From a candidate division WOR-3 bacterium (GTDB lineage: Bacteria > Hydrothermota > Tepidihabitantia > B3-TA06): DNA of 64,000 nt. The DNA lies in contig JAFGSK010000029.1 in NCBI GenBank assembly GCA_016934635.1, forward strand, positions 895 to 64,894, in the 5' to 3' direction. The notes under the pieces were generated by a model that made no database searches, was not told where the DNA came from, and saw only the letters and a program-made list of their open reading frames with translations. How positions within the stretch are numbered: position 1 is the first letter of the stretch; every line of letters begins with the position of its first letter. The translations under genes were made by a program, and so were the position numbers. Shown here one piece after another: positions 1 to 64,000 of this stretch.

Positions 1-321
1 GTAACGGTACTCCTTCCCGTTTTCGACTGTTGAATCCGTCCAACACCAGGTCGCATAAAGTGGGGTAGTGGGTCCCAACTCCCGCAGGGCCTCGAATTCC
101 CCTTCACCTTCAGCCCGCATCAGCTTGAAAAGGCCGAACTTGCCTCCCTGGTAGAGCAAGGTGGAGTCGTTGAGCCAGCACTGGACGCTTACCCTGCCGT
201 CTGCAGGCATCACCTTTACCCATAAGAAAGGGTCAATCTTATCCGGCGTCCTGGTGCAGCCGGAAAGGGCAACCCCCCCCATAATCAGAATGAAACTCAC
301 TAGAATGCGGCTTTTCTTCAT
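1..321 (-). CDS. Lipoprotein, N-terminal part (gene runs off the left window edge)
   Basis: Reverse-strand ATG at 321 gives MKKSRILVSFILIMGGVALSGC (signal peptide plus lipobox LSGC). The frame stays open to position 1. It is absent from the ORF track because no stop lies in the window. Confidence 0.45.
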   Translation of the reverse strand, partial: MKKSRILVSFILIMGGVALSGCTRTPDKIDPFLWVKVMPADGRVSVQCWLNDSTLLYQGGKFGLFKLMRAEGEGEFEALRELGPTTPLYATWCWTDSTVENGKEYRY

Positions 322-357
322 GGCTTAAGGATACACGCCGTTGTTCCCAGGTCAAGG

Positions 358-1743
358 TTACTTGTTAAGAACAACCTTGAGAGCCGAAGCCCTGTCATTC
401 GACTTTGGGTTAATGAAGTACACTCCTGGCCCGTAATCTTCACCCCATGTTATAGTTCCAGACTGCTGGTTTGGATGAATTTCGTCAACCATTCTACCCG
501 AGGCGTCGAAGATTACTGCGTGGAAGCCTTGAGGACAGTCTGCGAATCGCAGGACGACCTCGGAACCAACAGATGAGATAACCTCATAATCAGAAACAGG
601 TGTAACTAGAGGTTCTTCCTTAACGGCAACGTACACAAGCGAATCGGTTTTGATTAACCAAAGGTCACCATAGGTAGTGTCCTTTTCTCCAACTATAATG
701 TAACCTCCGTCATCAGTTTGCCGAACGTAACACCCTTGATCGTAGCCCTCTCCCCCAAAGATTCTGGTCCATTCCTTGTTACCTATCGAATCGGTTTTCG
801 TGAGCCATATGTTGCTTTCATCCCAGCGATTAAGTCCGTTCCTTCCTGTTACAATAAAACCACCGTCATTTGTTTTATCCATTGCAACCAGGTATCGCTC
901 TCCATTCTCTCCATAATAGTTCACCCACTCCGGGTAGCCCTCCTTGTCGAGACCAACTAACACAGGCATATTCTGATCACATCCAGCTACAACCAATTTG
1001 TCCCCGCTTACTTCTTTAACACAAGTACACACAGTCATAAAGTGTCTCATCTGAGAATTTTCCCATTGAAGTTCACCATCTGCATTAAACTTTATCACCC
1101 ATCCCATTGTAAAGGAATACCCAGTAGTTCCTGCCACGATGTATCCACCATCAGAGGTTTCTTCAACCCATAGGCCCAAATCAATCTCGGAACTACCGTA
1201 AATGCGAGTCCATAGGGTATCCCCCAAAGAATCCGTTTTCAAAAGCCAGACGTCGGTCCATCCTGCACCGAACGAATAGGTGTTGCCAACGATAATGTAA
1301 CCGCCGTCAGATGTCTGCCTTACTTCTTTAGCATAATCAATCGTATCGCCACCGTAGGTTCGTGTCCACACCGTATCGCCAAGGGAATTGAATTTGAGCA
1401 ACCATATGTTTGAATCCACGAATTCGGTGTATTCCTGAATAACCCCGACAGCGATATATCCGTCGTCGTTTGTTTGTTGTACGCACTCACCACATCCCGC
1501 ACAGAGTATATCTGTCCAAAGGGTGTCACCATTAGCATCCGTTCTTATCACCCAAAACCTCTCATAAATTATACCATAAGTCGCAGAAAGCCCGGTAATA
1601 ATGTAACCTCCGTCAGATGTCTGTTCAACACACTTACCCCAGTCATAACCTTCACCGCCATATGTCCTCGACCAACCTGCATCAACTGTACTCGTGGATA
1701 GTAAAAAGACTATGGCATTTACGATTAAGGCATTCCTAACCAT
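358..1743 (-). CDS. Secreted beta-propeller-type repeat protein with T9SS C-terminal sorting domain
   Basis: Six to seven ~55-aa repeats of W.RTYGG...QTSDGGYII.G.T....D.WLLKTDS.GD. The C-terminus (GRMVDEI...GPGVYFI...KVVLNK) is T9SS CTD-like. I prefer the ATG at 1743 (MVRNALIVNAIVFLL signal peptide, AGGAGG 7 nt upstream) over the track start at 1794. Confidence 0.75.
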   Translation of the reverse strand: MVRNALIVNAIVFLLSTSTVDAGWSRTYGGEGYDWGKCVEQTSDGGYIITGLSATYGIIYERFWVIRTDANGDTLWTDILCAGCGECVQQTNDDGYIAVGVIQEYTEFVDSNIWLLKFNSLGDTVWTRTYGGDTIDYAKEVRQTSDGGYIIVGNTYSFGAGWTDVWLLKTDSLGDTLWTRIYGSSEIDLGLWVEETSDGGYIVAGTTGYSFTMGWVIKFNADGELQWENSQMRHFMTVCTCVKEVSGDKLVVAGCDQNMPVLVGLDKEGYPEWVNYYGENGERYLVAMDKTNDGGFIVTGRNGLNRWDESNIWLTKTDSIGNKEWTRIFGGEGYDQGCYVRQTDDGGYIIVGEKDTTYGDLWLIKTDSLVYVAVKEEPLVTPVSDYEVISSVGSEVVLRFADCPQGFHAVIFDASGRMVDEIHPNQQSGTITWGEDYGPGVYFINPKSNDRASALKVVLNK

Positions 1744-1815
1744 TTTATGCCTCCTTTTTGTGCCGGATGCCCGGCGTTTGACCACTAATCCCACCTCAGA
1801 CTGTACATCTATATT

Positions 1816-1843
1816 ATATTAGGTTGAAATGAGGTGTTGTCAA
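1816..1843 (-). promoter_or_regulatory. Sigma70-type promoter for 358..1743
   Basis: TTGACA-N16-TAATAT read on the minus strand. Confidence 0.55.
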
Positions 1844-1895
1844 GGTCAATACGGTGACGGCATACTAATTCGTATTTCTTCACTCCCTTTGGACG

Positions 1896-1926
1896 CTCGC
1901 AATGACAAAACCGCTGTCATTGCGAG
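1896..1926. repeat. Perfect 12-bp palindromic hairpin element
   Basis: CTCGCAATGACA-AAACCGC-TGTCATTGCGAG in a promoter-free stretch of the divergent intergenic region. Confidence 0.6.
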
Positions 1927-2018
1927 GAGTACGGCTCGCCGATACGACGAAGCAATCTCTGGGTTAAGATACACATGGTTGGAACACATACTCTCCATTC
2001 TGTAAAACCATCACCCTT

Positions 2019-2040
2019 GAACAGACAAGAGTGTCTGTTC
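2019..2040. repeat. Perfect 9-bp hairpin
   Basis: GAACAGACA-AGAG-TGTCTGTTC. Confidence 0.5.
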
Positions 2041-2076
2041 CACAAGCCCTGGTCATCTGGACAAGAAAGATGGGGT

Positions 2077-2107
2077 CCCCGCACGAAGACGAAGTATTCG
2101 TGCGGGG
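2077..2107. repeat. Perfect 11-bp hairpin
   Basis: CCCCGCACGAA-GACGAAGTA-TTCGTGCGGGG. No U-tract on either strand. Confidence 0.5.
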
Positions 2108-2117
2108 TGAATAATCG

Positions 2118-2145
2118 TTGACAACCCGCGATTTATCAATACCCT
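2118..2145 (+). promoter_or_regulatory. Candidate promoter for the GlmU-like/ROK operon
   Basis: TTGACA-N16-TACCCT (weak -10). ATG 2151 lies 5 nt after the -10. Confidence 0.4.
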
Positions 2146-2169
2146 CGTATATGGTTTTCATATACGAGG
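2143..2169. promoter_or_regulatory. Perfect 11-bp inverted repeat over the -10/start codon of the GlmU-like gene (operator or start-codon hairpin)
   Basis: CCTCGTATATG-GTTTT-CATATACGAGG. ATG 2151 lies inside the left arm. Confidence 0.5.
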
Positions 2170-3335
2170 ACAAGCCCGAGCGATTCGTGCCGTTGTCGTA
2201 TCTGCGGCCGGTTTCGGAGATTCGCTGCGGGGCCTTAACCTTCAGGGAGAAGATAGAAAGGGCGCTGAGGACGAAGGCAAAACTGATAGTGCGTGAGGAG
2301 CTATTTGACCTGTGCGCCGAGGAGTTCCCCGAACTGGAGATAGCCAAGGAGATACCTGAGGGCAGACACCTGTATCTGGCCGCGGGTACGGTACTTATAG
2401 AGCCTGTATCTCTATCCGAGTGCGACGAGATTCTAACAGACGAGCAAGAAAACGTCGTGGGATTCACGACCGACAAGCTTTCAGGTTCGGAGTCCATAAT
2501 GGAGGATATAGGAAATTTCCTTTCGGCGACTTCGATTTCGCGCCGGTGTATTCCTGCAAGACGGATAAACTACCCATGGGAAATATTCGCTTCAATAGAA
2601 CTTGAGGTTGCCCGCGACTTCGAGGGGGAGTTAGGGGAAGGCGAGGTAGACCCCCACGCTTCGGTATACGGCAAGGCTCTGAGGATAGAGAAGGAAGCGG
2701 TTGTCCAGGCAGGGACTGTGATCGACTGCCGGAAAGGACCTGTAACGATTGCTAGTAAGGCATTGATAAAAGGACCTACCCTTATTGAAGGCCCTTGTTA
2801 TGTAGGACCTGAAACTATTGTAGATAGTGCCCGGTTACGTCCGGGTACGGTACTTGGCCCTTGCTCGAGGGTCGGTGGCGAGGTGGAGGCGTCTATCTTC
2901 CACGGCTACGTGAACAAACATCACGAGGGATTCATTGGTCACGCATACCTGGGCGAGTGGGTCAACCTGGGGGCAATGACCACAAACTCCGATCTAAAGA
3001 ACAACTACTCCGAGGTCAAGGTGGTTCTCAACGGCGAGAGCTTCTCAACAGGCTTAACCAAGTTCGGTTGCATCATCGGGGACCATACGAAGACGGCTAT
3101 CGGCACGCTCATCCCTACCGGAGCCGTGATCGGGATATTCGCCAACGTACTGGGTGGTGGATTGTGTTCCAAGAACGTTACAAGCTTTTCTTGGGGCGAG
3201 ACCGAGGTCTACAAGCTTTCACAGCTGGCCCTAACCACCCAGCGTGTGATGGCTCGCCGTGACCGCAGCATGGGTCAAGCCCTGCGCGAACGCATCGAGG
3301 CCGTCCACAACGAACTGACTCAAGATGCAGGTTGA
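2151..3335 (+). CDS. GlmU-like sugar nucleotidyltransferase with left-handed beta-helix acyltransferase domain
   Basis: N-terminus is MVFIYEDKPERFVPLSYLRPVSEIRCGALTF. The C-terminal half carries hexapeptide-repeat-like segments (GPCYVGPETIV, GEWVNLGAMTTNSDLKNNY, GCIIGDHTKTAIGT). The track start at 2118 is the TTG of a TTGACA -35 box, so ATG 2151 is preferred. Confidence 0.65.
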   Translation: MVFIYEDKPERFVPLSYLRPVSEIRCGALTFREKIERALRTKAKLIVREELFDLCAEEFPELEIAKEIPEGRHLYLAAGTVLIEPVSLSECDEILTDEQENVVGFTTDKLSGSESIMEDIGNFLSATSISRRCIPARRINYPWEIFASIELEVARDFEGELGEGEVDPHASVYGKALRIEKEAVVQAGTVIDCRKGPVTIASKALIKGPTLIEGPCYVGPETIVDSARLRPGTVLGPCSRVGGEVEASIFHGYVNKHHEGFIGHAYLGEWVNLGAMTTNSDLKNNYSEVKVVLNGESFSTGLTKFGCIIGDHTKTAIGTLIPTGAVIGIFANVLGGGLCSKNVTSFSWGETEVYKLSQLALTTQRVMARRDRSMGQALRERIEAVHNELTQDAG

Positions 3336-4254
3336 ATCCCTAGGGATAGACATAGGCGGCACCAATACCGTCCTGGGATCGGTGGACTCCGAGGGCAGGG
3401 TTGTACAAACCGTAAGGTTGAAAACCCGGATGCAAGACGGCCCAGATGCCCTTGTTGAGGATATATTCATTCAGGCCACGAGGATGATGGGTGAGAGGCG
3501 AATTTCACAGGTTGGTGCAGGAATCGCAGGATTGATAGATCACCGCAAGGGAATCGTCCGGTCTTCGCCCAATCTGGAAAGCTGGTCCGACTTACCCTTA
3601 AAGGATATGCTTCACGAACGTTTCAGAGTGCCGGTCGCGGTAGGAAACGACGTAAATGCAATCGCCTGGGGGGAGTACAGGTTCGGAGGCTACGACACCG
3701 AGGACCTTTTTTGCTTCACACTGGGTACAGGCGTAGGCGGCGGGATAGTATCACAGGGACGGCTCATCCTGGGTGCAAACGACGCGGCAGCCGAGTTCGG
3801 ACATACCGCTTTTGAAGGTAACTCAAGGTGTTCGTGCGGCATTGCAGGCTGTCTTGAAGCCTACGTTGGCAGCGAACGGCTGGTTCGCAAGGCCAAACGT
3901 AGAATGCGATTGGCATCCCCCTTGATTAAACTCGTTTCCAAAGCCGAGCTTACGCCCAAGCTTTTAGCTCAGGCGGCTCGCGAGGGAGATGAGGTTGCAA
4001 GAAAGATATTTACCGAAGCCGGTGAGCGAATCGGCAGGGCCCTGGGCAACGTTGTGCAGCTTATCGACCCTGAGGTTATCGTAGTAAACGGAGGAATAAG
4101 CAAAGCGGGAGACTTGATAATAGAGCCTATCCGCCAGGCGCTCAAGCGCTACACCATGCCATTGAAAGGACGCAAGCTCAGGGTAGTCCGTTCAAAGCTG
4201 GGCGAGCGGGCAGGTATACTGGGAGCTGCGAGGCTGGTTGAGGTTTTGGGGTAG
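3325..4254 (+). CDS. ROK-family sugar kinase (glucokinase-like, no HTH domain)
   Basis: GIDIGGTN ATP-binding motif and ROK zinc motif CSCGIAGCLEAY. The start overlaps the upstream stop by 11 nt. Confidence 0.85.
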   Translation: MQVESLGIDIGGTNTVLGSVDSEGRVVQTVRLKTRMQDGPDALVEDIFIQATRMMGERRISQVGAGIAGLIDHRKGIVRSSPNLESWSDLPLKDMLHERFRVPVAVGNDVNAIAWGEYRFGGYDTEDLFCFTLGTGVGGGIVSQGRLILGANDAAAEFGHTAFEGNSRCSCGIAGCLEAYVGSERLVRKAKRRMRLASPLIKLVSKAELTPKLLAQAAREGDEVARKIFTEAGERIGRALGNVVQLIDPEVIVVNGGISKAGDLIIEPIRQALKRYTMPLKGRKLRVVRSKLGERAGILGAARLVEVLG

Positions 4255-4262
4255 AGTATTTC

Positions 4263-4297
4263 CATTTCAAATTTCAAAATATAAACTTAAAAAATTA
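4263..4297 (+). repeat. AT-rich heptad-repeat element directly 3' of the ROK gene stop
   Basis: CATTTCAAATTTCAAAATATAAACTTAAAAAATTA has a 7-nt periodicity of (T)TCAAAW. Confidence 0.45.
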
Positions 4298-4319
4298 AAG
4301 CTAGCCTGAGGCTGGCTTC
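4288..4319 (-). terminator. Weak hairpin plus U-tract between convergent genes
   Basis: AAGCTAGCC-TGA-GGCTGGCTT (one wobble/mismatch), flanked by an A-run on the plus strand, which is a U-run for the minus strand. Confidence 0.4.
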
Positions 4320-4424
4320 AGATATGTCGCCGCTATCTTCACGTTATAGGACCACAAAGCGGCCTCTTACATTTTAAATTCCCCTCTACTTAACGGTTAG
4401 CAGGCGTTACCGAAGGTAGGAAGG

Positions 4425-5054
4425 TTAAGGGGAAAACACCAGACCCACGGAGATGAAGATGGTGAATTCTTCCCCTTCACGGCTTTCCTGATTAAAGGGA
4501 TTGTCTGGATTGCCGTTTAACTGAACCGTTATTGCAGGCTTTAGCCAGAGCGTCGGAATGAGCTTTATGCCTACGTCCCCTTTCAGCTGGAATCCAACGT
4601 CGGTGGCGAGATCCTCTTTTTCAAAATCCTCCTCGTCAAAGTGAATCACGAGATCATACTGATAGTTGCCCGAGTTGTGGACGATGAAGGAGGGACCTAA
4701 CCCGGCTCCAATATGGAATCCTTTTGAGGGCTTGAGTTGAGCCTTCAAGAGCAGTGGTATTACCAGATTACTCATGTGAATTTCCATGTCGTCGCCCTCG
4801 ATCAGGAAGTCTTCACCCTTGTATCCCGCGCTTTGCAGAAGGAAGCCTGTTTCCACCCCTATGTATGCTGGCAGACACGAAGGCGTAATCCCTATGCTGC
4901 CGAGTACGCCGAGGTGTGCACCCAAGCCTGAGATCTTGTGTCCGTCGTCGTCCTGCCAACTCTGGGTATTTAAACCCACATGGCCTCCGATCTCGATCCC
5001 CCAGGCAACGCCCGCCGCGAGAACGAGCATTAACAAAACCGCGCACTTTCTCAT
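4425..5054 (-). CDS. Small outer-membrane beta-barrel protein (paralog 1 of 3)
   Basis: Signal peptide MRKCAVLLMLVLAAGVAWG. The sequence alternates hydrophobic/polar residues, is Gly/aromatic-rich and ends in an aromatic-containing motif. It is similar to the two downstream ORFs. Confidence 0.7.
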   Translation of the reverse strand: MRKCAVLLMLVLAAGVAWGIEIGGHVGLNTQSWQDDDGHKISGLGAHLGVLGSIGITPSCLPAYIGVETGFLLQSAGYKGEDFLIEGDDMEIHMSNLVIPLLLKAQLKPSKGFHIGAGLGPSFIVHNSGNYQYDLVIHFDEEDFEKEDLATDVGFQLKGDVGIKLIPTLWLKPAITVQLNGNPDNPFNQESREGEEFTIFISVGLVFSP

Positions 5055-5303
5055 GTCAACTCCTCTTTTTACTTATTTTTCGAATTTTGAGTTTAACTCC
5101 GCGGGATATTATCCTCGGCTAGAGCTTAAATGCAAGTCCCAGGGAGTCAAGCAAGGCTGTCCGGAGATGATAAAACGTGTTTGACCCGGTGATAGTTTAC
5201 GCCGGTTAAGATAGTAACCTCGCTGGCACTACCTGATACCACCAGGAAGGCGACTGAAAGGAAGTGCGTTTGCTCGCACCTCCTGAGTCAAATAGATCCT
5301 CTG

Positions 5304-5924
5304 TTACCCGCCGATTAACCTCCACGGCCTGTATGTAAGTTCCAAGGAAAAGAAGAAGGATTGTTTCTTCGCCTCGACTTCAACAGGAAGCCTGATATTC
5401 GCGGCCATCGCTGGCTTAAGCCACAGGCATGGCATGATCTCTATCCCCACATAAGCTTTCGAGAACCAACCCCAGTAGTCTTCAAGCTCATCTTCAGAGA
5501 GAACTATCGTATGGGTGCCGGCTTTATATGTACCGGAAATGTTACGGTTTGCGGATAGGCCTGAACCGAAACCAAGCTCAAGCCTCGGATTTAGTTTAAT
5601 CTCCAGCGCTACAAGCATCGGGAAGACAACATTGTTATAGGACCGACTCTCCATGCCGTCCGACGGATAGTAGGTTGTAACATTATCTTTCTGATACAGA
5701 CAACCGCCTTCCAATCTCAACTCCGGCAGGACACTTAAACCAAGAAGTGCCCCACCATGAAACCCAAAGCCGTATTCTTTCGGATCTTCGAGTTCATAGC
5801 CGACTACACAGGCATGAGCCCACATCCTTTTCCATCTCTGATAATTCATTCCGCCGGGTACGGTGATTTCGATCGCCCCCAACGAAGCAATCGCTAGAAT
5901 TGTTGCGAGGATTGTGCGTCTCAT
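5304..5924 (-). CDS. Small outer-membrane beta-barrel protein (paralog 2 of 3)
   Basis: Has a signal peptide and shares IEIT..GG.N.Q.W and LWLKPA motifs with its neighbours. Has an SD site. Confidence 0.7.
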   Translation of the reverse strand: MRRTILATILAIASLGAIEITVPGGMNYQRWKRMWAHACVVGYELEDPKEYGFGFHGGALLGLSVLPELRLEGGCLYQKDNVTTYYPSDGMESRSYNNVVFPMLVALEIKLNPRLELGFGSGLSANRNISGTYKAGTHTIVLSEDELEDYWGWFSKAYVGIEIMPCLWLKPAMAANIRLPVEVEAKKQSFFFSLELTYRPWRLIGG

Positions 5925-5965
5925 GATAGCCTCCTAACCAATCAGTTTATTTCGACCACCTTGTT

Positions 5966-5993
5966 ATTGTAGTAAATATTTGTAAGGTGTCAA
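5966..5993 (-). promoter_or_regulatory. Promoter for OMP paralog 2
   Basis: TTGACA-N16-TACAAT on the minus strand. Confidence 0.55.
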
Positions 5994-6059
5994 GATTGAG
6001 ATGGATCGTTCGCAGCACATACTCCCACATCCAGTCACAACCTCAATATTGAACACTCT

Positions 6060-6698
6060 CTAAAATTCGTATGCAAGCCCCAGGGAAGCAAAGTATGCCC
6101 TTTTGTCAACAAACGTTTCAGGGGAAAGATCGGCAATCTTGTACTGACAGGTTACTGAAGCCTTTATCCAAAGTCGAGGTATTATTCTATACCCCACTTC
6201 ACCTTTGACCAGCCAGGCCAGGTAAGTATCCATCTGGCTTCTTTCGAACTCATGTTCATATAAGTGTTCCTCTGTTTCGTATTCTATCCAGGACTTACCT
6301 GCCAAAGGACGTACAACCGAAATGCCGGAACCTAAACCAACGTTAAGCAGGGGCAGGAAATCCACCGAGCCCTTCAGAAGTACGGGGACGACCAGATTAT
6401 CGTATTTCCAGTACGCGTAAGCCGAGTCGTATATTTCACCGTATTCATCTTGAAAATAGAATATATCATCATATCTCTCATACTGGTAAATTACCCCGGT
6501 TTCGACCCCCAGGGTAAGGGGTATCCGGCTGAAGGTTATACCCTCGCCTATCATAGCACCCGCGTGCCAACTTATACCGTTTATCAAAACGGTACTGTCG
6601 TCAACCCATGTCTGTTGGTTACCCCCGCCAAGCGCTGTTATCTCGACCGCTCCCACAGACGTCGCAGCAAGGATTGTAAGCTGGATTATACGCATCAT
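6060..6698 (-). CDS. Small outer-membrane beta-barrel protein (paralog 3 of 3)
   Basis: Has a signal peptide, VEITALGGGNQQTW and RLWIKAS motifs, and the terminal residue is F. Its 5' flank is nearly identical to that of paralog 2 (GGTTAGGAGGCTATCATG). Confidence 0.7.
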   Translation of the reverse strand: MMRIIQLTILAATSVGAVEITALGGGNQQTWVDDSTVLINGISWHAGAMIGEGITFSRIPLTLGVETGVIYQYERYDDIFYFQDEYGEIYDSAYAYWKYDNLVVPVLLKGSVDFLPLLNVGLGSGISVVRPLAGKSWIEYETEEHLYEHEFERSQMDTYLAWLVKGEVGYRIIPRLWIKASVTCQYKIADLSPETFVDKRAYFASLGLAYEF

Positions 6699-6736
6699 GA
6701 TAGCCTCCTAACCGATCCTTTATTAGATCACGGTTT

Positions 6737-6764
6737 AATATATTCCGAATCTATCGCTTGTCAA
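6737..6764 (-). promoter_or_regulatory. Promoter for OMP paralog 3
   Basis: TTGACA-N16-TATATT on the minus strand, back to back with the plus-strand promoter. Confidence 0.55.
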
Positions 6765-6766
6765 GA

Positions 6767-6794
6767 TTGACACCTCCCTTACTCACCTTATAAT
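6767..6794 (+). promoter_or_regulatory. Promoter for 6804..9602 (near-leaderless)
   Basis: TTGACA-N16-TATAAT. The ATG lies 9 nt after the -10 and there is no SD. Confidence 0.65.
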
Positions 6795-6803
6795 CGGACA
6801 ATA

Positions 6804-9602
6804 ATGAGAAGATTCGCGCCTTTTTTCCTCCTGCCTTTTGTGATTTCCGCTTTGACACGCTGGAAGGTTCTCGAGAGCGAGCACTTCAGGTTAGCCTATC
6901 CCTACGGTTACGACGAGAAAGCCCAACGTGCTGTGGCCTGGATGGAGACCGAACGCGAGAGGATAAATGAGTTCACGGGCTGGGAACCCAGGAAGGTATG
7001 GGTCGTATTAGAAGACATTGGGATGGGGGTGAACGGATTTGCCAATCCTGTTGGAAACGAGGTGCACCTTTTCACAACCTCTCCTCTAAGTGATGATCTC
7101 GGGACTCGGGACTGGATAAGACACGTAGGAATACACGAGTACGTCCACATAGCCTCGCTGGAGCCGGTCTACGGCTTACCCCGCTTCTTCAAATTTCTCC
7201 TAGGTCCCTGGGTCCTGCCCAATGCCGCTGTTCCAGGCTGGATGATCGAGGGTGTTACCGTATACCAGGAATCCCGGCTTGAACCCTACGAGGGCAGGCT
7301 CCAGTCAGGTTTCTTCGACGCGAATCTCTTGACGCGAACTGCCCAGGGTGCATTCCCGAAACGGTGGGAAATGGACGGCTCTATTACCCAGTTTCCCGGA
7401 GGCGGATCGATCTACGCCTACGGAGGTCCGTTCTTCGAATGGCTGGTGGAAGAAAAAGGTGCGGATAAGGTGGCGGATTTTTACAGAAGGAACGGGGACA
7501 ATATCCCTGCATTCTTCATAGATGGTGCTGCAAATAAGGCCTTTGGTGACCGGTTCCCGGACCTCTTGGCCCAGTGGAGGGCCGATTGCGTCGAGTGCGC
7601 TGCTTCGTGGGTACCTGCCGATTCTGCCGCACGGCGCTTGACCCACAAGGGGTGGTATGCCAACTCATTGACAACGGACGGCAGCCGCATCTACTACGTC
7701 CGGACAACGCGAAAGAAACGCGCCGCTCTGTACTCGTCATGGAACGTAGAGATCGTAGCAATCGATCCTGCAACCGGAGAACAAGGTGTCGTAACAAGAC
7801 CCAACGCTTCGGTACAGAGTATTCGCGTGCATGATGGGGTACTTTACTACACGGCTTTGGCACTAAGGAGGGGATTTTCAAACACCTGGGAGCAGGGCTT
7901 CGGTGAACTCTACGAACTGCACTCATACGATTTGGTAACCGACAGACAGGAAAAGATCTATTCAGGAAGGATTCGCGCCTTCGATCGGATGCCTGACGGT
8001 TCTTTTTTGATCTCGGTTGACCGCTGGCCTGAGTATGGGAGTAGGCTTATCAAACTCGATCCCTCCCTTGAGTGTGACTTGTCGAATCCATTCGAGGTTT
8101 ACTCGGGTGATTTACTGATAGGTGAAATCGCTATCTCGGACAAAGGTAAGACCTACTATTCAGCCCGTAAGCGGGGGGAGTCATGGGAGATATACGAGTT
8201 CAAGGACGGTCAGCCGCGTAAGGTTACCAACACCGGCTGGGCAGAGGCTGGCCTTTCCTTCGACTCCGACGGAAATCTTGTCTATTATGCAAACCCTTAC
8301 GGACCCAAGGGTTATGTAGGTGCTTACCTTTTCACCCCCGAAACCGGGACACACGAGGTCTTCCAGACCCCGAGCTATGTCACCTATCCGGTGAGGGTTG
8401 GAGACGAACTCTGTTTCCTGGGTCTGCGGCCAGAAGGATACGATGTCTATACCACACCGGTGAAAACCTTGCCTGCACTGTTCCCGAAGGAACACGATAT
8501 CAGAAAAAGTCTACCGGATTATAATCGGGGATTCGTGTCCCAATCAAGGTTCAGACCCTACTCATCGCTCCTTCGACCTTGGGCAAGGATACCTTACATC
8601 TTACCGCAGTTCGACACTTCCGGCGAAGGAGCGAGCCATATGTTCTTGGGGGGTTTTCTCATGGGAGCCGACATCCTTGGAGAAAACAGCTATAATGTCA
8701 ATGTTACGCACGAGGCTTTATCAGAAACCAACTACTTCTCCTTGAACTGGAACAACCAGCGCTTCGCACCCCTTGCCTTGAACCTTCAATATAGGATCGA
8801 TCCGATTTCAGAGGATCCGGATGGAATATCTTACGCTCACACCTTAGTCCCATCCTATACCTACCCTATCGTTTACCGACCCGGGCGAGGGTTAAACATC
8901 ATCCGTATCGGTCAAGGTTTGAGGATGACCACAGTCGACAGCCTCAAGCACCGCTTGATCCAGACCAATCTGGGTATTTCGTTTTCCTGGCCCTACTTCG
9001 TTCTGAGTATGGCAGCAGTCCATGATTGGGAATCGCCCTGGTTCTCAGAATCTGAGCGCTCAACCCTTGCAGCGCGTTTGGCCGGGGCCTTGTACCTTGC
9101 AGGCGGAGTCCTGGTAGCGGATTTTGCCCCGAGGTTAGACCTTACCGCACGGCCTGAACCTGTAGCCTACCGGTTCGATGAACCGATTCGCGGCTACGAG
9201 GACCTGCGTACTGACAAGCGTTTCTTTGCCGCCGCAACCCTTGAGTACAGACACCGATTGCTTAGGATGCGATTCGGTATCTGGAATCCCAACGTCTTTT
9301 TCGAGGATCTTTACGTCAATGTGTTTGCCGATGCAGGATTCGATTCCAGGCAACTCCTCGGGTTTTCTACCGGCTTTGAGCTTGTTCCTGAGATTCACTT
9401 TTTCTGGGGATACATCCGGGTAGCCCCGGTTATGGGTTTCCACATCACCGCTGAAGGCAAAACGGGTTACCACTGGGGAATATCTGCTTCCCTGCCGCTT
9501 GAAATTTCGAGAAGCAGAAAAGATCCGATCGAGTTTATCAGCGACCCCTGGATGGAAGCAAGTGAAAGTAAAACAACCCCTTTAAAAAGTCACCTCAATT
9601 AA
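6804..9602 (+). CDS. Outer-membrane-anchored putative zinc metalloprotease with TolB-like propeller and Omp85-like C-terminal barrel
   Basis: Has a signal peptide. HEXXH motif VGIHEYVHI is followed by WMIEGVTVYQE, a gluzincin-like third ligand. The central region resembles WD40/TolB repeats. The C-terminal 300 aa look like a beta-barrel (ATLEYRHRLL, VFADAGFD). Confidence 0.6.
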   Translation: MRRFAPFFLLPFVISALTRWKVLESEHFRLAYPYGYDEKAQRAVAWMETERERINEFTGWEPRKVWVVLEDIGMGVNGFANPVGNEVHLFTTSPLSDDLGTRDWIRHVGIHEYVHIASLEPVYGLPRFFKFLLGPWVLPNAAVPGWMIEGVTVYQESRLEPYEGRLQSGFFDANLLTRTAQGAFPKRWEMDGSITQFPGGGSIYAYGGPFFEWLVEEKGADKVADFYRRNGDNIPAFFIDGAANKAFGDRFPDLLAQWRADCVECAASWVPADSAARRLTHKGWYANSLTTDGSRIYYVRTTRKKRAALYSSWNVEIVAIDPATGEQGVVTRPNASVQSIRVHDGVLYYTALALRRGFSNTWEQGFGELYELHSYDLVTDRQEKIYSGRIRAFDRMPDGSFLISVDRWPEYGSRLIKLDPSLECDLSNPFEVYSGDLLIGEIAISDKGKTYYSARKRGESWEIYEFKDGQPRKVTNTGWAEAGLSFDSDGNLVYYANPYGPKGYVGAYLFTPETGTHEVFQTPSYVTYPVRVGDELCFLGLRPEGYDVYTTPVKTLPALFPKEHDIRKSLPDYNRGFVSQSRFRPYSSLLRPWARIPYILPQFDTSGEGASHMFLGGFLMGADILGENSYNVNVTHEALSETNYFSLNWNNQRFAPLALNLQYRIDPISEDPDGISYAHTLVPSYTYPIVYRPGRGLNIIRIGQGLRMTTVDSLKHRLIQTNLGISFSWPYFVLSMAAVHDWESPWFSESERSTLAARLAGALYLAGGVLVADFAPRLDLTARPEPVAYRFDEPIRGYEDLRTDKRFFAAATLEYRHRLLRMRFGIWNPNVFFEDLYVNVFADAGFDSRQLLGFSTGFELVPEIHFFWGYIRVAPVMGFHITAEGKTGYHWGISASLPLEISRSRKDPIEFISDPWMEASESKTTPLKSHLN

Positions 9603-9616
9603 AGTAATCGCTGCAC

Positions 9617-9644
9617 TTGACAAATGCGTTTCCAGCGGTACTAT
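9617..9644 (+). promoter_or_regulatory. cspA promoter with ~70-nt 5' UTR
   Basis: TTGACA-N16-TACTAT. Long leaders are typical of cold-shock genes. Confidence 0.6.
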
Positions 9645-9723
9645 CTGGATGCAGCCCGGTGCAGGCTAAGTTTTAGCGTCGGGCAAGTATGTTTTAGGTT
9701 TTATCTTTTAAGGAGGAAAACAC

Positions 9724-9927
9724 ATGCCCACTGGTAAAGTCAAGTGGTTTGACAACAAAAAAGGCTACGGCTTCATCGAGATAGACGACGGTTCAGGTGA
9801 CATCTTCGTCCACTATGCCGACATCATGGAAGAGGGTTTTAAGTCCCTTGCCGAGGGCGATACGGTTAAATTCGAGATTTCGGATACCGAAAAAAGCCGC
9901 AAGGCAGTCAAAGTCGAGAAGATTTAG
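9724..9927 (+). CDS. cspA: Cold-shock protein (CspA family)
   Basis: [18 protein letters not shown] and DIFVHY RNP motifs. 67 aa. AGGAGG SD. Confidence 0.95.
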
Positions 9928-9961
9928 TCTCAGGCGCCCCGATCCAGGGGAATTTCACCAG

Positions 9962-10432
9962 GTTTACCTTTCCCTGGGATCGAACTGGGGTAATCGGGAA
10001 AAGTGGTTGAGGAAGGCATTAGAGTTTCTTGAAGAGCAGGGGGTTTGTATTGTCGATAGATCGGCGATATACCACACCTCCCCCAAAGGCTTTCGGTTCC
10101 AGCCGTCGTTTCTCAACCAGGTTGTAACAGGAGAAACTGCCCTCCCTCCTTTAGAGATTATGCAGATTATCAAAAAGATAGAAAGCCGCGTGGGCAGAAT
10201 CCGCCTGTTCCCGAACTCCCCAAGGAAGATTGACATTGACGTTCTTTTCTATAATAATACGGTCATGGAAACGCCTTTGCTTACCCTGCCACATCCAAGG
10301 ATAGCCGAACGCGCTTTTGTACTCCTGCCTCTTTGCGAATTAGCCCCTGGTCTTCGGCATCCGGTCTCCGGACTTTCTCCTGTTCAAATGATAGAACGTA
10401 TTGATAAAAAAGGAATTGCACGTTGGCGCTGA
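9962..10432 (+). CDS. folK: 2-amino-4-hydroxy-6-hydroxymethyldihydropteridine pyrophosphokinase (HPPK)
   Basis: VYLSLGSNWGNRE, IDIDVLFY and LPHPRIAERAFVLLPL motifs. The true start is unresolved: the only in-frame ATG/GTG codons (9815, 9797) lie inside cspA. See the finding on this start. Confidence 0.75.
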   Translation, partial: VYLSLGSNWGNREKWLRKALEFLEEQGVCIVDRSAIYHTSPKGFRFQPSFLNQVVTGETALPPLEIMQIIKKIESRVGRIRLFPNSPRKIDIDVLFYNNTVMETPLLTLPHPRIAERAFVLLPLCELAPGLRHPVSGLSPVQMIERIDKKGIARWR

Positions 10433-11052
10433 AGCATAATCTGGTTTGTGTGGACGGCGTGATCGGCGTAGGTAAGACCATCCTGGCACTAAAGCTGGCC
10501 GCCGAGTGGGGTACGATTACCCTTCTGGAGGAGGCGCTCGAGAATCCATACCTCGATCGTTTCTACGATGACCCGGAAACCTTCGCCTTTCCTGCCCAGC
10601 TTCATTTTTTGATGGCCCGATTCAAGGAGCTTTCCAGACTAAAACAGACCAGCCTGTTCGAGCGAACCGTAGTTGCAGACTACACCATCTACAAGGATTG
10701 GGTGTTTGCCTCCATCAACCTACCGGATAACGATTTTAAGATATATGAGAAGATGTATGCCGACATGGTGGGAAAGGTTCCTGAACCTGATCTGGTAATC
10801 CTATTGCAGGCCAAGGTGGATACCCTGATGCGTCGCATTGCAAAACGAGGCCGGGATCTTGAGAAAGGCATAGCCCGCGAGTACATCGAAAGCCTGGTTG
10901 AGGCCTACAACAGCTTCTTCTTCACCTATTACAACGGCCCTCTGCTAGTTGTAAATACAGACAACCTCAATCCTTCCGATAACCCTGACCACTTACAGAG
11001 GCTGCTTTCAGAGATCGACGCCACCGGCCAGGCAAGACGCTTCCTTGGATAG
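10423..11052 (+). CDS. Deoxynucleoside kinase family protein
   Basis: P-loop VDGVIGVGKT. The ERTVVADY segment and the LID-like RRIAKRGRDLE are typical of the dNK family. TTG start overlaps the folK stop. Confidence 0.75.
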   Translation: MALKHNLVCVDGVIGVGKTILALKLAAEWGTITLLEEALENPYLDRFYDDPETFAFPAQLHFLMARFKELSRLKQTSLFERTVVADYTIYKDWVFASINLPDNDFKIYEKMYADMVGKVPEPDLVILLQAKVDTLMRRIAKRGRDLEKGIAREYIESLVEAYNSFFFTYYNGPLLVVNTDNLNPSDNPDHLQRLLSEIDATGQARRFLG

Positions 11053-11172
11053 GCACGATGAATAGTTCGCACCGTCCCGTACTCGAGAACTGCACACCAA
11101 AGCGCGGAACGGGTTTTGGATTCCGTGGCGCTCCGGTCTTGAGGTTTTCCAAGTATTAAGAGGATTTGAAGG

Positions 11173-11991
11173 ATGAGTCGCAACTACCCTGATGCTAAAG
11201 AGGCTTATACCGTGCCTCGCATAAGGAAGATGAAGGGTAAAGGGAGCCTTGCTGCGATTACCTGCTACGACGCCTCATTTGCACGGATCATCGAGGAAAC
11301 ATCTATCCAACTGGTCCTGGTGGGTGACTCTGCGGCAAACGTCATCTACGGACTTGACAGCACCCTGCCTATCGGTATCGACGAGATGGCGATGCATACC
11401 CGTGCGGTGGCTGCAGGACTTTCAAAGGCGCTGCTTGTTGCCGACATGCCTTTTTTATCCTATCAGCCCTCAGCCGAGGTTGCCATCACCAACGCAGGAA
11501 AGCTCCTTCAGGCAGGTGCAAAGGCGGTCAAGGTTGAAGGCGGGGGCTCCCACATCCGCGCAATCATCGGTAAGTTGGTCGAGGTGGGAATCCCGGTGAT
11601 GGGCCATCTTGGGTTGACCCCTCAGTCGGTGCACCGGTTCGGCGGCTACAAGCTCCAGGGCCGCTCCGAGCAGGACGCCGAGCATATCTTTGAAGAGGCA
11701 AAACTCCTCGAGGAAGCGGGCTGTTTCTCAATAGTGCTTGAGAAGGTTCCTGCAGAACTGGCTAAAGGCATCACCGAAACCCTCTCTGTACCTACCATCG
11801 GCATCGGTGCAGGCCCTCACTGCGACGGGCAGATTCTCGTTCTTTACGATTTACTGGGTCTTGATTCCGAGTTCCGGCCCCGATTCGTACGCCGCTACGC
11901 GGAGTTAGCTGAGGAGATCAAGGAAGCCCTGAACCGCTACACCGAAGACGTGAAGGAGGGACGCTTCCCGTCAGAAGAAGAGAGCTTCTGA
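11173..11991 (+). CDS. panB: 3-methyl-2-oxobutanoate hydroxymethyltransferase
   Basis: ITCYDASFARI, VLVGDS and GHLGLTPQSVHRFGGYKLQGR motifs. 272 aa. Confidence 0.9.
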   Translation: MSRNYPDAKEAYTVPRIRKMKGKGSLAAITCYDASFARIIEETSIQLVLVGDSAANVIYGLDSTLPIGIDEMAMHTRAVAAGLSKALLVADMPFLSYQPSAEVAITNAGKLLQAGAKAVKVEGGGSHIRAIIGKLVEVGIPVMGHLGLTPQSVHRFGGYKLQGRSEQDAEHIFEEAKLLEEAGCFSIVLEKVPAELAKGITETLSVPTIGIGAGPHCDGQILVLYDLLGLDSEFRPRFVRRYAELAEEIKEALNRYTEDVKEGRFPSEEESF

Positions 11992-12080
11992 GCGTCCCTG
12001 ATGACTGAAGGATAACAGCATACCGTAAAATTGGTTACCTGAACCCCCGCTCCTCGGGGATCACAGAAAGCAACTATCTA

Positions 12081-13337
12081 TTATTTGGCCTTGCGCCTTG
12101 CGGCTGGCTTGCAGAACCGTGGCGGCTTACCGCAGGTAATCGTTTCTTCGTCGATCGTGCAGGAGATGTAACCTGCCTTCTTGCGTTCCGGAAGCTCGAA
12201 CATTATGTCGAGCATGGTCTGCTCCATAATAGAGCGCAGTCCTCGTGCGCCCGAGCCTCGCTCGTGAGCCTTGTGGGCCACTGCTTTGAGTGCCTGGTCG
12301 GTGAATGACAGCCTGACCCCCTCCATCTCGAAGTAGTGCTCGTACTGGTTGAAGATAGCGTTGCGGGGTTCGGTAAGTATGCGAATCAATGCATCTTCGT
12401 CAAGATGGGTCAGGGTTACGATAACGGGTATTCGTCCGACCAACTCAGGGATTAGCCCGTAGTGAACCAGGTCGTCGGGCTCGACCTTGGCTAGTATCTC
12501 GTCGTCCGAGAGTTCCTCGACCCTGTCCTGTTTGGCCCCGAAGCCTATGGCGGTTTTGCGCAGTCTCTGACGTATAACCGGTACCAGACCGTCGAACATA
12601 CCGCCGAAGATAAAGAGGATGCCGCGGGTATCGACCTGGATATACTGCTGCTCCGGATGCTTTCGTCCGCCGCGGGGCGGCACGTTCGCCACCGTACCTT
12701 CCACTATCTTGAGTAGCGCCTGCTGGACGCCTTCGCCTGATACGTCGCGGGTGATAGAAGGGGAGTCCGCACGGCGGCCAAGCTTGTCGAGTTCGTCCAG
12801 ATAAACGATACCTTGCTGGGCGCATTCCAGGTCGTAGTTTGCGGCCTGGATCAGGCGCAGCAGGATATTTTCAACGTCCTCGCCCACGTATCCGGCCTCG
12901 GTCAAAGGCGTGGCGTCGGAAATGGAGAAGGGTACGTTGAGAAACCGCGCCATGGTCTGGGCAAGGAGGGTTTTCCCGACACCCGTGGGTCCGATGAGAA
13001 GGATATTCGATTTCTCTATCTCGACGCCCTTGCGCAAGGTGATGAGCCGCTTGTAGTGGTTGTAGACCGCGACCGATATAACCTTCTTTGCCCGCTCCTG
13101 GCCTATGACGTAGCCCTCAAGGTTTTCCTTGAACTCGACTGGCGTGGGCAGGGTCGAGAGCGCGATGGTTTTCGCGGCCTTCTCTTCATTGGAAATAACC
13201 TCGGCAAATAGCTTGACGCACGCCTCGCAGATGTGCGCCTGCCTGCCCGAGATCATCCGGTTGACGATCTGCTTCGGCCTGCTGCAAAAGGAGCAGACTA
13301 TCTCGGGTTTACTCCGGCTTCTCGTTCTCTCGCTCAT
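12081..13337 (-). CDS. clpX: ATP-dependent Clp protease ATP-binding subunit ClpX
   Basis: N-terminal zinc finger CSFCSRP...CEAC, Walker [14 protein letters not shown] and IVYLDELDK. Confidence 0.95.
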
Positions 13338-13917
13338 TTGCAGGCACCAGTATGTCGTCTATTAGACCGTATTCCTTAGCTTCGGCAGGGCTCATGAAAT
13401 TATCTCTGTCAGAATCCTTGGAAATCTTTTCGACCGACTTCCCGGTCGAGTCGGAAAGGATCTCGTTGAGCCGCTCACGCCACTTCAGGAGCTCCCGGGC
13501 GTGTATCTCGACGTCTGATGCAACACCTGAAAGGCCGCCTATGGACGGCTGGTGAAGCATTATGCGGGAGTTGGGTAGTGCGTAGCGTTTGCCCTTCTGG
13601 CCTGCGGCCAGGAGTACCGCAGAGATCGAGGCGGCCATCCCAACACAGATGGTAACCACATTCGACTTTATGTAGCGCATTGTGTCGTAGATGGCAAGTC
13701 CTGAGGTCACTATCCCACCTGGTGAGTTGATGTAAAGGTTTATGTCTTTCTGGGAATTCTCGGCATCCAGGAATAAGAGCTGTGCGATAACAAGGTTCGC
13801 TACAGTATCCTCAACCGGCGAACCTAGAAAGATGATTCGATCTCTGAGGAGTCGTGAGTATATATCGTAGGCTCTTTCCCCTCTACCTGTTTGTTCAATG
13901 ACTATCGGGATATACAA
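13309..13917 (-). CDS. clpP: ATP-dependent Clp protease proteolytic subunit
   Basis: [19 protein letters not shown], the GMAASI active-site Ser context, and IMLHQP. Confidence 0.95.
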
Positions 13918-15127
13918 TCAAACCTCCTTGTGCTGCACATTCGAGTAAAAAATCGATGGTCTTACGTCGCCTGGCCTCTTCTCGAGCACGTTCAGGGCGC
14001 CATAACGACCTAGCCTGTGTCACAGGCGCTCCTATGTCTCCGGCACGTTCTCTAAACCAGGCGTCGAGTTCTTCTTCGGATACGGCTATCTCCTCTTTTT
14101 CTGCAATCGCTTCTAGAATTAAATCGAGCTTCACGTGCTCTTCTGCCTTGGGAGTTAGCCGCTCACGTGTTTCAGGGGTGTCGGGTAACCGAAGCCTGCG
14201 TAGAAGATAAAGGGTACGCTCTTCCACAAGGACCGGAGGAGAATCGAACGGATGCTGCTCCAGAAGTTGGGCAAATATCTGATCCTCTCTCTTGTCTTGC
14301 GTGATTCTTTCCGCCTCTTTTCCCGCATCCTGCGCTAACTTCGAGCGCATCTCATCCAGTGTTTTAAACCCAAGTTCCTTGGCGAATTCGTCGTCGGTTT
14401 CAGGTACCTTTTTTTCCTTTACTTCGTGGACGAAAAACTTGTAAGTTGCCTTCTTCCCGGCCATATTACCGGCGTCTTCTGGATAGGTTATCTCGGCTTG
14501 GGCTATATCGCCTACCCTCTTTCCCGTCAATGCCTGGTTTATCTCAGGGAAGTTCTCAGGGTCCCCGAGTTGAATAAGAACGCCTTTTTGCCTATCTCGC
14601 TTAACCCCATCCCTGTATACTGAGTAATCGCAGCGAAGGTAATCGCCTTCCCTGGACTCTCGTTCCACAGGTTCGACCCTTGCCGAGCGTTGTCGAAGGT
14701 TTTCGAGTCTTTTTTCCACCAATTCTTCACTAGACGGAGGAGGAACCGGTTCCAGCTTGATTTTCCTGTACCCGTGAACGTCTATCTCGGGCAGAACCTC
14801 AACCTCGACCTCGAAGCGAAGTTCATCAGCCTCGATGAAGTTCCAGTAGGAAAGCTTTCCCCTTGTAATCGGACGAATCTTCTCATCATCGAGCGCTTTC
14901 CGGAATGCCCTCGATGCAAACTCCTCAACGAGTTCGGTCCTTATTTCCTCTTCGTAACGGGAAGCGATCATCGTTAACGGTGCTTTACCCTGACGAAAGC
15001 CCTGGACCTTCACCTTCTTTGCAAATCGCCGCAAGAGCTTTTCTCGTTCTTTTTTCACCTCATCTGGCTCGACCTTGCCTTCAATCGCCAGAAGCCAATC
15101 CGATTTGTGTACTACATTGGTTTCCAC
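13895..15127 (-). CDS. tig: Trigger factor
   Basis: GFRQGKAP ribosome-binding-domain motif, and position immediately upstream of clpP-clpX. GTG start. Confidence 0.85.
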
Positions 15128-15194
15128 GTATCCAAAAACCTCTCAGTTAATTACGCGTTAATTTCCTCGTGAACCTTGGGTTCACAAAACCTAG

Positions 15195-15276
15195 TGCGAG
15201 GAGGGGGAGTTGAACCCCCAAGGGTTTCCCCACTGGATCCTAAATCCAGCGCGTCTGCCTGTTCCGCCATCCTCGC
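15195..15276 (-). tRNA. tRNA-Leu (anticodon TAG), CCA not encoded
   Basis: Reverse complement is GCGAGGATGGCGGAACAGGCAGACGCGCTGGATTTAGGATCCAGTGGGGAAACCCTTGGGGGTTCAACTCCCCCTCCTCGCA. It has a 7-bp acceptor stem, anticodon stem CTGGA/TCCAG with loop TTTAGGA, a long variable arm and a GGTTCAACTCC T-loop. Confidence 0.9.
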
Positions 15277-15319
15277 TGATTCTTAGTGCAAAATACACAG
15301 ACGATGCCTGTGAAAGTTA

Positions 15320-15347
15320 ATTATAGGTGTGGGCATGGAGGTGTCAA
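15320..15347 (-). promoter_or_regulatory. Promoter for tRNA-Leu (and probably tig-clpP-clpX)
   Basis: TTGACA-N16-TATAAT on the minus strand, ~36 nt upstream of the tRNA 5' end. Confidence 0.65.
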
Positions 15348-15418
15348 CCAACGGTTGAGGATTTAGGTGGATTCGTTATTACTCTTTTTTAGCCGTGATC
15401 TTACATCCAAATCTTGGA

Positions 15419-18310
15419 TCAAGGCTCTAGCAGGGCTTTCTTGACTACACTGCGCTTCCTGCCTTTACTAGGGTTAATGCTGTACACGTATAAGTATACT
15501 CCTGGAGCAAGTTCTTCTCCATTGACGGTTGCTTCCCACTCGACCCTATAGGTGCCTGGAACGTGATGCTTATCTGAAAAGATGGTTGCGATGTGTTCCC
15601 CGGCCCTGTTGAATACCGAAAGGCTTGCCGAACCTTCTACCGGAACGCTGTAGACGAAGGTTGTGAACCCGGAAAAAGGATTCGGGAAGTTGTGGATATC
15701 GAGAATAGGCAACGCAGCGGTTATTATTATCGCGGAGTCCCTTGGCAAGCTTTCAGATGCGACGGTTACGTAAACCCAGGTTGTTTCTACTGGGACAACC
15801 GAGGTATCTGGTACAGCCAGACCCAGTAAGCTTGGATAGATGCCCTCCGGCATCTTTACTTCAACGAATAAGTCTCGGCTGCCGCCTAAAGGATCAATCT
15901 CCCCCACATCAGGTATGGAATTATTGTTGCTGCTTTGCAGAATTGCCTTCCCGGTCGAATCGTAGACGGCCGTTGGCCATCCTTGGGAGTATCTATAGCT
16001 TATCTCTCCAATCTCGTGGGTGTTGCCGTGATTGATAACCGATAAAGGGTAAGTTTCAACCGGATCAGAGGGGGTGACTACACCTTCTTGATCCGGCTTT
16101 ATCTCAAGTGAGGTTGTCTTAGGCGGATTTATGACAAGTACTGCATCGTCGGAAACCTTGTTATCGTTGGATGATCTGCCTGTAACATAAACCGTATCAG
16201 GAACCAGTATGTTGGATGGCACACTGACAAGGGCGGTGAAGTTTTTGTTACCTCCTCTACCTCCAAGACTACCCAAATCAACAACCCCGTCTGCATCGTT
16301 ATCTAGGAGCGGGATACTGCCCGATGTATCCATCAACTCCACACCCCAGCCGTGAACGCTTGAGCCTGAAAGGTCTATTACATCGGGCCACTTCCCCCAG
16401 TTTGTCCCGGTAAGTTCAAAAGCATACTCCCCCCCTTGACTTCCGGCAACGGTATCATAATCAGGGTTGACCGTAATCGATATTTCGGGAAGAACGCTGG
16501 TGATAACGAGCGCTGAGTCGTAAAACGCTTCGACGTTCGAGGAGTAACCGTATACTATCATCGTATCCTGATGTCCGGCGGAAGCGTTCCCCGGAATACC
16601 CGCCCTGACGGTAAGACCCGCAGAGTCACCTAAAGGATTAAGCTCCCCGACGTCCGGGTATCCATCACCATCAGTATCCTGAAGAGGAGCCCCGGTTGAA
16701 CCGCCGATATTGTGGTACCACCCGGAACTCGAGGTCCTATATCTTATATCGACAACATCAGGGCGCTCCGTATAGTTTATGACCCATAGCTGGTAGGTTA
16801 TTGTATCACCCGGGAAACCGGCGCCGTTCCTGTCCGGTCTAACGATTATCCCTCCCGGCAGGATCTCCACAAGATACAAAACAGGCAAATAGGACGGATT
16901 ATCGTAGGTAAAGATTGCCCTGTACTGGATATAGCGTGAAACGATATTCCCTGGAATGGTGTGATTGTTTTGAACCCTGCGCCAAGGGCCCCAGGTTGAT
17001 GTATCAGATGAATCTCCCCACCTGATCTCCATGTCTATGAAACTCTTTCCAGGACACGAGTCTTCCCAGTGTATCGCGCCCCAGAGGGTAGGTTCCCCTG
17101 CGTCATGGATTGAAGAGTTGTAAATCTCCTCATAATCCCGGGTATATACGTTGCCAATCTCGTGACACATACCATGATGGGAGGATACTTCGATTACTGT
17201 AGAGTTATAGGAAGGTCCCCAGAATATCCTTGAAGAAGGTTTCTTAGACGATCTATCGTATGCGAAGATATCCAGATCCCCATCGTAATCAAGATCGGCA
17301 ATCAATCCACCTGTAGAAACATTTATCGTACTCCCCAAATCGGAGTAATTCCCGAGTGATATTCCGTCGCTCGTTCCGCAATATATACGATTTGGGACAT
17401 CAGGGGAGCTGTAGAATAAAACATCGAGATAGCCGTCGTAGTTGAGATCGGCAATCTGGCTTCCCCCGATACCGTCACCTGGCAAAGGTAAGTAGAGGTC
17501 AGGTTCTATTATGGACAAGTTGTCGATATCCTTTCTCCCCCACACAATCACGCCGTTACTAGCCATTCGAGATGTGAAAACCATATCCAGCCAACCGTCT
17601 GAATTAATATCGGCCACAGATACCCCGTGAGCCAGGGGTTCAAAAGGCACAACGGTACGGTCGCCTGAAGAAAATCCCTTCGCGCCACCCCAATATATAT
17701 ACCTGTTGCCGGATTCTTCTGCTACAACTATTGCATCCAACCAGCCATCCTTGTTGAGATCAGCGGCTTCGGGATGATTCGAGGCGAAATCGCACGGCAA
17801 GGTCGTAAAACCGCCTCCGGGAAAACCGCCTCCACTGCCCCAGTGTATTGAAGCATTATCTTTGTCTGAAGAACTCAGGATATCCAGGTATCCATCCTTG
17901 TTGAAATCGGCTATAAATATTCCTTCAGTCCAGTCTTCTAGGTACGTAGGTGTATTCGGGTCAGGGCCGTCCTTGGTTCCCCAATAGATCGATGCGCCCG
18001 AGTGAAAACGGGTGCTTACAAGTTCAGGATACCCGTCGATGTTAAGATCGGCGACATCGCACCCTGCGCTTCCTTGATATAATGTCGAGTTGTTGTAACT
18101 GTATCCGGATTTGGATCCCCAAAGTATCCACCCCTCACCGGGTAGATCGATATAACCGTCATTATTCAAATCAAAGCGGGCGACAAACTCCACAGCGCCC
18201 CCCTTGCGATGAGAACAGTAAAGTTCTCTTGAGAACCACCCGTCTCTGAAATCGGCCTGCGTTGTTTCAATCCACTCCCCTGCAAAGAGGATAAGTGATA
18301 AGAGAAACAT
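15419..18310 (-). CDS. FG-GAP/VCBS-repeat protein with three DxDxDG modules and T9SS C-terminal sorting domain
   Basis: N-terminal half carries repeated D(L/I)N.DGY.D FG-GAP-like motifs. Three ~110-aa modules carry DTDGDGYPDVG-type motifs. The CTD reads FPNPFSGFTTFVYSVP...GVYLYVY. Paralog of 20185..23475. Confidence 0.8.
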   Translation of the reverse strand: MFLLSLILFAGEWIETTQADFRDGWFSRELYCSHRKGGAVEFVARFDLNNDGYIDLPGEGWILWGSKSGYSYNNSTLYQGSAGCDVADLNIDGYPELVSTRFHSGASIYWGTKDGPDPNTPTYLEDWTEGIFIADFNKDGYLDILSSSDKDNASIHWGSGGGFPGGGFTTLPCDFASNHPEAADLNKDGWLDAIVVAEESGNRYIYWGGAKGFSSGDRTVVPFEPLAHGVSVADINSDGWLDMVFTSRMASNGVIVWGRKDIDNLSIIEPDLYLPLPGDGIGGSQIADLNYDGYLDVLFYSSPDVPNRIYCGTSDGISLGNYSDLGSTINVSTGGLIADLDYDGDLDIFAYDRSSKKPSSRIFWGPSYNSTVIEVSSHHGMCHEIGNVYTRDYEEIYNSSIHDAGEPTLWGAIHWEDSCPGKSFIDMEIRWGDSSDTSTWGPWRRVQNNHTIPGNIVSRYIQYRAIFTYDNPSYLPVLYLVEILPGGIIVRPDRNGAGFPGDTITYQLWVINYTERPDVVDIRYRTSSSGWYHNIGGSTGAPLQDTDGDGYPDVGELNPLGDSAGLTVRAGIPGNASAGHQDTMIVYGYSSNVEAFYDSALVITSVLPEISITVNPDYDTVAGSQGGEYAFELTGTNWGKWPDVIDLSGSSVHGWGVELMDTSGSIPLLDNDADGVVDLGSLGGRGGNKNFTALVSVPSNILVPDTVYVTGRSSNDNKVSDDAVLVINPPKTTSLEIKPDQEGVVTPSDPVETYPLSVINHGNTHEIGEISYRYSQGWPTAVYDSTGKAILQSSNNNSIPDVGEIDPLGGSRDLFVEVKMPEGIYPSLLGLAVPDTSVVPVETTWVYVTVASESLPRDSAIIITAALPILDIHNFPNPFSGFTTFVYSVPVEGSASLSVFNRAGEHIATIFSDKHHVPGTYRVEWEATVNGEELAPGVYLYVYSINPSKGRKRSVVKKALLEP

Positions 18311-18337
18311 ACATAACCTCCTTTCGGAACCTTGTCT

Positions 18338-18365
18338 ATATTACTTACCTGTCCATTCCTGTCAA
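18338..18365 (-). promoter_or_regulatory. Promoter for 15419..18310
   Basis: TTGACA-N16-TAATAT on the minus strand. Confidence 0.6.
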
Positions 18366-18400
18366 GACCAGCAATAAAGGCTTTTTGAGTCTACCTTTGA

Positions 18401-20188
18401 TCATTCGTCCTTGGCCAGCAACCGAAACTCGATGCGGCGGTTCATGGCTCGACCCTCGGGTGTCTCGTTGGAGGTCAAGGGCTCGGACTCACCGTATCCC
18501 TTGCAGACGAACATCTTCTCAGAAAGCCCGTGTTTTTCAACGAGGTATGTTCTTATCGACTCGGCCCGGGCCTCGGAGAGTCGCTGGTTATCACCAAACG
18601 GGCAGTATACGACCGGTACGTTGTCTGTATGCCCGGCTATCTCGATTCGAAGACCTCGGTCCGCGTTTGCAGCCAGTGCAGGAGCGATCGAGTCCAGTAT
18701 CGGGGCATGGGCTGCAAGGAGGTCTGCTTTTCCTGTCTCGAAGTTCAGGTAAATGGTCATCAAAACATCGGCACGTCTTTCCTGGGATACGTAGAGATCG
18801 AGGTTTATCGTATCACACGGCGTAACATCCACGCGATAGATGGACGGGATCAGTCTTTCTTCCCGAGGAATTACTTTCACAAGGTATTCCCCGGGGAATA
18901 ACGGATTACTCTGGTAGGTGCCCCACGAAGGATCGCTCTCGACTGAATCTTCGGTCTCTCCTTTAAAAAAGACTGCCGCCTGGGTGGGCCTTCTGGTTCC
19001 TTGTTCCATCACGATCCCCTTCAATATACCGCCGGGAATAGAATCAAGGGCCAATAAAACTATGTTCAACCGAGCCGGTTCCAGGATCAATGATCGTTCG
19101 CCTGGAAGGTAGTTTTGAGCTTCGGCCTTTACTTTGAACTCACCGGGATCGAGCCAGTTGCGGCGTACGTAGCCCAGGGTCTCTAAGGTGTCAGCAACTG
19201 CACCGCTCATCTGGAGTTCAGCTACCAGTAAGGTGCTGTCTTGGGAGTTTATTACTTTTACCAAAACGTCTGCTGTGGAGGGCCGTTCATTAAGGTAGCG
19301 GGAGATACATATTGAGTGTGTGACTCCCAACGGTCCATAAGGCACTAGTGCGTAATCCACCCGGAAATCCTTCCAGAAAAGCCCTATGCCGGCAGTAGGC
19401 GCGGCCCAGAATCCCCAGTAAGCGGTGGTTGCGTTAAACCTCGATCCCACGCGTAGAGCAATCAGTTCGTGCGGCATCACTTCTATACCTGCCCGCGCCT
19501 CGAACCCGGCATCACTTTCTCCACCTATGCTCACAGAAAGGGTAGTACTGGGAAGTATCCTAAGGGACAGGCCTGCATCGGCTGCCCATGGTGTCTTAAC
19601 CCGATCTCCCGCGTAGGTTATTCCTGGTCCAATATCGTGCAGCGCAACCCCTATGGACATCCACTCTAAAGGCTGCCACCACAACCCTGCATCGAACACC
19701 GCGCCTGTGCCTATTGCATCGGTCAGGTTTTCGTACAGTAGTTTTGTACCCAGGCCTAATGCTACTCCTCGCTGGAACGAATAGGCGAATGCTACATCGA
19801 TCACAGCGCTTTGGGGATGTACTTTTCCTGAAGGCTGATTGGTTTCATCCCAGGTCTCGACTGCAGTAAGGGAGTAGAATGCGGCAACCCCGATGGAGGC
19901 TCTTTGCCAGGGCCAGGCAAAACCCATGAACTCATCGTGTATGGATGCCAGCCAGGAGCGGTAACCCAGCATCACTTCTCCCCTACTCAAGCCTTCCAGA
20001 CCTGCAGGGTTCCACCACATATTCGATGCATCGTGCGTCCAGGCAGTCCCGGTTCCCCCTATGGCAGGCAGAGAAGCACCATAACCCGTACGCAGCAGCG
20101 TGAATGCGTTGGTTCCAACCTCCTGAGCATTGAACTTTCCAGCCAGGATAATTCCGAGGACTAAGGCTAAGGTGTTGATTCTCCTCAT
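18401..20188 (-). CDS. PorV/PorQ-like beta-barrel fused to CarboxypepD_reg-like domains and an OmpA-type peptidoglycan-binding domain
   Basis: Has a signal peptide. N-terminus reads AFTLLRTGYGASLPAIGGTGTAWTHDASNMWWNPAGL, a pattern typical of T9SS-associated PorV/PorQ barrels. C-terminus has OmpA motifs: IAGHTDNVP, NQRLSEARAESI, NRRIEF. Confidence 0.7.
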   Translation of the reverse strand: MRRINTLALVLGIILAGKFNAQEVGTNAFTLLRTGYGASLPAIGGTGTAWTHDASNMWWNPAGLEGLSRGEVMLGYRSWLASIHDEFMGFAWPWQRASIGVAAFYSLTAVETWDETNQPSGKVHPQSAVIDVAFAYSFQRGVALGLGTKLLYENLTDAIGTGAVFDAGLWWQPLEWMSIGVALHDIGPGITYAGDRVKTPWAADAGLSLRILPSTTLSVSIGGESDAGFEARAGIEVMPHELIALRVGSRFNATTAYWGFWAAPTAGIGLFWKDFRVDYALVPYGPLGVTHSICISRYLNERPSTADVLVKVINSQDSTLLVAELQMSGAVADTLETLGYVRRNWLDPGEFKVKAEAQNYLPGERSLILEPARLNIVLLALDSIPGGILKGIVMEQGTRRPTQAAVFFKGETEDSVESDPSWGTYQSNPLFPGEYLVKVIPREERLIPSIYRVDVTPCDTINLDLYVSQERRADVLMTIYLNFETGKADLLAAHAPILDSIAPALAANADRGLRIEIAGHTDNVPVVYCPFGDNQRLSEARAESIRTYLVEKHGLSEKMFVCKGYGESEPLTSNETPEGRAMNRRIEFRLLAKDE

Positions 20189-23100
20189 CGTTCACCCCCT
20201 CTGGTGCAGAGCATCTTGTATAAGATACGCTTGGAAGATCCTCCTTCAGGCTTGAATTCGAGTAACAACAGGTATACACCTGGTGCTAATGGCTTTCCAG
20301 ACTGGGTCAAAGCGGGCCACTGGAAGGCATGAACCCCGGTTTCGCAGTTTCTCGTAAATATCGTTCCGACAGGGCGGCCTGCACGATCGGCCAGTCTCAG
20401 GTTGATTAAGCCCGGTTCAGGCTGGCTCCACACAATAGTCGTCCTCGTAACAAAGGGATTCGGATAGTTGTGTACGGAAAGCCCGGGCAGAGCCGAGGTT
20501 TCGAGCACGGCTTCGTCCTGCCGGACTCCATCTGAGCTTGAGGATATGTAAACCCAGGTTGACTCAGCAACCCTCGAGGATGCACTTGAGGTATCTATGA
20601 AACCGCAGGTGGGATCAAAATCCTCAGGCATGGTTACATCTACGAACAAGGTATAGCTGCCTCCGAAGGCTGCAAGCTCTCCTACGTCGGGAATACCGTT
20701 TGAATTGTTGTCCTTGAGAGGCTCTTCGCCGGTTGAATCATACACAGTTACTGTCCAACCGCGCCATCCTTCCCAGGATATATCCCCAGTTTCAGGGCCG
20801 TTCCCGTGATTGATAACCATTAGCTGGTATCTAAAGGTTGGGGATTCGGGTGAAACCGCACCTTCGTGATCGGGTCTGATTTCCAGGTTGGTTACCTCAA
20901 GCGGATTGAGAACCAGGATAGCTTCATCTGTGGCATCTGTTCTTATTGATGAGCGACCGACCACATGAACGGTGTCTGTTGTCGAAATCGATGCTCCGGT
21001 AGGAACCTTAACCCTCACGGTAAAGTATTCCCTTTGGAATCTATCCAACGGACCCACATCGGGCAAACCATCTGCGTCTCCGTCTGAAAGTGGCATAGCC
21101 CCGTTTTCATCCAGAAGCTCAGCATCCCATCCGTGCACGCTGGTTGCCGTGAGATCAATTACGTCCGTAATTAAGCCGTAGTTGCTGCCCCAGAGTTCAA
21201 ACACTATCTCCTGTTCAGGATATCCTGTCGTATCCTGATCGGGTTCTACAAGAATTTTTACCTCAGGGATGACTTCTATGATAAGGATGGCTTCGTCAGT
21301 GATTAGTTCATCCTGGGATGAGGTTCCGAGTACCGTAATCGTATCGACCGTGCCTTCAGTTGCTCCTGAAGGTACGGCTACCCTTGCGGTAAAATCCTTA
21401 GAGTCACCCCGGTACATCGTGTCAAGATCGGGCATTCCGTCTGAATCGTGATCGGTGACCGGGAAGGCCGCGCTTTCGTCCAGCAACTCGACGTTCCAGC
21501 CCCGGGCGCTCACTACAGCCAGATCTATTACATCGGGGTCCCTGCCGAGGTTGCCGCCCCGGAGAGAGAAGGTAATTATCTCACCGGCCAGAGCCATCGT
21601 ATCCTGATCAGGATCAACATAGATATTGACAGGTGGAAGAACAGTGGTAACGAGTATCGCCGAGTCGTAAAGCCCTTCAGGATAAGAGGAGCGACCGTAC
21701 ACGACGCAGGTGTCAACACCCGTAAAAATATCATCAGGTATCCCAACAAGCATGTGCATCTTTGTCTGCGAGTTTGACGGAAGAGGTCCGACATCTCGGG
21801 TTCCATCCGAATCGGTGTCGGGCAGATTACCGTCGAGTGAATCCTGTGCCTCATGAAACCAACCCGTTGTGTTTGTTATGTAACTGATATCAATTATGTC
21901 CGTACGAGAAGTTAAATTGATTACGTCCAGTTCATACCTGACGGTGTCCTCTGGAAAAGAAGTACGTTGTTGGTCAGGTTCCACAATGATCACATCATCC
22001 CTGTATACGATACCCACTAGGAACAATACCGCGAGGTGTGCGGGGTTTTCATATGTAAAGGTGGCACGATACTGGATATATCTGGATTTTAGGTTGTATG
22101 GGATCAGCTCCCCATTAGTCACCGGGACCCAACCACTCCAGCTTGAGGTATCAGGGGTATCCCCGACCCTTATCGCTAGTGTAATATTACTTGAGCCTGG
22201 ACACGAATCCTCCCACCAAATTGTATCCCAGTAAACCTCCCGGTCCGCCTCGAAAACTGAAGAGTAATACTCCTCTCTGTATTCGCGGGTGTACACGTTG
22301 CCGATCTCGCGAGAAAACCCATGGTGGGTAATGATCGGTACAAGTTCGTAGCTGTTAAAATCCGGGCCGTAAAAGAAAGCTGAATAATCAGTCCAATCCA
22401 TAGAAAATAGATCGAGATGGCCATCGAAATTGAAATCTCCAACCATTCCACCACTACCTTGTGTTAAGGCATAGGGCATATCTCTGTAGCGTCCCAGCGC
22501 AATACCGTCCTGTCCACCCCAGTAAACACGAGGTGGGACATTGTCGTCGCCGAAGAAAACAACATCAAGATATCCGTCTTCGTCGAGATCGGCAATGGAG
22601 TTTCCTCCAAAGGCTCTATCAGGCAAGGGTAGTTGAAGGGGAACATCAACAGTAGCTCCTTCTTGATAACTCTCCAGACTTCCCCACATAATAGAACCAT
22701 ATCTGTCACCGATAGTATTAGATGAAAAAACGATATCCAACCAGCCATCGTAATTTAAATCAGCAACCGATACACCGTGGGAGGCGTTATGATCGTCGTT
22801 TATTCTTGTATAGTTATTAGTGGAAAACCCCTGAGGGCTTCCCCAGTATATGAACTCAGTTCTTGAATTCCCAGAAGTCACAATCGCGTCAAGCCAACCA
22901 TCTTTATTTAGGTCAACAGCTTCGGGATTATAGCCAGTTACATAACATGGAAAGGCAAAATAGTTACTTGATGAATAACCGGTTGTCGATCCCCAATAAA
23001 TCGCTGCGTTATTGTCGTCCTTCGAACCTAGAAGATCGAGATATCCGTCTTTATTAAAATCTGCGGCCATAACACCTTCATTATTGTGGTTACTTGTAGG

Positions 23101-23475
23101 AATAGTCGCAGGATTATCAGGTGAAGGGCCTTCTGGTCCCCCTTTATAGATGCGGATAGGGTTACTATTAACTTGCGTTGATATATATTCCGGATAGCCA
23201 TCCGTATCTACATCTGCGGCATCAGATCCACCGTATCCTTCATAATTTGTCACAATGTCATGTGAGTATCCATTTGCCCCACCCCACATGATCCAACGAC
23301 ACCCTATGATATCGATATATCCATCGTTGTTTAGGTCGAACCTACCCACGAACTCTACTGCACCGTCACCCCTATGGGACGAGTACAGGTCCCGGGTAAA
23401 CCAGCCGTCTCGGAAATCTTGTTGGGTAGTCTCCACCCATTCTCCTGCAAAAAGGATGAGCGGTAAAAAGATCAT
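20185..23475 (-). CDS. FG-GAP/VCBS-repeat protein with four DxDxDG modules and T9SS C-terminal sorting domain
   Basis: Same architecture as 15419..18310, with one extra ~130-aa module. CTD reads YPNPFVTRTTIVWSQP...GVYLLLL. The stop overlaps the downstream start (ATGA). Confidence 0.8.
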   Translation of the reverse strand: MIFLPLILFAGEWVETTQQDFRDGWFTRDLYSSHRGDGAVEFVGRFDLNNDGYIDIIGCRWIMWGGANGYSHDIVTNYEGYGGSDAADVDTDGYPEYISTQVNSNPIRIYKGGPEGPSPDNPATIPTSNHNNEGVMAADFNKDGYLDLLGSKDDNNAAIYWGSTTGYSSSNYFAFPCYVTGYNPEAVDLNKDGWLDAIVTSGNSRTEFIYWGSPQGFSTNNYTRINDDHNASHGVSVADLNYDGWLDIVFSSNTIGDRYGSIMWGSLESYQEGATVDVPLQLPLPDRAFGGNSIADLDEDGYLDVVFFGDDNVPPRVYWGGQDGIALGRYRDMPYALTQGSGGMVGDFNFDGHLDLFSMDWTDYSAFFYGPDFNSYELVPIITHHGFSREIGNVYTREYREEYYSSVFEADREVYWDTIWWEDSCPGSSNITLAIRVGDTPDTSSWSGWVPVTNGELIPYNLKSRYIQYRATFTYENPAHLAVLFLVGIVYRDDVIIVEPDQQRTSFPEDTVRYELDVINLTSRTDIIDISYITNTTGWFHEAQDSLDGNLPDTDSDGTRDVGPLPSNSQTKMHMLVGIPDDIFTGVDTCVVYGRSSYPEGLYDSAILVTTVLPPVNIYVDPDQDTMALAGEIITFSLRGGNLGRDPDVIDLAVVSARGWNVELLDESAAFPVTDHDSDGMPDLDTMYRGDSKDFTARVAVPSGATEGTVDTITVLGTSSQDELITDEAILIIEVIPEVKILVEPDQDTTGYPEQEIVFELWGSNYGLITDVIDLTATSVHGWDAELLDENGAMPLSDGDADGLPDVGPLDRFQREYFTVRVKVPTGASISTTDTVHVVGRSSIRTDATDEAILVLNPLEVTNLEIRPDHEGAVSPESPTFRYQLMVINHGNGPETGDISWEGWRGWTVTVYDSTGEEPLKDNNSNGIPDVGELAAFGGSYTLFVDVTMPEDFDPTCGFIDTSSASSRVAESTWVYISSSSDGVRQDEAVLETSALPGLSVHNYPNPFVTRTTIVWSQPEPGLINLRLADRAGRPVGTIFTRNCETGVHAFQWPALTQSGKPLAPGVYLLLLEFKPEGGSSKRILYKMLCTRGGER

Positions 23476-23597
23476 CTTCGGCCTCCTTCCTGGCTATTTT
23501 AAATTAGACCCTTTCTTACGCTTTTTGACAAGGAGATACCTTTAACTCCTCCAGGGAACAAGGTTAACTCCTTCCTTAACTTGATTCTATAATATAG

Positions 23598-23625
23598 ATA
23601 ATAGTACACAAACAAGTCTTGTCAA
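23598..23625 (-). promoter_or_regulatory. Promoter for 20185..23475 with ~115-nt leader
   Basis: TTGACA-N16-TATTAT on the minus strand. Back to back with a plus-strand TTGACA at 23629. Confidence 0.55.
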
Positions 23626-23679
23626 GGGTTGACATGGGGTTAGACATGGTTAACCTTGCGTATGACTCAAGGAGGTCGA

Positions 23680-24432
23680 ATGAAGATAAAGAAGGTTCTA
23701 ACGCTGGCATTTATCGGAATGCTGGTTATCCTCGGCTGCGACATTATTGATGATCTAAAGAAAGGTGTATCACACACCGCTTCACGCATCAACTCCATTC
23801 AAGCAATAGGTGATTCCAAGGAGTTTGCCTTTGTGGATATTGAGTACGTGTTTACCGGGACCGGAGTGGGAAATCAGAAGGCGGTGTTCTCTCGTGAGGA
23901 TTCCGATAAGGCAGATACGATGGATATTGCACTTGCCGGTACATTTTACACCGATATCGACACACTCAAATCCAGCTCGACTTATACCTACGATCTGTCG
24001 CTCCTCAACGGCACCAAACTCACCGCGTACGATAAAATCGAGGTAAAGACCCTGCCTTTGATCGAGATAACCCATCCTGCCGATACTTTCTTCGGGGATT
24101 ATGATCCAGTTGAGGTCAAATGGGACAAGATTTCCTATGACGGAGAAGATTATCTGACTTACGAGGTGGCGCTTTACGATGCTTCGGAACTGGATTTTGA
24201 TGACCCTGATCTGGAAGACTTGCTGGCGCTTTCCAAACCCCTTGAAGGCCCCATCCAGGTGACACTCGATGCAGCAGACACCGAGGGTTCCTACACTTTT
24301 GAATACGCCTCGGCACTTTTTGTCGGCTTTTATGTCGTCAAGGTTACAACCAACAAGGCTCTCTTTGACAAACTCGCGAACAAATCGACGACTTTCAAAC
24401 CCTTCGTGTGGTGTGGACCGCCGCCGAAATAA
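23680..24432 (+). CDS. Lipoprotein of unknown function
   Basis: MKIKKVLTLAFIGMLVILGCD (lipobox ILGC). AGGAGG lies 6 nt upstream of ATG 23680. The track start at 23656 lies in the predicted -10 region. Confidence 0.65.
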   Translation: MKIKKVLTLAFIGMLVILGCDIIDDLKKGVSHTASRINSIQAIGDSKEFAFVDIEYVFTGTGVGNQKAVFSREDSDKADTMDIALAGTFYTDIDTLKSSSTYTYDLSLLNGTKLTAYDKIEVKTLPLIEITHPADTFFGDYDPVEVKWDKISYDGEDYLTYEVALYDASELDFDDPDLEDLLALSKPLEGPIQVTLDAADTEGSYTFEYASALFVGFYVVKVTTNKALFDKLANKSTTFKPFVWCGPPPK

Positions 24433-24452
24433 AAAACATATTGTAAAATGTA

Positions 24453-24484
24453 AAAGCCCCCTTTTCGAAGGGGGCTTTCTTCTT
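24453..24484. terminator. Bidirectional intrinsic terminator between convergent genes
   Basis: AAAGCCCCCTT-TTCG-AAGGGGGCTTT is a perfect 11-bp stem on a TTCG loop, with T/A-rich flanks on both sides. Confidence 0.7.
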
Positions 24485-24523
24485 AACTCATGGGGTTATA
24501 ATACTATGCTTTGTAAATCTCAG

Positions 24524-27265
24524 CTATGATTTCTTCTTTCTTCTGACCAGTATCAGCGACAGCGCCACGACCAGTCCAATCAGCGCAAGCGAGACGAAGG
24601 TAATCCAGGTACCAGCATTCTGGTACGGGGAGGAGAAGCGGAATACTATCTCGTGCCTTCCGGATTCGAGGGGCAGTGCTCTCAAGGTGTAGTCCGCGCG
24701 GTAGACCTTGCGCTCGGAGCCGTCGACCCAGGCACGGTAGTAGGGATACCAGTTTTCAGAAAGTACAAGTACAGCCGGTTTTCCCAGGGTGGCGGTTATT
24801 TCAATCGAGTTAGGTTCGTATTTTGTAATGATTGCCTCCCCAGGTAAGGAGGTATCCGGGGATGACATCCAACCTTCTGGTTGTTCCTCAAGGATCACTG
24901 TTTGACGGGGATCAAAGTCAGGCTTCCTCATTCGTTCCAGGATAACCGAGCTGTCCGTGATAACTTCCACCTCGGTGCAGAGCCACGCCCTAGAGCAAGG
25001 GGCGAGGTTGCGGTATATAGTGAGACGCTGGTCTGAATATGCGGGTCGGAATGGGCTGCTTGTCGTATCCAGGATAAAGGCCATGTCGGCAAAGAACCTT
25101 CGTACATTCTCCCGATCCTGGGGTGAATAGAGCTCCATCTGGGAGGTGTCCGGGGGAGTGAGGCCGATGATGTACCGTACGTCGAGCATGGTCAGGAATT
25201 GCTGGTAGCGGAGGTTTACAGGGGTTCGGAACATGATGGTCTGCGGTGAACCGATAAACTCCTGGTATCTTTTAAGCTGGTTGCCGTGGTATCCGCCGAC
25301 CTCCTGGATGCCGTGGAGCATTAGGTAATCGTCGTTACGGTAGATGGGCGTTCCCAGCAACTGGAGATGGTATACCCGGTAAAGGTCTTTGTCCTGATCA
25401 AGGAAATTGACCACGTTATCCTTCCGGTACAGTTCTTCAGCCGAGATCGGATTGCCGTAGCCGTCTTTTACGATATTTACGAAATGCCGATCCACCAGCC
25501 AGAGGTCGGTGAAGACTACGGCGGCCATGAGTAAGGTCCAGAGAATCTTGAGCTTGGGCAGTCGTCCCCACAAGACAAGGATCAGTATTGTTCCGGCTAC
25601 GAAGGCCAACGCCAGCCAGAATCCGGTGCCGAGGTTCTTCATGTTCTGACCCATCCTGAAGCTGCGATCTGCAATCAGTTGCAGATAATAGATATCATTC
25701 TGACTGGGTAAATTACTTTGGCTGTAGCCTCTGCTCATTAAAGCGCTACTAAACAACTCTTGTTTTTTTGACTCTACGTCGTAAGGAGGATTGATTGCAA
25801 GTGAGACCATTCCTTTTCCGATCTCGGAACCTGCATCCTCAATAGTGGTCACTTGTTCGGTGATCTTTAACTGACGTTTCACTGAGTGTTGGATGGAGCC
25901 AACCATTCCCTTGGCGAAACCGGAAGGCGCGAGTGTTGACCAAAGGGCAAGGATTATAAGTAAGCCCCCGACCGAGCTTAAAATAATATTGCCCCAGGTT
26001 CTGAGAGGAGTTTTACTTTTACCCAGTGGTTTTGGATTATCGAGATAGGTCTGCAAACCGAGCATCGCGAGCACCACCGCTGAGAAGCTTACGGTAAAGA
26101 AGATCATGGCAGGTGCCCGGAAGCTCTTGAGCAGGGGGAAGATGTTGTAGGGGATGTGATAGAATGGTGTGTTGCCGCCCAAGGCCATTAACACGCCGAA
26201 TATCCCGAAACCTGCAAAGAACTTGGTCTCTCGTCTTTTCCAGGCCAGGATAATTCCGACTATCATGAGGGCAAGGATGATGATGCCGAAGTATTCCGCA
26301 TGCTGTTTAAAGGCGTTTGACCCCCAGTAATTGTTCAGTATTCCGGAAAAACGCGGATTAAATAGATCAACCAACTCCATCTTGGGTAGTGACCACTGGG
26401 TGTTCCACTCCCATCCTCTACCTCCTGCTCCACGGGGGGAGAATGCCAGGTAGCTTATGGAAGGCAGAAACTGGATCGCAGAGATTGCAAAACCCAGGGC
26501 AAGAGAGCCGAACGAAAGTCCCAGACTCTTTCCTGCATAGCCCCAGCGTTTGTCTCTAATCCCAAGTACGAGGAACTTGAATATAATATAGAAGGCCATG
26601 AGCATGAGCATGTAGTAGGTCATCTGCACGTGAGGGGAAAGCAGGGCCATACCGATAACCAGAGCCAGCAGGGCAAAGTAAATCAATTTTTTCTTCGTTT
26701 CAGGATCGAATGCCTTTTGGATCATGAACAGACCTGCAGGCAGAAGCGAGGCTACGATAACCTTTCCGTCGTGCCCTGCATCAACAAACGAGACGATTGC
26801 TCCTGTGAACATGTATGACAAAGCGCCGATCACAGAAACCAGGTTGCTAAGCTTTAGTGTACGCAGGAACCCGTAGGTGAATATACCGGCAGCAATGATC
26901 TGGAGTATGAACACCAACGCCATCACGGTACCTACAGGGAATATCATCCGCAGTAGCGCGGTAATGTAGAACACGTCGCCGTGCAGGGCGTCTACGTAGG
27001 GAAGCCCGCTGAAGATGTAGGGATTCCAGAGGGGAAACTCCCCGGTAGCCCTGATTGATTCTTTGGCGAAGGTTTTGAACATGTAACCTGAAATGAGCTG
27101 GTCAGACCCGTGAATAAGATGTCCCTTCATCAGGGTATTTATGAAGAGGACTAATACGAGTACCGAAAGACCAAGTAAAACCCAGCCCCATCCGATTTTG
27201 ATATCGGTCCGGACCTTATCTGTACTAACCGGTCTGACCGGTATTGTTTTTTTCTTCTTTACCAT
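24524..27265 (-). CDS. YfhO-family polytopic membrane protein (GT-C-like glycosyltransferase)
   Basis: 913 aa. About 12+ TM helices in the N-terminal two thirds, a large extracytoplasmic C-terminal domain and a final TM. Size and layout are typical of YfhO. Confidence 0.65.
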   Translation of the reverse strand: MVKKKKTIPVRPVSTDKVRTDIKIGWGWVLLGLSVLVLVLFINTLMKGHLIHGSDQLISGYMFKTFAKESIRATGEFPLWNPYIFSGLPYVDALHGDVFYITALLRMIFPVGTVMALVFILQIIAAGIFTYGFLRTLKLSNLVSVIGALSYMFTGAIVSFVDAGHDGKVIVASLLPAGLFMIQKAFDPETKKKLIYFALLALVIGMALLSPHVQMTYYMLMLMAFYIIFKFLVLGIRDKRWGYAGKSLGLSFGSLALGFAISAIQFLPSISYLAFSPRGAGGRGWEWNTQWSLPKMELVDLFNPRFSGILNNYWGSNAFKQHAEYFGIIILALMIVGIILAWKRRETKFFAGFGIFGVLMALGGNTPFYHIPYNIFPLLKSFRAPAMIFFTVSFSAVVLAMLGLQTYLDNPKPLGKSKTPLRTWGNIILSSVGGLLIILALWSTLAPSGFAKGMVGSIQHSVKRQLKITEQVTTIEDAGSEIGKGMVSLAINPPYDVESKKQELFSSALMSRGYSQSNLPSQNDIYYLQLIADRSFRMGQNMKNLGTGFWLALAFVAGTILILVLWGRLPKLKILWTLLMAAVVFTDLWLVDRHFVNIVKDGYGNPISAEELYRKDNVVNFLDQDKDLYRVYHLQLLGTPIYRNDDYLMLHGIQEVGGYHGNQLKRYQEFIGSPQTIMFRTPVNLRYQQFLTMLDVRYIIGLTPPDTSQMELYSPQDRENVRRFFADMAFILDTTSSPFRPAYSDQRLTIYRNLAPCSRAWLCTEVEVITDSSVILERMRKPDFDPRQTVILEEQPEGWMSSPDTSLPGEAIITKYEPNSIEITATLGKPAVLVLSENWYPYYRAWVDGSERKVYRADYTLRALPLESGRHEIVFRFSSPYQNAGTWITFVSLALIGLVVALSLILVRRKKKS

Positions 27266-28304
27266 CTTTTTTCCTCCTCAGGAAGATTAAGGAAATTGCC
27301 ACAAAAGTCAACTCTGCTGCAGTAAACCACAATCTCTGCCCGAAAGAAAGAGCCACCGCCACACCTTCTCCTACCAGACCACCCAGAACCAGGGCCAGAA
27401 GACCCTCTCGTACACCAAGCCCCCCGGGGACGAACACCGCCAATAACCCCACTATGTAGGCTGCAGCAAAACCGCCGGTTACAAGCACCCAGTCAGAAAG
27501 CCCCACCGTATGAACCGAGAACAGAAACAGCCAGAAGGCGGTTCCATAAAGTACCCAGCTTAAGAAATAGAGGATGAAGAAGGCAAGCAGCCCCGGATAT
27601 GAAAGACTGAACTGCACAGACGGGCGTTTGAATAATCTCAGCAACCAGTTGGTGAGCTTTTGCAGTATCCGCGGATGGATAAGAACCAACATCAACACAA
27701 CCGGCACAAGCACCCACCACAAGGATAGGCGCTCCCAACCGATACGTTCGAGTAGGGGGGTAAGAAGTCGCTCCTGCTCAACGAGAAAGGCGAGTAAGGT
27801 TACAAGCACTCCGGAAAGAACCGCGAGAAGCTGTGCTAAAATCGCTGCCCATACCCCGGCACCCGTGTGTACCCCCTCGCGTTTTCCCAGATAAACCATT
27901 CCAACGACCTGCCACACCTTTCCTGGGAGGTAGCGGCCCATGGCTGAGATGGAGAAGATGCGAAACGCGGCACCCAGGCCTATCTTCGACCCCAGGCGGT
28001 TTATGAGTCCCCGCCACAGTAAGATCATGTAAAACAAGGTGCCGCACAGGAGCGCAAAAGAAGCCGCCAGAAGCCATGGATTGAATCGCCAGTCGAAGGC
28101 TGTGACCTGCTGCCAGTTGCAAACAACCGAGCGTACTAGAAAGAAACCTATTGCCCCGATCACCGCAATCTGGATTACCCAGCGCAGAACCTTGAACCAG
28201 GTTTTAGTCTGTGGTTTATCTTCTGAAGCAGGTAATTTTTTTACGTTCGAGCCAGGTTCCTTCACCTGACTGTTCCCGTCCGCAGCTTGATCGATTTTCT
28301 TCAT
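27225..28304 (-). CDS. UPF0104 / lysyl-PG-synthase-TM-region-like flippase-type membrane protein
   Basis: Polytopic, with RYLPGKVWQVVGMVYL and VPGGLGVREG motifs characteristic of the family. Confidence 0.65.
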   Translation of the reverse strand: MKKIDQAADGNSQVKEPGSNVKKLPASEDKPQTKTWFKVLRWVIQIAVIGAIGFFLVRSVVCNWQQVTAFDWRFNPWLLAASFALLCGTLFYMILLWRGLINRLGSKIGLGAAFRIFSISAMGRYLPGKVWQVVGMVYLGKREGVHTGAGVWAAILAQLLAVLSGVLVTLLAFLVEQERLLTPLLERIGWERLSLWWVLVPVVLMLVLIHPRILQKLTNWLLRLFKRPSVQFSLSYPGLLAFFILYFLSWVLYGTAFWLFLFSVHTVGLSDWVLVTGGFAAAYIVGLLAVFVPGGLGVREGLLALVLGGLVGEGVAVALSFGQRLWFTAAELTFVAISLIFLRRKKDGKEEKNNTGQTG

Positions 28305-29474
28305 TTAACTATACAGTATTTGTCTGTAGATAGCGGTAAGTCGTTCGGCGGTGGGCAGGGCAAGGAAGCGTTGCCTGGCTTCTTCTTGACCCTGGCTGGC
28401 CAAGTTGAGGGAGTTTTGTTCATTATTATAAAGATTTTTAATTGCTTGAGCCAGCTCGTTAGCATCGTTCGGTTTTACCAGAATCCCTGTCTTCTGATCC
28501 CGGATGATTTCTCTCTGTCCGCCTGCATCTGCACCGACCGCCACAAGTCCGGCCAACTGAGCCTCCACCAACACCATACCGAAGCCTTCGGCTACCGAGG
28601 GAAGAACCATCACGCCTGCATCAAAGAGCACTCCAGGCAGATGATGATGAGGCAGTCTGCCCGCAAAACTCACCCTGTTAGCTATTTCCTCCCTTGCTGC
28701 AAGTGATTCGAGGTTAATCCGCTCCGGCCCGTCCCCGACAAGGGTTAAATCGAGATAGAGTCCTTCTCTTGCCAGTATCCCTAAAGCCCTTAGTAACACG
28801 TCGAAGCGTTTCTGCCGGGTCAGGTTGCCTACGGCAACGACATGTCTTTTCAGATGCCTGCGCGCTGATGACAGAAACATTCCTGAGGCAGGCATGGGCA
28901 GGACGTAGCGTATTATTCTCTCACCCGACAGATGCTCCAATTGTACTCCCAAATAATCCGATACCGGCAGGGCAAGGGTTACCTTGCTGAGCGCCCAGTT
29001 GGCAAGCAGGCCTCCGAAGGGCAGCGCTTTAAGTAACCGGATGTCAGTGCCGTGAAGGCTCAAAAGGAATGGCAAGTTGCGAGCGCTAAGGGCAACACGG
29101 CCAGCTATCCCTGCAGGGAGTAACCAGTGGGCATGGATTAGATCTATCTCATCGGCTTGAATAACCCTTTTAGTCATTTTGGTGAACGCCCGAATGAACC
29201 TGTTAAGTAAGGTGTACCCTTTCATGCCCCGTCTCAACGTATCGAGCATCCTGCCTTCGTAGGCTATTGTTTCCTCGGGTTCAGCAGAATACCGGAATCG
29301 GTAGATCGTGATATTTTTTCGTTCCTCACACTCAGACAAACCTGGGGCATGTGGACAGATTACGAAGGGCCTGAATTCGTCTTCCGGGAGTGCGCGAACC
29401 AACTCCTGGATGAACGCCCCGGAGTGATCTCCTTTGAATCTGGGATAGTTGTGGGTAAGAAAGAGAACCCGCAT
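28305..29474 (-). CDS. Glycosyltransferase family 4 (GT-B fold)
   Basis: N-terminus MRVLFLTHNYP...GDHSGAFIQEL. C-terminus has the E(x7)E-type motif PSVAEGFGMVLVEAQLAG. Confidence 0.8.
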   Translation of the reverse strand: MRVLFLTHNYPRFKGDHSGAFIQELVRALPEDEFRPFVICPHAPGLSECEERKNITIYRFRYSAEPEETIAYEGRMLDTLRRGMKGYTLLNRFIRAFTKMTKRVIQADEIDLIHAHWLLPAGIAGRVALSARNLPFLLSLHGTDIRLLKALPFGGLLANWALSKVTLALPVSDYLGVQLEHLSGERIIRYVLPMPASGMFLSSARRHLKRHVVAVGNLTRQKRFDVLLRALGILAREGLYLDLTLVGDGPERINLESLAAREEIANRVSFAGRLPHHHLPGVLFDAGVMVLPSVAEGFGMVLVEAQLAGLVAVGADAGGQREIIRDQKTGILVKPNDANELAQAIKNLYNNEQNSLNLASQGQEEARQRFLALPTAERLTAIYRQILYS

Positions 29475-29478
29475 CCGC

Positions 29479-30441
29479 TCAAGGCAGTTTCCTGCGCAGG
29501 GTTTCTATCTCCGCCCTGAGCTGAGCTATCTGTTCGGCAACGAAGCCTGCTATGACCAGTAACAGCCCAACCAGAACCAGAAGGATTACGAGAAACAGAA
29601 GAGACCGCAGCCCGGTTTTGGCAAAGATCAGGAAACCGAGGTATACCAGTCCGACCACAACCCCGGAAAAGACGCTTGCCCCGCCCAGGGTTCCGAACAG
29701 AAGCATCGGTTTACGTGAATAACGCAAGAGGAAGGATACCGATATGAGATCAAGAACCCCGATAGGTATGCGCCAGATTCCGAACTTGGAACGGCCGTGG
29801 ATCCGAGGCTTGAGAGTAACGTCGACCTCGGAGGTCCTCCAGCCGTCCGAAGCGGCAAGAACGACCAGGTAACGATGCCAGTCCTTTCTCAGGGCCATAT
29901 CCTTGACCACCTCGCGCCGGAACGCCTTGATTGAATTGAGGTCTTTTACCTTTACCTTGAGTAATAATCTTGACAGAAGGTTGTAGATCCCGGACACGAA
30001 GCGCTTGGAGTATCGGCCCACCTTTCTTCCGGTGACAAGATCGGTTTTGTCGGCAAGTATGGGTTGGACTAATTTAGAGATGTCGGAGACAAGAAACTGA
30101 AGGTCTGCAGGGAAAAAGACGAAGACCTCACCTCGGGCATTTGAAAATCCGGTTTCGAGGGCCCTGGTAATACCGCGATTAACGCGATGCCTAGCAACCT
30201 TCAGGAAGGGGTGTTTTTTTGCCTGCTCGGCAGCCGCCTCGTAGGTACGGTCAATGCTTCCGTCGTCTACAAGCAGAACCTCAAAGCTGAAAGGCGCCTT
30301 TTTTGCGAACCCGACGAACTCGGCGACCAGTGGTTGGATGTTTTCTTCCTCGTTGCATGCAGGTACTATGATAGAAACCTGGGGCTTCTTGGCTATTGCT
30401 CTCTTCACGGTAAAGTCTACCTTAACGGTACTGAAAGTCAA
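29479..30441 (-). CDS. Glycosyltransferase family 2, polyprenol-phosphate glycosyltransferase-like with C-terminal TM helices
   Basis: VSIIVPACNEEENI, LLVDDGSIDRT and FPADLQ motifs, with two C-terminal TM helices. The start is uncertain (TTG 30441 or GTG 30408). Confidence 0.8.
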   Translation of the reverse strand: MTFSTVKVDFTVKRAIAKKPQVSIIVPACNEEENIQPLVAEFVGFAKKAPFSFEVLLVDDGSIDRTYEAAAEQAKKHPFLKVARHRVNRGITRALETGFSNARGEVFVFFPADLQFLVSDISKLVQPILADKTDLVTGRKVGRYSKRFVSGIYNLLSRLLLKVKVKDLNSIKAFRREVVKDMALRKDWHRYLVVLAASDGWRTSEVDVTLKPRIHGRSKFGIWRIPIGVLDLISVSFLLRYSRKPMLLFGTLGGASVFSGVVVGLVYLGFLIFAKTGLRSLLFLVILLVLVGLLLVIAGFVAEQIAQLRAEIETLRRKLP

Positions 30442-30747
30442 GCCTCAAGATATATAGAGGCAGTCGTGCGTTGATTGTACCTCCTTACACTCTGTGTTCT
30501 CTATGGTTTTATCTTACAGGATAAATGCAGAGTTTACTTTTTTTATAACCGGAGTTCACTAAAGTGATATTCACCCTAGCAATTTATCCACCTACTCTCT
30601 TGGTAAGTTCCAGAAATGCGCCGCTTACTAAAAAAGATGAGGTTGGCACGGAACTTGCTTATAACAAACAAGAGGTTTATAGGTTCTTTGGAAAACCTGG
30701 AAATCATGGGTCCTGGAGAAGTACAAAAAAACTCTCCTGCAAGGGAC

Positions 30748-30775
30748 TTGACAAGCAAGATAAAAACTATATACT
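30748..30775 (+). promoter_or_regulatory. Promoter for paralog A with ~130-nt purine-rich leader
   Basis: TTGACA-N16-TATACT. Confidence 0.6.
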
Positions 30776-30914
30776 TAGCTGGCGAAAAAGAGTTGACGAA
30801 CTGCGAAAGGAGGTGAAACGCAGATAAAGGTTCACCAGAGGTGAAGATAAAAAAAAAGAAGTAAGACACCAAGACAAGATAAAAACCAAATCTTCCTTAA
30901 GGAGGAGAAACACA

Positions 30915-33900
30915 ATGAGTAAAAAGCTTATTGCGCTGGCTCTCATATTTGGGGTAGCCGGCGTCGTCTTTGCCGGCGGTACTGTCGGTTGGAACCAACT
31001 TCCGACCCCAGAAACCGGCTGGTATTGGGGCTACGATAACACAGAGCCCGGGCCTCCGTTTGAGAACCCGATCATTGACGCTCTGCCTGCCGCTAACGAG
31101 GCTGATATTCACGCTAATCCCAACGCATACATGCCTGATCGCTACAACGACCGCCCCTTCCAATATCAGACCTTCCCGGATTCCTTCTGGTTCTACGGTC
31201 ACTGGTACGACTATGACAACTACCTCTATATCTATCCTGACGGCCTTATTAGCTGGGATGACACTAAACCGGACGGAGCGAACCACCCGCCGACTGCTAT
31301 CCCGCCCTTCCCAGTTCAAGATGATCCAAACGAGCTGATTGCCCCGCTGTGGCAGGATAACGACCCCACCGCAGTAACCACCCCACCGGAAACAAACAGG
31401 ATATATTACATGCACCAGATAGGCCCGGGGATCAACCGCTTCATCGTACAATGGTATAATGTAGTGAGCTTTACCACCAACTCCAACACCTACAACTATG
31501 GCCTCATCCTCGACCTGGGCGGTCAGGATTACATGCGTTCAGATGAGTGCGACAATACCTTCTACTTCCGCTACGGCCACTTCTGCTACATAAGCGCTAC
31601 CGGCTGGACTCTCGACAACGGAGCCGCTGGTATTGAGGATGTCTCCGGTAATCATGGTTTTACCTATCACATGCCGAGTGATCCCCACATAGCAAACGGC
31701 CGTGTATGCCGCTTTGGCTACAAGCTGGTGCGCCAGCACGACGTTATACCTTGGGCCTTCATCTCTCCGGGCCGGATGGTGCTTCGTTACACCGATATCG
31801 AGCCCTGGGGAGTAGTTGGCAACTTCGGTAAAGAGTCGGAGACCTTCAACATCGTTCTGGATATCTACGACGATGATGATACCCGGGTATACCATCAGGT
31901 TGTTGCCGGCTATCATCTGGATTCCGACGACTACGATATCGTCAACTTCCCGTGCTGGATGCCTGAAGAGCTCTATGAAGAGGGTATCCACTACTATCGC
32001 AAGGAGTTGATCACTTCCCTGGACGGTGATCTTTGTAAGAACAATGACACCCTTGTGGAGATGAGCTACGTCCACTGCGACGACAGCCTCGGCTACGAGT
32101 GGGACTTCAACAACATATATACGGGTTACTGGTCCCCCAACTACTCTTTCGGCTTTTACGTTTTCGGAACCTCCTACCGCATGGACGGCGGCGTCCTTGT
32201 CAAGGGCGGACGCATCTTCATGGCCGATACCGACCCGATGAAGTCGGGCTACTATGGATACATTCTTACCGACCCGCCCAGACTGGACATTTGGGAATCC
32301 AACAACGGTTGCGGAATGCCTCGTCAGGACGGCAACGTCGGTTACGGCGTTTCACAAACCTATCAGGACGGCTGGAACTACGCAGGAATCCCCGGCAAGG
32401 TCGGTCCTCGTAAGACCGATCCTCCGGGCGGCCCTGGCCAGGATAAGATCATCGAGGATCTTGGCATCTACGCAGTCGCCAACATAAACGAAGGAAACAT
32501 CTGGGGCGCTGCAACCAGTTCCGGCGTAGGTACAGGTTCCGCCGGCACAGGCGGCTGGGTAAGCTGTCTGGCTCTTCTGGTAGCTCCTGAACCGACAACC
32601 TGCTACGGCGGAAGCCCCCTTCACCGCGGCGCTATCTGGCAAGTGAACCACAATCACGGCTGGTACAGCTGGTACCCCGGCTATTATAACGAAACCATGA
32701 TCGTCGAACTTACGGTTCACCTCGGGTTCAACCCCGAAAGCCCGCGGCCTCAGCCTCCCTGCTACTACGACTATCCTCATGACCTGACCATCTACCGCGT
32801 CAACAAGCCTGACCGCGAGTACGTGGAAGACGGCGACGAGACCACCGTCGAGCTGGCCCTTGGCAACATAGGTCGGCAGACGGAGCCTGACGAGACGTTC
32901 TTCCCGGTCAAGTTGTTCGTTGTTGACTACGACTCCCCGAGCAAGGATACCGTACATGCCGAAACTACCCAAATGACTCACATCGGCTGGTTCGGTGACG
33001 ACACCGATGGACCAGACACCACACTGGTACCGATGCTGCCCTGGACGCCTGAAGGCATCTGCAAGGATTGGGTAGTCGAGAACGGCGGTTGGGAGAATAA
33101 CCCGATCCCGAAAGAGTTAGTAGGCGTGCATTACGAGATGATAGGTCTGGTTCGCCTGGGCGAGGTAGGACCTGATCTTTCAGACCACTGCCCGTACAAC
33201 GACACCTGCCGTCTGTACATCACCTGCTTGCTCTCCCACGACGTGGGCGTGATCGACCTTACCAACGAAGAAGGCCACGAATGGGGTAACTCCTGGACAG
33301 ACCCCTATCCAGTCGGAACCGAGTTCACCTGTGTAGCCACGGTCGAGAACTTCGGCTACAATGAGGAACACGACGTTATCGTTGACCTCGAGGTCATGGA
33401 CGCCACTAAGGATCCCGACTCACTGGTATGGCACAACTCCCAGGAGATCACTTTCCTTGACTGGCGCGGCAACGACCTTGATAACCCCTACGTCGCAGAA
33501 GTTACCTTCCCGGTCTGGGAAACCCCGAGCACGGACTGGTTCAGGCTAGAGTGCCGTACAGAGCTGGTCGGTGACGACTGTCCGGATAACGACGAAGAGA
33601 CACGGCACATCAACATCGCCGTTGCCGAGACTCCGGTCGGTCTGCCCTTCGCGCTGGAAGCCATCAAGCCGAATCCGTTCGTTGGTTCGACCAAGGTTTC
33701 CTTCGCGTTGCCGCACACCACTAACGTCAGCCTGAAGGTCTACGACATCTCCGGTAAGCTGGTCGCCACCCTGGTGAACGGCACCGAGAAGCCGGGCCGT
33801 CACAGCGTTACGTGGAACGGCACAGACGATGCTGGTCGTACGGTAGCCCAGGGAATCTACCTGGTCCGTATGGAATCAGAGAGCTTCAGCGCTACCAAGA

Positions 33901-33917
33901 AGGTGGTGCTTTACTAG
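30915..33917 (+). CDS. T9SS cargo: NIDO-like N-terminal domain, CARDB-like repeats, CTD (paralog A)
   Basis: Has a signal peptide. FWFYGHWY...YIYPDGLISWDD...IAPLWQDNDP resembles the NIDO pattern. HDVG..L...V.NFG resembles CARDB segments. CTD reads KPNPFVGSTKVSFALP...GIYLVRM...KKVVLY. Confidence 0.75.
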   Translation: MSKKLIALALIFGVAGVVFAGGTVGWNQLPTPETGWYWGYDNTEPGPPFENPIIDALPAANEADIHANPNAYMPDRYNDRPFQYQTFPDSFWFYGHWYDYDNYLYIYPDGLISWDDTKPDGANHPPTAIPPFPVQDDPNELIAPLWQDNDPTAVTTPPETNRIYYMHQIGPGINRFIVQWYNVVSFTTNSNTYNYGLILDLGGQDYMRSDECDNTFYFRYGHFCYISATGWTLDNGAAGIEDVSGNHGFTYHMPSDPHIANGRVCRFGYKLVRQHDVIPWAFISPGRMVLRYTDIEPWGVVGNFGKESETFNIVLDIYDDDDTRVYHQVVAGYHLDSDDYDIVNFPCWMPEELYEEGIHYYRKELITSLDGDLCKNNDTLVEMSYVHCDDSLGYEWDFNNIYTGYWSPNYSFGFYVFGTSYRMDGGVLVKGGRIFMADTDPMKSGYYGYILTDPPRLDIWESNNGCGMPRQDGNVGYGVSQTYQDGWNYAGIPGKVGPRKTDPPGGPGQDKIIEDLGIYAVANINEGNIWGAATSSGVGTGSAGTGGWVSCLALLVAPEPTTCYGGSPLHRGAIWQVNHNHGWYSWYPGYYNETMIVELTVHLGFNPESPRPQPPCYYDYPHDLTIYRVNKPDREYVEDGDETTVELALGNIGRQTEPDETFFPVKLFVVDYDSPSKDTVHAETTQMTHIGWFGDDTDGPDTTLVPMLPWTPEGICKDWVVENGGWENNPIPKELVGVHYEMIGLVRLGEVGPDLSDHCPYNDTCRLYITCLLSHDVGVIDLTNEEGHEWGNSWTDPYPVGTEFTCVATVENFGYNEEHDVIVDLEVMDATKDPDSLVWHNSQEITFLDWRGNDLDNPYVAEVTFPVWETPSTDWFRLECRTELVGDDCPDNDEETRHINIAVAETPVGLPFALEAIKPNPFVGSTKVSFALPHTTNVSLKVYDISGKLVATLVNGTEKPGRHSVTWNGTDDAGRTVAQGIYLVRMESESFSATKKVVLY

Positions 33918-33941
33918 GCACTAAAGAAGAAGGACAGTAAA

Positions 33942-33974
33942 GCTTTGAGAGGGGCCCCAGGCTCCTCTCAAAGC
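33942..33974 (+). other. Hairpin between paralogs A and B (terminator homolog lacking a U-tract)
   Basis: GCTTTGAGAGG...CCTCTCAAAGC. The core GAGAGGGGCC..GGCTCCTCTC is homologous to the terminator stem at 37125. Confidence 0.4.
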
Positions 33975-34006
33975 GCCGGAAAATTGCTTTAAGGAGGAAA
34001 AAACCA

Positions 34007-37000
34007 ATGAGTAAAAAGATTTACGTGCTGGTTTTATTGTTGGGATTCTCGGCGGCATTTGCCGCCTCGCCCATAGCGGTACCGATGACGCCGAACAACG
34101 AGTGGAACCAGCTCGCGCAAGGCGGTCAGACGGGCTGGGTCCAAGGCTCCTCCGCCGAAACAGGCTGGTACTGGGCCTATGACGCTTACAGTCATGCACC
34201 TTTCAACTCGCCCTACATCGGTGACCCCATGCAAGTCTTCCCCAGGTTAGACAACTCGACTGCCCAGGGAATCAATAAGCTGGAGCCTTACAATGACCGT
34301 CCTTATCAGTATGAGTTGATTGACTCCTTCTGGTACTTCAACCACTGGTACAAGCCAGGCGATCATATATATATATCTCCTGACGGCTGGCTCAGTTTTG
34401 ACGAAAACTCGTCAGACGGAGCAAACCATCCCCCCGCGTCAGTACCTCCAATGCCCAACACCATCGAACCCAACGAGATAATAGCCGTCCTGTGGCAGGA
34501 CATGGACCCCACCCTAGACCAGGGTGATGTCGATGAAAACCGTGTCTACTACACGTTCAGAGGACACGGTCCTCCATTTACCGCTGAAGAAAGCCTGCGT
34601 GCGCCTACGCTTACGGTGCAGTGGAACAAGCTGAAGTCCGTTGCCCAACCTACGCACACCTACGACTTTGCTTGCGTTCTAGATTTCGGTGGACAGGCAA
34701 GGCTTGAGGATGCCGGAAACTGCGGCATCGTCTTCAGCTACATGTTCATCGAGATGTCCTACGACAACGAAGGCGCCCCGTTTGGCTGGGATCAAGAAGC
34801 CGGCGTTATCGGCATTGAGGATCAATCCGGTGACTACGGTCTCACCTACGAAGGCACCATAGGTACAGGCGTATCTCCCAATCCTCAGATGGAGTCAGGC
34901 TTCCCCATCCGTTGGGGTTATAAGAAACTGTACAGACATGACGTTGCCGGAATACTCATCCTTTCCCCTGGAAAGTTGGTCCTGCGTCATACCCCGATCG
35001 AGCCGCAACTGATAGTCGGAAATGTCGGTCTCGAGGTTGAACACTTCAACGCGGTCTACGAGGTCTGGGAAGAAGACGGCTCAGAGCCCGTTTACCAGAA
35101 CGTCCTTGGTTCCTATGATCTCTTCCCAGGCGTCTGGGATACGTTAATCGCCCCTTGTTGGACCCCTGGTGAGTTCGGAACCGTCTACACCAACTGGCTG
35201 TGGGTAGATCTAGACGGAGACCTCTGCACCTACAACGACACCTTCGAGATGATAAGCATCGTCGGGTGCGACGATACCTTCCGTTACGACTGGAACTTTG
35301 CCTACGTAGACGAGGCATGGGGTAACGCCAGTCAGGAGTACTACCTCGGTATGTTCTACCCGGTAGACAACGGCGTCCTCATCACAGGTGCACGTGTATT
35401 CATCGACGCATTCCCGGATCCCTTATACTTCTACGATCCCCCGGTTTATCCGGCGCTGGCCGTATACGAGGCAAATAACGGCTGCGGCGGAATCGTCGAT
35501 CCGCCTTCCAAATCTCCCGTACCGGGCTGCAAGGCTACAACCGAAACATACCAGATCGGCTGGAACAACGCCCACTTCGGCTACCGCAACCCTAAAACCG
35601 GTCAGAACACCGGAGTCTTCGTTCACTCCGCTCCTGGAGGCAACGTCTGGCTGGGAATGACCGCATCTACCGCCGGCTTTACAGGTTCCATGCGTTCGGT
35701 AGCTCTGAGGCAGCAACTTGATCCGCATCCGTGCTACAACAACAGCTGGAACACGCAGACACGATCTGCGTCCTGGAGCGCTACAGGTCAATCCTGGTGG
35801 ATGACCGGCTCAAGTTTCTTGTACGAACACGATCAGTGCCCAGATCCCAGTGTGGTCTCATACTACACCGACATCTTTAACTATCCCCTCGAGCTCTTCG
35901 TGCATCTGGGATTCGGCCCCTATCCAATGTCGCCAAAACCGCAGCATCCATGCTACCACGACGAACCCCACGACATCATGGCCTACCGGTTCGAGAAGCC
36001 TTTCTTAGACTGGATCGAGGACGGCGAGCCTCTCACCTGTGAGGTCGGAATCACCAACCTCGGACGCCAGACTGAGCCTGACCAGGGATTCTTCCCTGTC
36101 AAGCTGTATATAGTTGAGGTTGAAACCGGAGACACATTCTGGAGCGAAACCACCCTGATCAACAAACTGGGCTGGGGCAACGATGACACCGACGATCCGG
36201 ATACAATCCTCGTTCCGTTCACCCCGTTTGCGCCTGAAGGCGCCTGCGTCGACTGGCAGATCGTCTACGGCGAACCTGGCGGCTCTCCTCCTCCGTTCGA
36301 GGACGTAGGAGTGGATTATGAGTTCATCGGCCTGGTTCGTCTTGGCGAGGTCGGTCCGGATCTTTCCGACCACTGCCCGTACAACGACACCACCCGTATC
36401 TGGGTAACCTGTCTTCTGTCCCACGACGTGGGCGTGGTCGACCTCCAGAATGAGGAAGGCCATGCATGGGGCAACTCCTGGACCGACCCATATGCAGTCG
36501 GAACAGAGTTCACCTGTGTTGCTACCGTCGAGAACTTCGGCTTCCAAGAAGAGCACGATTTCGTAGTGGACCTCGAGATCTACGACGCGGACAAAACCCC
36601 GGATTCACTCGTCTGGCACGCCACAGAACCTGTTTCATTCCTTGACTGGCGCGGCAATACCCTAGATAACCCATACCTCATCGACGTCACATACCCGACC
36701 TGGTCGACCCCAAGCACAGACTGGTTCAGGATTGAATGCCGCACCGAGCTTGTCGGCGACCTCTGCCCGGTTAACGACGAGCTTACCAGGCACATCAACA
36801 TCGCCGTTGCCGAGGTACCGCCCGGTCTGCCGTTCGCGCTCGAGGCAATCAAGCCCAACCCGTTTATGGGTTCCGCCAGGATCTCATTTGCATTGCCTCA
36901 CAGCACTTCGGTAAGCCTGAAGGTCTACGACATCTCCGGTAAGCTGGTTGCAACCCTGGTAAACGGCGCCGAGAAACCCGGTCGTCACACCGTCACCTGG

Positions 37001-37102
37001 AACGGCACCGACGATGCAGGCCGTTCGGTCGCACAGGGTATCTACCTGGTCCGAATGGATGCAGAGAACTTCAGCGCCACCAAGAAGGTGGTACTCTACT
37101 AA
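34007..37102 (+). CDS. T9SS cargo: NIDO-like N-terminal domain, CARDB-like repeats, CTD (paralog B)
   Basis: Collinear with paralog A. FWYFNHWY...YISPDGWLSFDE...IAVLWQDMDP. The C-terminal ~300 aa are nearly identical to paralog A. Confidence 0.75.
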   Translation: MSKKIYVLVLLLGFSAAFAASPIAVPMTPNNEWNQLAQGGQTGWVQGSSAETGWYWAYDAYSHAPFNSPYIGDPMQVFPRLDNSTAQGINKLEPYNDRPYQYELIDSFWYFNHWYKPGDHIYISPDGWLSFDENSSDGANHPPASVPPMPNTIEPNEIIAVLWQDMDPTLDQGDVDENRVYYTFRGHGPPFTAEESLRAPTLTVQWNKLKSVAQPTHTYDFACVLDFGGQARLEDAGNCGIVFSYMFIEMSYDNEGAPFGWDQEAGVIGIEDQSGDYGLTYEGTIGTGVSPNPQMESGFPIRWGYKKLYRHDVAGILILSPGKLVLRHTPIEPQLIVGNVGLEVEHFNAVYEVWEEDGSEPVYQNVLGSYDLFPGVWDTLIAPCWTPGEFGTVYTNWLWVDLDGDLCTYNDTFEMISIVGCDDTFRYDWNFAYVDEAWGNASQEYYLGMFYPVDNGVLITGARVFIDAFPDPLYFYDPPVYPALAVYEANNGCGGIVDPPSKSPVPGCKATTETYQIGWNNAHFGYRNPKTGQNTGVFVHSAPGGNVWLGMTASTAGFTGSMRSVALRQQLDPHPCYNNSWNTQTRSASWSATGQSWWMTGSSFLYEHDQCPDPSVVSYYTDIFNYPLELFVHLGFGPYPMSPKPQHPCYHDEPHDIMAYRFEKPFLDWIEDGEPLTCEVGITNLGRQTEPDQGFFPVKLYIVEVETGDTFWSETTLINKLGWGNDDTDDPDTILVPFTPFAPEGACVDWQIVYGEPGGSPPPFEDVGVDYEFIGLVRLGEVGPDLSDHCPYNDTTRIWVTCLLSHDVGVVDLQNEEGHAWGNSWTDPYAVGTEFTCVATVENFGFQEEHDFVVDLEIYDADKTPDSLVWHATEPVSFLDWRGNTLDNPYLIDVTYPTWSTPSTDWFRIECRTELVGDLCPVNDELTRHINIAVAEVPPGLPFALEAIKPNPFMGSARISFALPHSTSVSLKVYDISGKLVATLVNGAEKPGRHTVTWNGTDDAGRSVAQGIYLVRMDAENFSATKKVVLY

Positions 37103-37124
37103 AAAGTTTAAAGATTTTGACCAT

Positions 37125-37155
37125 GAGGGGAGCCGCAAGGCTCCTCTCTTTTTTT
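37125..37155 (+). terminator. Intrinsic terminator after paralog B
   Basis: GAGGGGAGCC-GCAA-GGCTCCTCTC followed by TTTTTTT. Confidence 0.85.
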
Positions 37156-37408
37156 AAAATAGATCCGTATCACACTCCCCTTCAATCTTCCAATCTTGCA
37201 ATCATCGAATCGAAACACCTCAGCCGTTCAGGCGCCTAGGGCGGATTTCGATCCTGCGGGTGTTTGTTACTCAAGCCTGCAAGTCGCTTATCCTTTTGTG
37301 TAATATTTACTGGTGTGTAATTTTTCGCTCATTGTAACGTCCCGACTGATAATAACTTAATATGTCGAATCGTGGCATAAAAATTGCTTATAACTGAGGT
37401 AGAGGTTA

Positions 37409-38035
37409 ATGAAGATGAGTTGTTTTCTTTTTTCGAGATGGATTAAAGGAGCGCTTGTGGTGTTGAGTCTTATCCTGCCCCCCTTGGCGGCAGGAAGTAT
37501 CGACGCGTCGATCATTGACCGCGCATCTTCTAATGACGCAGATAGCCGGGCAATCAATCTTGATGCGAGGGTGGTTTTTGAGCTTGCTTCAGGCTGTATC
37601 CTATCGTGGACAGCAGTCGATGGATCATCTTCTCCAGAAGGACGGTGGGAAGAGGATACGAATCAGGACTCATGCATCGAGGACAGCTTGCCCGCCGAGG
37701 AGATAGGGGATGAAAACATCAATGTTGAAGCCCTTGGTATAGACCAAGCCGATGGAAAATCATTCTGTATCCATGCCCCTAGTGCATGGCCGCTTAACGG
37801 CAGATGTGAGGTAAGGTTTGTGGTTCCGAAGCCGTGCTGGGTACGTATCGGGGTTTTTGACCTTAACGGCGATGATATATGTACGCTGGCTGATGACTTC
37901 TTCAAGAAGGGCGAGTATCTGTGTTACTGGGACACATCCTCTGGATCGGATCCGGACGTCTCAGAGGGTGTTTATCTTATCAGCATGCAGGGTTATGGTT
38001 TAAACGAGGTGCGGAAGGTTGTACTCATCAAGTGA
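37409..38035 (+). CDS. Small acidic Cys-rich secreted protein with T9SS CTD-like end
   Basis: Has a signal peptide and an acidic ~100-aa segment. C-terminus reads VRIGVFDLNGDDICTL...EGVYLISM...KVVLIK. Confidence 0.6.
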   Translation: MKMSCFLFSRWIKGALVVLSLILPPLAAGSIDASIIDRASSNDADSRAINLDARVVFELASGCILSWTAVDGSSSPEGRWEEDTNQDSCIEDSLPAEEIGDENINVEALGIDQADGKSFCIHAPSAWPLNGRCEVRFVVPKPCWVRIGVFDLNGDDICTLADDFFKKGEYLCYWDTSSGSDPDVSEGVYLISMQGYGLNEVRKVVLIK

Positions 38036-38094
38036 AAACTCAATCGAGGTGGGTAACAGTTTCTTTGAACCCGAAACGCATGCTTGAATGAAAC

Positions 38095-38122
38095 TTGACA
38101 AGCCTTATAACGAGGCTAAAAT
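38095..38122 (+). promoter_or_regulatory. Promoter for the TolB-like/C25 peptidase pair
   Basis: TTGACA-N16-TAAAAT. Confidence 0.6.
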
Positions 38123-38156
38123 TAGAATTAAATCCTTAAATCAGTAAGGAGGTTCA

Positions 38157-39278
38157 GTGAAGAGATTAGCCCTTTCGATCGTGGGGACTCTTTTAATATT
38201 TGGTGCCTTGGCGGCAGAGACGAGTTTACAGACGCTAGAATCCAGGATTGCAGAATCACCCGATGATGCCCGGGTCCTTTACGAATTGACGAGAAGATAC
38301 TGCAAGTTGGATTCTCAAAGCAAAGCAATAGAAAGCTGGCGGCATCTGGCTGAATTGGATCCAGACTTGGCCTCAGATATATACCTTATTACCAATGTTG
38401 CCGCCTATGCAGGTGTTGAGCCGTTCTTCCCACAACTTATATCCGACTCGATGATTCAAGCACCTCGACTCAGCCCTGACGGTAAATGGATCGTATTCTC
38501 TGCCGTTATTGGCGGGCGGATGCAAATCGCCGAGATCGATTTCTTCGGAAGTCATTATACGAAGTTAACCTCAGGGGATTCCTACAACCATTCTGCCAGT
38601 TTCGTCGATTCAGAGGATGAAATAATATATGGTCGCTTTACCGAGGGGAAGGTAGAGGAGATCGTTCATCTCGATCTGAAGACTGGAGAGAACAACGTTA
38701 TCTTGAGTGATTTCATGTCACAAATCGAAACTCCGGATAGACCTTCGTCCAAGCTGCCCTTGCTTTTCAGTTATCTATCACCTGATACAAGAACAACGGA
38801 AATTGGATTATACGACACCAGAACTGGAAAATTCACCGAACTTACCCAGAACAGGTACAGTGACAGAAACGCACGTTACTCCCAAAAAGGCAAGTTGATA
38901 GTTTATGCGGTTGATAACCGCATGAATGTTGATATCTTCATAATGAATCGCAAAGGGAAGGTTATCGAACAGATAACCGATTCTCGATTCAATGAGTCTC
39001 AGCCTGATTTTGGAGACAACGATAACAAAATTGCCTTCATATCCAACAAGTTTAATGATAAATACGATGTATTCATCTATGACCGTCGAACCAAGGATGT
39101 AATCCCGGTCACCTGCACCGAATCGATAGATACGCATCCTGATCTATCTAACGATGGAAATTGGCTGGTTTTCGATTCAAACCGTGAAGGCGGTCCAATT
39201 AAGGGATATTTCATTTCACTAAACCAGCCCATCTCAGTGGAAAAATTGTTGGAGGAGATAGATAAAAAAACCGAATAG
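38157..39278 (+). CDS. TPR plus TolB-like (PD40) beta-propeller periplasmic protein
   Basis: Has a signal peptide. Repeated SPDGKWIVFSA / GKLIVYA / NKIAFIS / NDGNWLVFDS PD40-type motifs. GTG start with AAGGAGG SD. Confidence 0.7.
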   Translation: MKRLALSIVGTLLIFGALAAETSLQTLESRIAESPDDARVLYELTRRYCKLDSQSKAIESWRHLAELDPDLASDIYLITNVAAYAGVEPFFPQLISDSMIQAPRLSPDGKWIVFSAVIGGRMQIAEIDFFGSHYTKLTSGDSYNHSASFVDSEDEIIYGRFTEGKVEEIVHLDLKTGENNVILSDFMSQIETPDRPSSKLPLLFSYLSPDTRTTEIGLYDTRTGKFTELTQNRYSDRNARYSQKGKLIVYAVDNRMNVDIFIMNRKGKVIEQITDSRFNESQPDFGDNDNKIAFISNKFNDKYDVFIYDRRTKDVIPVTCTESIDTHPDLSNDGNWLVFDSNREGGPIKGYFISLNQPISVEKLLEEIDKKTE

Positions 39279-39294
39279 TTAACGGGAGGTATGA

Positions 39295-42200
39295 ATGAAA
39301 ACGTACGTCATGTACTGGACACTGTTTGTCTTAGCGGTGGTGCATTTGCCTTCCTCAAGCCTGAAGGCAAAGAGTAATCAGAGGGGGGAATCAATAAGCT
39401 ACGAGTTGCAACTCGGCGAGATAGAATTTACCCACAGATCCGGTTATGTTTTGGTATCTTTACCTGATGCAGCATACGACGCCTCACCTGGTTATCCGCT
39501 GATTCCCTTTATTATCACGCGTCACATTCTACCCCAAGGAACCAGATGTAAAGATGTATATCTCGAGATCAAGGAACAAGAAATCCTTCAGGTTAAAGCC
39601 CCATTATACCCGGCTCAGATACCTCGTCCTCTAAGTCAAAACTCGGTTGAGTTTGCACAGCCCATTAGGGAGGTATACTCCTCTACTTCACCGACAACAG
39701 ACTTTTCCGCACAAGCTTACAATGAGGGCTTTCTTGGTGGTCAGCGTATCGTTACAGTAGCTATCCGACCCATACGTTATACACCCGCCTCAGGTATCCT
39801 TGAAGTCGTAAAAAGTATGATCGTTACAGTGGAGTATGAGGCTTGTGATGACGGTCACACGAATCAGCCGTCCACTGTCAATCAATCGAAAAATCTAAGC
39901 CGCAGGATTCAATACCTTACAGATGATTCCCCGACGTTTTCGACCTTACCGATGTCAACTACTATACCACCTGAGGTTGGATATCGCCACGTTATAGTCA
40001 CGCCAGCCGCTCTCAAACCGGCATTCTCCGAGCTTGCAGCCTGGAACACGGAACGAGGGGTTCGCGATACGGTCGTAACCTTGGAAAGCATTACTTCGGT
40101 CTTCCCTGGGCAGGACATTGCCGAACAGATACGAAACTTCGTTATATTCGCATATACCAATCTGGGATTGGAGTATTTGCTTTTGGGGGGAGACGAGGAA
40201 CTGGTGCCCACTCGGGATTGCTTCACTATGGTTTCAGGCGGGGGAGATCTGGATACCATTCCGACCGACATGTATTTCGGCTGTCTCGACGGGAATTGGG
40301 ACGGGAACGGAAACGGAGTGTTCGGAGAGATGGGAGACAACGTTGATCTCTACGCGGAGGTTGCCGTCGGACGCGCACCTGTCAACGACGCGACAGAGGC
40401 GACGAGGTTCACAGATAAGGTTAAGACCTACACCCAGACCCCTGCCGCAGGATACGCGAACAAACTCCTTCTTCCATCTGAGATACTTTGGGACGACCCC
40501 TATTATCCTGGAGATGCTACAAACAACAGGATAGCCGAACTAGCACCTGCGGGCGCCGAGTTTCAAAGACTGTACGAAACTCAAGGAACCCTTTCCAAGT
40601 TCGGTTTCCGTGATTCCCTGAACATCGGAGTAGGCCTGGCTCACCATATGGCCCACGGCAACGTAAGCGCCATCTCCTGCGCGGATGCAGGTTTCTGGGG
40701 CTGGGAAGCCAGCCTTTTGACAAATGCCGACAGATTGACCGTTTTTAATTCAATTGCATGTCTTGTCGGGGCATTCGATTACTCGGAGTGTCTTGTCGAG
40801 GAGTTCATGAACTCCCCGGACGGCGGTACGGTAGCCTGGGTAGGAAATTCACGTTACGGCTGGGGTACCCCTCCTACGCAGGGTCCATCCGAAGACCTCG
40901 ATATAAGCCTCTTCGAGGCTATATGGAGCGGTTATAATCCTGAGATAGGACCTGCACTTGTACAGGCAAAGGATGAAAACGCCGCTGGGATGAGCGGTTC
41001 TACCTACGGACGCTGGTGCATTTACGAGCTCAATCTTCACGGAGATCCGGCCATGCCGGTTCATTCCAGAGAGCCGTCAAATTTCTTCGTCACGTATCCT
41101 GAGATACTGGACGGGCCTCAAACCGTTACGATTCGAGTCACTTCCGAGACCGGATACGACGTGGCAGGGATGCTTGTCTGTTTCAGGCAGTCTCCCTCGG
41201 TTTATTCCTGGGACTACACAGACGATCTAGGATATGCCAGCCTCAACATCAACCCTCAACCCGGGTACCTGGACCTTACCGTTACAGGAGCAAATCACTT
41301 CGCCTATACGGATAAAATATCGGTAGGGTTTGCGGAACCTGAGATATCCCTGGACGAAGATACCGTATGGGTCGATGCAGGTGTTGATCCGCTTTCGGCC
41401 TTCTTCGGTGTCTCGAATACCGGCACCGGCCCTCTCTGGGTATCGAAGGCGCGCTCCCTTGCAACCTGGATAGAGGACATTACTCCTGAATCCTTCTGGG
41501 TTCTACCCGATTCCACTATCGACGTTGGCTTCTCGGTTGACACCTCGGGTCTTGCCGACGGCATCTGGACTGGAAAAATAATGGTTTCATCGAACGACCC
41601 TTCCGCACGAACTATATACCAGTACGTGAAGCTTATTAAGGGGGACTTCCCGAACATAGCATTCACGGTTGATACTTTAAAGTTCGATATACCGGCAGGC
41701 GATTCATCAACGAAGTTACTACAAGTGACCAACCTGGGTCGTGCCGACCTTATAGTCTCAAACGTTACGGATAACGTACTATGGATTACAGAGATCAATC
41801 CGACGAACTTTACTGTTCCTTATGGGAATTCGTCTTCGACCGAATGGATTGCGGTGACTGTAGACACCTTAAAGGTTGGTGAAGGTGAATATTACGGAAT
41901 TATGACCTTTTCAACCAACGATCCGGATGAGAAAATTTCCAGACTGCCCGTACTCCTGGATATGGGCGAACCGGACATTGCCCCCTCCCCGGATACACTG
42001 GAATTTTTCTACTCATACGTTGAACTGGATGAAAACAAGACCGAAGACACGTTGAAAGTAATAAATGCAGGCAAAAGACTGCTCTCTCTGACCCGAATTG
42101 ATGATACTAAACCGTGGATCGAGATTCAAGCGGAAGTACCTCAAGACATCGAACCTTCAGATACTTTTTTGGTTCCGGTAAAGGTCTTCGAGCAAGGTCT

Positions 42201-42903
42201 CAAACAAGGGGTTTATTACGGTCACATCGTTATCTACTCGAACGATCCGGATTCTCCAATCCTGAAACAGCCCTGCAAATTCACCATTGAGGAGATTCCT
42301 GCGACAATTCTCTGCTCACCTGATACTGCCGAGATGGACAGGCAGACCATGAGAGGTATCTTCTGGATCCACAACCTGGGTATGAGGTCTTTGACCGTTA
42401 CCGGTATCACAAGCCCGACACCTTGGATAGGAAGGTTTTATCCGAATAAGGGAAGCGTCCAGGGTGCTGACAGTCTCAGGATTCAAATAATCGGGGATGC
42501 ATCGAAACTCACCGGAGGGGTTCAGATAGGAACCGCTGTAATCGAATCCAACGATTCGCATAAGCCAGAATACTCAGAACCTGTAAGGATAGAAACGCCT
42601 CCAGGCATAGCAGAGGCTTATCCTCGTTTCTTCGAGTTTTCAAGAATATCCCCCAATCCCGTAGCTGTCGAATGCCTGATACGCTTTGCCGTGCCTTTCG
42701 AGACACCAGTGGAGATAGCGGTCTACGACATTTCAGGCAAGAAGGTCAAAACCTTGAACTATGGCAGCACGAATCCTGGATATTACAGTATCCCATGGAA
42801 AGGTGATGACGAATTCGGGCGCGAGCTTCCCCAAGGCGTCTATATCCTCAAGATGAGTAGCCCGGAATACTCAGCGATTCAAAAGATAGTTCTCGTAAGG
42901 TAA
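39295..42903 (+). CDS. Peptidase C25 (gingipain/PorU-type cysteine peptidase) with four Ig-like modules and T9SS CTD
   Basis: N-terminus is propeptide-like (GYPLIPF). The catalytic region has LLLGGDEELVP, the His context HMAHGN and, ~35 aa later, the Cys context NSIACLVG. Four ~115-aa repeats follow (e.g. DTLKFDIPAGDSSTKLLQVTNLGRADLIVS). CTD reads ISPNPVAVECLIRFAVP...GVYILKM...KIVLVR. Confidence 0.8.
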   Translation: MKTYVMYWTLFVLAVVHLPSSSLKAKSNQRGESISYELQLGEIEFTHRSGYVLVSLPDAAYDASPGYPLIPFIITRHILPQGTRCKDVYLEIKEQEILQVKAPLYPAQIPRPLSQNSVEFAQPIREVYSSTSPTTDFSAQAYNEGFLGGQRIVTVAIRPIRYTPASGILEVVKSMIVTVEYEACDDGHTNQPSTVNQSKNLSRRIQYLTDDSPTFSTLPMSTTIPPEVGYRHVIVTPAALKPAFSELAAWNTERGVRDTVVTLESITSVFPGQDIAEQIRNFVIFAYTNLGLEYLLLGGDEELVPTRDCFTMVSGGGDLDTIPTDMYFGCLDGNWDGNGNGVFGEMGDNVDLYAEVAVGRAPVNDATEATRFTDKVKTYTQTPAAGYANKLLLPSEILWDDPYYPGDATNNRIAELAPAGAEFQRLYETQGTLSKFGFRDSLNIGVGLAHHMAHGNVSAISCADAGFWGWEASLLTNADRLTVFNSIACLVGAFDYSECLVEEFMNSPDGGTVAWVGNSRYGWGTPPTQGPSEDLDISLFEAIWSGYNPEIGPALVQAKDENAAGMSGSTYGRWCIYELNLHGDPAMPVHSREPSNFFVTYPEILDGPQTVTIRVTSETGYDVAGMLVCFRQSPSVYSWDYTDDLGYASLNINPQPGYLDLTVTGANHFAYTDKISVGFAEPEISLDEDTVWVDAGVDPLSAFFGVSNTGTGPLWVSKARSLATWIEDITPESFWVLPDSTIDVGFSVDTSGLADGIWTGKIMVSSNDPSARTIYQYVKLIKGDFPNIAFTVDTLKFDIPAGDSSTKLLQVTNLGRADLIVSNVTDNVLWITEINPTNFTVPYGNSSSTEWIAVTVDTLKVGEGEYYGIMTFSTNDPDEKISRLPVLLDMGEPDIAPSPDTLEFFYSYVELDENKTEDTLKVINAGKRLLSLTRIDDTKPWIEIQAEVPQDIEPSDTFLVPVKVFEQGLKQGVYYGHIVIYSNDPDSPILKQPCKFTIEEIPATILCSPDTAEMDRQTMRGIFWIHNLGMRSLTVTGITSPTPWIGRFYPNKGSVQGADSLRIQIIGDASKLTGGVQIGTAVIESNDSHKPEYSEPVRIETPPGIAEAYPRFFEFSRISPNPVAVECLIRFAVPFETPVEIAVYDISGKKVKTLNYGSTNPGYYSIPWKGDDEFGRELPQGVYILKMSSPEYSAIQKIVLVR

Positions 42904-42943
42904 CCCCTGGACTCAAGAATTCCATAACTCTTAGAAAAAAATT

Positions 42944-42975
42944 AAAGCAAGCCTTCGGGTTTGCTTTTCTACTTT
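42944..42975 (+). terminator. Intrinsic terminator after the C25 peptidase
   Basis: AAAGCAAGCC-TTCG-GGTTTGCTTT followed by TCTACTTT. Confidence 0.6.
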
Positions 42976-43155
42976 GTGATACATCAGTCCTGAACCATCT
43001 TGCGGTAATGTAGTAAGATCGGCAATATCTACTCGAGCCCTAATCCTCGTATGGGGCTATCGTAAGAATCGTCGACAACCGTATTCTCACAGGTTTTTCA
43101 AAAGACGGTACTCAAAATTAGGTCAAAGAAAGTTCAATGTGAATAGGTCAGCTAG

Positions 43156-44529
43156 TCAGGTCAAATCGAACAGGTAAAGCTTTTCCTCGGTCATCTCTCT
43201 TACGGCATAGGCTGGGCCTTCACGCCCCAAGCCTGAACCTTTCATACCCCCGTATGGCATCAGGTCTACCCTGAAGGTAGGAATCTCGTTAACCAGAACT
43301 CCACCCGCCTCTATTCCATTGCACGCCTGGAAGGCCTTGCGAAGGTCTCGGGTAAAAACTGCACCCTGAAGGCCGTAATCGGTCGCATTTACCCGCTGGA
43401 TTGCTTCATCGAGATCTCGAACACGATTTACAACGACTACCGGTGCAAAGGCTTCCTGCTTGATGAGCCTTGCATCTTCAGGAACGTTGGTAAGAATCCA
43501 CGGCCCGAGTAGGGAACCTTCGCGTTTTCCCTCTAGGATTCTCTCTGCACATGGGGCCTCATCGATCCAGGCAACTATCCTTTCGACTTCCTTTACCTCA
43601 ATCATCGGACCTAATTCTGTTTCCTCGTCCAGCGGGTCGCCTGGCTTAAGGGTTTTGACCTCTGAGATGAGGAGTTCGAGAAACTTGTCGAAGACCTTAT
43701 CTTCGACGTACACCCGCTGGGTCGAGATGCACACCTGCCCTGCTAACGCATATCCGCCCACTCGAATACGCCTGGCTGCCCGCTCTAGGTCCGCGTCGGC
43801 AAGTATCACCACCGCCGAATTCGACCCCAACTCCATGGCGAGTTTCTTGAGACCGGCATGACGGGTAATCTCTTCTCCAACGACCTTGGAACCGGTAAAG
43901 GTTACCATACGAGGTATGTGGGATTCGACGAGTGCATTGCCTACACTCGAGCCCGGACCTATAACAACCTGGAGGGCTTCTGAGGGAACCCCGGCCTCAT
44001 GCATGGTCTCAACCAGTTTTATCCCTGACAGGGGTGCGACCGATGCCGGCTTGAGAACCGTGCTGCATCCTGCGGCAAACGCAGGACATATCTTGTGTGC
44101 TGCTAGGTTGAGCGGAAAGTTGAAGGGTGTGATGGCTGCTACCACGCCCGAGGGAATCCTGCGATAGAACCCCTGCTTGTGGGGATGGGAGGCGGCTGAA
44201 AAAGGAACCTCCTCCCCTGCAAGCTTCACCGCTTCCACTGCAGACAACCTGAGTGTATTCACACAACGTGCAACCTCATTTCTCGCCTCGCGCCAGGTCT
44301 TTCCCACTTCGAGCACAAGGGTTCTTGCGAAATCCTCAGAGTTGTCAGCCACGATGTCAGATGCCTTGTTGAGTACCTCGTAGCGTTTCAACTGGTTAAG
44401 GCCGTGCAGTCGAATCAATCCATTCCCGGCTACACCAAGCTTGGCTTGCACCGTGGACACCGTATCCTGTTCGAGTTCGGCGATCAGTGAATTATCGTAT
44501 GGATTATATACCTTCAACTTCTCAGCCAT
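43156..44529 (-). CDS. NAD(P)-dependent aldehyde dehydrogenase family protein
   Basis: ITPFNFPLNL, FTGS, catalytic Glu context ELGSNS and catalytic Cys context GQVCIS. Substrate cannot be assigned. Confidence 0.85.
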   Translation of the reverse strand: MAEKLKVYNPYDNSLIAELEQDTVSTVQAKLGVAGNGLIRLHGLNQLKRYEVLNKASDIVADNSEDFARTLVLEVGKTWREARNEVARCVNTLRLSAVEAVKLAGEEVPFSAASHPHKQGFYRRIPSGVVAAITPFNFPLNLAAHKICPAFAAGCSTVLKPASVAPLSGIKLVETMHEAGVPSEALQVVIGPGSSVGNALVESHIPRMVTFTGSKVVGEEITRHAGLKKLAMELGSNSAVVILADADLERAARRIRVGGYALAGQVCISTQRVYVEDKVFDKFLELLISEVKTLKPGDPLDEETELGPMIEVKEVERIVAWIDEAPCAERILEGKREGSLLGPWILTNVPEDARLIKQEAFAPVVVVNRVRDLDEAIQRVNATDYGLQGAVFTRDLRKAFQACNGIEAGGVLVNEIPTFRVDLMPYGGMKGSGLGREGPAYAVREMTEEKLYLFDLT

Positions 44530-44557
44530 TGAAGCCTCCTAATAATATCAACATGGG

Positions 44558-44585
44558 AGTATATCGGGCGGGAGTAATGTGTCAA
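44558..44585 (-). promoter_or_regulatory. Promoter for the aldehyde dehydrogenase
   Basis: TTGACA-N16-TATACT on the minus strand, immediately after a terminator-like hairpin. Confidence 0.6.
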
Positions 44586-44586
44586 G

Positions 44587-44624
44587 AAAAAGCCGAGGGG
44601 AGGTGAGAAATATCGCCTCTCCCC
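44587..44624 (-). terminator. Terminator-like hairpin plus U-tract after the gcvH-like gene
   Basis: On the minus strand, GGGGAGAGG...CCTCCCC (bulged) is followed by TCGGCTTTTTC. A second perfect 9-bp hairpin (TTACCTCTC/GAGAGGTAA) lies at 44649..44676. Confidence 0.5.
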
Positions 44625-44702
44625 GTAGGGTTTACGCCCATACTATAGTTACCTCTCCCTTATGTGTGAGAGGTAAATGTAAAGGTTGAATCTCGCCAGC
44701 AC

Positions 44703-45119
44703 TTACTTGACATGTTTGGCAATCTCTGATTTAAGCCATTCGGCTGCGGTCTCGCCCTGCATCAACTCATCGATCTGGGAGGCATCTCGAGGCTTCATGG
44801 TAAACAACCACCCCTTTCCGTAAGGATCGGAGTTGACCAGGCCGGGATCGTCTTCTAGCTTCTCGTTGATCTCAACCACCTTTCCTGAGATAGGTGAATA
44901 TATCTTGCCTAGCCACTTGCCAGTCTCATAATTACCAACAACCTCGTCTGCCTGGACCTCGGAGCCGGGTTCAGGAAGCTCGATAAAGGAAAGCTCTCCG
45001 GCGAGCTTCTGGGTGAAGTCATTCAGTCCTACACGAATGAGGACTCCTTCATTTCGAACCCAGATGTGTTCTTTATGGTAATATAGCTCATCCGGAAGGT
45101 TGTATCCTTCTATCTGCAT
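44703..45119 (-). CDS. gcvH: GcvH-like lipoyl-carrier protein (LbpA-like candidate)
   Basis: YHKEHIWV, VGLNDFTQKLAG, the lipoyl-lysine context YETGKWLGKIYSPISGKV, and DPYGKGWLF. No gcvT or gcvP nearby. Confidence 0.8.
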   Translation of the reverse strand: MQIEGYNLPDELYYHKEHIWVRNEGVLIRVGLNDFTQKLAGELSFIELPEPGSEVQADEVVGNYETGKWLGKIYSPISGKVVEINEKLEDDPGLVNSDPYGKGWLFTMKPRDASQIDELMQGETAAEWLKSEIAKHVK

Positions 45120-45159
45120 CTTAGCCTCCTGCTTAATTGACCTCTGCCGGGTCTATCAA

Positions 45160-45453
45160 CTAAGAAATAATACGTCTTGCTTTTTCGATGAGTTCTGTCA
45201 GCCCATCGTAATTTATCGTCTTCGAAACCGGGGCGTTGAGACTGCGGGCATTAAGGTCCTCTGCGAGAAACCGCAGGTTCACGCCATTCGATTCCAACTC
45301 GGACATCTTCACCTGTAAATCCTTGGGCCCCTTCACAGCCAGCACCGCATCTTGTATAAAGCAAATCGTATCCCCGGGCTTTGCAAGCCTTGCGGCAAGC
45401 CTCCAGGCGGTACGCTCAAAGGTAGAGCGTGTTACAAGGTAAAGGTTTTCCAT
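45160..45453 (-). CDS. dsrH: DsrH/TusB-like sulfur relay protein
   Basis: 97 aa. DTICFIQDAV motif, and position after the DsrE/DsrF-like genes. Confidence 0.7.
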   Translation of the reverse strand: MENLYLVTRSTFERTAWRLAARLAKPGDTICFIQDAVLAVKGPKDLQVKMSELESNGVNLRFLAEDLNARSLNAPVSKTINYDGLTELIEKARRIIS

Positions 45454-45465
45454 TATTCCACCTGG

Positions 45466-45825
45466 TTAAAAGGTTATTATATGATCTGCAGTCGAGATCA
45501 TATTTCCTAACTCGTCATCGTCAATGGGTTCTACTCCGATACAGTCTTCTTCCAAGATACCGCGTTCTTCCAGGGACGGGGTGTGTACGTAGAGCCGGGC
45601 GCCGAAATCCTGCAACTGAGAGTATGCATCTTCAAGCTTATGCATGCCCAGATCCGAAGGAGCCTGTCCCTTGAGGGAGACCAGAACTCCGTCGTCAACG
45701 AGAACTGCATGTGTGTCCAGCCCCATGCCTGTCAAACCGATTATGACTCTGAATCCTTCTGCGGCCGAGGCCATGCCGTAGGGTGCTGCACGTACTAGAA
45801 TTATCACCTTTTTGGGTTCGTTCAT
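45466..45825 (-). CDS. dsrF: DsrF/TusC-like sulfur relay protein
   Basis: MNEPKKVIILVRAAPYG...VLVDDGV, a DsrE-fold pattern. ATG 45825 directly follows the dsrE stop. The track N-terminal extension overlaps dsrE. Confidence 0.7.
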   Translation of the reverse strand: MNEPKKVIILVRAAPYGMASAAEGFRVIIGLTGMGLDTHAVLVDDGVLVSLKGQAPSDLGMHKLEDAYSQLQDFGARLYVHTPSLEERGILEEDCIGVEPIDDDELGNMISTADHIITF

Positions 45826-45827
45826 GT

Positions 45828-46178
45828 TCAAAACCCGAACGAGAGGAAGCGATCGCAGGCGTTGAGGTAGTTGACTAATACTGTCATACCGCCCAGTTTT
45901 GTTCCTTCGAGGATATCCGCTTTTTTTACACCGCGAAACCTGGCGCAGGTTCCGCACGCCTTAATCTCGGCACCTGCATCAAGAAGCTCCGCCATCATCT
46001 CGGCGATGTTGCGTTCCTGTGGTGATTTGATCTCCTTCTTGACATTGAAAACACCGTCCTCGTAAAGAAACATCTTGACCTCGTGTCCTTTAATCAGGAA
46101 CCGCCTGGCTAAATGATAGCATGTATCCATATTCTGAGATGTATAAGGCCCGGTACGCAGCATGAAACCAACCGTCAC
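45828..46178 (-). CDS. dsrE: DsrE/TusD-like sulfur relay protein
   Basis: MLRTGPY...FLYEDGV and the conserved Cys context IKACGTCARFRG. Confidence 0.75.
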   Translation of the reverse strand: MTVGFMLRTGPYTSQNMDTCYHLARRFLIKGHEVKMFLYEDGVFNVKKEIKSPQERNIAEMMAELLDAGAEIKACGTCARFRGVKKADILEGTKLGGMTVLVNYLNACDRFLSFGF

Positions 46179-46179
46179 G

Positions 46180-46413
46180 TTACACCTTGCGGCGGATGTA
46201 AAATTTCAGCACCTCCCCTTCTTCCTCAACCCCAATGTACTCGTTGCCTGTCTGGTCGCACCAGGCAGGGAAATCTTCACGTGCGCCTTCGTCGTCCGCG
46301 AGTATCTCGAGAACTTGACCGACATCTATCTCTTTTATTTTTTGAGCGGTTTTCAGGATAGGCATCGGACACACCATCCCGGTTGCGTCGAATGTCAGAT
46401 CTTGTACCGTCAT
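46180..46413 (-). CDS. tusA: TusA/SirA-family sulfur carrier
   Basis: 77 aa with the CPxP motif (GMVCPMPILKT). Confidence 0.85.
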   Translation of the reverse strand: MTVQDLTFDATGMVCPMPILKTAQKIKEIDVGQVLEILADDEGAREDFPAWCDQTGNEYIGVEEEGEVLKFYIRRKV

Positions 46414-46564
46414 CTGGCCTCCTTCAATTATTCAAGTCTTTCAGAGTTAACTTATCCAAGTTTACATCAGCCGATGCAAATAAACCACCCATGGCAAGCT
46501 TCAAATCGATCGCGTCGAGTCGGTAGCGAACAGGTCTCTGGAGATCCCTTATCCGTACCTGTGG

Positions 46565-46801
46565 TCACGGAAGGGTTTCCTCTTCCTTGTCACGCAAAAA
46601 CATTCTGAGTCTGTCAAGCACACCTAATAGCTCCTCGTCGAAGAAATCTGCCGCCAGTTTCTCAACGTTGTAGAGTTTTCCGTCTATCTGGAAGCTCATA
46701 AGTTCGTGGATGATCTCGGCACCCTTACCCCTTTCCCTTAGAAGGAAAATAGCGTGCCCTAAAGGGATATCGTCTTCGAAATCACGGGGATTTTTAGTCA
46801 C
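46565..46801 (-). CDS. Hypothetical 78-aa acidic protein (first ORF of the sulfur-relay operon)
   Basis: GTG start with GGAG 8 nt upstream. No Cys and no recognisable motif. Coding status rests on position and ORF length only. Confidence 0.4.
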   Translation of the reverse strand: MTKNPRDFEDDIPLGHAIFLLRERGKGAEIIHELMSFQIDGKLYNVEKLAADFFDEELLGVLDRLRMFLRDKEEETLP

Positions 46802-47069
46802 TTACTACTCCAATCCTTTCAAGGATCTGTGTTTGTTTAAGCTCGTTACTCTGAATCCCAACTTTCGAGGATCGTATCCAAGAGCAAGCCCTTGGAGCTG
46901 GGGACAGTATAATCCTGTCCTCATCCTACACACACTCCAGATAAGATGTCATTCGTATCCCATCTCGAGACTCCACAGGAATGTCTTTAATACCCAAGGG
47001 AACCGTAGACATATCTTCTCTGGAACACAGCGTCTGGTAATTACCACGCAATTCTTTCATTTGCCTTAG

Positions 47070-47097
47070 ATTATAGCAACATAGAACCTAATGTCAA
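47070..47097 (-). promoter_or_regulatory. Full-consensus promoter for the tusA-dsrEFH-gcvH-like operon
   Basis: TTGACA-N16-TATAAT on the minus strand, ~260 nt upstream of the first start codon (46801). Confidence 0.7.
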
Positions 47098-47269
47098 CGA
47101 ATGCTATATTAAATGAAGTTGAATACTGTCCTGTAAGGGTTTCGCAACAACACTGGATGCCAGGATAATTGGTAGATCACTGATTCAAGATACGAGTATA
47201 ACAGTAAGTTTCGATTAAACTTTTTCTCTTTTAATATGTCTAAACAAATAATCAATCGAAGGAGGCATC

Positions 47270-47905
47270 ATGTTCAAGAAGTTGGCTATTACATCCCTTC
47301 TAATCTCGACGGCGTTACTGGTAACTAACTGCGTATCCCCATACTACAGTACCGCACAGATAGAACCGGGGTGGAACATCAACGTAGGTGCAGGGTTGCA
47401 CAGCACAGCTTTTATAGCACTTGATGCTGGACCGGTGTACGGTGTCGGGTTAAGATGCGACAGCGAGATCGGGTATGGTGTAAATAGATACTTCAAGCCA
47501 TACGCCAGAGGAGCGGTAGGACTTAATACGGCCTGCCCGTACTTTGGAGATGTCGGAATAGGATTTCAGTCAGCCCTACCGCTAGGTAAGATAACACCCG
47601 CTTTGAGAATAGAAGTAAATTCAACCGGGGTTCTGCTAAGTTTTGCCCCCGCGCTTCTGCTGGGTTTCGGCAAAAAAGAGGTTCTAACCTTGGGGGTAAG
47701 ACCCCAATTCGTTGGTTTCGATCCCGAAGCCTACGACCTTTTCATTGACGCCTTGGCAATCGTTCACATCTCACCTAGAATGTCGATATTTGCGGGTGCC
47801 GAATTAAACTCGCTCATCGAATTCTTCGATGAGAAGGACGGCATTCCATTCTTGTGCGTAGGGGTTGGTTACAAGCTGCCGCCTTTTCACTTGAAGACCG
47901 ACTAA
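47270..47905 (+). CDS. Lipoprotein / small beta-barrel-like outer membrane protein
   Basis: MFKKLAITSLLISTALLVTNC (lipobox). Gly-rich alternating pattern. GGAGG SD. Confidence 0.6.
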   Translation: MFKKLAITSLLISTALLVTNCVSPYYSTAQIEPGWNINVGAGLHSTAFIALDAGPVYGVGLRCDSEIGYGVNRYFKPYARGAVGLNTACPYFGDVGIGFQSALPLGKITPALRIEVNSTGVLLSFAPALLLGFGKKEVLTLGVRPQFVGFDPEAYDLFIDALAIVHISPRMSIFAGAELNSLIEFFDEKDGIPFLCVGVGYKLPPFHLKTD

Positions 47906-47984
47906 AGTTTAGTCACCGATATCCAGGTTGTTACCGCTCTGGGGTGGGATTGAGGAACATTCGGTTGTTCGCCTTTAAATAAGG

Positions 47985-48013
47985 TTGACAAAATCCCTCA
48001 CATCCTCTATATT
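47985..48013 (+). promoter_or_regulatory. Promoter for the histidine kinase
   Basis: TTGACA-N17-TATATT. The GTG lies 5 nt after the -10. Confidence 0.55.
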
Positions 48014-48018
48014 TAAAC

Positions 48019-48951
48019 GTGGACGAAACATTAAGCAAGGAGAAGAAGACCCTTGAGGAGTTGCGAGAGTATACCGAAGAGAGGCTAGCCGACATCCTTT
48101 CCGTACTCTCCGACGTTGCCTTAGGTGATCTTACTGTCGAGGCCGCAGTCGAAAGCGAGGATATATTCGGTTCGGTGGCCATGGGTGTTAACGCAATGAT
48201 AAAAGGATTGCGGGAACTCAAGGAGCAGGACAAGGAAAAATCCCTGCTTTTAGAGAAATCCAATCAGGAGCTTGAGGATTTCGTCTACATCGTAAGCCAC
48301 GACCTCAAGGCACCTCTACGGGCAATCATCGGGTTCGCCGAATTCCTAAAGGAAGATTACGCTGATAGGCTCGATGCCCAGGGCCAGGACTATGTACGCA
48401 GGATGGTCGAGAGTGCAGAAAGGATGCAGCAGCTTATTAACGATCTCCTGGAACTCTCCCGTATTGGACGTTATAAAAACCCGTACGTTGAGGTTAACTC
48501 CGGCGACCTTGTCCGCAAGGCAGTGGAGTTCATTAACCCTCCCGACGACGTTAAGATTACAGTCGCAGACGACATGCCCAGTGTATTCTGCGACGAGGTC
48601 AGAATTCAGCAGGTTATCGCAAATCTCATAACTAACGCAATGAAATACAACGACAAGGAGGAAAAGAAAGTTGAAATATGCTGGATTCCCCATGATGAGG
48701 AGGGAACCGATGAGTTCACGGTACAAGATAACGGAATCGGAATAGAGGAAAAACACCTGGATAAGATCTTCAAGATATTCCAGAGGTTGCATAGTAAAGA
48801 CGAGTACGGCGGGGGCACCGGTGTCGGATTGAATATCGTTCGTAAGATCGTCGAGCAGCACGGGGGGAAAATCTGGGTGGAATCGAAGGTTGGTAAGGGT
48901 ACCTGTTTCCATTTTACGATCCGTCGACCCGAAGATCAAGAAGAATCATGA
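48019..48951 (+). CDS. Soluble sensor histidine kinase (HAMP-like fragment, HisKA, HATPase_c); no partner response regulator nearby
   Basis: H-box FVYIVSHDLKAPLRAI, N-box LITNAMKY, G-boxes DNGIGI and GTGVGLNI. No TM segment. GTG start. Confidence 0.85.
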   Translation: MDETLSKEKKTLEELREYTEERLADILSVLSDVALGDLTVEAAVESEDIFGSVAMGVNAMIKGLRELKEQDKEKSLLLEKSNQELEDFVYIVSHDLKAPLRAIIGFAEFLKEDYADRLDAQGQDYVRRMVESAERMQQLINDLLELSRIGRYKNPYVEVNSGDLVRKAVEFINPPDDVKITVADDMPSVFCDEVRIQQVIANLITNAMKYNDKEEKKVEICWIPHDEEGTDEFTVQDNGIGIEEKHLDKIFKIFQRLHSKDEYGGGTGVGLNIVRKIVEQHGGKIWVESKVGKGTCFHFTIRRPEDQEES

Positions 48952-48985
48952 GACATTCTCTGGAATTGTAACTAAGAGTCGATCT

Positions 48986-49240
48986 ATGAATGATTATGTC
49001 TGTGTTCATACATGTGCAAGGGAGGAAGCGGCGGTTATTGCAGGACTTCTCAAGGCATCAGGGATAGAAGTCCATCTACTCGAAGAGGCACCTGCCCACC
49101 TGCGGCCGTTTTCTGCCAAGAAGACTATGGTTAGAGTTTTAGTTCCACGAGATGCAGCCGATTTTGCCTACCAGATTATTACCGATGCCCAGGATAATAA
49201 GGAATTCTCCGATTTCGAGCAGAGCGCTGAAAAAGACTGA
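48986..49240 (+). CDS. Small DUF2007-like putative signal-transducing protein
   Basis: 84 aa. EEAAVIAGLLKASGIEVHLLEE pattern. I prefer the internal ATG at 48986 to the track start at 48890, which overlaps the kinase. Confidence 0.45.
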   Translation: MNDYVCVHTCAREEAAVIAGLLKASGIEVHLLEEAPAHLRPFSAKKTMVRVLVPRDAADFAYQIITDAQDNKEFSDFEQSAEKD

Positions 49241-49543
49241 TCACACTGGCACAAAGACTTCCGAGACCAGATCGGCTTAGATACTTCGATCCGCGAAATA
49301 ATAGGCTGACATCCAGAATACTTGAGTAGATTTACCTGATAGGTCATCGCTGAAGGATAGGGCTCGTACCTCGTCAGGCGGTTGAACTCAGACGGTTTCC
49401 GGACCAAAACCTCGATCTGAATTTGGCTTGAGGAACTTCGCACCAGGCGAGTTCAAGTTAATCAGACCCTAATCGTCCCCCCCTTTATCCAAGGATAACG
49501 ATTCCATCCAGAAAAACTCATACTGCGATCCAGGTTAATCCGG

Positions 49544-49571
49544 TTGACAATCGAATCCGTATTATTAAGGT
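49544..49571 (+). promoter_or_regulatory. Candidate promoter for the acyltransferase
   Basis: TTGACA-N16-TAAGGT. The ATG lies 6 nt after the -10. Confidence 0.45.
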
Positions 49572-49577
49572 TACGTC

Positions 49578-50276
49578 ATGAAACATCGCGGCGGCGAAAA
49601 ACTTCTGCCATCGGAGATACATACCATCTTTACCCAAATAAAAACGGCTTTCCTCGGTATATACGGGCTACTCATAAAGGTAAGGGTATTCGGGAAGGAA
49701 TTCTGGTGGGGTTTATGTCGCAATTCCATCGTGGTAGCCAACCATGTAACCGGATCCGACTCTTTTGTTATTCAGATTGCCCTTAAGCGAAGGCTCTTCA
49801 TGATGGCTGCAAGGAGATGGTTCAAAAACCGCTTTCTTGATTTCGTAATGACTTTTTTCTGCGATATGGTTCCCGTTGCAGTGGAAAAGGGAATAAAGAA
49901 CCTGCGAGGTATCAAGCGTGCCCTTGCCCTTCTTGAGCAAAAGCAGAGCGTTGGTATATACCCTTCAGGTGACATGTCACGGGACGGTATGGTTCACCTG
50001 ATTTATGACGGCGCCGCGTATCTTTCTTTCAAATCAGGAGTACCGATTGTGCCCGTGTACGTGAAGAATCTCGCGTTGGGTCCTTGCCGCACGGAACTGG
50101 CCCTTGGGGATGACGCAAAAGAAGGGGTGGGTTCACTCCTGCACAATATCTTTAACCGGAAGATAGAAGTTCATATCGCCGCGCCCATCTACCCTCGAAT
50201 CGACGCAGACCGCCGTGAAGAAGTCCATCGCATCAACTCAAGGATTCAGCGCTCCTTTGAAGATCTATGTGAGTGA
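49578..50276 (+). CDS. Lysophospholipid (PlsC-type) acyltransferase
   Basis: HX4D motif ANHVTGSDS and second block GIYPSGDMSRDG. Confidence 0.7.
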   Translation: MKHRGGEKLLPSEIHTIFTQIKTAFLGIYGLLIKVRVFGKEFWWGLCRNSIVVANHVTGSDSFVIQIALKRRLFMMAARRWFKNRFLDFVMTFFCDMVPVAVEKGIKNLRGIKRALALLEQKQSVGIYPSGDMSRDGMVHLIYDGAAYLSFKSGVPIVPVYVKNLALGPCRTELALGDDAKEGVGSLLHNIFNRKIEVHIAAPIYPRIDADRREEVHRINSRIQRSFEDLCE

Positions 50277-50318
50277 GCCTGAACGAGTTAATGACATCTC
50301 CGGACTTGCTGAAGTGCG

Positions 50319-50942
50319 TTACTCAGCCTTCCTTCGATCTTCGGCCAGTTTCTTCTTTGCGGTGACCTTGAACTGAACAATCATACCCACAACACCTAAA
50401 ACCGCCCAGCCGACTAGCATTATGTAGGGATATACGGTACCCTGATAGGTCGATCCCAGGTAGACGAGAGACCCAATACCAGCCATAATGCTCCACGCAC
50501 CGGCAAACGAAGAGGAGAGGATAATCATAAAGCGGTGGAATATTACAGCGATTACGCCTCCGGCAACGGCAAGGATTAATACCATTACCCACATCCAGGG
50601 TGAGGTGCTGAAAGCCGAACCGAATAGTCCAGCCAAAACGAACGCGATAGTCGCACCAAAATAAGCGCCTAAAACGAACACGCCCAGGAAATAAATGAAT
50701 GCAGAAAGCAGAGCAAGGAGTATACCTCCTGCTACGCCGACCAGAATGACTACCCATAGTGGAGGTGCAAGTAAGGACACCAGGTTAGCCGCCAGATAAT
50801 ACCCGAAGATGAAACCGGCTATTCCCAGAACCACCTTGAAGATACGGTATCCGAAGAAACAGAAGAGTACTCCTGCAAGGATATAAATTATGGCAAAGGC
50901 AATCGCCAAATAGTCGGACGCTATGTACGGATCGAACATCAA
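50319..50942 (-). CDS. Multi-pass membrane protein (DUF4203-like)
   Basis: Six to seven Gly/Ala-rich TM helices and a basic C-terminal tail. Confidence 0.6.
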   Translation of the reverse strand: MMFDPYIASDYLAIAFAIIYILAGVLFCFFGYRIFKVVLGIAGFIFGYYLAANLVSLLAPPLWVVILVGVAGGILLALLSAFIYFLGVFVLGAYFGATIAFVLAGLFGSAFSTSPWMWVMVLILAVAGGVIAVIFHRFMIILSSSFAGAWSIMAGIGSLVYLGSTYQGTVYPYIMLVGWAVLGVVGMIVQFKVTAKKKLAEDRRKAE

Positions 50943-50998
50943 AGCCTCCTTTGTGCTTAACCTAAGCCTAATCAGAGAAAGGGCTCATGTCAAGGAAC

Positions 50999-51026
50999 TT
51001 GACAAATATGTCCTACCTCGTATAGT
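50999..51026 (+). promoter_or_regulatory. Promoter for the cyclase/STAND/TPR gene (leaderless)
   Basis: TTGACA-N16-TATAGT. The ATG lies 6 nt after the -10 and there is no SD. Confidence 0.6.
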
Positions 51027-51032
51027 CAATCG

Positions 51033-54000
51033 ATGCCAAAGGATACGAGGAAATGTCCTAATTGCGGATTTCGCAATCCGGAAGGCTTCAGCTTCTGCGG
51101 GAAATGCGGTTCAGCCCTCGTAGGGGTGGATGAAAAGAAAACCAAGACCGCTATAGATTCAGCACCCACCCGACTCAAAGAAAAGATGAAAGCCGAATCC
51201 CGGAAGATAAAAGGCGAGCGAAGAAGGGTGGTAGTGATGTTTGCCGATATCTCGGGCTACACCGAACTTTCCCGTCAACGTGATCCTGAAGAACTCAAGG
51301 ATTTAGTGGACGGAGCGCTGCTTAAACTTTCCGATATGGTTTACAAATATGAGGGCTATATAGACAAGATAATGGGCGATTGCCTCATGGTTCTCTTCGG
51401 CGCACCCATCGCGCACGAAGACGACTCGGAGCGGGCGGTGCTTACGGCCTTTGATCTTCTGGAGGTAATCAAGGATTACTGGGACGAGAAGTCTGCCCGC
51501 CTTAATCTGTCCATAGGTATTGCTCGTGGTTTGTGCTATGCCGGAGAGTACGGCAGACCCGGGGACTACACCGTAATCGGAGATGACGTCAATCTTGCCG
51601 AAAGGATCGAGAAAATTGCCCCACCCGGCAAGGTATATGTATCCAAGGATGTATACGAGCTGACCCACAATCGCATCAACTATGTCAAGGTCGGTACCAA
51701 GGTGCTTAGGGGCTTAGGGGAGCGAGAGGTTTATGAAGCCTTGAGTCAGCGGTACCTGGAAAAGGAACGCAGGCCATTCGTAGGCAGGAGTAGGGAGTTG
51801 GGTCGGCTGCAGGCCTTATATGAAAAGGCAAAAGAAGGTCAAGGTTGTTACAGTTTCATAACCGGTGAGCGGGGCATCGGTAAGTCACGGACATATGAGA
51901 GGTTCAAGGCAGATCACCTGGATCAAGACCACATCTTCTTCGGCCAAACCAGGGGTATCGAGTATCTCAGAGGAGAATTCTACTACGTACTGCGAGGAGC
52001 GCTCAGGTCTTTTATAGGTTTAGAAGAAGGACTTTCAGGTAAGGAAAGTGAAGAAAGGCTGATCGCTTTCTATAAAGACAGATCGGAACTTGATTACTCG
52101 TTACCGTTCGTGAAATACCTTCTCTCACTTCCCTTAGAGGAGAAGGAAAGGTTAGCGATTGAAGGGATTAAACCGGAGGAACGAGAAAAGAACATCGAAG
52201 GCATCATCTCTTCCTTCCTTTTAAAACTTGCCGATGAAAAACCTGTGGTTATTGTGGTGGAGGATGCCCAGAGACTGGATACCGGATCGCAAAATTTCTT
52301 TATTTCCCTACAGAGACTGTTGAAAGGGAAACGGGTCTTAATTATTATGCTGTGCTGGGAAGTTCTTCAGGGGTTTTACAAGAAATCAGTCAACATAAAG
52401 ATGAAGCCTCTGTCCAAGATTGATACACGTGACCTGATAAAGCTCCACTTCGAGAACAAACCCATATCCTCCCGCTTGCTTGCCACAGTAATAAAGATGA
52501 CCAAGGGACATCCGCTTTACATTGAGGAAATCATCGAGATTCTTAAGCAGGAGAACCTTGTAAAAGCAGGTCGCAGCGTTGACTTGATTGCGGAAAAGAT
52601 ACAGGTGCCGGACAAGGTTTACAATATTGTTCTTGCTCGAATAGACAGTGCGGACAAAAGAGCCAAGGACACCCTGAAAACGGCATCGGTAGCCGGTTTT
52701 GAGTTCTCCGACAGCCTGGTCAGCCGGATTATGGGTGAGGAAGGATTAACCGCAGAGATCGGGGTACTCGAGGGTAAGGATTTTATACGGTATCTCTTTG
52801 ACGCAAACTACAGTTTTGGTCAAGCCAGGATCTATGCTTTCAAAAACGAGATTGTTCGCGATGTAGCCTACGAGTTGATGCTAAAGGAGGAACGCAGGAA
52901 TCTTCACAAGGCTACTGCTCAGGTCATTGAAAAAATGTTTGTCGAGAATCTCGATGATTACAGCGATGTAATAGCCTATCATTATCTAGAGGCGGGTGAC
53001 GAAAGGGCTGCACCTTACCTTCTGAGATCAGCCGACAGGAAGTTCAGCGGATTCAAGCTGGATGATGCCTTAAGAGACTACCAGCGTTATCTTGAGTTTA
53101 AAAAAGACCCGGAAATTTACTTCAAGCTCGGTGAGATATATCGATTTAAGGCAGATTACAAAAATGCTTACCTGTCTTACGATAAGGCGGAGGAAATCTC
53201 ACCTTCCGATGAATTCCGAGGGAAGGTCAAGACAGCCAGGGGATACGCTTTAGGCTATTCCGGGTCCTACGATGATGCGTTGACTCAATTACTTGCTGCA
53301 CAGAAACTATTAAGTGAAGACAAAACGGAGGTCGCCCGTAACTATCACGCTCTCGGCAAGCTGTATCGCCAGAAGGGTGAGCACGAGAACTCTCTTGAGG
53401 CTTTCAACAAGGCTCTGAAGATAACTTTAGAGGAGTTCGGCGAGAATCATATTATGGTAGCCGCCGCCTACGACGGAATAGGACTTTATTATTCAGATAC
53501 CGGTAATTACGATTCTGCGCTGGAATATCACATCAAAGGACGCGAGGTCTACGCATCCTTGTTCGGAGAGAAACATCCGTCAGTGGCGGCATCGGACATC
53601 AGCATAGGTATGACATACGGCAGGAAAGGCGACGTTGACAGCGCACTTCCTCATTTCGAGAAGGCTCTGGGGATATATCTTTCGATGTTCGGCACCGAGC
53701 AGCCTGAGGTAGCGACCTGTTACAACAACATCGGCCTGGTTCACATTCATAGGCAAGAGTTCGCGAAAGCCCTCAGGTATCTCAAGAAAGCCTTGTCCAT
53801 AGAAATCGCCGTGTTCGGAGAAACCCATCACGACATTGCACGTTCATATTTAAACATAGGTTCGACACTTACAAGTATCGGAAATTACCAGCAAGCCCTG
53901 GAGAATCTTAAGCAGGCTGAACAGATATTCCTGTCTATCTTCGGAGAGAAACATCACGCTGTTGCGGTAACCTTCAACAGCCTTGCACGTGTTAACATAT

Positions 54001-54815
54001 TCCTCGGAGATCTCGATAAAGGTCTTGAATATCATTCACGGTCTCGTAAAATATGGACATCCCTGTTTGGAGAATCTCATCCACACATCGCATCGAACTA
54101 TAGCGCCACCGGTTTGGTCTATTTGGAACTCGGAAATTACAAAAAGGCCCTTGAGTTATTTATGAAATCATTCGAGATAAGGAAAAAAGTATTCGGCGCC
54201 AATCACCCTGCCACGATTGAAGTAGGTTCGGATATTGCAATCCTCAAATTCCGGCTGGGAGAATACTCAGAGTCTCGTGATTGGTTTGAAAAGATACTTA
54301 ATGCAGAAGGAAGTTCCCCGAACGATAGCTTCTTTGCAGGATTAATACTGACAGACATTCACGGAAGAATGGGGGAGAAAGAGGAGGCAGCCTCGTGCTG
54401 CAAAAAGGTCATCGAATCAATCGCTACCCTTAACGTCCCGAAACTCGCCGCATCTACGGTAAGACGTCTGGTCCGTCTCCTCCTATCGAGTGGAAAGGTT
54501 AACCTTGCCCAGAGGCTTCTGGATGAATTCGAATCATGCAACTTTGAAACAGGAAGAAAGGACAAGACCGCAGATATCCTGGTGGCAAGGTCGATTCTCG
54601 AACAGGCTAAGGGTAACTCACGGGAAGCGGCCGAGTTTGCAGATCAGGCTGCAGAGATCTTCCAAGGGCTGGGGTTCAAACCGTCACTTATAGACGCACT
54701 CGTAGCCAAAGCCAGGGCGCTAAAGGATAAAAAATCCATCGATAAAGCCCTGGCAATTGCCTGCGAAATAGGGGATAAATCCAGGGAGGAGGAGGTACAG
54801 TCTTTTTCTGTTTAG
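51033..54815 (+). CDS. Zinc-ribbon / class III nucleotidyl cyclase / STAND P-loop ATPase / TPR signalling protein
   Basis: CPNCGFRNPEGFSFCGKCG; cyclase motifs VVVMFADISGYTEL, KIMGDCLMVLFGAP, VIGDDVNLAERIE; Walker A ITGERGIGKSR; Walker B VVIVVEDAQRLD. The C-terminal ~600 aa are TPR repeats. Confidence 0.85.
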   Translation: MPKDTRKCPNCGFRNPEGFSFCGKCGSALVGVDEKKTKTAIDSAPTRLKEKMKAESRKIKGERRRVVVMFADISGYTELSRQRDPEELKDLVDGALLKLSDMVYKYEGYIDKIMGDCLMVLFGAPIAHEDDSERAVLTAFDLLEVIKDYWDEKSARLNLSIGIARGLCYAGEYGRPGDYTVIGDDVNLAERIEKIAPPGKVYVSKDVYELTHNRINYVKVGTKVLRGLGEREVYEALSQRYLEKERRPFVGRSRELGRLQALYEKAKEGQGCYSFITGERGIGKSRTYERFKADHLDQDHIFFGQTRGIEYLRGEFYYVLRGALRSFIGLEEGLSGKESEERLIAFYKDRSELDYSLPFVKYLLSLPLEEKERLAIEGIKPEEREKNIEGIISSFLLKLADEKPVVIVVEDAQRLDTGSQNFFISLQRLLKGKRVLIIMLCWEVLQGFYKKSVNIKMKPLSKIDTRDLIKLHFENKPISSRLLATVIKMTKGHPLYIEEIIEILKQENLVKAGRSVDLIAEKIQVPDKVYNIVLARIDSADKRAKDTLKTASVAGFEFSDSLVSRIMGEEGLTAEIGVLEGKDFIRYLFDANYSFGQARIYAFKNEIVRDVAYELMLKEERRNLHKATAQVIEKMFVENLDDYSDVIAYHYLEAGDERAAPYLLRSADRKFSGFKLDDALRDYQRYLEFKKDPEIYFKLGEIYRFKADYKNAYLSYDKAEEISPSDEFRGKVKTARGYALGYSGSYDDALTQLLAAQKLLSEDKTEVARNYHALGKLYRQKGEHENSLEAFNKALKITLEEFGENHIMVAAAYDGIGLYYSDTGNYDSALEYHIKGREVYASLFGEKHPSVAASDISIGMTYGRKGDVDSALPHFEKALGIYLSMFGTEQPEVATCYNNIGLVHIHRQEFAKALRYLKKALSIEIAVFGETHHDIARSYLNIGSTLTSIGNYQQALENLKQAEQIFLSIFGEKHHAVAVTFNSLARVNIFLGDLDKGLEYHSRSRKIWTSLFGESHPHIASNYSATGLVYLELGNYKKALELFMKSFEIRKKVFGANHPATIEVGSDIAILKFRLGEYSESRDWFEKILNAEGSSPNDSFFAGLILTDIHGRMGEKEEAASCCKKVIESIATLNVPKLAASTVRRLVRLLLSSGKVNLAQRLLDEFESCNFETGRKDKTADILVARSILEQAKGNSREAAEFADQAAEIFQGLGFKPSLIDALVAKARALKDKKSIDKALAIACEIGDKSREEEVQSFSV

Positions 54816-55003
54816 CTGAAAATATCTCGGCACTTTGTTTTTAGAGATGAAGGGCGACGCAGGCGTCGCGGCTACAGCTCGATTTCAAACTCAATCTGCG
54901 TCGATCTGTGAACCGAAAGAAAACGATTGCAAAGAGTTCTAATCTGTGGATAGTTTTGATAATGTTTGGATGAGTCGCCCAACGAGTTTCTGCACCACGC
55001 CTT

Positions 55004-56374
55004 CTAACGTTTGCGCTTCTTGCCCTTCTTGCGCTTCTTCTTGCCCCCGTGTGAAAACCGCCTTCCTGCTCCGGGCATACCCTCCGGCATGATTCCTTTT
55101 GCCAGTTTACTCATCTGCTGCATCTGATCCAGCTGCTTGACAAGCTGGTTCACGTCGGCAGGTGTCGTTCCCGATCCTTTTGCAATGCGCAGCTTGCGGC
55201 TGCCGCTCAGGATGTAAGGATTCTGCCTCTCTTCAGGGGTCATCGAAAGGATGATTGCTTCGGTGCGTTTGAACTCAGCAGGGTCGAAGTCCGAAGCGTC
55301 CATGCCGCCCATCATACCTCGAGGCATCTTATCCAGAATCTTCGACAGATCACCCATCTTTGAGAGCTCGCTCATCTGCGCGAGAAGGTCATCGAAGTTG
55401 AGCCTTCCCTCCATCAGCTTCTGGGCCATCTCAGCGGATTGTCGTTCGTCAACCACTTCACGAACCTGTTCGGCAACGGTAGCGATATCCCCTTCACCAA
55501 GTATCCTTGCAGCGATTCTGTCAGGGTGGAAGACCTCGAGGTCCTCAAGCCGCTCACCTGTGCCTATGAAGTAGATGGGAAGTCCTGTAACGTGGCGGAA
55601 GCTTATCGCCGCACCGCCGCGTGAGTCGCCGTCGAGCTTGGTCAGTATCCCGCCCGACACACCTATCCTTGCGTGAAACTCCTCGGTTTGTTTTAATGCG
55701 TCCTGACCGACCAGGCCGTCCAGCACGAGTAGCGAGTAGGCAGGCTCGAGCCGCTCTTTTATCTCTGCCAGCTCGTTGACCGTCTCATCGTCTATGTGCA
55801 GCCTGCCTGCCGAGTCGATTATTACCAGTTCGTGGCTGTGCCCGACGGCGTATTTAAGGGCGGCTTTACATGTATCGCGGTTCTTCGCTTTAGTCGACTG
55901 AGGACCAAAAAAAACGCTATCCGCCCTCTTGGCCACACTCTCGAGCTGTTCAACCGCTGCAGGGCGCTTGATGTCCGCGGCAACAAGTAGCGGCCTTTTC
56001 CCGTGGAACATCCTTGCAAGCTTGCCCGCATGAGTGGTCTTCCCAACCCCCTGAAGCCCGAGAAGGAGGACGACGATTGGCGGTTTCTCGAAAGCTAGCT
56101 TTGCGGCCTTGCCGCCCAGGAAATCCGTCAGCTCGTCGTAGATTACCTTGAGCGCCTGCTTGCCCGGTGCAAGAGAGTTGTAGATTTCGGTAGCGGCCAG
56201 TTTTTCTTCGAGTGTGGTAATTAATGACTTTGCCGCCTTGTAGTTTACGTCGGCTTCGAGCAGGGTCAGCCGGAGTGTGCGCAGGAACTCCTTGACCTCC
56301 TTCTCAGAAAGGCTTCCCCTGCCGACAAGCTCGCGCTTGAGCTTGGCGAACGCATCTTTGAGCAAGTCAAACAT
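55004..56374 (-). CDS. ffh: Signal recognition particle protein Ffh
   Basis: GLQGVGKTT, DTAGRL-like DSAGRLHID, TKLDGDSRGGAA, and a Met-rich M domain with a basic tail. Confidence 0.95.
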   Translation of the reverse strand: MFDLLKDAFAKLKRELVGRGSLSEKEVKEFLRTLRLTLLEADVNYKAAKSLITTLEEKLAATEIYNSLAPGKQALKVIYDELTDFLGGKAAKLAFEKPPIVVLLLGLQGVGKTTHAGKLARMFHGKRPLLVAADIKRPAAVEQLESVAKRADSVFFGPQSTKAKNRDTCKAALKYAVGHSHELVIIDSAGRLHIDDETVNELAEIKERLEPAYSLLVLDGLVGQDALKQTEEFHARIGVSGGILTKLDGDSRGGAAISFRHVTGLPIYFIGTGERLEDLEVFHPDRIAARILGEGDIATVAEQVREVVDERQSAEMAQKLMEGRLNFDDLLAQMSELSKMGDLSKILDKMPRGMMGGMDASDFDPAEFKRTEAIILSMTPEERQNPYILSGSRKLRIAKGSGTTPADVNQLVKQLDQMQQMSKLAKGIMPEGMPGAGRRFSHGGKKKRKKGKKRKR

Positions 56375-56534
56375 CTATATTTCCTTCTTTCTGTGTATTA
56401 AGCTAACACTTAGTACTGCAAACATGCGCCAACTGCTCAAAGTGCTAAAACGTGCGAAGCACGTTAGGCGTCTTCGTATAAGGTCGAACATAAGACTAAT
56501 AGTTTAGTGAAATAAGGGCTTCAGGCAACCCCCC

Positions 56535-56573
56535 AATTTAAAATTTTCAATTTGCAATTTGATATTTGAAATG
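56535..56573 (-). repeat. AT-rich heptad-repeat element directly 3' of the TPR gene stop
   Basis: Minus strand reads CATTTCAAATATCAAATTGCAAATTGAAAATTTTAAATT. It shares CATTTCAAAT(A/T)TCAAA with the 4263 copy. Confidence 0.45.
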
Positions 56574-56581
56574 CCGAAGGG

Positions 56582-57754
56582 TTACTTCCCCTGCTCGGCC
56601 AGCTTTTGTTTGGTGAGAGCAATGTTGTCATTACAACCTTTAATCATTAGTTCGGAACCTATTTTTTCGAATATTGTGCAAGCTCGTAGAAAGTAATCAA
56701 GGGCTTTTTCGAATTCATTCATTTCAAAATAAATGTTTCCCATGTGATAAATCTGATAGGCTATTCCCTCACGATTGTCGATTCTTTCATAAATATTCAA
56801 CGCCTCTACGAGACGTTGAAGAGATTGCTGATGCTCGCCTTTCATACCGGTTACTACTGCTAAGTTGCCTAGCCAGTTGGTATAAATCTCAAGTTCTCCG
56901 GTTTGTTTGGCCTCATCAAGGGCTTTTTCAAGGAATTCAAGCGACCTATCGAGATTCCCTTGATCCTTATATAGTATACCTATATTGCCGAGGGCATTTG
57001 CTTGGATGCTGTGACTCCGAATATTTTCGTTAATCCTCAACGCCTCTTTGAACGAATCCATTGCTTTTTCGAAATCTCCTTTTAAGAAAAAGACATTTCC
57101 CAAATTAATGAATTGTTTCGCTTGTCCGTGGATGTCCCCAATTTTTTGGTCAATTGTTAAGGCATGTGAATGAGCAGCTAGGGCGTTCTCTGCGTCTCCT
57201 AACGTATGGAAGACTAACCCTATGTTTCCCAACCCGACTACTAAAGCTTCATCAAGTCTAATCGCTTCGGCAATGTTGATGATCGTCTGGAATGTATTCT
57301 TTGCTTCTTTGAAGTTCCCCATTTTACATTGGTTGAGTCCGATCAAGTTAAGTATTGCGCATCGTTCGTTGTCGTCGGAAGCAAGGGGCAAGGCTTTCTG
57401 AAACTTAGCGATAGCCTCGGCATGACTGTAGCGGCTCATAGCGTCCAGTGCTTCATTAAGCAGACCGACTTTATCGGGGTCGGTAGTCTGTGGTAGATTA
57501 TCAAGGTAAACGGGAAGATTAGGGCACACTTCTCTTAAAACTTTCCTGAATTTTTTCTCTAAGTCGTGAGTTGTTTTTTCGCCTGTGGCTGCTATTTTCT
57601 CTTCAAGTTCCTTTTTTAGCTTTTGGATTTCTAATTTTAGTTCTTTGACTTCGTTCCTCTTCTTCAGCCAGTCTATGAAAAGTGGAATTCCTATCCCTAA
57701 AGATATGATGGTTGCAAAGGATGCCGTAATCCCCAGAATCTGCCAGAAATTCAT
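56582..57754 (-). CDS. Membrane-anchored coiled-coil / TPR repeat protein
   Basis: N-terminal TM helix, a KELKLEIQKLKKELEE coiled coil, then ~7 TPR units (LGN.G..Y...G....A...). Confidence 0.7.
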   Translation of the reverse strand: MNFWQILGITASFATIISLGIGIPLFIDWLKKRNEVKELKLEIQKLKKELEEKIAATGEKTTHDLEKKFRKVLREVCPNLPVYLDNLPQTTDPDKVGLLNEALDAMSRYSHAEAIAKFQKALPLASDDNERCAILNLIGLNQCKMGNFKEAKNTFQTIINIAEAIRLDEALVVGLGNIGLVFHTLGDAENALAAHSHALTIDQKIGDIHGQAKQFINLGNVFFLKGDFEKAMDSFKEALRINENIRSHSIQANALGNIGILYKDQGNLDRSLEFLEKALDEAKQTGELEIYTNWLGNLAVVTGMKGEHQQSLQRLVEALNIYERIDNREGIAYQIYHMGNIYFEMNEFEKALDYFLRACTIFEKIGSELMIKGCNDNIALTKQKLAEQGK

Positions 57755-57763
57755 AACGGTTAA

Positions 57764-57791
57764 ATCATATCTTTTCAGGTGTTTATGTCAA
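57764..57791 (-). promoter_or_regulatory. Promoter for the TPR membrane protein (near-leaderless)
   Basis: TTGACA-N16-TATGAT on the minus strand. The ATG lies 9 nt after the -10. Confidence 0.6.
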
Positions 57792-57845
57792 TAGTAAGCT
57801 GCCGGGATTTCAGGCTGCAACAAGACGCTTGTTGCACTCCAAAAG

Positions 57846-57882
57846 AATTTTGCATTTTACATTTTGCAGTTTGAATTTTGAC
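57846..57882 (-). repeat. AT-rich heptad-repeat element directly 3' of the rpe stop
   Basis: Minus strand reads GTCAAAATTCAAACTGCAAAATGTAAAATGCAAAATTC, five CAAAATN-like heptads. Confidence 0.45.
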
Positions 57883-58539
57883 TTACTCGCCCTTAACTGC
57901 CCTGACCACCTCAGCGTAATCATCGGATTTAAATAGCGCCGAGCCGACGATAAGGATATCCGCGCCGGCGTCACGTGCGGCTGGGGCGGTCTCAGGATTC
58001 ACCCCACCGTCCACTGCGATGGGAACTGATAGTTTCTGTTTTTCTATCTCACGCTTGAGGTTTTGGATTCTGAACAAGGTTTCGGGAATAAAGCGCTGCC
58101 CCCCGAATCCCGGGTGCACGCTCATCAAAAGCGCCTGTGAAACCCTAGGCAGGACTGAAAAAACGCTCTGAATGTCCGTATCAGGGTTGAGGGTAACTCC
58201 GACTGGTTTACCGAGTTCAAGGAGCTTTGGCAGGGTTTCCTCGTCCGACACCTCGATGTGGTAGAGAATCTCGTCCGCACCTGTTTCGATAAACTTGGGT
58301 GCGTACTTGACAGGTTCGGAGATCATGAGATGTGCGCGCAGGGGAACGTCGGTCAATCTTCTTATATGCTGGGTTACAGGCGGTCCGAAGCTTATATTGG
58401 GCACGAAATGTCCGTCCATCACGTCGAGGTGAAAGGCGTCCACGCCTGCTGCCTCGGCTGCTCGTATCTCCTCACCCAAACGGGTGAAGTCGCAGTTCAG
58501 GATAGATGCTGAAAATTCAACCATTTGCCAACCTTGCAT
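57883..58539 (-). CDS. rpe: Ribulose-phosphate 3-epimerase
   Basis: SILNCDF, HLDVMDGHFVPN, MSVHPGFGGQ and VDGG motifs. Confidence 0.9.
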   Translation of the reverse strand: MQGWQMVEFSASILNCDFTRLGEEIRAAEAAGVDAFHLDVMDGHFVPNISFGPPVTQHIRRLTDVPLRAHLMISEPVKYAPKFIETGADEILYHIEVSDEETLPKLLELGKPVGVTLNPDTDIQSVFSVLPRVSQALLMSVHPGFGGQRFIPETLFRIQNLKREIEKQKLSVPIAVDGGVNPETAPAARDAGADILIVGSALFKSDDYAEVVRAVKGE

Positions 58540-58589
58540 TGTATGCGCCCTCCACTTGGAACTCTTATTACTTCAGGGCACTCAACCTG

Positions 58590-59342
58590 CTACGGCTCCT
58601 GGCCCACATAGACCTTGACGGTGTCGCCTGCGCCCACGAACACACCCGCTTCAGGGCTTTGAAGCACCACGATCCCGCCTTTACCCGGAACTTCCATCTT
58701 GATTATCTCTCCCAAAACCAGGGAGTCGGCTTCCAGTACTTTTTGGGCCTCTGCAAGGGGCAGGTCGATGAGGTTCGGAGCAGGTATATTCTTGTCTATC
58801 GGGCCGGCTGATATGTAAAGGTGGAGTTTGGTTCCGGGTTTCACCCTTATCTCAGGATCAGGCTTCATTGCTACGATGCGACCAGCCGGGATAGTGTCAT
58901 TCTGTACGGTATCCACCGAGGCTATCTCAAACCCTCGTCTTTCTGCGATAGCCGTTGCCTGCTCCCAGGTAAGTCTTATGAGGTAAGGAACCCTGACCGA
59001 TTCCTCGCCTGAGGATACCACAAGTTGTACCAGCCTGCCCTTTTTAGCCATGCTGCCTGACCTTGGTTTCTGTTCAACGACCCTGCCTTCTTCGTACAGG
59101 GTATCCGGGCGCTTCTCGTTGGCTACCGACTCAAACCCCTGCTCATCTAGAAGCACGATTGCATCTTCCAGGAGTAAACCAACGACATTAGGAATCTCCA
59201 CCTCACTACCTTTGCCGGTTATCAGAGGCATTATGATATAATTGGCAACCACGGCTCCCAGAAATCCAATAACTATAAATCCTAATATTATAAGTAGGAT
59301 GCGGAGAAAGGTTCTCATCCCGGATTTTTTTCCTTTAGCCAT
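58590..59342 (-). CDS. Membrane-anchored protein of three PASTA domains (no kinase or PBP domain)
   Basis: N-terminal TM helix, then three ~65-aa units starting IPNVVGL, VPYLIRL, APNLIDL. Confidence 0.7.
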   Translation of the reverse strand: MAKGKKSGMRTFLRILLIILGFIVIGFLGAVVANYIIMPLITGKGSEVEIPNVVGLLLEDAIVLLDEQGFESVANEKRPDTLYEEGRVVEQKPRSGSMAKKGRLVQLVVSSGEESVRVPYLIRLTWEQATAIAERRGFEIASVDTVQNDTIPAGRIVAMKPDPEIRVKPGTKLHLYISAGPIDKNIPAPNLIDLPLAEAQKVLEADSLVLGEIIKMEVPGKGGIVVLQSPEAGVFVGAGDTVKVYVGQEP

Positions 59343-59344
59343 TC

Positions 59345-60082
59345 TCAGCGCAGCACTCCGGCAACAATGAGGTCAATCTCCGAACCCCGCGGTGCCAGGT
59401 CTCCGGAAGCAGGGATTTGTCTCATTACGATTCCCTGGTAGTATTCGGTCGTTACCTGATAGGTTATTTCTCCAACACTGAATCCTGCATCTTCGATGAT
59501 CTGGCGCGCTGCGGAGAGCTTTTTGTTCGTTACGGACGGCGCCTCTACAAGGTCAGGTCCCAGGCTGACGAATAAGGTAACCTTGCTTCCTTTCTCCACG
59601 ACTGAGCCTCTTTCCGGATCGGTACCTATCACAAGATCTTCAGGCAGGCTGTCGTGTTCAGAGACAACATTTGATACGATGAGTCCGGCTGCCTGCAGGG
59701 CTTCTGTAGCTTCTATAAGGTTTTGTCCCAGCAAACCCGGCACCTTAGTGGTTGGTCTTCCGCTGCTTAAAATCACACGGACCATGTCGCCAGGCCTTAG
59801 CTTGCCCTTCGGATTGGGATATTGCTTGACTATCAAACCTTCTTCGAGTTCGCTCGGTTCTTCCCCTATGATTACTATCTCGAACCGGTTACCTTCAACC
59901 AGTTCTTCTGCGGCTTTCTGTGATAGGCCGACAAGGTTAGGCACCTCACGAGGTCTGTTAAGGAGGAATCCCGGAAGGTTAAGCGCCACGGAAACAATAG
60001 CAGAAATAAGTAAAGCCACTCCTGCCGAAGCTCCTACTGCAATCCAAATAACCGAAGAATCGCTGCGTTTCTTCTCATTCAT
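59345..60082 (-). CDS. Membrane-anchored protein of three PASTA domains (no kinase or PBP domain)
   Basis: TM helix, then units starting VPNLVGL, VPGLLGQ, APSVTNK. ATG 60082 has GGAGGGG 6 nt upstream. The track start at 60133 overlaps the upstream gene. Confidence 0.7.
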   Translation of the reverse strand: MNEKKRSDSSVIWIAVGASAGVALLISAIVSVALNLPGFLLNRPREVPNLVGLSQKAAEELVEGNRFEIVIIGEEPSELEEGLIVKQYPNPKGKLRPGDMVRVILSSGRPTTKVPGLLGQNLIEATEALQAAGLIVSNVVSEHDSLPEDLVIGTDPERGSVVEKGSKVTLFVSLGPDLVEAPSVTNKKLSAARQIIEDAGFSVGEITYQVTTEYYQGIVMRQIPASGDLAPRGSEIDLIVAGVLR

Positions 60083-60101
60083 AATTACCCCTCCACTCGG
60101 G

Positions 60102-60857
60102 TTAGGTGTTGTCCTCTTCTTCCTCCTCCTCAATACCTACAAAGAACTCACGTGAGCCCTTGACTATCTGCACGAACCCAGGTTCGTCTAAAACCGCGGT
60201 TACATTAATGACGTATCTCGCCTCTGGGATGAGATCCTCGGCATCAAGCCTCCATCTAACTGGTTTTACGCCTCTTTGATTTATAGTCTTAAATATCATC
60301 ATGCTATCCGCAGCTTGAGCGCCCTGAGGAATCAATTCTATTTCGTAAGTAACCGTATCGGCAAGCGATTCCCACTCTAACAAAACCTTTCCCTTTTCAG
60401 GTATAACCGTATCTGGAACATTAAAACGTATCGACTTAGCAATAGAAAGCGTAACATAATCTTCATCTTTACCTGACTTAAGGATTGATGATCTGCCTTG
60501 ATTGAGCAGAATGAGGCGATAAGTAGCCGTATCGTCAAGAACCAAAGTTGAATCGGTAAACCTCATAGTGTCGGTATCCAGATTTGCTATCCTGAGATTA
60601 GCCATCGCCTGGAACTGATCGCCAATCTTCTTTTCTACAATTATTGCCTCACCTTTAGGTGGTGCGATCCAGGAAAAACTTGCCGCCTGAAACACAATTT
60701 CTGATTCCCCAGCCATAGGATGGGTGGTTTCGGTGAAAGTTTCTACGCCGACAATGTTCACTTCCTGCAAAGATGAATCAAGGTTACCACAACCGAATGT
60801 CAATAACAGCACTCCTCCCGCTGCAAGAATTAACATCCCAAAGAGATACTTTAACAT
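60102..60857 (-). CDS. Lipoprotein of unknown function with poly-Glu tail
   Basis: MLKYLFGMLILAAGGVLLLTFGC lipobox, beta-rich sequence, C-terminal EEEEEEDNT. Confidence 0.6.
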   Translation of the reverse strand: MLKYLFGMLILAAGGVLLLTFGCGNLDSSLQEVNIVGVETFTETTHPMAGESEIVFQAASFSWIAPPKGEAIIVEKKIGDQFQAMANLRIANLDTDTMRFTDSTLVLDDTATYRLILLNQGRSSILKSGKDEDYVTLSIAKSIRFNVPDTVIPEKGKVLLEWESLADTVTYEIELIPQGAQAADSMMIFKTINQRGVKPVRWRLDAEDLIPEARYVINVTAVLDEPGFVQIVKGSREFFVGIEEEEEEDNT

Positions 60858-61123
60858 TAAACCTCCTTGCGGCTATCCCTAATATTATGGCGATCAGGCG
60901 GCGTGTCAAGCTCAAAGGTTTTGTTACGGGAATGCTCTCCCTTGATAAGCTTGATCTTCCGTCGGGGCAACGAGAAATGCTCTGCCAGAAGTTCCTGAAC
61001 CTCCTGATTTGCCCGCCCCTTTTCAGGTGGCGAATGTACCCAAACCTTAAGTTTCCCTTCTTCCAGCGCTTCTACCCGCTGCCTAGATGATCGGGGTACG
61101 ACCTTTACTTCAACCTTAAGCAT
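60857..61123 (-). CDS. DUF167 (YggU-like) protein
   Basis: 88 aa. KVVPRSSRQ...LKVWVHSPPEKGRANQEV..LLAEHF pattern. Confidence 0.7.
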   Translation of the reverse strand: MLKVEVKVVPRSSRQRVEALEEGKLKVWVHSPPEKGRANQEVQELLAEHFSLPRRKIKLIKGEHSRNKTFELDTPPDRHNIRDSRKEV

Positions 61124-61250
61124 AATACCTTAGACGAAAAAGGTGGGAAAATGATGCTTTGACAGTGGAAGACACCCTCTCAGGGTGTTATACATTCTAA
61201 TGAAAGGACCGGTGAATCCATTCTCCATGTCTTTTCTGTCCTTTTGTACT

Positions 61251-62045
61251 TCAGGGAGTTTTTTCTGAACCCTTAAGACGAATACCTCGGCTGCTCTCCT
61301 TTATAAACCTCAGAAATTCAGCAACTTCAGGCGCAGCGAGTTCCTGTGCTGTTAGATCAGCTAGGGCTTGGGCTATGGGTCGAATATCCCTGTATACAAG
61401 CCTGTACATGCGGGTTATGAGCATCCGATCGCCTGAAGAAAATCTTGCTCGCTCTAAACCCACCCGGTTCGGTCCGACTACCCTGAAAGGATGTCCTGTT
61501 CCCAGGAGAAAAGGAGGCAGGTCCTGTGTAAGGTAGGAATGCGCCCCAACCATTGCCAATCTGCCTATGCGCACGAACTGGTGGACCCCGGTCGAACCGC
61601 CCAGGAATGAACCCGAACCAACCTCGACGTGTCCGGCCAGCTGTACCGCGTTTGCCAAGGTTACACCCTCTCCCAGGCTGCAGTTATGCGAAACATGCGC
61701 ATATGCCATGACGCAGGAGCCTTTCCCTATTCTTGTTATCTGGTCCTTGCCTGTAGCCCGGTGAAGGGTGGCGAATTCGCGCACTACTACCTCGTCTGAG
61801 ATTTCGAGAAAACTTTCCTCACCCTGGAACCGGGTATCCTGGGGCAGACCGCCCAGCACCGCATGCTCGCCTATGGTGCAGTTTTTGCCCACCCTTACGC
61901 AGGGTTGTATTGCAGCGTGAGACGAAATAACAGTTCCCGAACCTATTTCCACCTTATCTGAGATGACGGCGTATGGACCGACCTTGACGTTCTCACCAAG
62001 TCTAGCTCCGGGCGAAACTACCGCAGTAGGGTGAATCTTACTCAC
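61251..62045 (-). CDS. lpxA: Acyl-ACP--UDP-N-acetylglucosamine O-acyltransferase
   Basis: MSKIHPTAVVSPGARLGENVKVGPYAVI hexapeptide repeats plus a helical C-terminal domain. Context with fabZ/lpxC/lpxD. Confidence 0.9.
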   Translation of the reverse strand: MSKIHPTAVVSPGARLGENVKVGPYAVISDKVEIGSGTVISSHAAIQPCVRVGKNCTIGEHAVLGGLPQDTRFQGEESFLEISDEVVVREFATLHRATGKDQITRIGKGSCVMAYAHVSHNCSLGEGVTLANAVQLAGHVEVGSGSFLGGSTGVHQFVRIGRLAMVGAHSYLTQDLPPFLLGTGHPFRVVGPNRVGLERARFSSGDRMLITRMYRLVYRDIRPIAQALADLTAQELAAPEVAEFLRFIKESSRGIRLKGSEKTP

Positions 62046-62069
62046 GACCTCAGCCCTGATGATCCTTTG

Positions 62070-62519
62070 CTAAGGATTGGGGAAAAGACCTACCAGGAAT
62101 GTAGCCTTGGCAACAAGATTCCCATCAACCTTGGCCTCGGCTTCCATCTTGGCTTGTTCGGTCTTCTCCGCGTTGCGGTGATATACAAGTTTTACATACA
62201 TATCCAGCCGATCACCCGGTCTTACCGCACCTTTGAAACGGACATTATCTATACCCAAAAAGATCATGTTACGTTCCTCAGTTTCGATGCGTGGACCGAG
62301 GATAATCAAGCCTGAAAGCTGAGCCATGGCTTCAACCACGAGCACCCCGGGCATAATAGGATACCCCGGGAAATGACCCATAAAATACGGTTCATTATAG
62401 GAAACGTTTTTGTAACCCCATATCTCCTTTTCAGTTAGCTTGGTGACATAGTCAACCATCAGGAATGGAAATCGGTGGTAGAGCTTTGAGAGGATCCAAT
62501 CCACATTTAAGTTTTCCAT
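62070..62519 (-). CDS. fabZ: 3-hydroxyacyl-ACP dehydratase FabZ
   Basis: [29 protein letters not shown] and EAMAQ motifs. AAGGAG SD. Confidence 0.9.
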   Translation of the reverse strand: MENLNVDWILSKLYHRFPFLMVDYVTKLTEKEIWGYKNVSYNEPYFMGHFPGYPIMPGVLVVEAMAQLSGLIILGPRIETEERNMIFLGIDNVRFKGAVRPGDRLDMYVKLVYHRNAEKTEQAKMEAEAKVDGNLVAKATFLVGLFPNP

Positions 62520-63324
62520 ACTCTATCTCCTTGGTTAATAGTTTGACAACCTGGTGTGTTTCGCGGTGACCTGTACCTACGGCCCAGATGTTCGCCTTGA
62601 TCCTGTAACCCAAAAGCGCCAGGTCTCCCAAAAGATCGAGCGCCTTGTGGCGCAGCATCTCATCAGGGAACCTGGTAGGATAAGGGTAATGACGCCTCCG
62701 GCTGGAACGTATCCCGAAAGGATACTCAAAATCCGGATAGTCCCCCACCGCAAAAGTACGGGCTGGAGCAATATCGGTTACAAAGGCCTTTTCAACATCT
62801 GCGAAACATCGTGCCCGTAACCAGCCTGAGTCCCAATTATAAAAAACATAGCTTATCTGAAGCCTTTCCGAAGGTCGAATAAAGATGAAACCCCTTGAAG
62901 AGGTAAAAAGCAGCGAGTTTTCTATCTCCAACTCCTCTCTTTCGCTGCCCTGCCTCAGGATGCCTGCCTTAAAGATAGCCTTGACGTAGGCCAGGGAGCT
63001 TCCATCGAAGAAAGGAAGCTCGTCTCCTTCGACATCCACTCGAACATTATCTATCCCCATCCCCCACAGTGCTGCAAGAAGATGCTCGACAAAACTCAAC
63101 GTAACCGAAGAACCCGCCTCGGCTTGCAGAACCACTTTACGGTCATCCACCCTTGTGGAATATATCGATAATGGGAAAAAAAAAGCAGGTTTAACGTCAG
63201 TGCGCCGCAGGACTATGCCGGTATCCGTGTCCATAGGGTACATGTTTATACAGGCATGCCCGTTGCCCCACAGGGTCGGCCCTTCCAGTCTTACCCCGGT
63301 CCTAAGAGTCTTCTGCAGTGCCAT
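62452..63324 (-). CDS. lpxC: UDP-3-O-acyl-N-acetylglucosamine deacetylase
   Basis: [32 protein letters not shown] and [10 protein letters not shown] motifs. I prefer ATG 63324 ([11 protein letters not shown]). The track N-terminal extension overlaps lpxD. Confidence 0.85.
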
Positions 63325-64000
63325 CTCGATAAAGCCTTGCCTGGGCGCGTAAGGTTGTCCGATGGGGTCGGGCAGGGATGCCTGATACCCTCTCGCCCGG
63401 AGCAACGTTCTTGAAAACCGCAGACTTGGCGTAAACCACGGCTCCTGCCCCGATGTGTACGTGATCTTTGACCCCTGACTGTCCTGCCAGGACGACCCCG
63501 TCCTCCAATACGGCTGATCCGGCAATCCCGCATTGACCTGTGATGATGCAATTCCTGCCAATCCGCACGTTATGTGCTATGTGGACAAGATTATCTATCC
63601 TTGTTCCTTCACCGATCCGGGTTTCTGAAACCGTACCCCTGTCTATGCAAACCCCGGCGCCTATATGTACGTCGTTTTCTATAACGACTATTCCTAAGTG
63701 GTTGATAGGTAGATGCTTACCATCCTGATCTGTTATATAGCCGAAACCTGGTGAGCCGATGACCGATCCTGCGCCTATGCGTACACCTGAACCTATCCTG
63801 GTTTTAGCATGGACAGTAACATTGGGACCGATTACACACTCTGTACCAATCTCAACCTCAGGACCAACGTATGTAAAGGGCAGGAGAACCGTCGGGGAGG
63901 CCACCTTTGCCGAACCTGCCACGTATACGAGGTCTTCGGCTTTCTCTTCATAAGGGGAGGGAAATGCATCAAGGGCTTTTGCCCAGGCCCTGCGGACGTC
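63302..64000 (-). CDS. lpxD: UDP-3-O-acylglucosamine N-acyltransferase, C-terminal two thirds (gene continues past the right window edge)
   Basis: Long run of hexapeptide repeats ([30 protein letters not shown]). The frame stays open upstream of the track GTG through position 64000 ([19 protein letters not shown]...). Confidence 0.85.

Follow-up and report, generated by a model that had tools for sequence, protein, structure and literature searches.

Three genes and two giant cargo proteins

The locus lies in a 64-kb stretch of WOR-3 DNA (the window) and consists of three minus-strand open reading frames, here called A, B and C (Table 1). As a sequence-only reading of this DNA had stated, the three genes share one strand, A stops and B starts within a shared ATGA, and a TTGACA-N16-TAATAT element precedes C, where AAGGAGG is also found. 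Three of the four minus-strand promoter-like sites scoring at least 10 of 12 fall in the three intergenic gaps, and the 14 promoter-like sites in the whole region, against 11.1 +/- 2.8 by chance, represent no excess.

Table 1. Features of the locus (window coordinates; aa, amino acid positions in the protein)
Feature	Position	Residues	Strand	Basis
Gene A, 1096-aa cargo	20185..23475		-	ORF call
Gene B, 595-aa outer-membrane protein	18401..20188		-	ORF call
Gene C, 963-aa paralog of A	15419..18310		-	ORF call
ATGA overlap, A stop/B start	20185..20188		-	sequence
Promoter-like TTGACA-N16-TATTAT 5' of A	23598..23625		-	consensus match only
Promoter-like TTGACA-N16-TAATAT 5' of C, then AAGGAGG	18338..18365		-	consensus match only
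A, short leader		aa 1-11
A, seven-blade FG-GAP propeller		~aa 12-385		FG-GAP_3, 87.5 bits
A, beta-sandwich		~aa 386-495
A, four tandem Ig-like stalk modules, DxDxDG-type loop in each	20482..21990	aa 496-998	-
A, type-A-like C-terminal domain (98 aa)	20188..20481	aa 999-1096	-	alignment with window C-terminal domains
B, barrel domain	19286..20125	aa 22-301	-	profile search, AF2, Foldseek
B, two CarboxypepD_reg-like beta-sandwiches	18779..19285	aa 302-383, 384-470	-
B, OmpA_C-like domain	18404..18778	aa 471-595	-	PF00691, 72.1 bits
C, three modules	15704-16852		-
C, C-terminal domain without Cys pair	15422-15703		-

A and C are 44% identical. The FG-GAP region that had been seen at both N-termini is evident in profile searches, where FG-GAP_3 matches each protein at 87 bits, and in seven DxNxDG blades per protein (the loops of A lie at aa 47, 88, 139, 188, 239, 296 and 347). 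The count of four modules in A and three in C also holds, with lengths of 120, 123, 123 and 137 aa in A and 123, 123 and 137 aa in C. However, the complete D-x-D-x-D-G-x-P-D-(V/L)-G motif, assigned by the same reading to every module, occurs in three of the four modules of A and two of the three in C, and is degenerate in the others. Module 3 of A is modeled by AF2 as an Ig-like sandwich (pLDDT 95.3), and a Foldseek search with the stalk-module model recovered only generic Ig-like or PapD-like folds. The leaders, noted earlier as unusually short and uncharged, are indeed short and free of K and R, and this character is kept in orthologs. Because propeller, beta-sandwich and an Ig-like stalk with DxDxDG loops are combined, A and C are probably adhesin-like, with the integrin-like seven-blade propeller as the putative head.

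Both tails can be aligned with bona fide type A C-terminal domains (CTDs) of the window, and the PNPF, GVY and Lys positions are among those that match. In A, two conserved Cys residues are present as well, and the domain is extended at its C-terminus by K-M-L-C-T-R-G-G-E-R. This alignment speaks for the T9SS CTD that had been claimed for each protein, but TIGR04183 reaches 16.4 bits on the A tail and 18.9 on the C tail against a cut-off of 23. Since these scores lie under curated cut-offs, "canonical" is too strong a word; the cargo CTDs are divergent and type-A-like, below the curated type A thresholds. The A CTD is also matched by FlgD_ig (27.8 bits) and by the PorU tail (22.1 bits).

A PorV/PorQ-family barrel with a periplasmic arm

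B begins with a signal peptide, and its AF2 model has an N-terminal hatch region containing WWNPAGL followed by 14 beta-strands (aa 69-301); the hatch is modeled weakly, with pLDDT below 50 at aa 17-59. The earlier assignment of the barrel to the PorV/PorQ type is confirmed by NF033709, the model of this family, which scores 99.1 bits on the full-length protein and 102.7 on the barrel only (cut-off 90), and by Foldseek, in which PorV chains 8gl6_F and 6h3i_F are the best fold matches (TMt 0.57-0.59). Moreover, the PorV_fam and PorQ models match all 55 long relatives. Both equivalog models stay under their cut-offs on the barrel, PorQ with 77.6 bits versus 220 and PorV with 37 versus 250, and the PorP/SprF model gives no match to it at E values up to 10. 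The domain is about 280 aa long, versus 345-367 aa in solved PorV chains, and its modeled extracellular loops are short, whereas the loops by which PorV takes hold of CTDs are long (PMC10994853).

The WWNPAGL sequence itself, previously taken as a PorV/PorQ pattern, proved to be the NPA hatch motif of the FadL family and is not specific to PorV or PorQ. B could be imagined as a wall-anchored FadL-type channel for the uptake of hydrophobic compounds with no link to protein secretion. Such a role would agree with the conserved hatch motif, with TMt values of 0.44-0.54 to FadL and TodX structures, and with Pfam matches to Toluene_X (weak) and UPF0164 (27.2-29.2 bits, cut-off 21.4), the latter being the Pfam family of the Treponema FadL-like proteins. 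Periplasmic C-terminal extensions are also found on the FadL-like barrels of T. pallidum (PMC8407342). However, the FadL model reaches 17 bits on B versus 103 for the PorV/PorQ model, PorV chains stand above FadL in the fold search, and an uptake channel would leave the strong and specific linkage to CTD proteins described below unexplained. We consider this role very improbable.

The two CarboxypepD_reg-like (CRD-like) folds and the OmpA domain that had been placed after the barrel are likewise present. The sandwiches are modeled with pLDDT of about 85-92, and PF13620 scores 20 bits on B, under threshold, and matches 26 of the 55 long relatives (best E 1e-13); on the basis of the model, they would serve as a periplasmic spacer. 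In the OmpA_C domain, L-S-E-A-R-A-E-S-I-R-T-Y-L fits the LSX2RAX2VX3L motif (as defined in PMC5053529), with I replacing V, and Foldseek returns OmpA_C, OprF and TagL domains at TMt 0.74-0.81. Although the CRD and OmpA_C part of the PorE model matches 28 of 30 OmpA-bearing relatives, with the L002 homolog scoring 60.5 bits over PorE positions 425-599, PDB sequence matches of the B OmpA domain are far better for MotB and OmpA than for PorE 6top (E 2e-4). A PorV/PorQ-family barrel joined via two CRD-like domains to OmpA_C is thus the composition supported for B.

Linkage of the barrel to CTD proteins

The barrel-OmpA_C fusion is widespread in metagenomes and not unique to the window: the architecture was found in 29-30 of the best 150 50%-identity cluster representatives. 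A CTD protein lies directly upstream of the fusion gene, that is, it ends -30 to +200 nt before it, at 25 of 31 assessable loci, mostly WOR-3. By comparison, a CTD-like tail is carried by 86 of 535 ORFs of at least 250 aa (at most 16%, with the adjacent ones counted in), so that the proposed association of the barrel with CTD-bearing giants stands. The proposed cargo-barrel-cargo order is not conserved, since the downstream paralog is missing in L082, L083 and L086; the conserved unit is a CTD protein followed by a barrel. Cargo and barrel genes overlap by 1-16 nt, mostly as a 4-nt ATGA, in the window and in L001, L002 and L081-L086. CTD distances correlate with those of each part of B (Mantel r of 0.90 for barrel, 0.92 for CRD and 0.84 for OmpA) and thus track the whole protein, which points to co-inheritance and not to specific co-evolution with the barrel.

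The YfhO-like, LPG_synthase_TM and glycosyltransferase genes of the neighborhood form an envelope cluster that always adjoins the locus and whose synteny is conserved, and co-localization could therefore reflect shared envelope biogenesis. B might then tie outer membrane and peptidoglycan together as a structural element, or form a channel, resembling OmpA/OprF with a FadL-fold barrel and making no specific contact with the giants, and the linkage would amount to co-regulation. A barrel combined with OmpA_C is the classic tether design, and the generic OmpA domain and short extracellular loops of B fit it. Nevertheless, we judge this explanation unlikely: the linkage is specific to the immediately upstream CTD-tailed gene, often with overlapping codons, and persists where homologs share as little as 30% identity and where neighborhoods differ (L002, L084, L091-L127).

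Two further observations argue against it. First, at least four MAGs have two fusion-barrel loci, and paralogs within one genome stand beside different CTD proteins; an upstream CTD protein was scored at both loci for L093+L121 and L096+L104, and at one locus for L097+L115 and L089+L117. Second, L084 has three cargos with unrelated heads, and what they share is limited to a final ~355 aa (two modules and the CTD), 39-45% identical to A, so that heads have been swapped and stalk and CTD kept.

These paired loci and swapped heads also make a dedicated partner likelier than a general shuttle. If B were the general PorV of the lineage, it would be a mobile carrier for all type A substrates, and its OmpA domain would be incidental. 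Its family membership, its PorV-like fold and the lack of a second PorV-like barrel in the 64-kb window are compatible with such a role. However, B scores higher as PorQ than as PorV, a peptidoglycan tether is ill-suited to a carrier that has to move away from the translocon, and several paralogous fusions per genome have their own adjacent cargo. In addition, the other, canonical CTD proteins of the window have no adjoining barrel, and WOR-3 annotations include standalone members of the PorV/PorQ family, such as P0172. A general PorV is accordingly an improbable identity for B.

A candidate wall-anchored display unit

On balance, B is, somewhat more likely than not, a peptidoglycan-tethered anchor dedicated to a CTD of the T9SS type; it would combine an arrangement like that of PorQ-PorZ and PorV-PorU with one like that of PorP/SprF-PorE in a single chain. 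Together with A, and probably with C, it would make up an autonomous unit for surface display within a T9SS-type system of WOR-3/Stahlbacteria. The cargo would be exported through its Sec leader and cross the outer membrane, presumably via a T9SS translocon, by means of its type-A-like CTD, which the barrel of B would capture and keep hold of. As a 14-strand barrel has both its ends on the periplasmic side, the C-terminal arm of B could reach and bind peptidoglycan; with its two CRD-like sandwiches and OmpA_C, this arm may take over what PorE does for PorP in Bacteroidota, but as part of the barrel protein itself. The outcome would be a static, load-bearing chain from cell wall through outer membrane to adhesin. 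Of T9SS components, the window has only proteins with a CTD and a peptidase weakly resembling PorU (78.5 bits versus a cut-off of 420); the T9SS core (SprA/Sov, PorK/L/M/N) was not found in its 64 kb. Counting against the anchor, besides this, are the sub-threshold cargo tails, the small barrel with its short loops, the weakly modeled hatch, the retained NPA motif, the Mantel correlations and the envelope-gene neighborhood.

A cell-wall-anchored docking module had been proposed from sequence, modeled on the PorV shuttle. The dedicated partner is favored, but a mobile shuttle is a poorer comparison than static anchors. A profile built from the cargo tails matches the PorU CTD in 6za2 (E 3e-5). 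The retained CTD of PorU gives the highest scores for the tails of A, C and the WOR-3 partners, and that of PorZ for the tails of proteins paired with standalone barrels in other phyla. porU and porV are neighboring genes in Bacteroidota. The attachment complex of P. gingivalis uses PorV as the anchor of PorU and PorQ as that of PorZ (PMC12365241, PMC11285876); both anchors are 14-strand barrels of the same family as that of B, and they act permanently, via an uncleaved type A CTD. Unlike PorV and PorQ, B falls under both equivalog cut-offs and has a periplasmic CRD-like and OmpA_C arm. The partners are FG-GAP adhesin-like giants instead of a sortase or A-LPS carrier, and there are several paralogous pairs per genome.

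F. johnsoniae has operons in which a substrate gene is accompanied by genes for the SprF-like barrel cognate to it and for a PorE homolog, and the products are proposed to form static complexes anchored to the wall (PMC12618676); type B examples are P. gingivalis PG1035-PorP-PorE and F. johnsoniae Fjoh_3952-3951-3950 (PMC9143113, PMC12618676). There, too, the barrel gene directly follows the substrate gene, the proposed task of the barrel is to retain the substrate CTD at the surface, and a CRD and OmpA_C module ties the static complex to peptidoglycan. However, the barrel of B is of the PorV/PorQ family, its cargo tail is type-A-like instead of type B, its host is WOR-3 and not Bacteroidota, and a single chain contains both the barrel and the peptidoglycan binder; this chain lacks the TPR and beta-propeller halves and the lipoprotein signal of PorE, and its OmpA domain is not specifically PorE-like. 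The architecture had been called undescribed, and we found no published description of the barrel-CRD-OmpA_C fusion in the literature; yet because static anchors fit better than a shuttle, a close functional precedent exists (PMC12618676, PMC9143113). The anchoring arrangement proposed for B is thus one known in Bacteroidota, here as one protein.

Two other families resemble B in part. OmpA and OprF likewise unite an outer-membrane barrel with a peptidoglycan-binding OmpA_C (TMt 0.74 between B and the OprF and AbOmpA C-domains), but their barrels have 8 strands, whereas B has 14 with a FadL fold and hatch, two CRD-like spacers before OmpA_C and a gene systematically linked to CTD proteins. The T. 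pallidum FadL-like barrels share the 14 strands and the NPA hatch and also have a periplasmic domain appended at the C-terminus, but their extension is alpha-helical, no CTD-protein partner is described, and their proposed role is nutrient uptake (PMC8407342). The NPA motif of FadL, kept in the barrel of B, would be compatible with a transport role.

The locus and its neighboring genes

Three minus-strand genes lie exactly where the sequence-only reading had placed them, and the feature that they form is real: a 1096-aa FG-GAP protein (A), a 595-aa barrel fusion (B) and a 963-aa paralog of A (C; 44% identity). The translational overlap described between A and B is also present, with the stop codon of A and the start codon of B sharing the sequence ATGA. 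The 90-nt gap between B and C contains TTGACA-N16-TAATAT, noted before as a promoter for C itself, together with AAGGAGG, and a comparable TTGACA-N16-TATTAT stands upstream of A; all of these were identified by consensus matching alone. Overall, the region has no excess of promoter-like sites (14 versus 11.1 +/- 2.8), and of its four minus-strand sites with a score of at least 10/12, three fall within the three intergenic gaps.

Features of the window and of the loci of relatives (L numbers)
Sequence	Feature	Position	Strand	Description
Window	Gene A	23475..20185	minus	ORF, 1096 aa
Window	Gene B	20188..18401	minus	ORF, 595 aa
Window	Gene C	18310..15419	minus	ORF, 963 aa
Window	Leader of A	23443-23475		Short, K/R-free
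Window	Leader of C	18278-18310		Short, K/R-free
Window	258-aa ORF	23656-24432	plus	Lipobox-like 'VILGC'; no family match; divergent from gene A
Window	YfhO/glycosyltransferase cluster	24524-30441	minus	YfhO-like 913-aa membrane protein, 359-aa ORF, GT4 and GT2 glycosyltransferases
Window	Run of T9SS-type CTD proteins	30915-42903	plus	1000- and 1031-aa paralogs (TIGR04183 38.7 and 37 bits); 208-aa protein with CTD (custom HMM); 373-aa TolB-like propeller; 1202-aa PorU-like C25 peptidase with CTD (weak NF033707 match, 78.5 bits, cut-off 420)
Window	TOMM-like protein	51033-54815	plus	1260 aa; partial TOMM kinase/cyclase fusion match (190 bits, below cut-off); long TPR arrays
L001	Upstream pair			1097-aa FG-GAP protein ends 4 nt inside barrel gene; contig ends past barrel
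L081	Upstream pair			Same pair as in L001; two short FG-GAP proteins downstream
L082, L083	Upstream pair			Same pair as in L001; nothing downstream
L085	Upstream pair			964-aa FG-GAP cargo, 4-nt overlap with barrel gene; 418-aa ORF with CTD (custom HMM) downstream
L086	Upstream pair			1102-aa FG-GAP cargo, 14-nt overlap with barrel gene; extra FG-GAP protein upstream, none downstream
L002	Split cargo and barrel	6333-9971 (cargo ORFs)		WOR-3 homolog, 30% identical; FG-GAP homolog split into 331 and 812 aa, 4-nt overlap with barrel gene
L084	Cargo array and barrel	1893-9001 (cargos)		Three tandem cargos (814, 738-781 and 814 aa) precede barrel gene

An ORF of 239-258 aa occupies the position and orientation of the divergent 258-aa ORF in L001, L081-L083, L085 and L086, and on this ground the latter may be part of the locus. 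Close relatives also keep an equivalent of the YfhO/glycosyltransferase cluster directly upstream of the cargo-barrel pair; its 359-aa ORF matches no family and takes the place of an LPG_synthase_TM gene in relatives. This conservation suggests a link to envelope glycopolymer synthesis, or possibly to cargo glycosylation. The TOMM-like protein bears no relation to the A/B/C finding.

No T9SS core genes were found within the 64-kb window, and none of the proteins with a T9SS-type C-terminal domain (CTD) in the plus-strand run is adjoined by a PorV-like barrel. A search beside the PorU-like gene and elsewhere in the window left B as the only barrel of this kind.

The barrel and predicted periplasmic arm of protein B

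Protein B had been read as a signal peptide followed by a PorV/PorQ-type barrel, and both elements are upheld. By inspection of the sequence, the leader is classical (MRRINTLALVLGIILAGKFNA/QE), and the PorV/PorQ family model NF033709 scores 99.1 bits over the full length and 102.7 bits over the barrel only (cut-off 90), with residues 26-295 covering profile positions 1-322 of 326. The narrower equivalog models are not reached: 74-77.6 bits versus 220 for PorQ (NF033711, aa 9-211), 37 bits versus 250 for PorV (NF033710, with the alignment limited to aa 21-159), and a failure also for PorV2. No NCBIfam match of the barrel to PorP/SprF was obtained at E values up to 10. Among Pfam models, UPF0164 exceeds its cut-off (27-29 bits), and Toluene_X and PorV match weakly.

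An AlphaFold2 model of B, run with 13 orthologs (mean pLDDT 71.5), has 14 strands between residues 69 and 301 that form a FadL-fold barrel, with a hatch region (aa 17-59) of low confidence. Foldseek matches it best to PorV in SprA complexes from F. johnsoniae (chains 8gl6_F, E 4e-11, and 6h3i_F, TMt 0.59). Matches to FimD ushers, rhamnogalacturonan lyase and others (TM ~0.13-0.24, rmsd 18-33 Å) were set aside as multi-domain artefacts. The motif WWNPAGL does not serve as the PorV/PorQ signature for which it had been taken, because it contains the NPA hatch motif, a property of the whole FadL superfamily (PMC8407342). That motif and the fold itself would also suit a FadL-type uptake channel, a role that we regard as highly improbable for B. 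FadL/TodX structures (TMt 0.44-0.54) rank behind the PorV chains, and PF03349 (FadL/TodX) scores 14.2-16.6 bits versus a cut-off of 29.7.

Beyond the barrel, the model contains two confident beta-sandwiches (aa 306-381 and 387-468; pLDDT 85-92) and then an OmpA_C domain (aa 475-591), in agreement with the two CarboxypepD_reg-like domains (CRDs) and OmpA domain read from the sequence. PF00691 scores 72.1 bits (cut-off 27.2), and Foldseek matches of the C-terminus to OmpA_C domains reach TMt 0.74-0.81. The LSX2RAX2VX3L motif (PMC5053529) occurs in B as LSEARAESIRTYL, with I replacing V. The CRD match is sub-threshold in B itself (20 bits) and clear in relatives (26 of 55 match, best E 1e-13). 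Since an even-stranded barrel places both termini in the periplasm, the CRD-CRD-OmpA_C arm is predicted to be periplasmic.

PorE (NF052230) likewise has a CRD ahead of an OmpA_C-like domain, and the L002 homolog aligns with PorE positions 425-599 at 60.5 bits. The remaining features of PorE are missing from B, in which the N-terminal half is a barrel rather than TPR plus beta-propeller, the leader ends in ...KFNA/QEV without Cys and hence is no lipoprotein signal, and the score is far below the 600-bit PorE cut-off. We also considered and rejected specific descent of the OmpA domain from PorE. Generic MotB/OmpA structures match it much better than does PorE (6top), and the domain is generic rather than PorE-derived.

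The cargo proteins and their tails

Proteins A and C share the FG-GAP-type N-terminal propeller assigned to them earlier (PF13517, FG-GAP_3; 87.5 and 87.3 bits, cut-off 26.9). Each has seven Ca-type DxNxDG sites spaced 41-57 aa apart, which argues for a seven-blade integrin-like propeller. A beta-sandwich region of ~110 aa follows, and then stalk modules of 120-137 aa. The count of four modules in A and three in C stands, but the further claim that each carries the full DxDxDGxPD(V/L)G motif does not, because the motif is intact in three of four modules in A and two of three in C and degenerate in the remainder. A word-indexed search with cargo stalk and tail gave a single weak match, so no deep cargo alignment was possible and only one stalk module was modelled, from an alignment of the seven in-window modules. 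The result is an Ig-like sandwich (pLDDT 95.3) with generic structural relatives only.

The short, uncharged leaders remarked on in both cargo proteins are indeed there: each has 11 residues, is free of Lys and Arg, and lies behind a strong Shine-Dalgarno sequence. Orthologs keep this type of leader, followed by a conserved W-x-E-T-T-Q-x-D-F. Among exported proteins of WOR-3, leaders of 11-16 aa with neither Lys nor Arg are common; MIFLPLILFAG/EW and MILLLLLFNVFSSQ/DIGTT are two examples. Short K/R-free leaders also stand at the N-terminus of proteins from L001 and L081-L086 and of many barrel homologs from WOR-3.

The C-terminal tails had been called canonical T9SS CTDs. Their alignment with three in-window type A CTDs, those of the 1000-, 1031- and 1202-aa proteins (TIGR04183 31-39 bits), holds motif for motif, through PNPF, G-x-x-V-x-T, W, G-x-x-L-A-x-G-V-Y and Lys, but "canonical" is too strong a word, because both tails fall below the curated type A cut-offs (TIGR04183, 16.4 bits for A and 18.9 for C versus 23; PF18962, 11.7 and 17.4 versus 27). 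Type B models fare no better: CHU_C (PF13585) gives C 22-24 bits versus a cut-off of 27 and leaves A unmatched, and TIGR04131 matches neither tail. The tail of A scores 27.8 bits with FlgD_ig, and a profile of the tails matches FlgD Ig domains as well as the PorU CTD (6za2), the latter over nearly full length (E 3e-5), with PorZ (E 0.05) and RgpB (E 0.1) further down. Both tails score higher with the PorU CTD than with the type A model, as do the tested WOR-3 and Cloacimonadota partner tails. Judged from these motifs and profiles, the tails of A and C can be classed as putative divergent type-A-like CTDs. In close relatives, the tails that directly precede the barrel form a subtype marked by a conserved Cys pair and by a C-terminal extension of 6-10 residues (K-x-L-C-T-x-G...); C and the L002 cargo have tails with neither feature.

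Gene order in relatives and a proposed anchoring unit

The B orthologs comprise 13 full-length proteins from WOR-3/Stahlbacteria (57-65% identity). The cargo-barrel-cargo arrangement that had been proposed as a unit is not conserved among relatives, given that a downstream FG-GAP cargo is absent from L082, L083 and L086 and only the upstream pair is kept. The gene orders in L001, L002 and L081-L086 demonstrate that the conserved unit is instead a stalk-and-CTD protein followed by the barrel. In L084, the heads of the three cargos are not FG-GAP and are unrelated to A, and only their C-terminal ~355 aa, two modules and the CTD, are homologous to A (39-45% identity). By sequence, this array looks like a head-swapping cassette. 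The two L002 cargo ORFs are separated by a gap of ~200 nt, so that the cargo gene is frameshifted, a pseudogene or misassembled.

With the barrel of B as query, phmmer returned 6252 relatives at E values up to 1e-3 from 1.8 billion cluster representatives. Among the best 150 of these, 82 are standalone proteins of fewer than 400 aa, and 29-30 carry a C-terminal OmpA domain (~470-630 aa, mostly 575-630), most of them with CRDs as well. All 55 long relatives match the PorV_fam and PorQ models, and 28 also match the CRD plus OmpA_C part of the PorE model. Other relatives have TPR or DUF748-like C-terminal extensions, and six WOR-3 paralogs (L089, L090, L093, L097, L099 and L101; ~480-530 aa) have barrel and CRD without the OmpA domain; the family's periplasmic arm is therefore modular.

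No part of a diverse barrel alignment was sufficiently conserved for seeding a scan for loci, and a narrower alignment was used. An earlier genome scan seeded on OmpA motifs had recovered mainly unrelated OmpA proteins, and its ~2-kb Gemmatimonadales matches are tandem genes for OmpA-domain anchor lipoproteins (PA1041/TraB-like repeats) rather than barrel fusions. The GTDB scan with barrel-specific patterns gave 80 loci, which were scored by a custom ORF and HMM script. Of these, 36 non-duplicate loci encode barrel+CRD+OmpA fusions, almost all in WOR-3, with one in Cloacimonadota and several unclassified. Where at least 1 kb of upstream sequence was available (31 fusion loci), a same-strand ORF ends -30 to +200 nt from the barrel gene in 27, and 25 of those 27 ORFs (25/31 fusion loci) have a CTD-like tail; for comparison, such tails occur on 86 of all 535 ORFs with at least 250 aa, the adjacent ones included. 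This linkage is indirect evidence for CTD binding by the barrel. At least four MAGs have two barrel loci each, one a full fusion and the other lacking the OmpA domain or cut by the contig end. An upstream CTD protein was scored at both loci in two of these MAGs (L093+L121 and L096+L104) and at one locus in the others (L097+L115 and L089+L117).

Standalone barrels of the same subfamily, from Elusimicrobia, Endomicrobiales, Firestonebacteria and Desantisbacteria, have a large CTD protein upstream in 13 of 36 cases. To our knowledge, these phyla are not usually credited with T9SS. Six such barrels from these groups and from unclassified MAGs (L132, L136, L146, L147, L156 and L163; mostly ~300-390 aa, one 498) lie directly downstream of large proteins, whose tails pass TIGR04183 in five of six cases and score best with the PorZ CTD in five of six (46-65 bits). 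From their sequences, these look like PorQ-PorZ-type pairs.

Studies of surface-protein retention by T9SS have centred on Bacteroidota, where two routes are recognized: covalent attachment to A-LPS, and a type B signal held on a cognate PorP/SprF barrel that is PorE-linked to the wall. Type-A-like signals have been taken to share one PorV. The principle of a cognate barrel encoded beside its substrate and a peptidoglycan binder is thus already known; what is new here is the barrel family, the signal type, the fusion and the phylum. Literature searches turned up no description of a PorV/PorQ-OmpA fusion or of a WOR-3 T9SS.

Within the SprA pore, PorV uses its extracellular loops to bind type A CTDs (PMC10994853), and PorU and PorZ, whose CTDs are retained, are anchored by PorV and PorQ (PMC12365241, PMC11285876). 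A type B substrate is held by a cognate PorP/SprF-like barrel whose gene directly follows that of the substrate, and PorP in turn binds PorE, a peptidoglycan binder; in F. johnsoniae, each of five operons combines a type B substrate with a cognate SprF-like barrel and a PorE homolog, and it has been proposed that these assemble into static complexes anchored to the wall (PMC9143113, PMC12618676). The A/B unit repeats this logic with other parts, namely a PorV/PorQ-family barrel, a type-A-like tail and a wall-binding arm fused to the barrel. We therefore propose that cargo exported through a T9SS translocon would retain its CTD, that B would hold the CTD of A, and possibly that of C, at the cell surface, and that the predicted peptidoglycan binding of B would tie the complex to the wall. 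The propeller on its stalk would then be a wall-anchored adhesin. The analysis establishes the domain identities, the fold, the linkage and the paralogy; the steps from export to wall binding are our inference.

Two other roles for B have to be weighed. B might be a structural tether or channel that makes no specific cargo contact, which we regard as unlikely. That B is the lineage's general PorV shuttle is less probable still. Against both, and against FadL-type uptake, stand the specific, repeated and often overlapping linkage with CTD proteins, the occurrence of several paralogs in one genome and the cargos with swapped heads. The proposal for its part has to reckon with a barrel of only ~280 aa and short modelled loops, whereas CTD binding by PorV uses long loops, and with a YfhO and glycosyltransferase cluster that always adjoins the locus. 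Tests by Mantel and partial Mantel statistics were discarded as evidence of contact, because all domains co-vary through shared descent: CTD distances follow every domain of B (r 0.84-0.92), a correlation that is co-inheritance and no proof of contact.

More generally, and only tentatively, many phyla that have been little studied (WOR-3, Cloacimonadota, Elusimicrobiota, Firestonebacteria and Desantisbacteria) might share a modular surface-anchoring system, in which a surface protein that retains a type-A-like CTD is gene-linked to a PorQ/PorV-like barrel of its own, with the WOR-3 barrel fused to a PorE-like CRD-OmpA_C arm. For some of these phyla we know of no T9SS. If this is true, a single WOR-3 protein would mechanically link adhesin and peptidoglycan across the outer membrane, and the fusion would be 'Rosetta stone' evidence for T9SS carrier barrels acting as a unit with peptidoglycan binders.

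The A/B locus suggests that the PorV/PorQ family and a type-A-like signal arrived at the same anchoring solution outside Bacteroidota, with barrel and wall binder fused; if the anchoring role proposed for B is correct, this would lend independent evolutionary support to barrel plus peptidoglycan binder as a static anchor and would imply cognate pairing for type-A-like signals. It would also offer a compact two-gene cassette, stalk-and-CTD cargo plus anchor with heads swappable as in L084, for the study or engineering of surface display, and would improve the annotation of these barrel fusions, which databases now label 'OmpA family', 'MotB' or 'PorV/PorQ family'.

Follow-up and report, generated by a model that had tools for sequence, protein, structure and literature searches.

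What do five consecutive plus-strand genes (P1–P5) in the genome of an uncultivated sediment bacterium of the WOR-3 lineage encode, and do they form a unit of their own? They lie in a window of 64,000 nt, the whole stretch of DNA analysed here. A prediction made from the sequence alone had described them as a surface-protein island comprising adhesins with a nidogen-like (NIDO) domain and a processing protease. On balance, and with moderate confidence in the explanation as a whole, we favour the view that these genes make up the plus-strand half of a cell-envelope locus, conserved within and specific to one lineage (WOR-3/Caldifarciminota, Stahlbacteria, TA06). P1 and P2 are most likely binding or coat proteins displayed by a T9SS, a function suggested by their sequences.

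Organization of the locus

All five ORFs were found at the coordinates originally predicted (Table 1), and an RBS of the AGGAGG type precedes each of them. Both signals proposed to delimit the genes, a promoter-like site at 30748 and a hairpin at 42944, are also present; a second promoter-like site (38095) and a strong terminator downstream of P2 had been overlooked. The latter hairpin (10-bp stem with 7 GC pairs, followed by U7; -22.9 kcal/mol, z -3.7) is much stronger than that at 42944, and the P2–P3 gap measures 306 nt compared with 16 nt between P4 and P5. A single promoter-to-terminator unit is contradicted by the strong terminator after P2 and by the second promoter-like site before P4. 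P1 and P2 would instead constitute one transcription unit ended by the strong terminator, and the closely spaced P4 and P5 a second one. The promoter-like sites are pattern matches only, to a consensus that may not be that of this lineage, and as a class they show no enrichment (17 observed against 12.5 expected). The only organism-specific RNA fragment across the 64 kb, one 151-nt contig, maps within P1.

The predicted boundaries (30748–42975) leave out a conserved, divergently oriented glycosylation block (24524–30441) that belongs to the locus and is found beside the P1 family in about 10 genomes. It encodes GT2 and GT4 glycosyltransferases, an LPG_synthase_TM-like protein and a 913-aa YfhO-like protein, the last of which is, judging by its sequence, a probable GT-C type glycosyltransferase. 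Because of its adjacency, we suspect that the block glycosylates P1/P2-type proteins or their anchoring glycolipid. The syntenic block ends on its far side with a 258-aa ORF that has no match in Pfam or NCBIfam; tblastn recovers it, likewise positioned, from 8 distinct genomes (L001/L006, L002/L003, L004, L007, L010, L013 and L014). The locus is not a mobile island: GC content is even across the region, the flanks consist of housekeeping genes (tig, clpX, ffh and similar), and synteny, upstream minus-strand genes included, is conserved across a phylum-level lineage. As predicted, the genes are co-localised rather than scattered in related genomes, and the paralog pair recurs in a second genome.

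Table 1. Features of the locus and its surroundings (positions in the window)
Feature	Position	Strand	Remarks
PorV/PorQ-family outer-membrane protein	18401-20188		99.1 bits, cut-off 90; 10 kb away
258-aa ORF	23656-24432	+	conserved; far edge of syntenic block
YfhO-like/PTPS_related polytopic membrane protein	24524-27265	-	913 aa; Pfam YfhO 40.5 bits, PTPS_related
LPG_synthase_TM-like membrane protein	27225-28304	-	359 aa; PF03706 75.6 bits; syntenic
GT4 glycosyltransferase	28305-29474	-	389 aa; Glycos_transf_1 119 bits, Glyco_transf_4; syntenic
GT2 glycosyltransferase	29479-30441	-	320 aa; Glycos_transf_2 89.9 bits; syntenic, divergent from P1
Promoter-like site	30748-30775	+	TTGACA-16 nt-TATACT; 11/12 matches; 140 nt 5' of P1
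P1	30915-33917	+	1000 aa
P1 signal peptide	aa 1-20	+	Sec type
P1 N-domain	30975-31730, aa 21-272	+	divergent NIDO-like domain
P1 module C1	31731-32072, aa 273-386	+	beta-sandwich repeat, CARDB-like motif order
P1 M domain	32073-32768, aa 387-618	+	conserved, Cys/His-bearing, no family assigned
P1 module C2	32769-33227, aa 619-771	+	by hhalign
P1 module C3	33228-33629, aa 772-905	+	carries sub-threshold CARDB match
P1 T9SS CTD	33630-33914	+	type A; TIGR04183 38.7 bits, FlgD_ig 50.2 bits
P2	34007-37102	+	1031 aa
Intrinsic-terminator hairpin	37125-37148, U7 to 37155	+	3' of P2
P3	37409-38035	+	208 aa
P3 CTD	37736-38032, aa 110-208	+	Cys-bearing
Second promoter-like site	38095-38122	+	TTGACA-16 nt-TAAAAT; 11/12 matches; 5' of P4
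P4	38157-39278	+	373 aa, GTG start; signal peptide, TPR-like helix pair, PD40/TolB-like beta-propeller
P5	39295-42903	+	1202 aa; prodomain-like N-terminus, catalytic domain, Ig-like repeats, CTD
P5 catalytic domain	39991-41058, aa 233-588
P5 CTD	aa 1118-1202
Weaker terminator-like hairpin	42944-42967	+	3' of P5; z -2.3, poor U-run

The P1/P2 family

P1 and P2 have the same architecture (signal peptide, N-domain, C1, M, C2, C3, CTD) and are 47% identical over their full length; by sequence they are old tandem paralogs, and an orthologous pair is kept in a second genome (L001). They represent a new protein family of about 30 sequence clusters, every one from WOR-3, Stahlbacteria or TA06 genomes, with a copy number of full-length genes that ranges from one to three or more. 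Their composition is acidic (144 D+E against 57 K+R).

The N-terminal motif on which the NIDO assignment was based occurs in both paralogs and falls on columns that are invariant across 21 family members, indicating that it is not due to chance. Nevertheless, Pfam NIDO (PF06119) misses P1 and P2 even with the E threshold relaxed to 10 and matches 1 of the 21 members (E 0.15), nor does the family profile directly resemble the NIDO domain of nidogen-1. With the family's N-domain profile, 1104 bacterial proteins are retrieved. Of 60 that were tested, 48 have a matched stretch that is Pfam NIDO, no other family being matched, and scores lie above the cut-off in, for example, P0050 (86 bits), P0058 (79 bits) and P0038 (104 bits). 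The family profile aligns with the bacterial NIDO-like profile (hhalign 99.9%, 190 columns), which in turn aligns with the Pfam-validated nidogen-1 domain (95%, E 2.8e-8, 106 columns). The assignment thus stands only through a two-step profile chain, strong but transitive, and not through a direct match; this indirectly supports the N-domain as very distantly related to the NIDO domain of animals. The AF2 model of the N-domain is confident (pLDDT 84.5), and no relative of it was found in the PDB; phage proteins share the fold. Between orthologs this is the fastest-evolving part of the protein (47%, compared with 72–76% in C1 and M). We know of no established molecular function for the NIDO domain, animals included. 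Considering its position, evolutionary rate and domain company, the N-domain of P1/P2 may act as a binding module, either adhesin or lectin-like.

C1, C2 and C3 repeat a single module, every pairwise hhalign comparison giving a probability of 98% and an E of about 1e-13; the predicted units with 'HDVG' and 'NFG' motifs correspond to its three copies. Their designation as CARDB-like is borne out only in part, since CARDB is the best match but stays below the cut-off (12.8 against 22.7 bits, P1 residues 800–830). Sub-threshold CARDB matches were detected in three of the 21 proteins and in six of the 21 C3 modules (E about 0.005 to 0.01 or weaker), and neither P1 nor P2 gave a direct match to Pfam CARDB above the cut-off. 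The M domain is unrelated to the other modules of P1 (hhalign) and has no match in Pfam, NCBIfam or PDB sequences. Its invariant residues across the 21 members include C466, C563, R571, E598 and H602, and its low-confidence model contains only beta-sandwich-like strands. These residues raise the possibility that the M domain could be catalytic, which would alter the picture of P1/P2.

That the genes encode secreted surface cargo with T9SS-type CTDs is supported for P1, P2 and P5 by TIGR04183 (38.7, 37.0 and 31.4 bits, respectively; cut-off 23 bits) and for P3 by alignment. The CTDs score higher with FlgD_ig than with Por_Secre_tail. Bacteroidota and the FCB group are the taxa for which a T9SS is established; to our knowledge, WOR-3 is not among them. 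A PorV/PorQ-family outer-membrane protein encoded 10 kb away (18401–20188; Table 1) is in keeping with this kind of export. P1 and P2 would be carried across the inner membrane by Sec and then, guided by the CTD, across the outer one by a T9SS-type route. They would be retained at the cell surface, the fast-evolving NIDO-like domain forming the distal tip and the beta-sandwich modules a stalk.

The downstream genes P3, P4 and P5

P3 is, as described originally, an acidic protein (33 D+E against 17 K+R) with seven of its 8 Cys located after the signal peptide. It matches none of the profiles searched, but BLASTP aligns its final 99 residues end to end with the CTD of P5 (E 8e-11). P3 appears to be a decayed short paralog in which only the signal peptide and CTD are left. 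The description of P4 as a TPR/PD40 propeller agrees with its PD40 repeats (58.6 bits) and TPR-like N-terminus. Its propeller is closest to that of TolB, yet the score (95.9 bits) is far under the TolB cut-off of 343, and the protein is presumed to be periplasmic.

P5 is a C25 peptidase, as proposed (Peptidase_C25, 209.5 bits). Its His454/Cys489 dyad is intact and conserved in an alignment to gingipain RgpB, the sole PDB sequence match, PorU (6ZA2) being unmatched; a weak, sub-threshold match to a gingipain-type propeptide was also observed (Propeptide_C25, E 0.023). PorU is the top NCBIfam match, but an identification as PorU was rejected at 78.5 bits against a cut-off of 420 (PorU2, 41 against 450). 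P5 would be a secreted gingipain-like cysteine protease and, since its adjacency is conserved, might mature, truncate by trimming, or shed the neighbouring surface proteins. The proposed partnership with a processing protease holds in six genomes, where a PD40 gene and then a C25 gene follow the P1 family. Two related loci (L001 and L014) are without C25, indicating that the coupling is not obligatory.

Alternative readings and known systems

Taken together, the cargo proteins, their CTDs, the C25 and PD40 proteins and the co-localisation of the original prediction were upheld, NIDO was upheld indirectly, CARDB stayed below its cut-off, and the island, the single unit, the boundaries and C25 as an obligatory partner were not upheld. 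It is possible, though doubtful, that P1 and P2 are not adhesins and form an S-layer-like structural lattice, glycosylated by the enzymes of the adjoining block, as TfsA/TfsB do. The tandem pair predates the split from L001, there is one conserved locus per genome beside the glycosylation block (10 genomes), and strong RBSs, a promoter-like site, a strong terminator, the single RNA contig within P1 and the acidic composition would all suit a coat. However, the number of full-length genes varies, and related NIDO-like domains belong to adhesins and proteases; none of the known S-layer proteins carries one. The coat and adhesin readings are mutually compatible. We regard it as unlikely that P1 and P2 are secreted enzymes, with a catalytic M domain and the NIDO-like domain as a substrate-binding accessory, on the model of M4/M36 and S8 peptidases with NIDO-like inserts. 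Such a role would account for the invariant Cys, His, Glu and Arg of the M domain, and NIDO-like domains are frequent in proteases (P0038, S8; P0048, P0055 and P0058, M4/M36). Against this, the M domain matches no enzyme family, its model gives nothing but beta-sandwich-like strands, and several of its conserved Cys are more simply explained as disulfide partners in an extracellular domain.

Less probable still is that P5 is a PorU-type sortase and P4 its PorZ- or PorE-like partner, the pair removing the CTDs of P1/P2 and linking these proteins to the surface. P5 has a C25 fold, a CTD of its own, a PorU-like size and PorU as top NCBIfam match, adjacency to cargo genes is conserved in six genomes, and P4 shares with PorE (TPR, WD40, CRD, OmpA_C-like; PMC12773672) the order of the first two domains. 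Yet the PorU and PorU2 scores, the PDB match to RgpB alone and the gingipain-type propeptide match of P5 speak against a sortase. P4 is without the CRD and OmpA_C domains of PorE and without a lipobox, reaches 13 bits with the PorE model (cut-off 600) and does not match the PorZ model, and L001 and L014 lack the P4–P5 pair but retain the cargo genes. Finally, five genes on one strand with promoter-like and hairpin signals at their ends might form a single co-transcribed adhesin-plus-protease island, possibly horizontally acquired. This is highly improbable, and as an island already largely refuted; against it stand the terminator at 37125–37155, the promoter-like site at 38095, the unequal gaps, the even GC content and housekeeping flanks, and the lineage-wide synteny.

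Our preferred reading, T9SS-displayed binding or coat proteins, can be compared with several known systems. The N-domain shows the same motif order as the NIDO domains of nidogen, alpha-tectorin, MUC4 and SUSD2 (F-x-F-Y-G, N-G-x-I/L-S-F, I-A-P-F/L-W-x-D-x-D, V-Y-Y, V-x-W, T-F-Q-x-x-L), and differs by ~65 additional residues at the N-terminus and by an insertion of ~17 residues (GGQ...C...). RemA and RemZ, from Flavobacterium johnsoniae, are gliding adhesins with type A CTDs (PDB 8GL6 chain D; PMC10994853, PMC12618676). Like P1/P2, RemA is large and secreted, with an N-terminal NIDO-like domain (residues 44–192 match the bacterial NIDO-like profile, E 1.6e-23) and a C-terminal type A T9SS CTD. 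The direct similarity between the P1 family profile and the RemA fragment is weak (69%, E 4e-5), and RemA carries a lectin domain in a gliding bacterium, whereas P1/P2 carry three CARDB-like modules and an M domain in a different phylum. Only the CTD of RemZ has been resolved, and the shared RemA-type domain is therefore without a structure.

In arrangement, P1 and P2 also resemble TfsA/TfsB, being adjacent paralogs that reach 1000 aa or more and end in T9SS CTDs. TfsA/TfsB are the S-layer pair that forms the surface lattice of Tannerella forsythia, which glycosylates both. The divergent block is reminiscent of CsbB/GtcA/YfhO, the three-component extracytoplasmic glycosylation system of Bacillus and Listeria. 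In both cases a GT2, a small or polytopic membrane protein and a YfhO-like GT-C are encoded together; the block differs in its diderm candidate-phylum host and its extra GT4, and is linked to P1/P2 by synteny only. P5, in turn, shares with RgpB of Porphyromonas gingivalis the C25 catalytic domain, the His/Cys dyad, Ig-like domains and a T9SS CTD; unlike RgpB, it carries four to five extra choice-of-anchor-D/HYDIN-type Ig repeats and always has a PD40 propeller gene before it.

Gene models and transcription units

The gene models of the locus were borne out, since all five plus-strand open reading frames of the original prediction were confirmed at the positions listed in the table, with an AGGAGG-type ribosome-binding site ahead of each. 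P1 and P2, paralogs of ~1000 aa that are 47% identical over their full length, are followed by a short paralog (P3), a protein with TPR and PD40 repeats (P4) and a C25 peptidase (P5). The promoter-like site before P1 and the hairpin after P5, which had been taken as the limits of a single transcription unit, are both present. Two further signals that had escaped the earlier description lie between them: an intrinsic terminator directly after P2 (10-bp stem with 7 GC pairs, then U7; -22.9 kcal/mol, z -3.7) and a second promoter-like site directly before P4 (11/12 matches). The hairpin after P5 is weaker (z -2.3). Considering these signals together with the intergenic gaps (89 nt for P1-P2, 306 nt for P2-P3, 121 nt for P3-P4 and 16 nt for P4-P5), the most likely transcription units are P1-P2, P3 and P4-P5, so that two or three units replace the single one proposed. 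Promoter-like sites as a class were not enriched in the scan (17 found against 12.5 expected); they are pattern matches, and the lineage's own promoter type may differ from the consensus scanned.

The source sample is a sediment metagenome. When the metatranscriptomes of the source study (n=3) were compared with the entire 64 kb, a single organism-specific contig was recovered, an exact match of 151 nt inside P1 (run X5). This one 151-nt fragment is consistent with P1 having the highest transcript abundance in the window.

Features of the locus and its surroundings, in window coordinates and P1 residues
Feature	Window position	Strand	P1 residues	Description
ORF	358-1794	-		478 aa
ORF	6804-9602	+		932 aa
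FG-GAP repeat protein	15419-18310	-		CTD-like tail
PorV/PorQ-family protein	18401-20188	-		595 aa
FG-GAP repeat protein	20185-23475	-		CTD-like tail
Glycosylation block and 258-aa ORF	23656-30441	divergent from P1		GT2, GT4, LPG_synthase_TM-like, YfhO-like GT-C
Promoter-like site	30748			before P1
P1	30915-33917	+		1000 aa
P1 putative signal peptide			1-20	
P1 N-domain			21-272	
P1 module C1			273-386	
P1 middle domain M	32073-32768		387-618	
P1 module C2			619-771	
P1 module C3			772-905	
P1 CTD			906-1000	
C2 region of lowest confidence	32718-33254		602-780	
Metatranscriptome contig	32788-32938			151 nt
P1 C3 + CTD DNA	33120-33752			
P2	34007-37102	+		1031 aa
P2 C3 + CTD DNA	36305-36937			
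Intrinsic terminator	37125-37148			after P2
P3	37409-38035	+		208 aa
Second promoter-like site	38095			before P4
P4	38157-39278	+		373 aa, GTG start
P5	39295-42903	+		1202 aa
Hairpin	42944			after P5
Signalling protein	51033-54815	+		1260 aa

Domain map of P1 and P2 and their indirect, remote relationship to NIDO

When P1 without its CTD was searched against 5.8 billion proteins, just 14 clusters were returned. All of them belong to candidate divisions WOR-3 and TA06, and their annotation reads either hypothetical or 'T9SS type A sorting domain-containing'; an exhaustive profile search gave ~15 further family clusters. Among the 25 loci found in a reference-genome scan, 24 belong to WOR-3 (Caldifarciminota in current NCBI naming), Candidatus Stahlbacteria and related uncultured-bacterium MAGs, and the remaining one, in an Ignavibacteria MAG, matches the CTD alone. 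Searches of PDB sequences with P1, the N-domain profile or the full family profile gave matches confined to the CTD.

The domain map of P1 was drawn from a 21-member alignment and profile-profile comparison of the parts. By this comparison a single module is present three times, as C1, C2 and C3 (98%, E ~1e-13), and N and M resemble no other part of the protein. The modules are repeated beta-sandwiches of ~100-130 aa, their strands predicted as beta, and they follow the CARDB motif order, first (H)D-V/L, then a central V-x-N-x-G and last an acidic D-x-C-P-x-N-D. CARDB (PF07705) is also the most frequent Pfam family, matching 3 of the 21 members (best E 0.005) and 6 of 21 isolated C3 modules (best E 0.0098); in P1 the match covers residues 800-830 (12.8 bits, E 0.14) and is the only one to P1 or P2, whole or as isolated segments, at E<=10. 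None of the 21 members or 21 C3 modules reached the threshold of 22.7 bits, and a word-index homolog search with the C3 profile yielded only 5 family fragments and no CARDB link. The CARDB-like units originally described thus stand as a repeated module with the CARDB order of motifs but fall short of the Pfam threshold, and 'CARDB-like beta-sandwich repeat' describes C1-C3 fairly.

A full-length AF2 model of P1, built from 11 sequences, was poor (pLDDT 49) and was set aside; its Foldseek matches, generic beta-sandwich chains at TM ~0.1, were discarded. AlphaFold confidence was lowest in the C2 region (pLDDT ~25), within which falls the family's best-conserved stretch, LVRLGEVGPDLSDHCPYNDT.

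The N-domain had been proposed to be NIDO-like, with a PF06119 profile search as the check. Neither P1 nor P2, whole or as isolated N-segments, gave a match to PF06119 (gathering threshold 25 bits) at E<=10, and only 1 of 21 family members was matched (E 0.15). The N-domain profile, run against 1.84 billion representatives, matched 1104 proteins at E<=1e-3, of which 118 reached E<=1e-10. Beyond the family, these are large secreted multi-domain proteins with one to eight domain copies each, and in many of the matched proteins Pfam NIDO exceeds its gathering score (104 bits in P0038, 86 in P0050, 79 in P0058, 63 in P0054, 40 in P0075 and 36 in P0061). When the profile-matched stretches of 60 proteins were excised, 48 were called Pfam NIDO at E<=0.01 and none was assigned to another family. 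The family profile and the profile of these bacterial stretches aligned at 99.9% over 190 columns, with an E-value that is inflated because the bacterial set was chosen using the family profile; the Pfam NIDO calls are independent evidence. The motif series are in register, DSFWFYG with PFxFxFYG, PDGxISF with SNGFLSF and PNExIAPLWQDxDP with PNxxIAPFWDDLxP, followed by VQW, TFQ and GIE.

On the bacterial copies, the alignment of the Pfam NIDO model is largely limited to model positions 1-54. As a second step, the bacterial profile was compared with the N-terminus of nidogen-1, which Pfam NIDO confirmed (207 bits, model positions 2-186); its NIDO domain was matched at 95% (E 2.8e-8, 106 columns), and the alignment extends through NTFQAVL. 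Compared directly, the WOR-3 family profile and nidogen-1 NIDO gave no match (0.2%). The NIDO-like assignment of the N-domain is therefore supported in substance, via two steps, but not directly: by Pfam's own criterion P1 and P2 lie outside the NIDO family, and their sequences point to a remote relationship, two steps removed. A literature search on bacterial NIDO domains returned nothing relevant.

An AlphaFold model of the N-domain, based on a 48-sequence alignment, is confident and all-beta (pLDDT 84.5, pTM 0.86). Foldseek found no relative of this model among 350,542 PDB chains (best E 0.12, TM <0.2), and the fold has no solved representative in the PDB. In the viral library BFVD the model gave a real match to uncharacterised tailed-phage proteins, which share the NIDO-like fold (A0A6J5P7T5 at E 1.6e-5 and TMq 0.59, C7F4D3 and F4YCL1); a Xanthomonas phage tail fibre is a weak match lower in the list. 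The lectin PllA, a weak sequence match (E 0.024), was dropped when the fold gave no corroboration.

Among PDB sequences, the bacterial NIDO-like profile matched one entry, 8GL6 chain D (RemA), over residues 44-192 (E 1.6e-23). The substrate trapped in 8GL6 belongs to the RemA family of gliding adhesins, and its CTD alone is resolved (PMC10994853); RemA itself is an adhesin that combines a lectin domain with a type A CTD (PMC12618676). The WOR-3 family matched the RemA fragment directly at a modest level (69%, E 4e-5), and the N-terminal fragment of RemA likewise escapes the Pfam NIDO model. Bacterial proteins with the domain also carry S8 and M4/M36 peptidases, Laminin_G, CUB, RTX repeats and T9SS CTDs. 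We conclude that the NIDO-like domain in bacteria is a module of secreted and surface proteins.

Secretion signals, partner proteins and conservation of the locus

As predicted, four of the five proteins end in T9SS CTDs. TIGR04183 (NCBIfam cut-off 23) scored 38.7 bits in P1, 37.0 in P2 and 31.4 in P5, and these three CTDs score better still on FlgD_ig. P3 gave no profile match. Its C-terminal 99 residues align over their full length with the P5 CTD (BLASTP E 8e-11) and with the 175-aa protein found at this position in a related genome (E 5e-28), and the CTD of P3 is therefore real. In other genomes, a short paralog made of two modules and a Cys-bearing CTD lies between the full-length genes and the PD40 gene; P3 and its counterpart at the related locus L001 are the positional equivalents, retaining only the putative signal peptide, an acidic unconserved stretch and the Cys-bearing CTD. 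Hydrophobic N-termini ending AFA/G, AFA/A and ALA/AE, read by eye, are signal-peptide-like.

The 595-aa protein encoded ~10 kb upstream of P1 matches the PorV/PorQ family in its N-terminal half (99.1 bits, cut-off 90) and has an OmpA-like peptidoglycan-binding domain at its C-terminus; in it a T9SS shuttle-type barrel is fused to a cell-wall anchor. It is flanked by the two FG-GAP repeat proteins and is the only direct sign of T9SS-type machinery within the 64-kb window; a literature search on T9SS in WOR-3 or Stahlbacteria gave nothing relevant. The 478-aa ORF near the window's start is probably another T9SS cargo, as it has a delta-60 repeat and a CTD below threshold (19.7 bits, cut-off 23). 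Elsewhere in the window, the 932-aa ORF has no Pfam or NCBIfam match, and the 1260-aa signalling protein combines a zinc ribbon, an adenylate/guanylate cyclase, an AAA_16 ATPase and a long TPR array.

The two partner proteins proved to be of the kinds proposed. In P4, PD40 repeats (58.6 bits, threshold 20.9) lie behind a TPR-like segment; identification as TolB (TIGR02800, 95.9 bits against a cut-off of 343), PorE (NF052230, 13.3 against 600) or PorZ, the last on its curated cut-off, was rejected. P5 matches Peptidase_C25 (PF01364) at 209.5 bits, and its His/Cys dyad is intact, with His454 and Cys489 aligning with the HG and C of gingipain RgpB (4IEF_B), the only PDB sequence relative of the protein. 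It also contains a weak C25-propeptide match, choice-of-anchor-D/HYDIN-type Ig repeats and the CTD.

The genes are co-localised rather than scattered, their neighbourhood being kept in related genomes, but the region is not the 'island' it had been called: synteny is retained in about 10 genomes, GC is even (0.44-0.57 across the locus and 0.44-0.57 in the whole window), the flanks are housekeeping (trigger factor, ClpX, SRP54, ROK kinase, tRNA) and no integrase was found. Nor do the proposed boundaries of 30748-42975 contain it, as it reaches upstream to the glycosylation block. The GT2, GT4, LPG_synthase_TM-like and YfhO-like genes and the 258-aa ORF, which itself has no family match in Pfam or NCBIfam, occur in the same order beside a P1-family gene in 10 genomes. 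Downstream, a PD40 gene and, just behind it, a C25 gene occur in 6 genomes; L001 has PD40 without C25 and then the same aldehyde dehydrogenase gene as in the window, and L014 has neither.

The copy number of the family varies strongly, with one to at least three full-length genes. Three full-length genes and one short tandem gene are found at L010 (10001-20807), and seven short CTD-bearing paralogs lie upstream of the full-length gene at L005 (1-9989). Compared with the L001 proteins, C1 and M are 76% and 72% identical between P1 and P0002, and 62% and 49% between P2 and P0007, against 33-43% between paralogs. Since C1 and M pair by orthologs, P1 and P2 were duplicated before their lineage parted from that of L001. 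For C3 and the CTD, the paralogs within the genome (78%/85%) are no less similar than the orthologs (72%/83% and 63%/79%). Together with 78% DNA identity between the C3 + CTD segments of P1 and P2, this suggests that the 3' part has been homogenised by gene conversion. Divergence is greatest in the N-domain, where even orthologs are 47% identical, a pattern that fits an exposed distal domain.

Proposed role of the locus

This is a core, lineage-specific envelope locus whose resemblances to NIDO and CARDB are remote and below family thresholds, and P1 and P2 represent a family, new and restricted to this lineage, of an already known kind, the multi-domain T9SS type A cargo. By the C-terminal anchor logic of type A cargo, established for Bacteroidota, P1 and P2 would be exported by Sec and then by a T9SS-type route, and displayed with the NIDO-like domain outermost. 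We infer a binding role for this domain from where it sits and how fast it changes, from its occurrence at the tip of RemA and in phage proteins, and from the substrate-binding modules that accompany it. P5 might then process or shed P1 and P2, and the upstream genes might glycosylate them or their anchor; the O-glycosylation motif D-(S/T)-(A/I/L/V/M/T) occurs five times in P1 and four times in P2, but these counts are uninformative, as they may be at background level and the motif, which is that of Bacteroidota, may not apply in this phylum.

A structural coat role for P1 and P2, like that of TfsA/TfsB, is compatible with these data, which do not separate it from the adhesin reading. The M domain holds many invariant residues (C388, G465-C466-G467, W487, C563-Y564, R571, E598, H602 and C616-Y617) and has no match in Pfam, NCBIfam or PDB sequences; that it is an enzyme is a less likely reading. 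For P5, a sortase function is likewise less likely: the PorU model (NF033707) scores 78.5 bits where 420 are required, its match being confined to the catalytic core and CTD, which makes the protein gingipain-like and not PorU, and PorU 6ZA2 is absent among its PDB sequence matches. The most far-reaching account, which we consider rather improbable, joins display and processing: the locus, with its glycosylation block and its P1-family, PD40 and C25 genes, would be the genetic unit of a lineage-defining, glycosylated, T9SS-exported coat of WOR-3, Stahlbacteria and TA06, with a fast-evolving NIDO-superfamily domain as its tip and the conserved protease as its maturation or shedding enzyme.

Few if any members of WOR-3, Stahlbacteria and TA06 have been cultured, and next to nothing is known of their cell surface; the locus is a good candidate for encoding their main displayed proteins. 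A domain map is now available for a family whose annotation went no further than 'T9SS type A sorting domain-containing' or 'hypothetical', and concrete constructs for structure determination and binding assays result. We know of no established function for the NIDO domain, in animals or bacteria, and of no solved structure; a confident model of a putative NIDO-superfamily domain that lacks an experimental structure is a useful by-product of the analysis. If the account of a glycosylated coat is true, NIDO of the animal extracellular matrix would be part of a large bacterial family of distal binding domains found in RemA, secreted proteases and phage proteins. Nothing known is overturned.

The locus can be set beside known systems. 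In gene content, the upstream block resembles the CsbB/YfhO-type extracytoplasmic glycosylation system, and the locus offers a testable coupling, outside Bacteroidota, of surface cargo, a gingipain-like protease and YfhO-type glycosylation. Another likeness is to RemA, a T9SS type A cargo with a NIDO-like domain at its tip: the N-domain of P1 and P2 is likewise placed, which would put the NIDO superfamily at the tip of T9SS cargo, RemA included.
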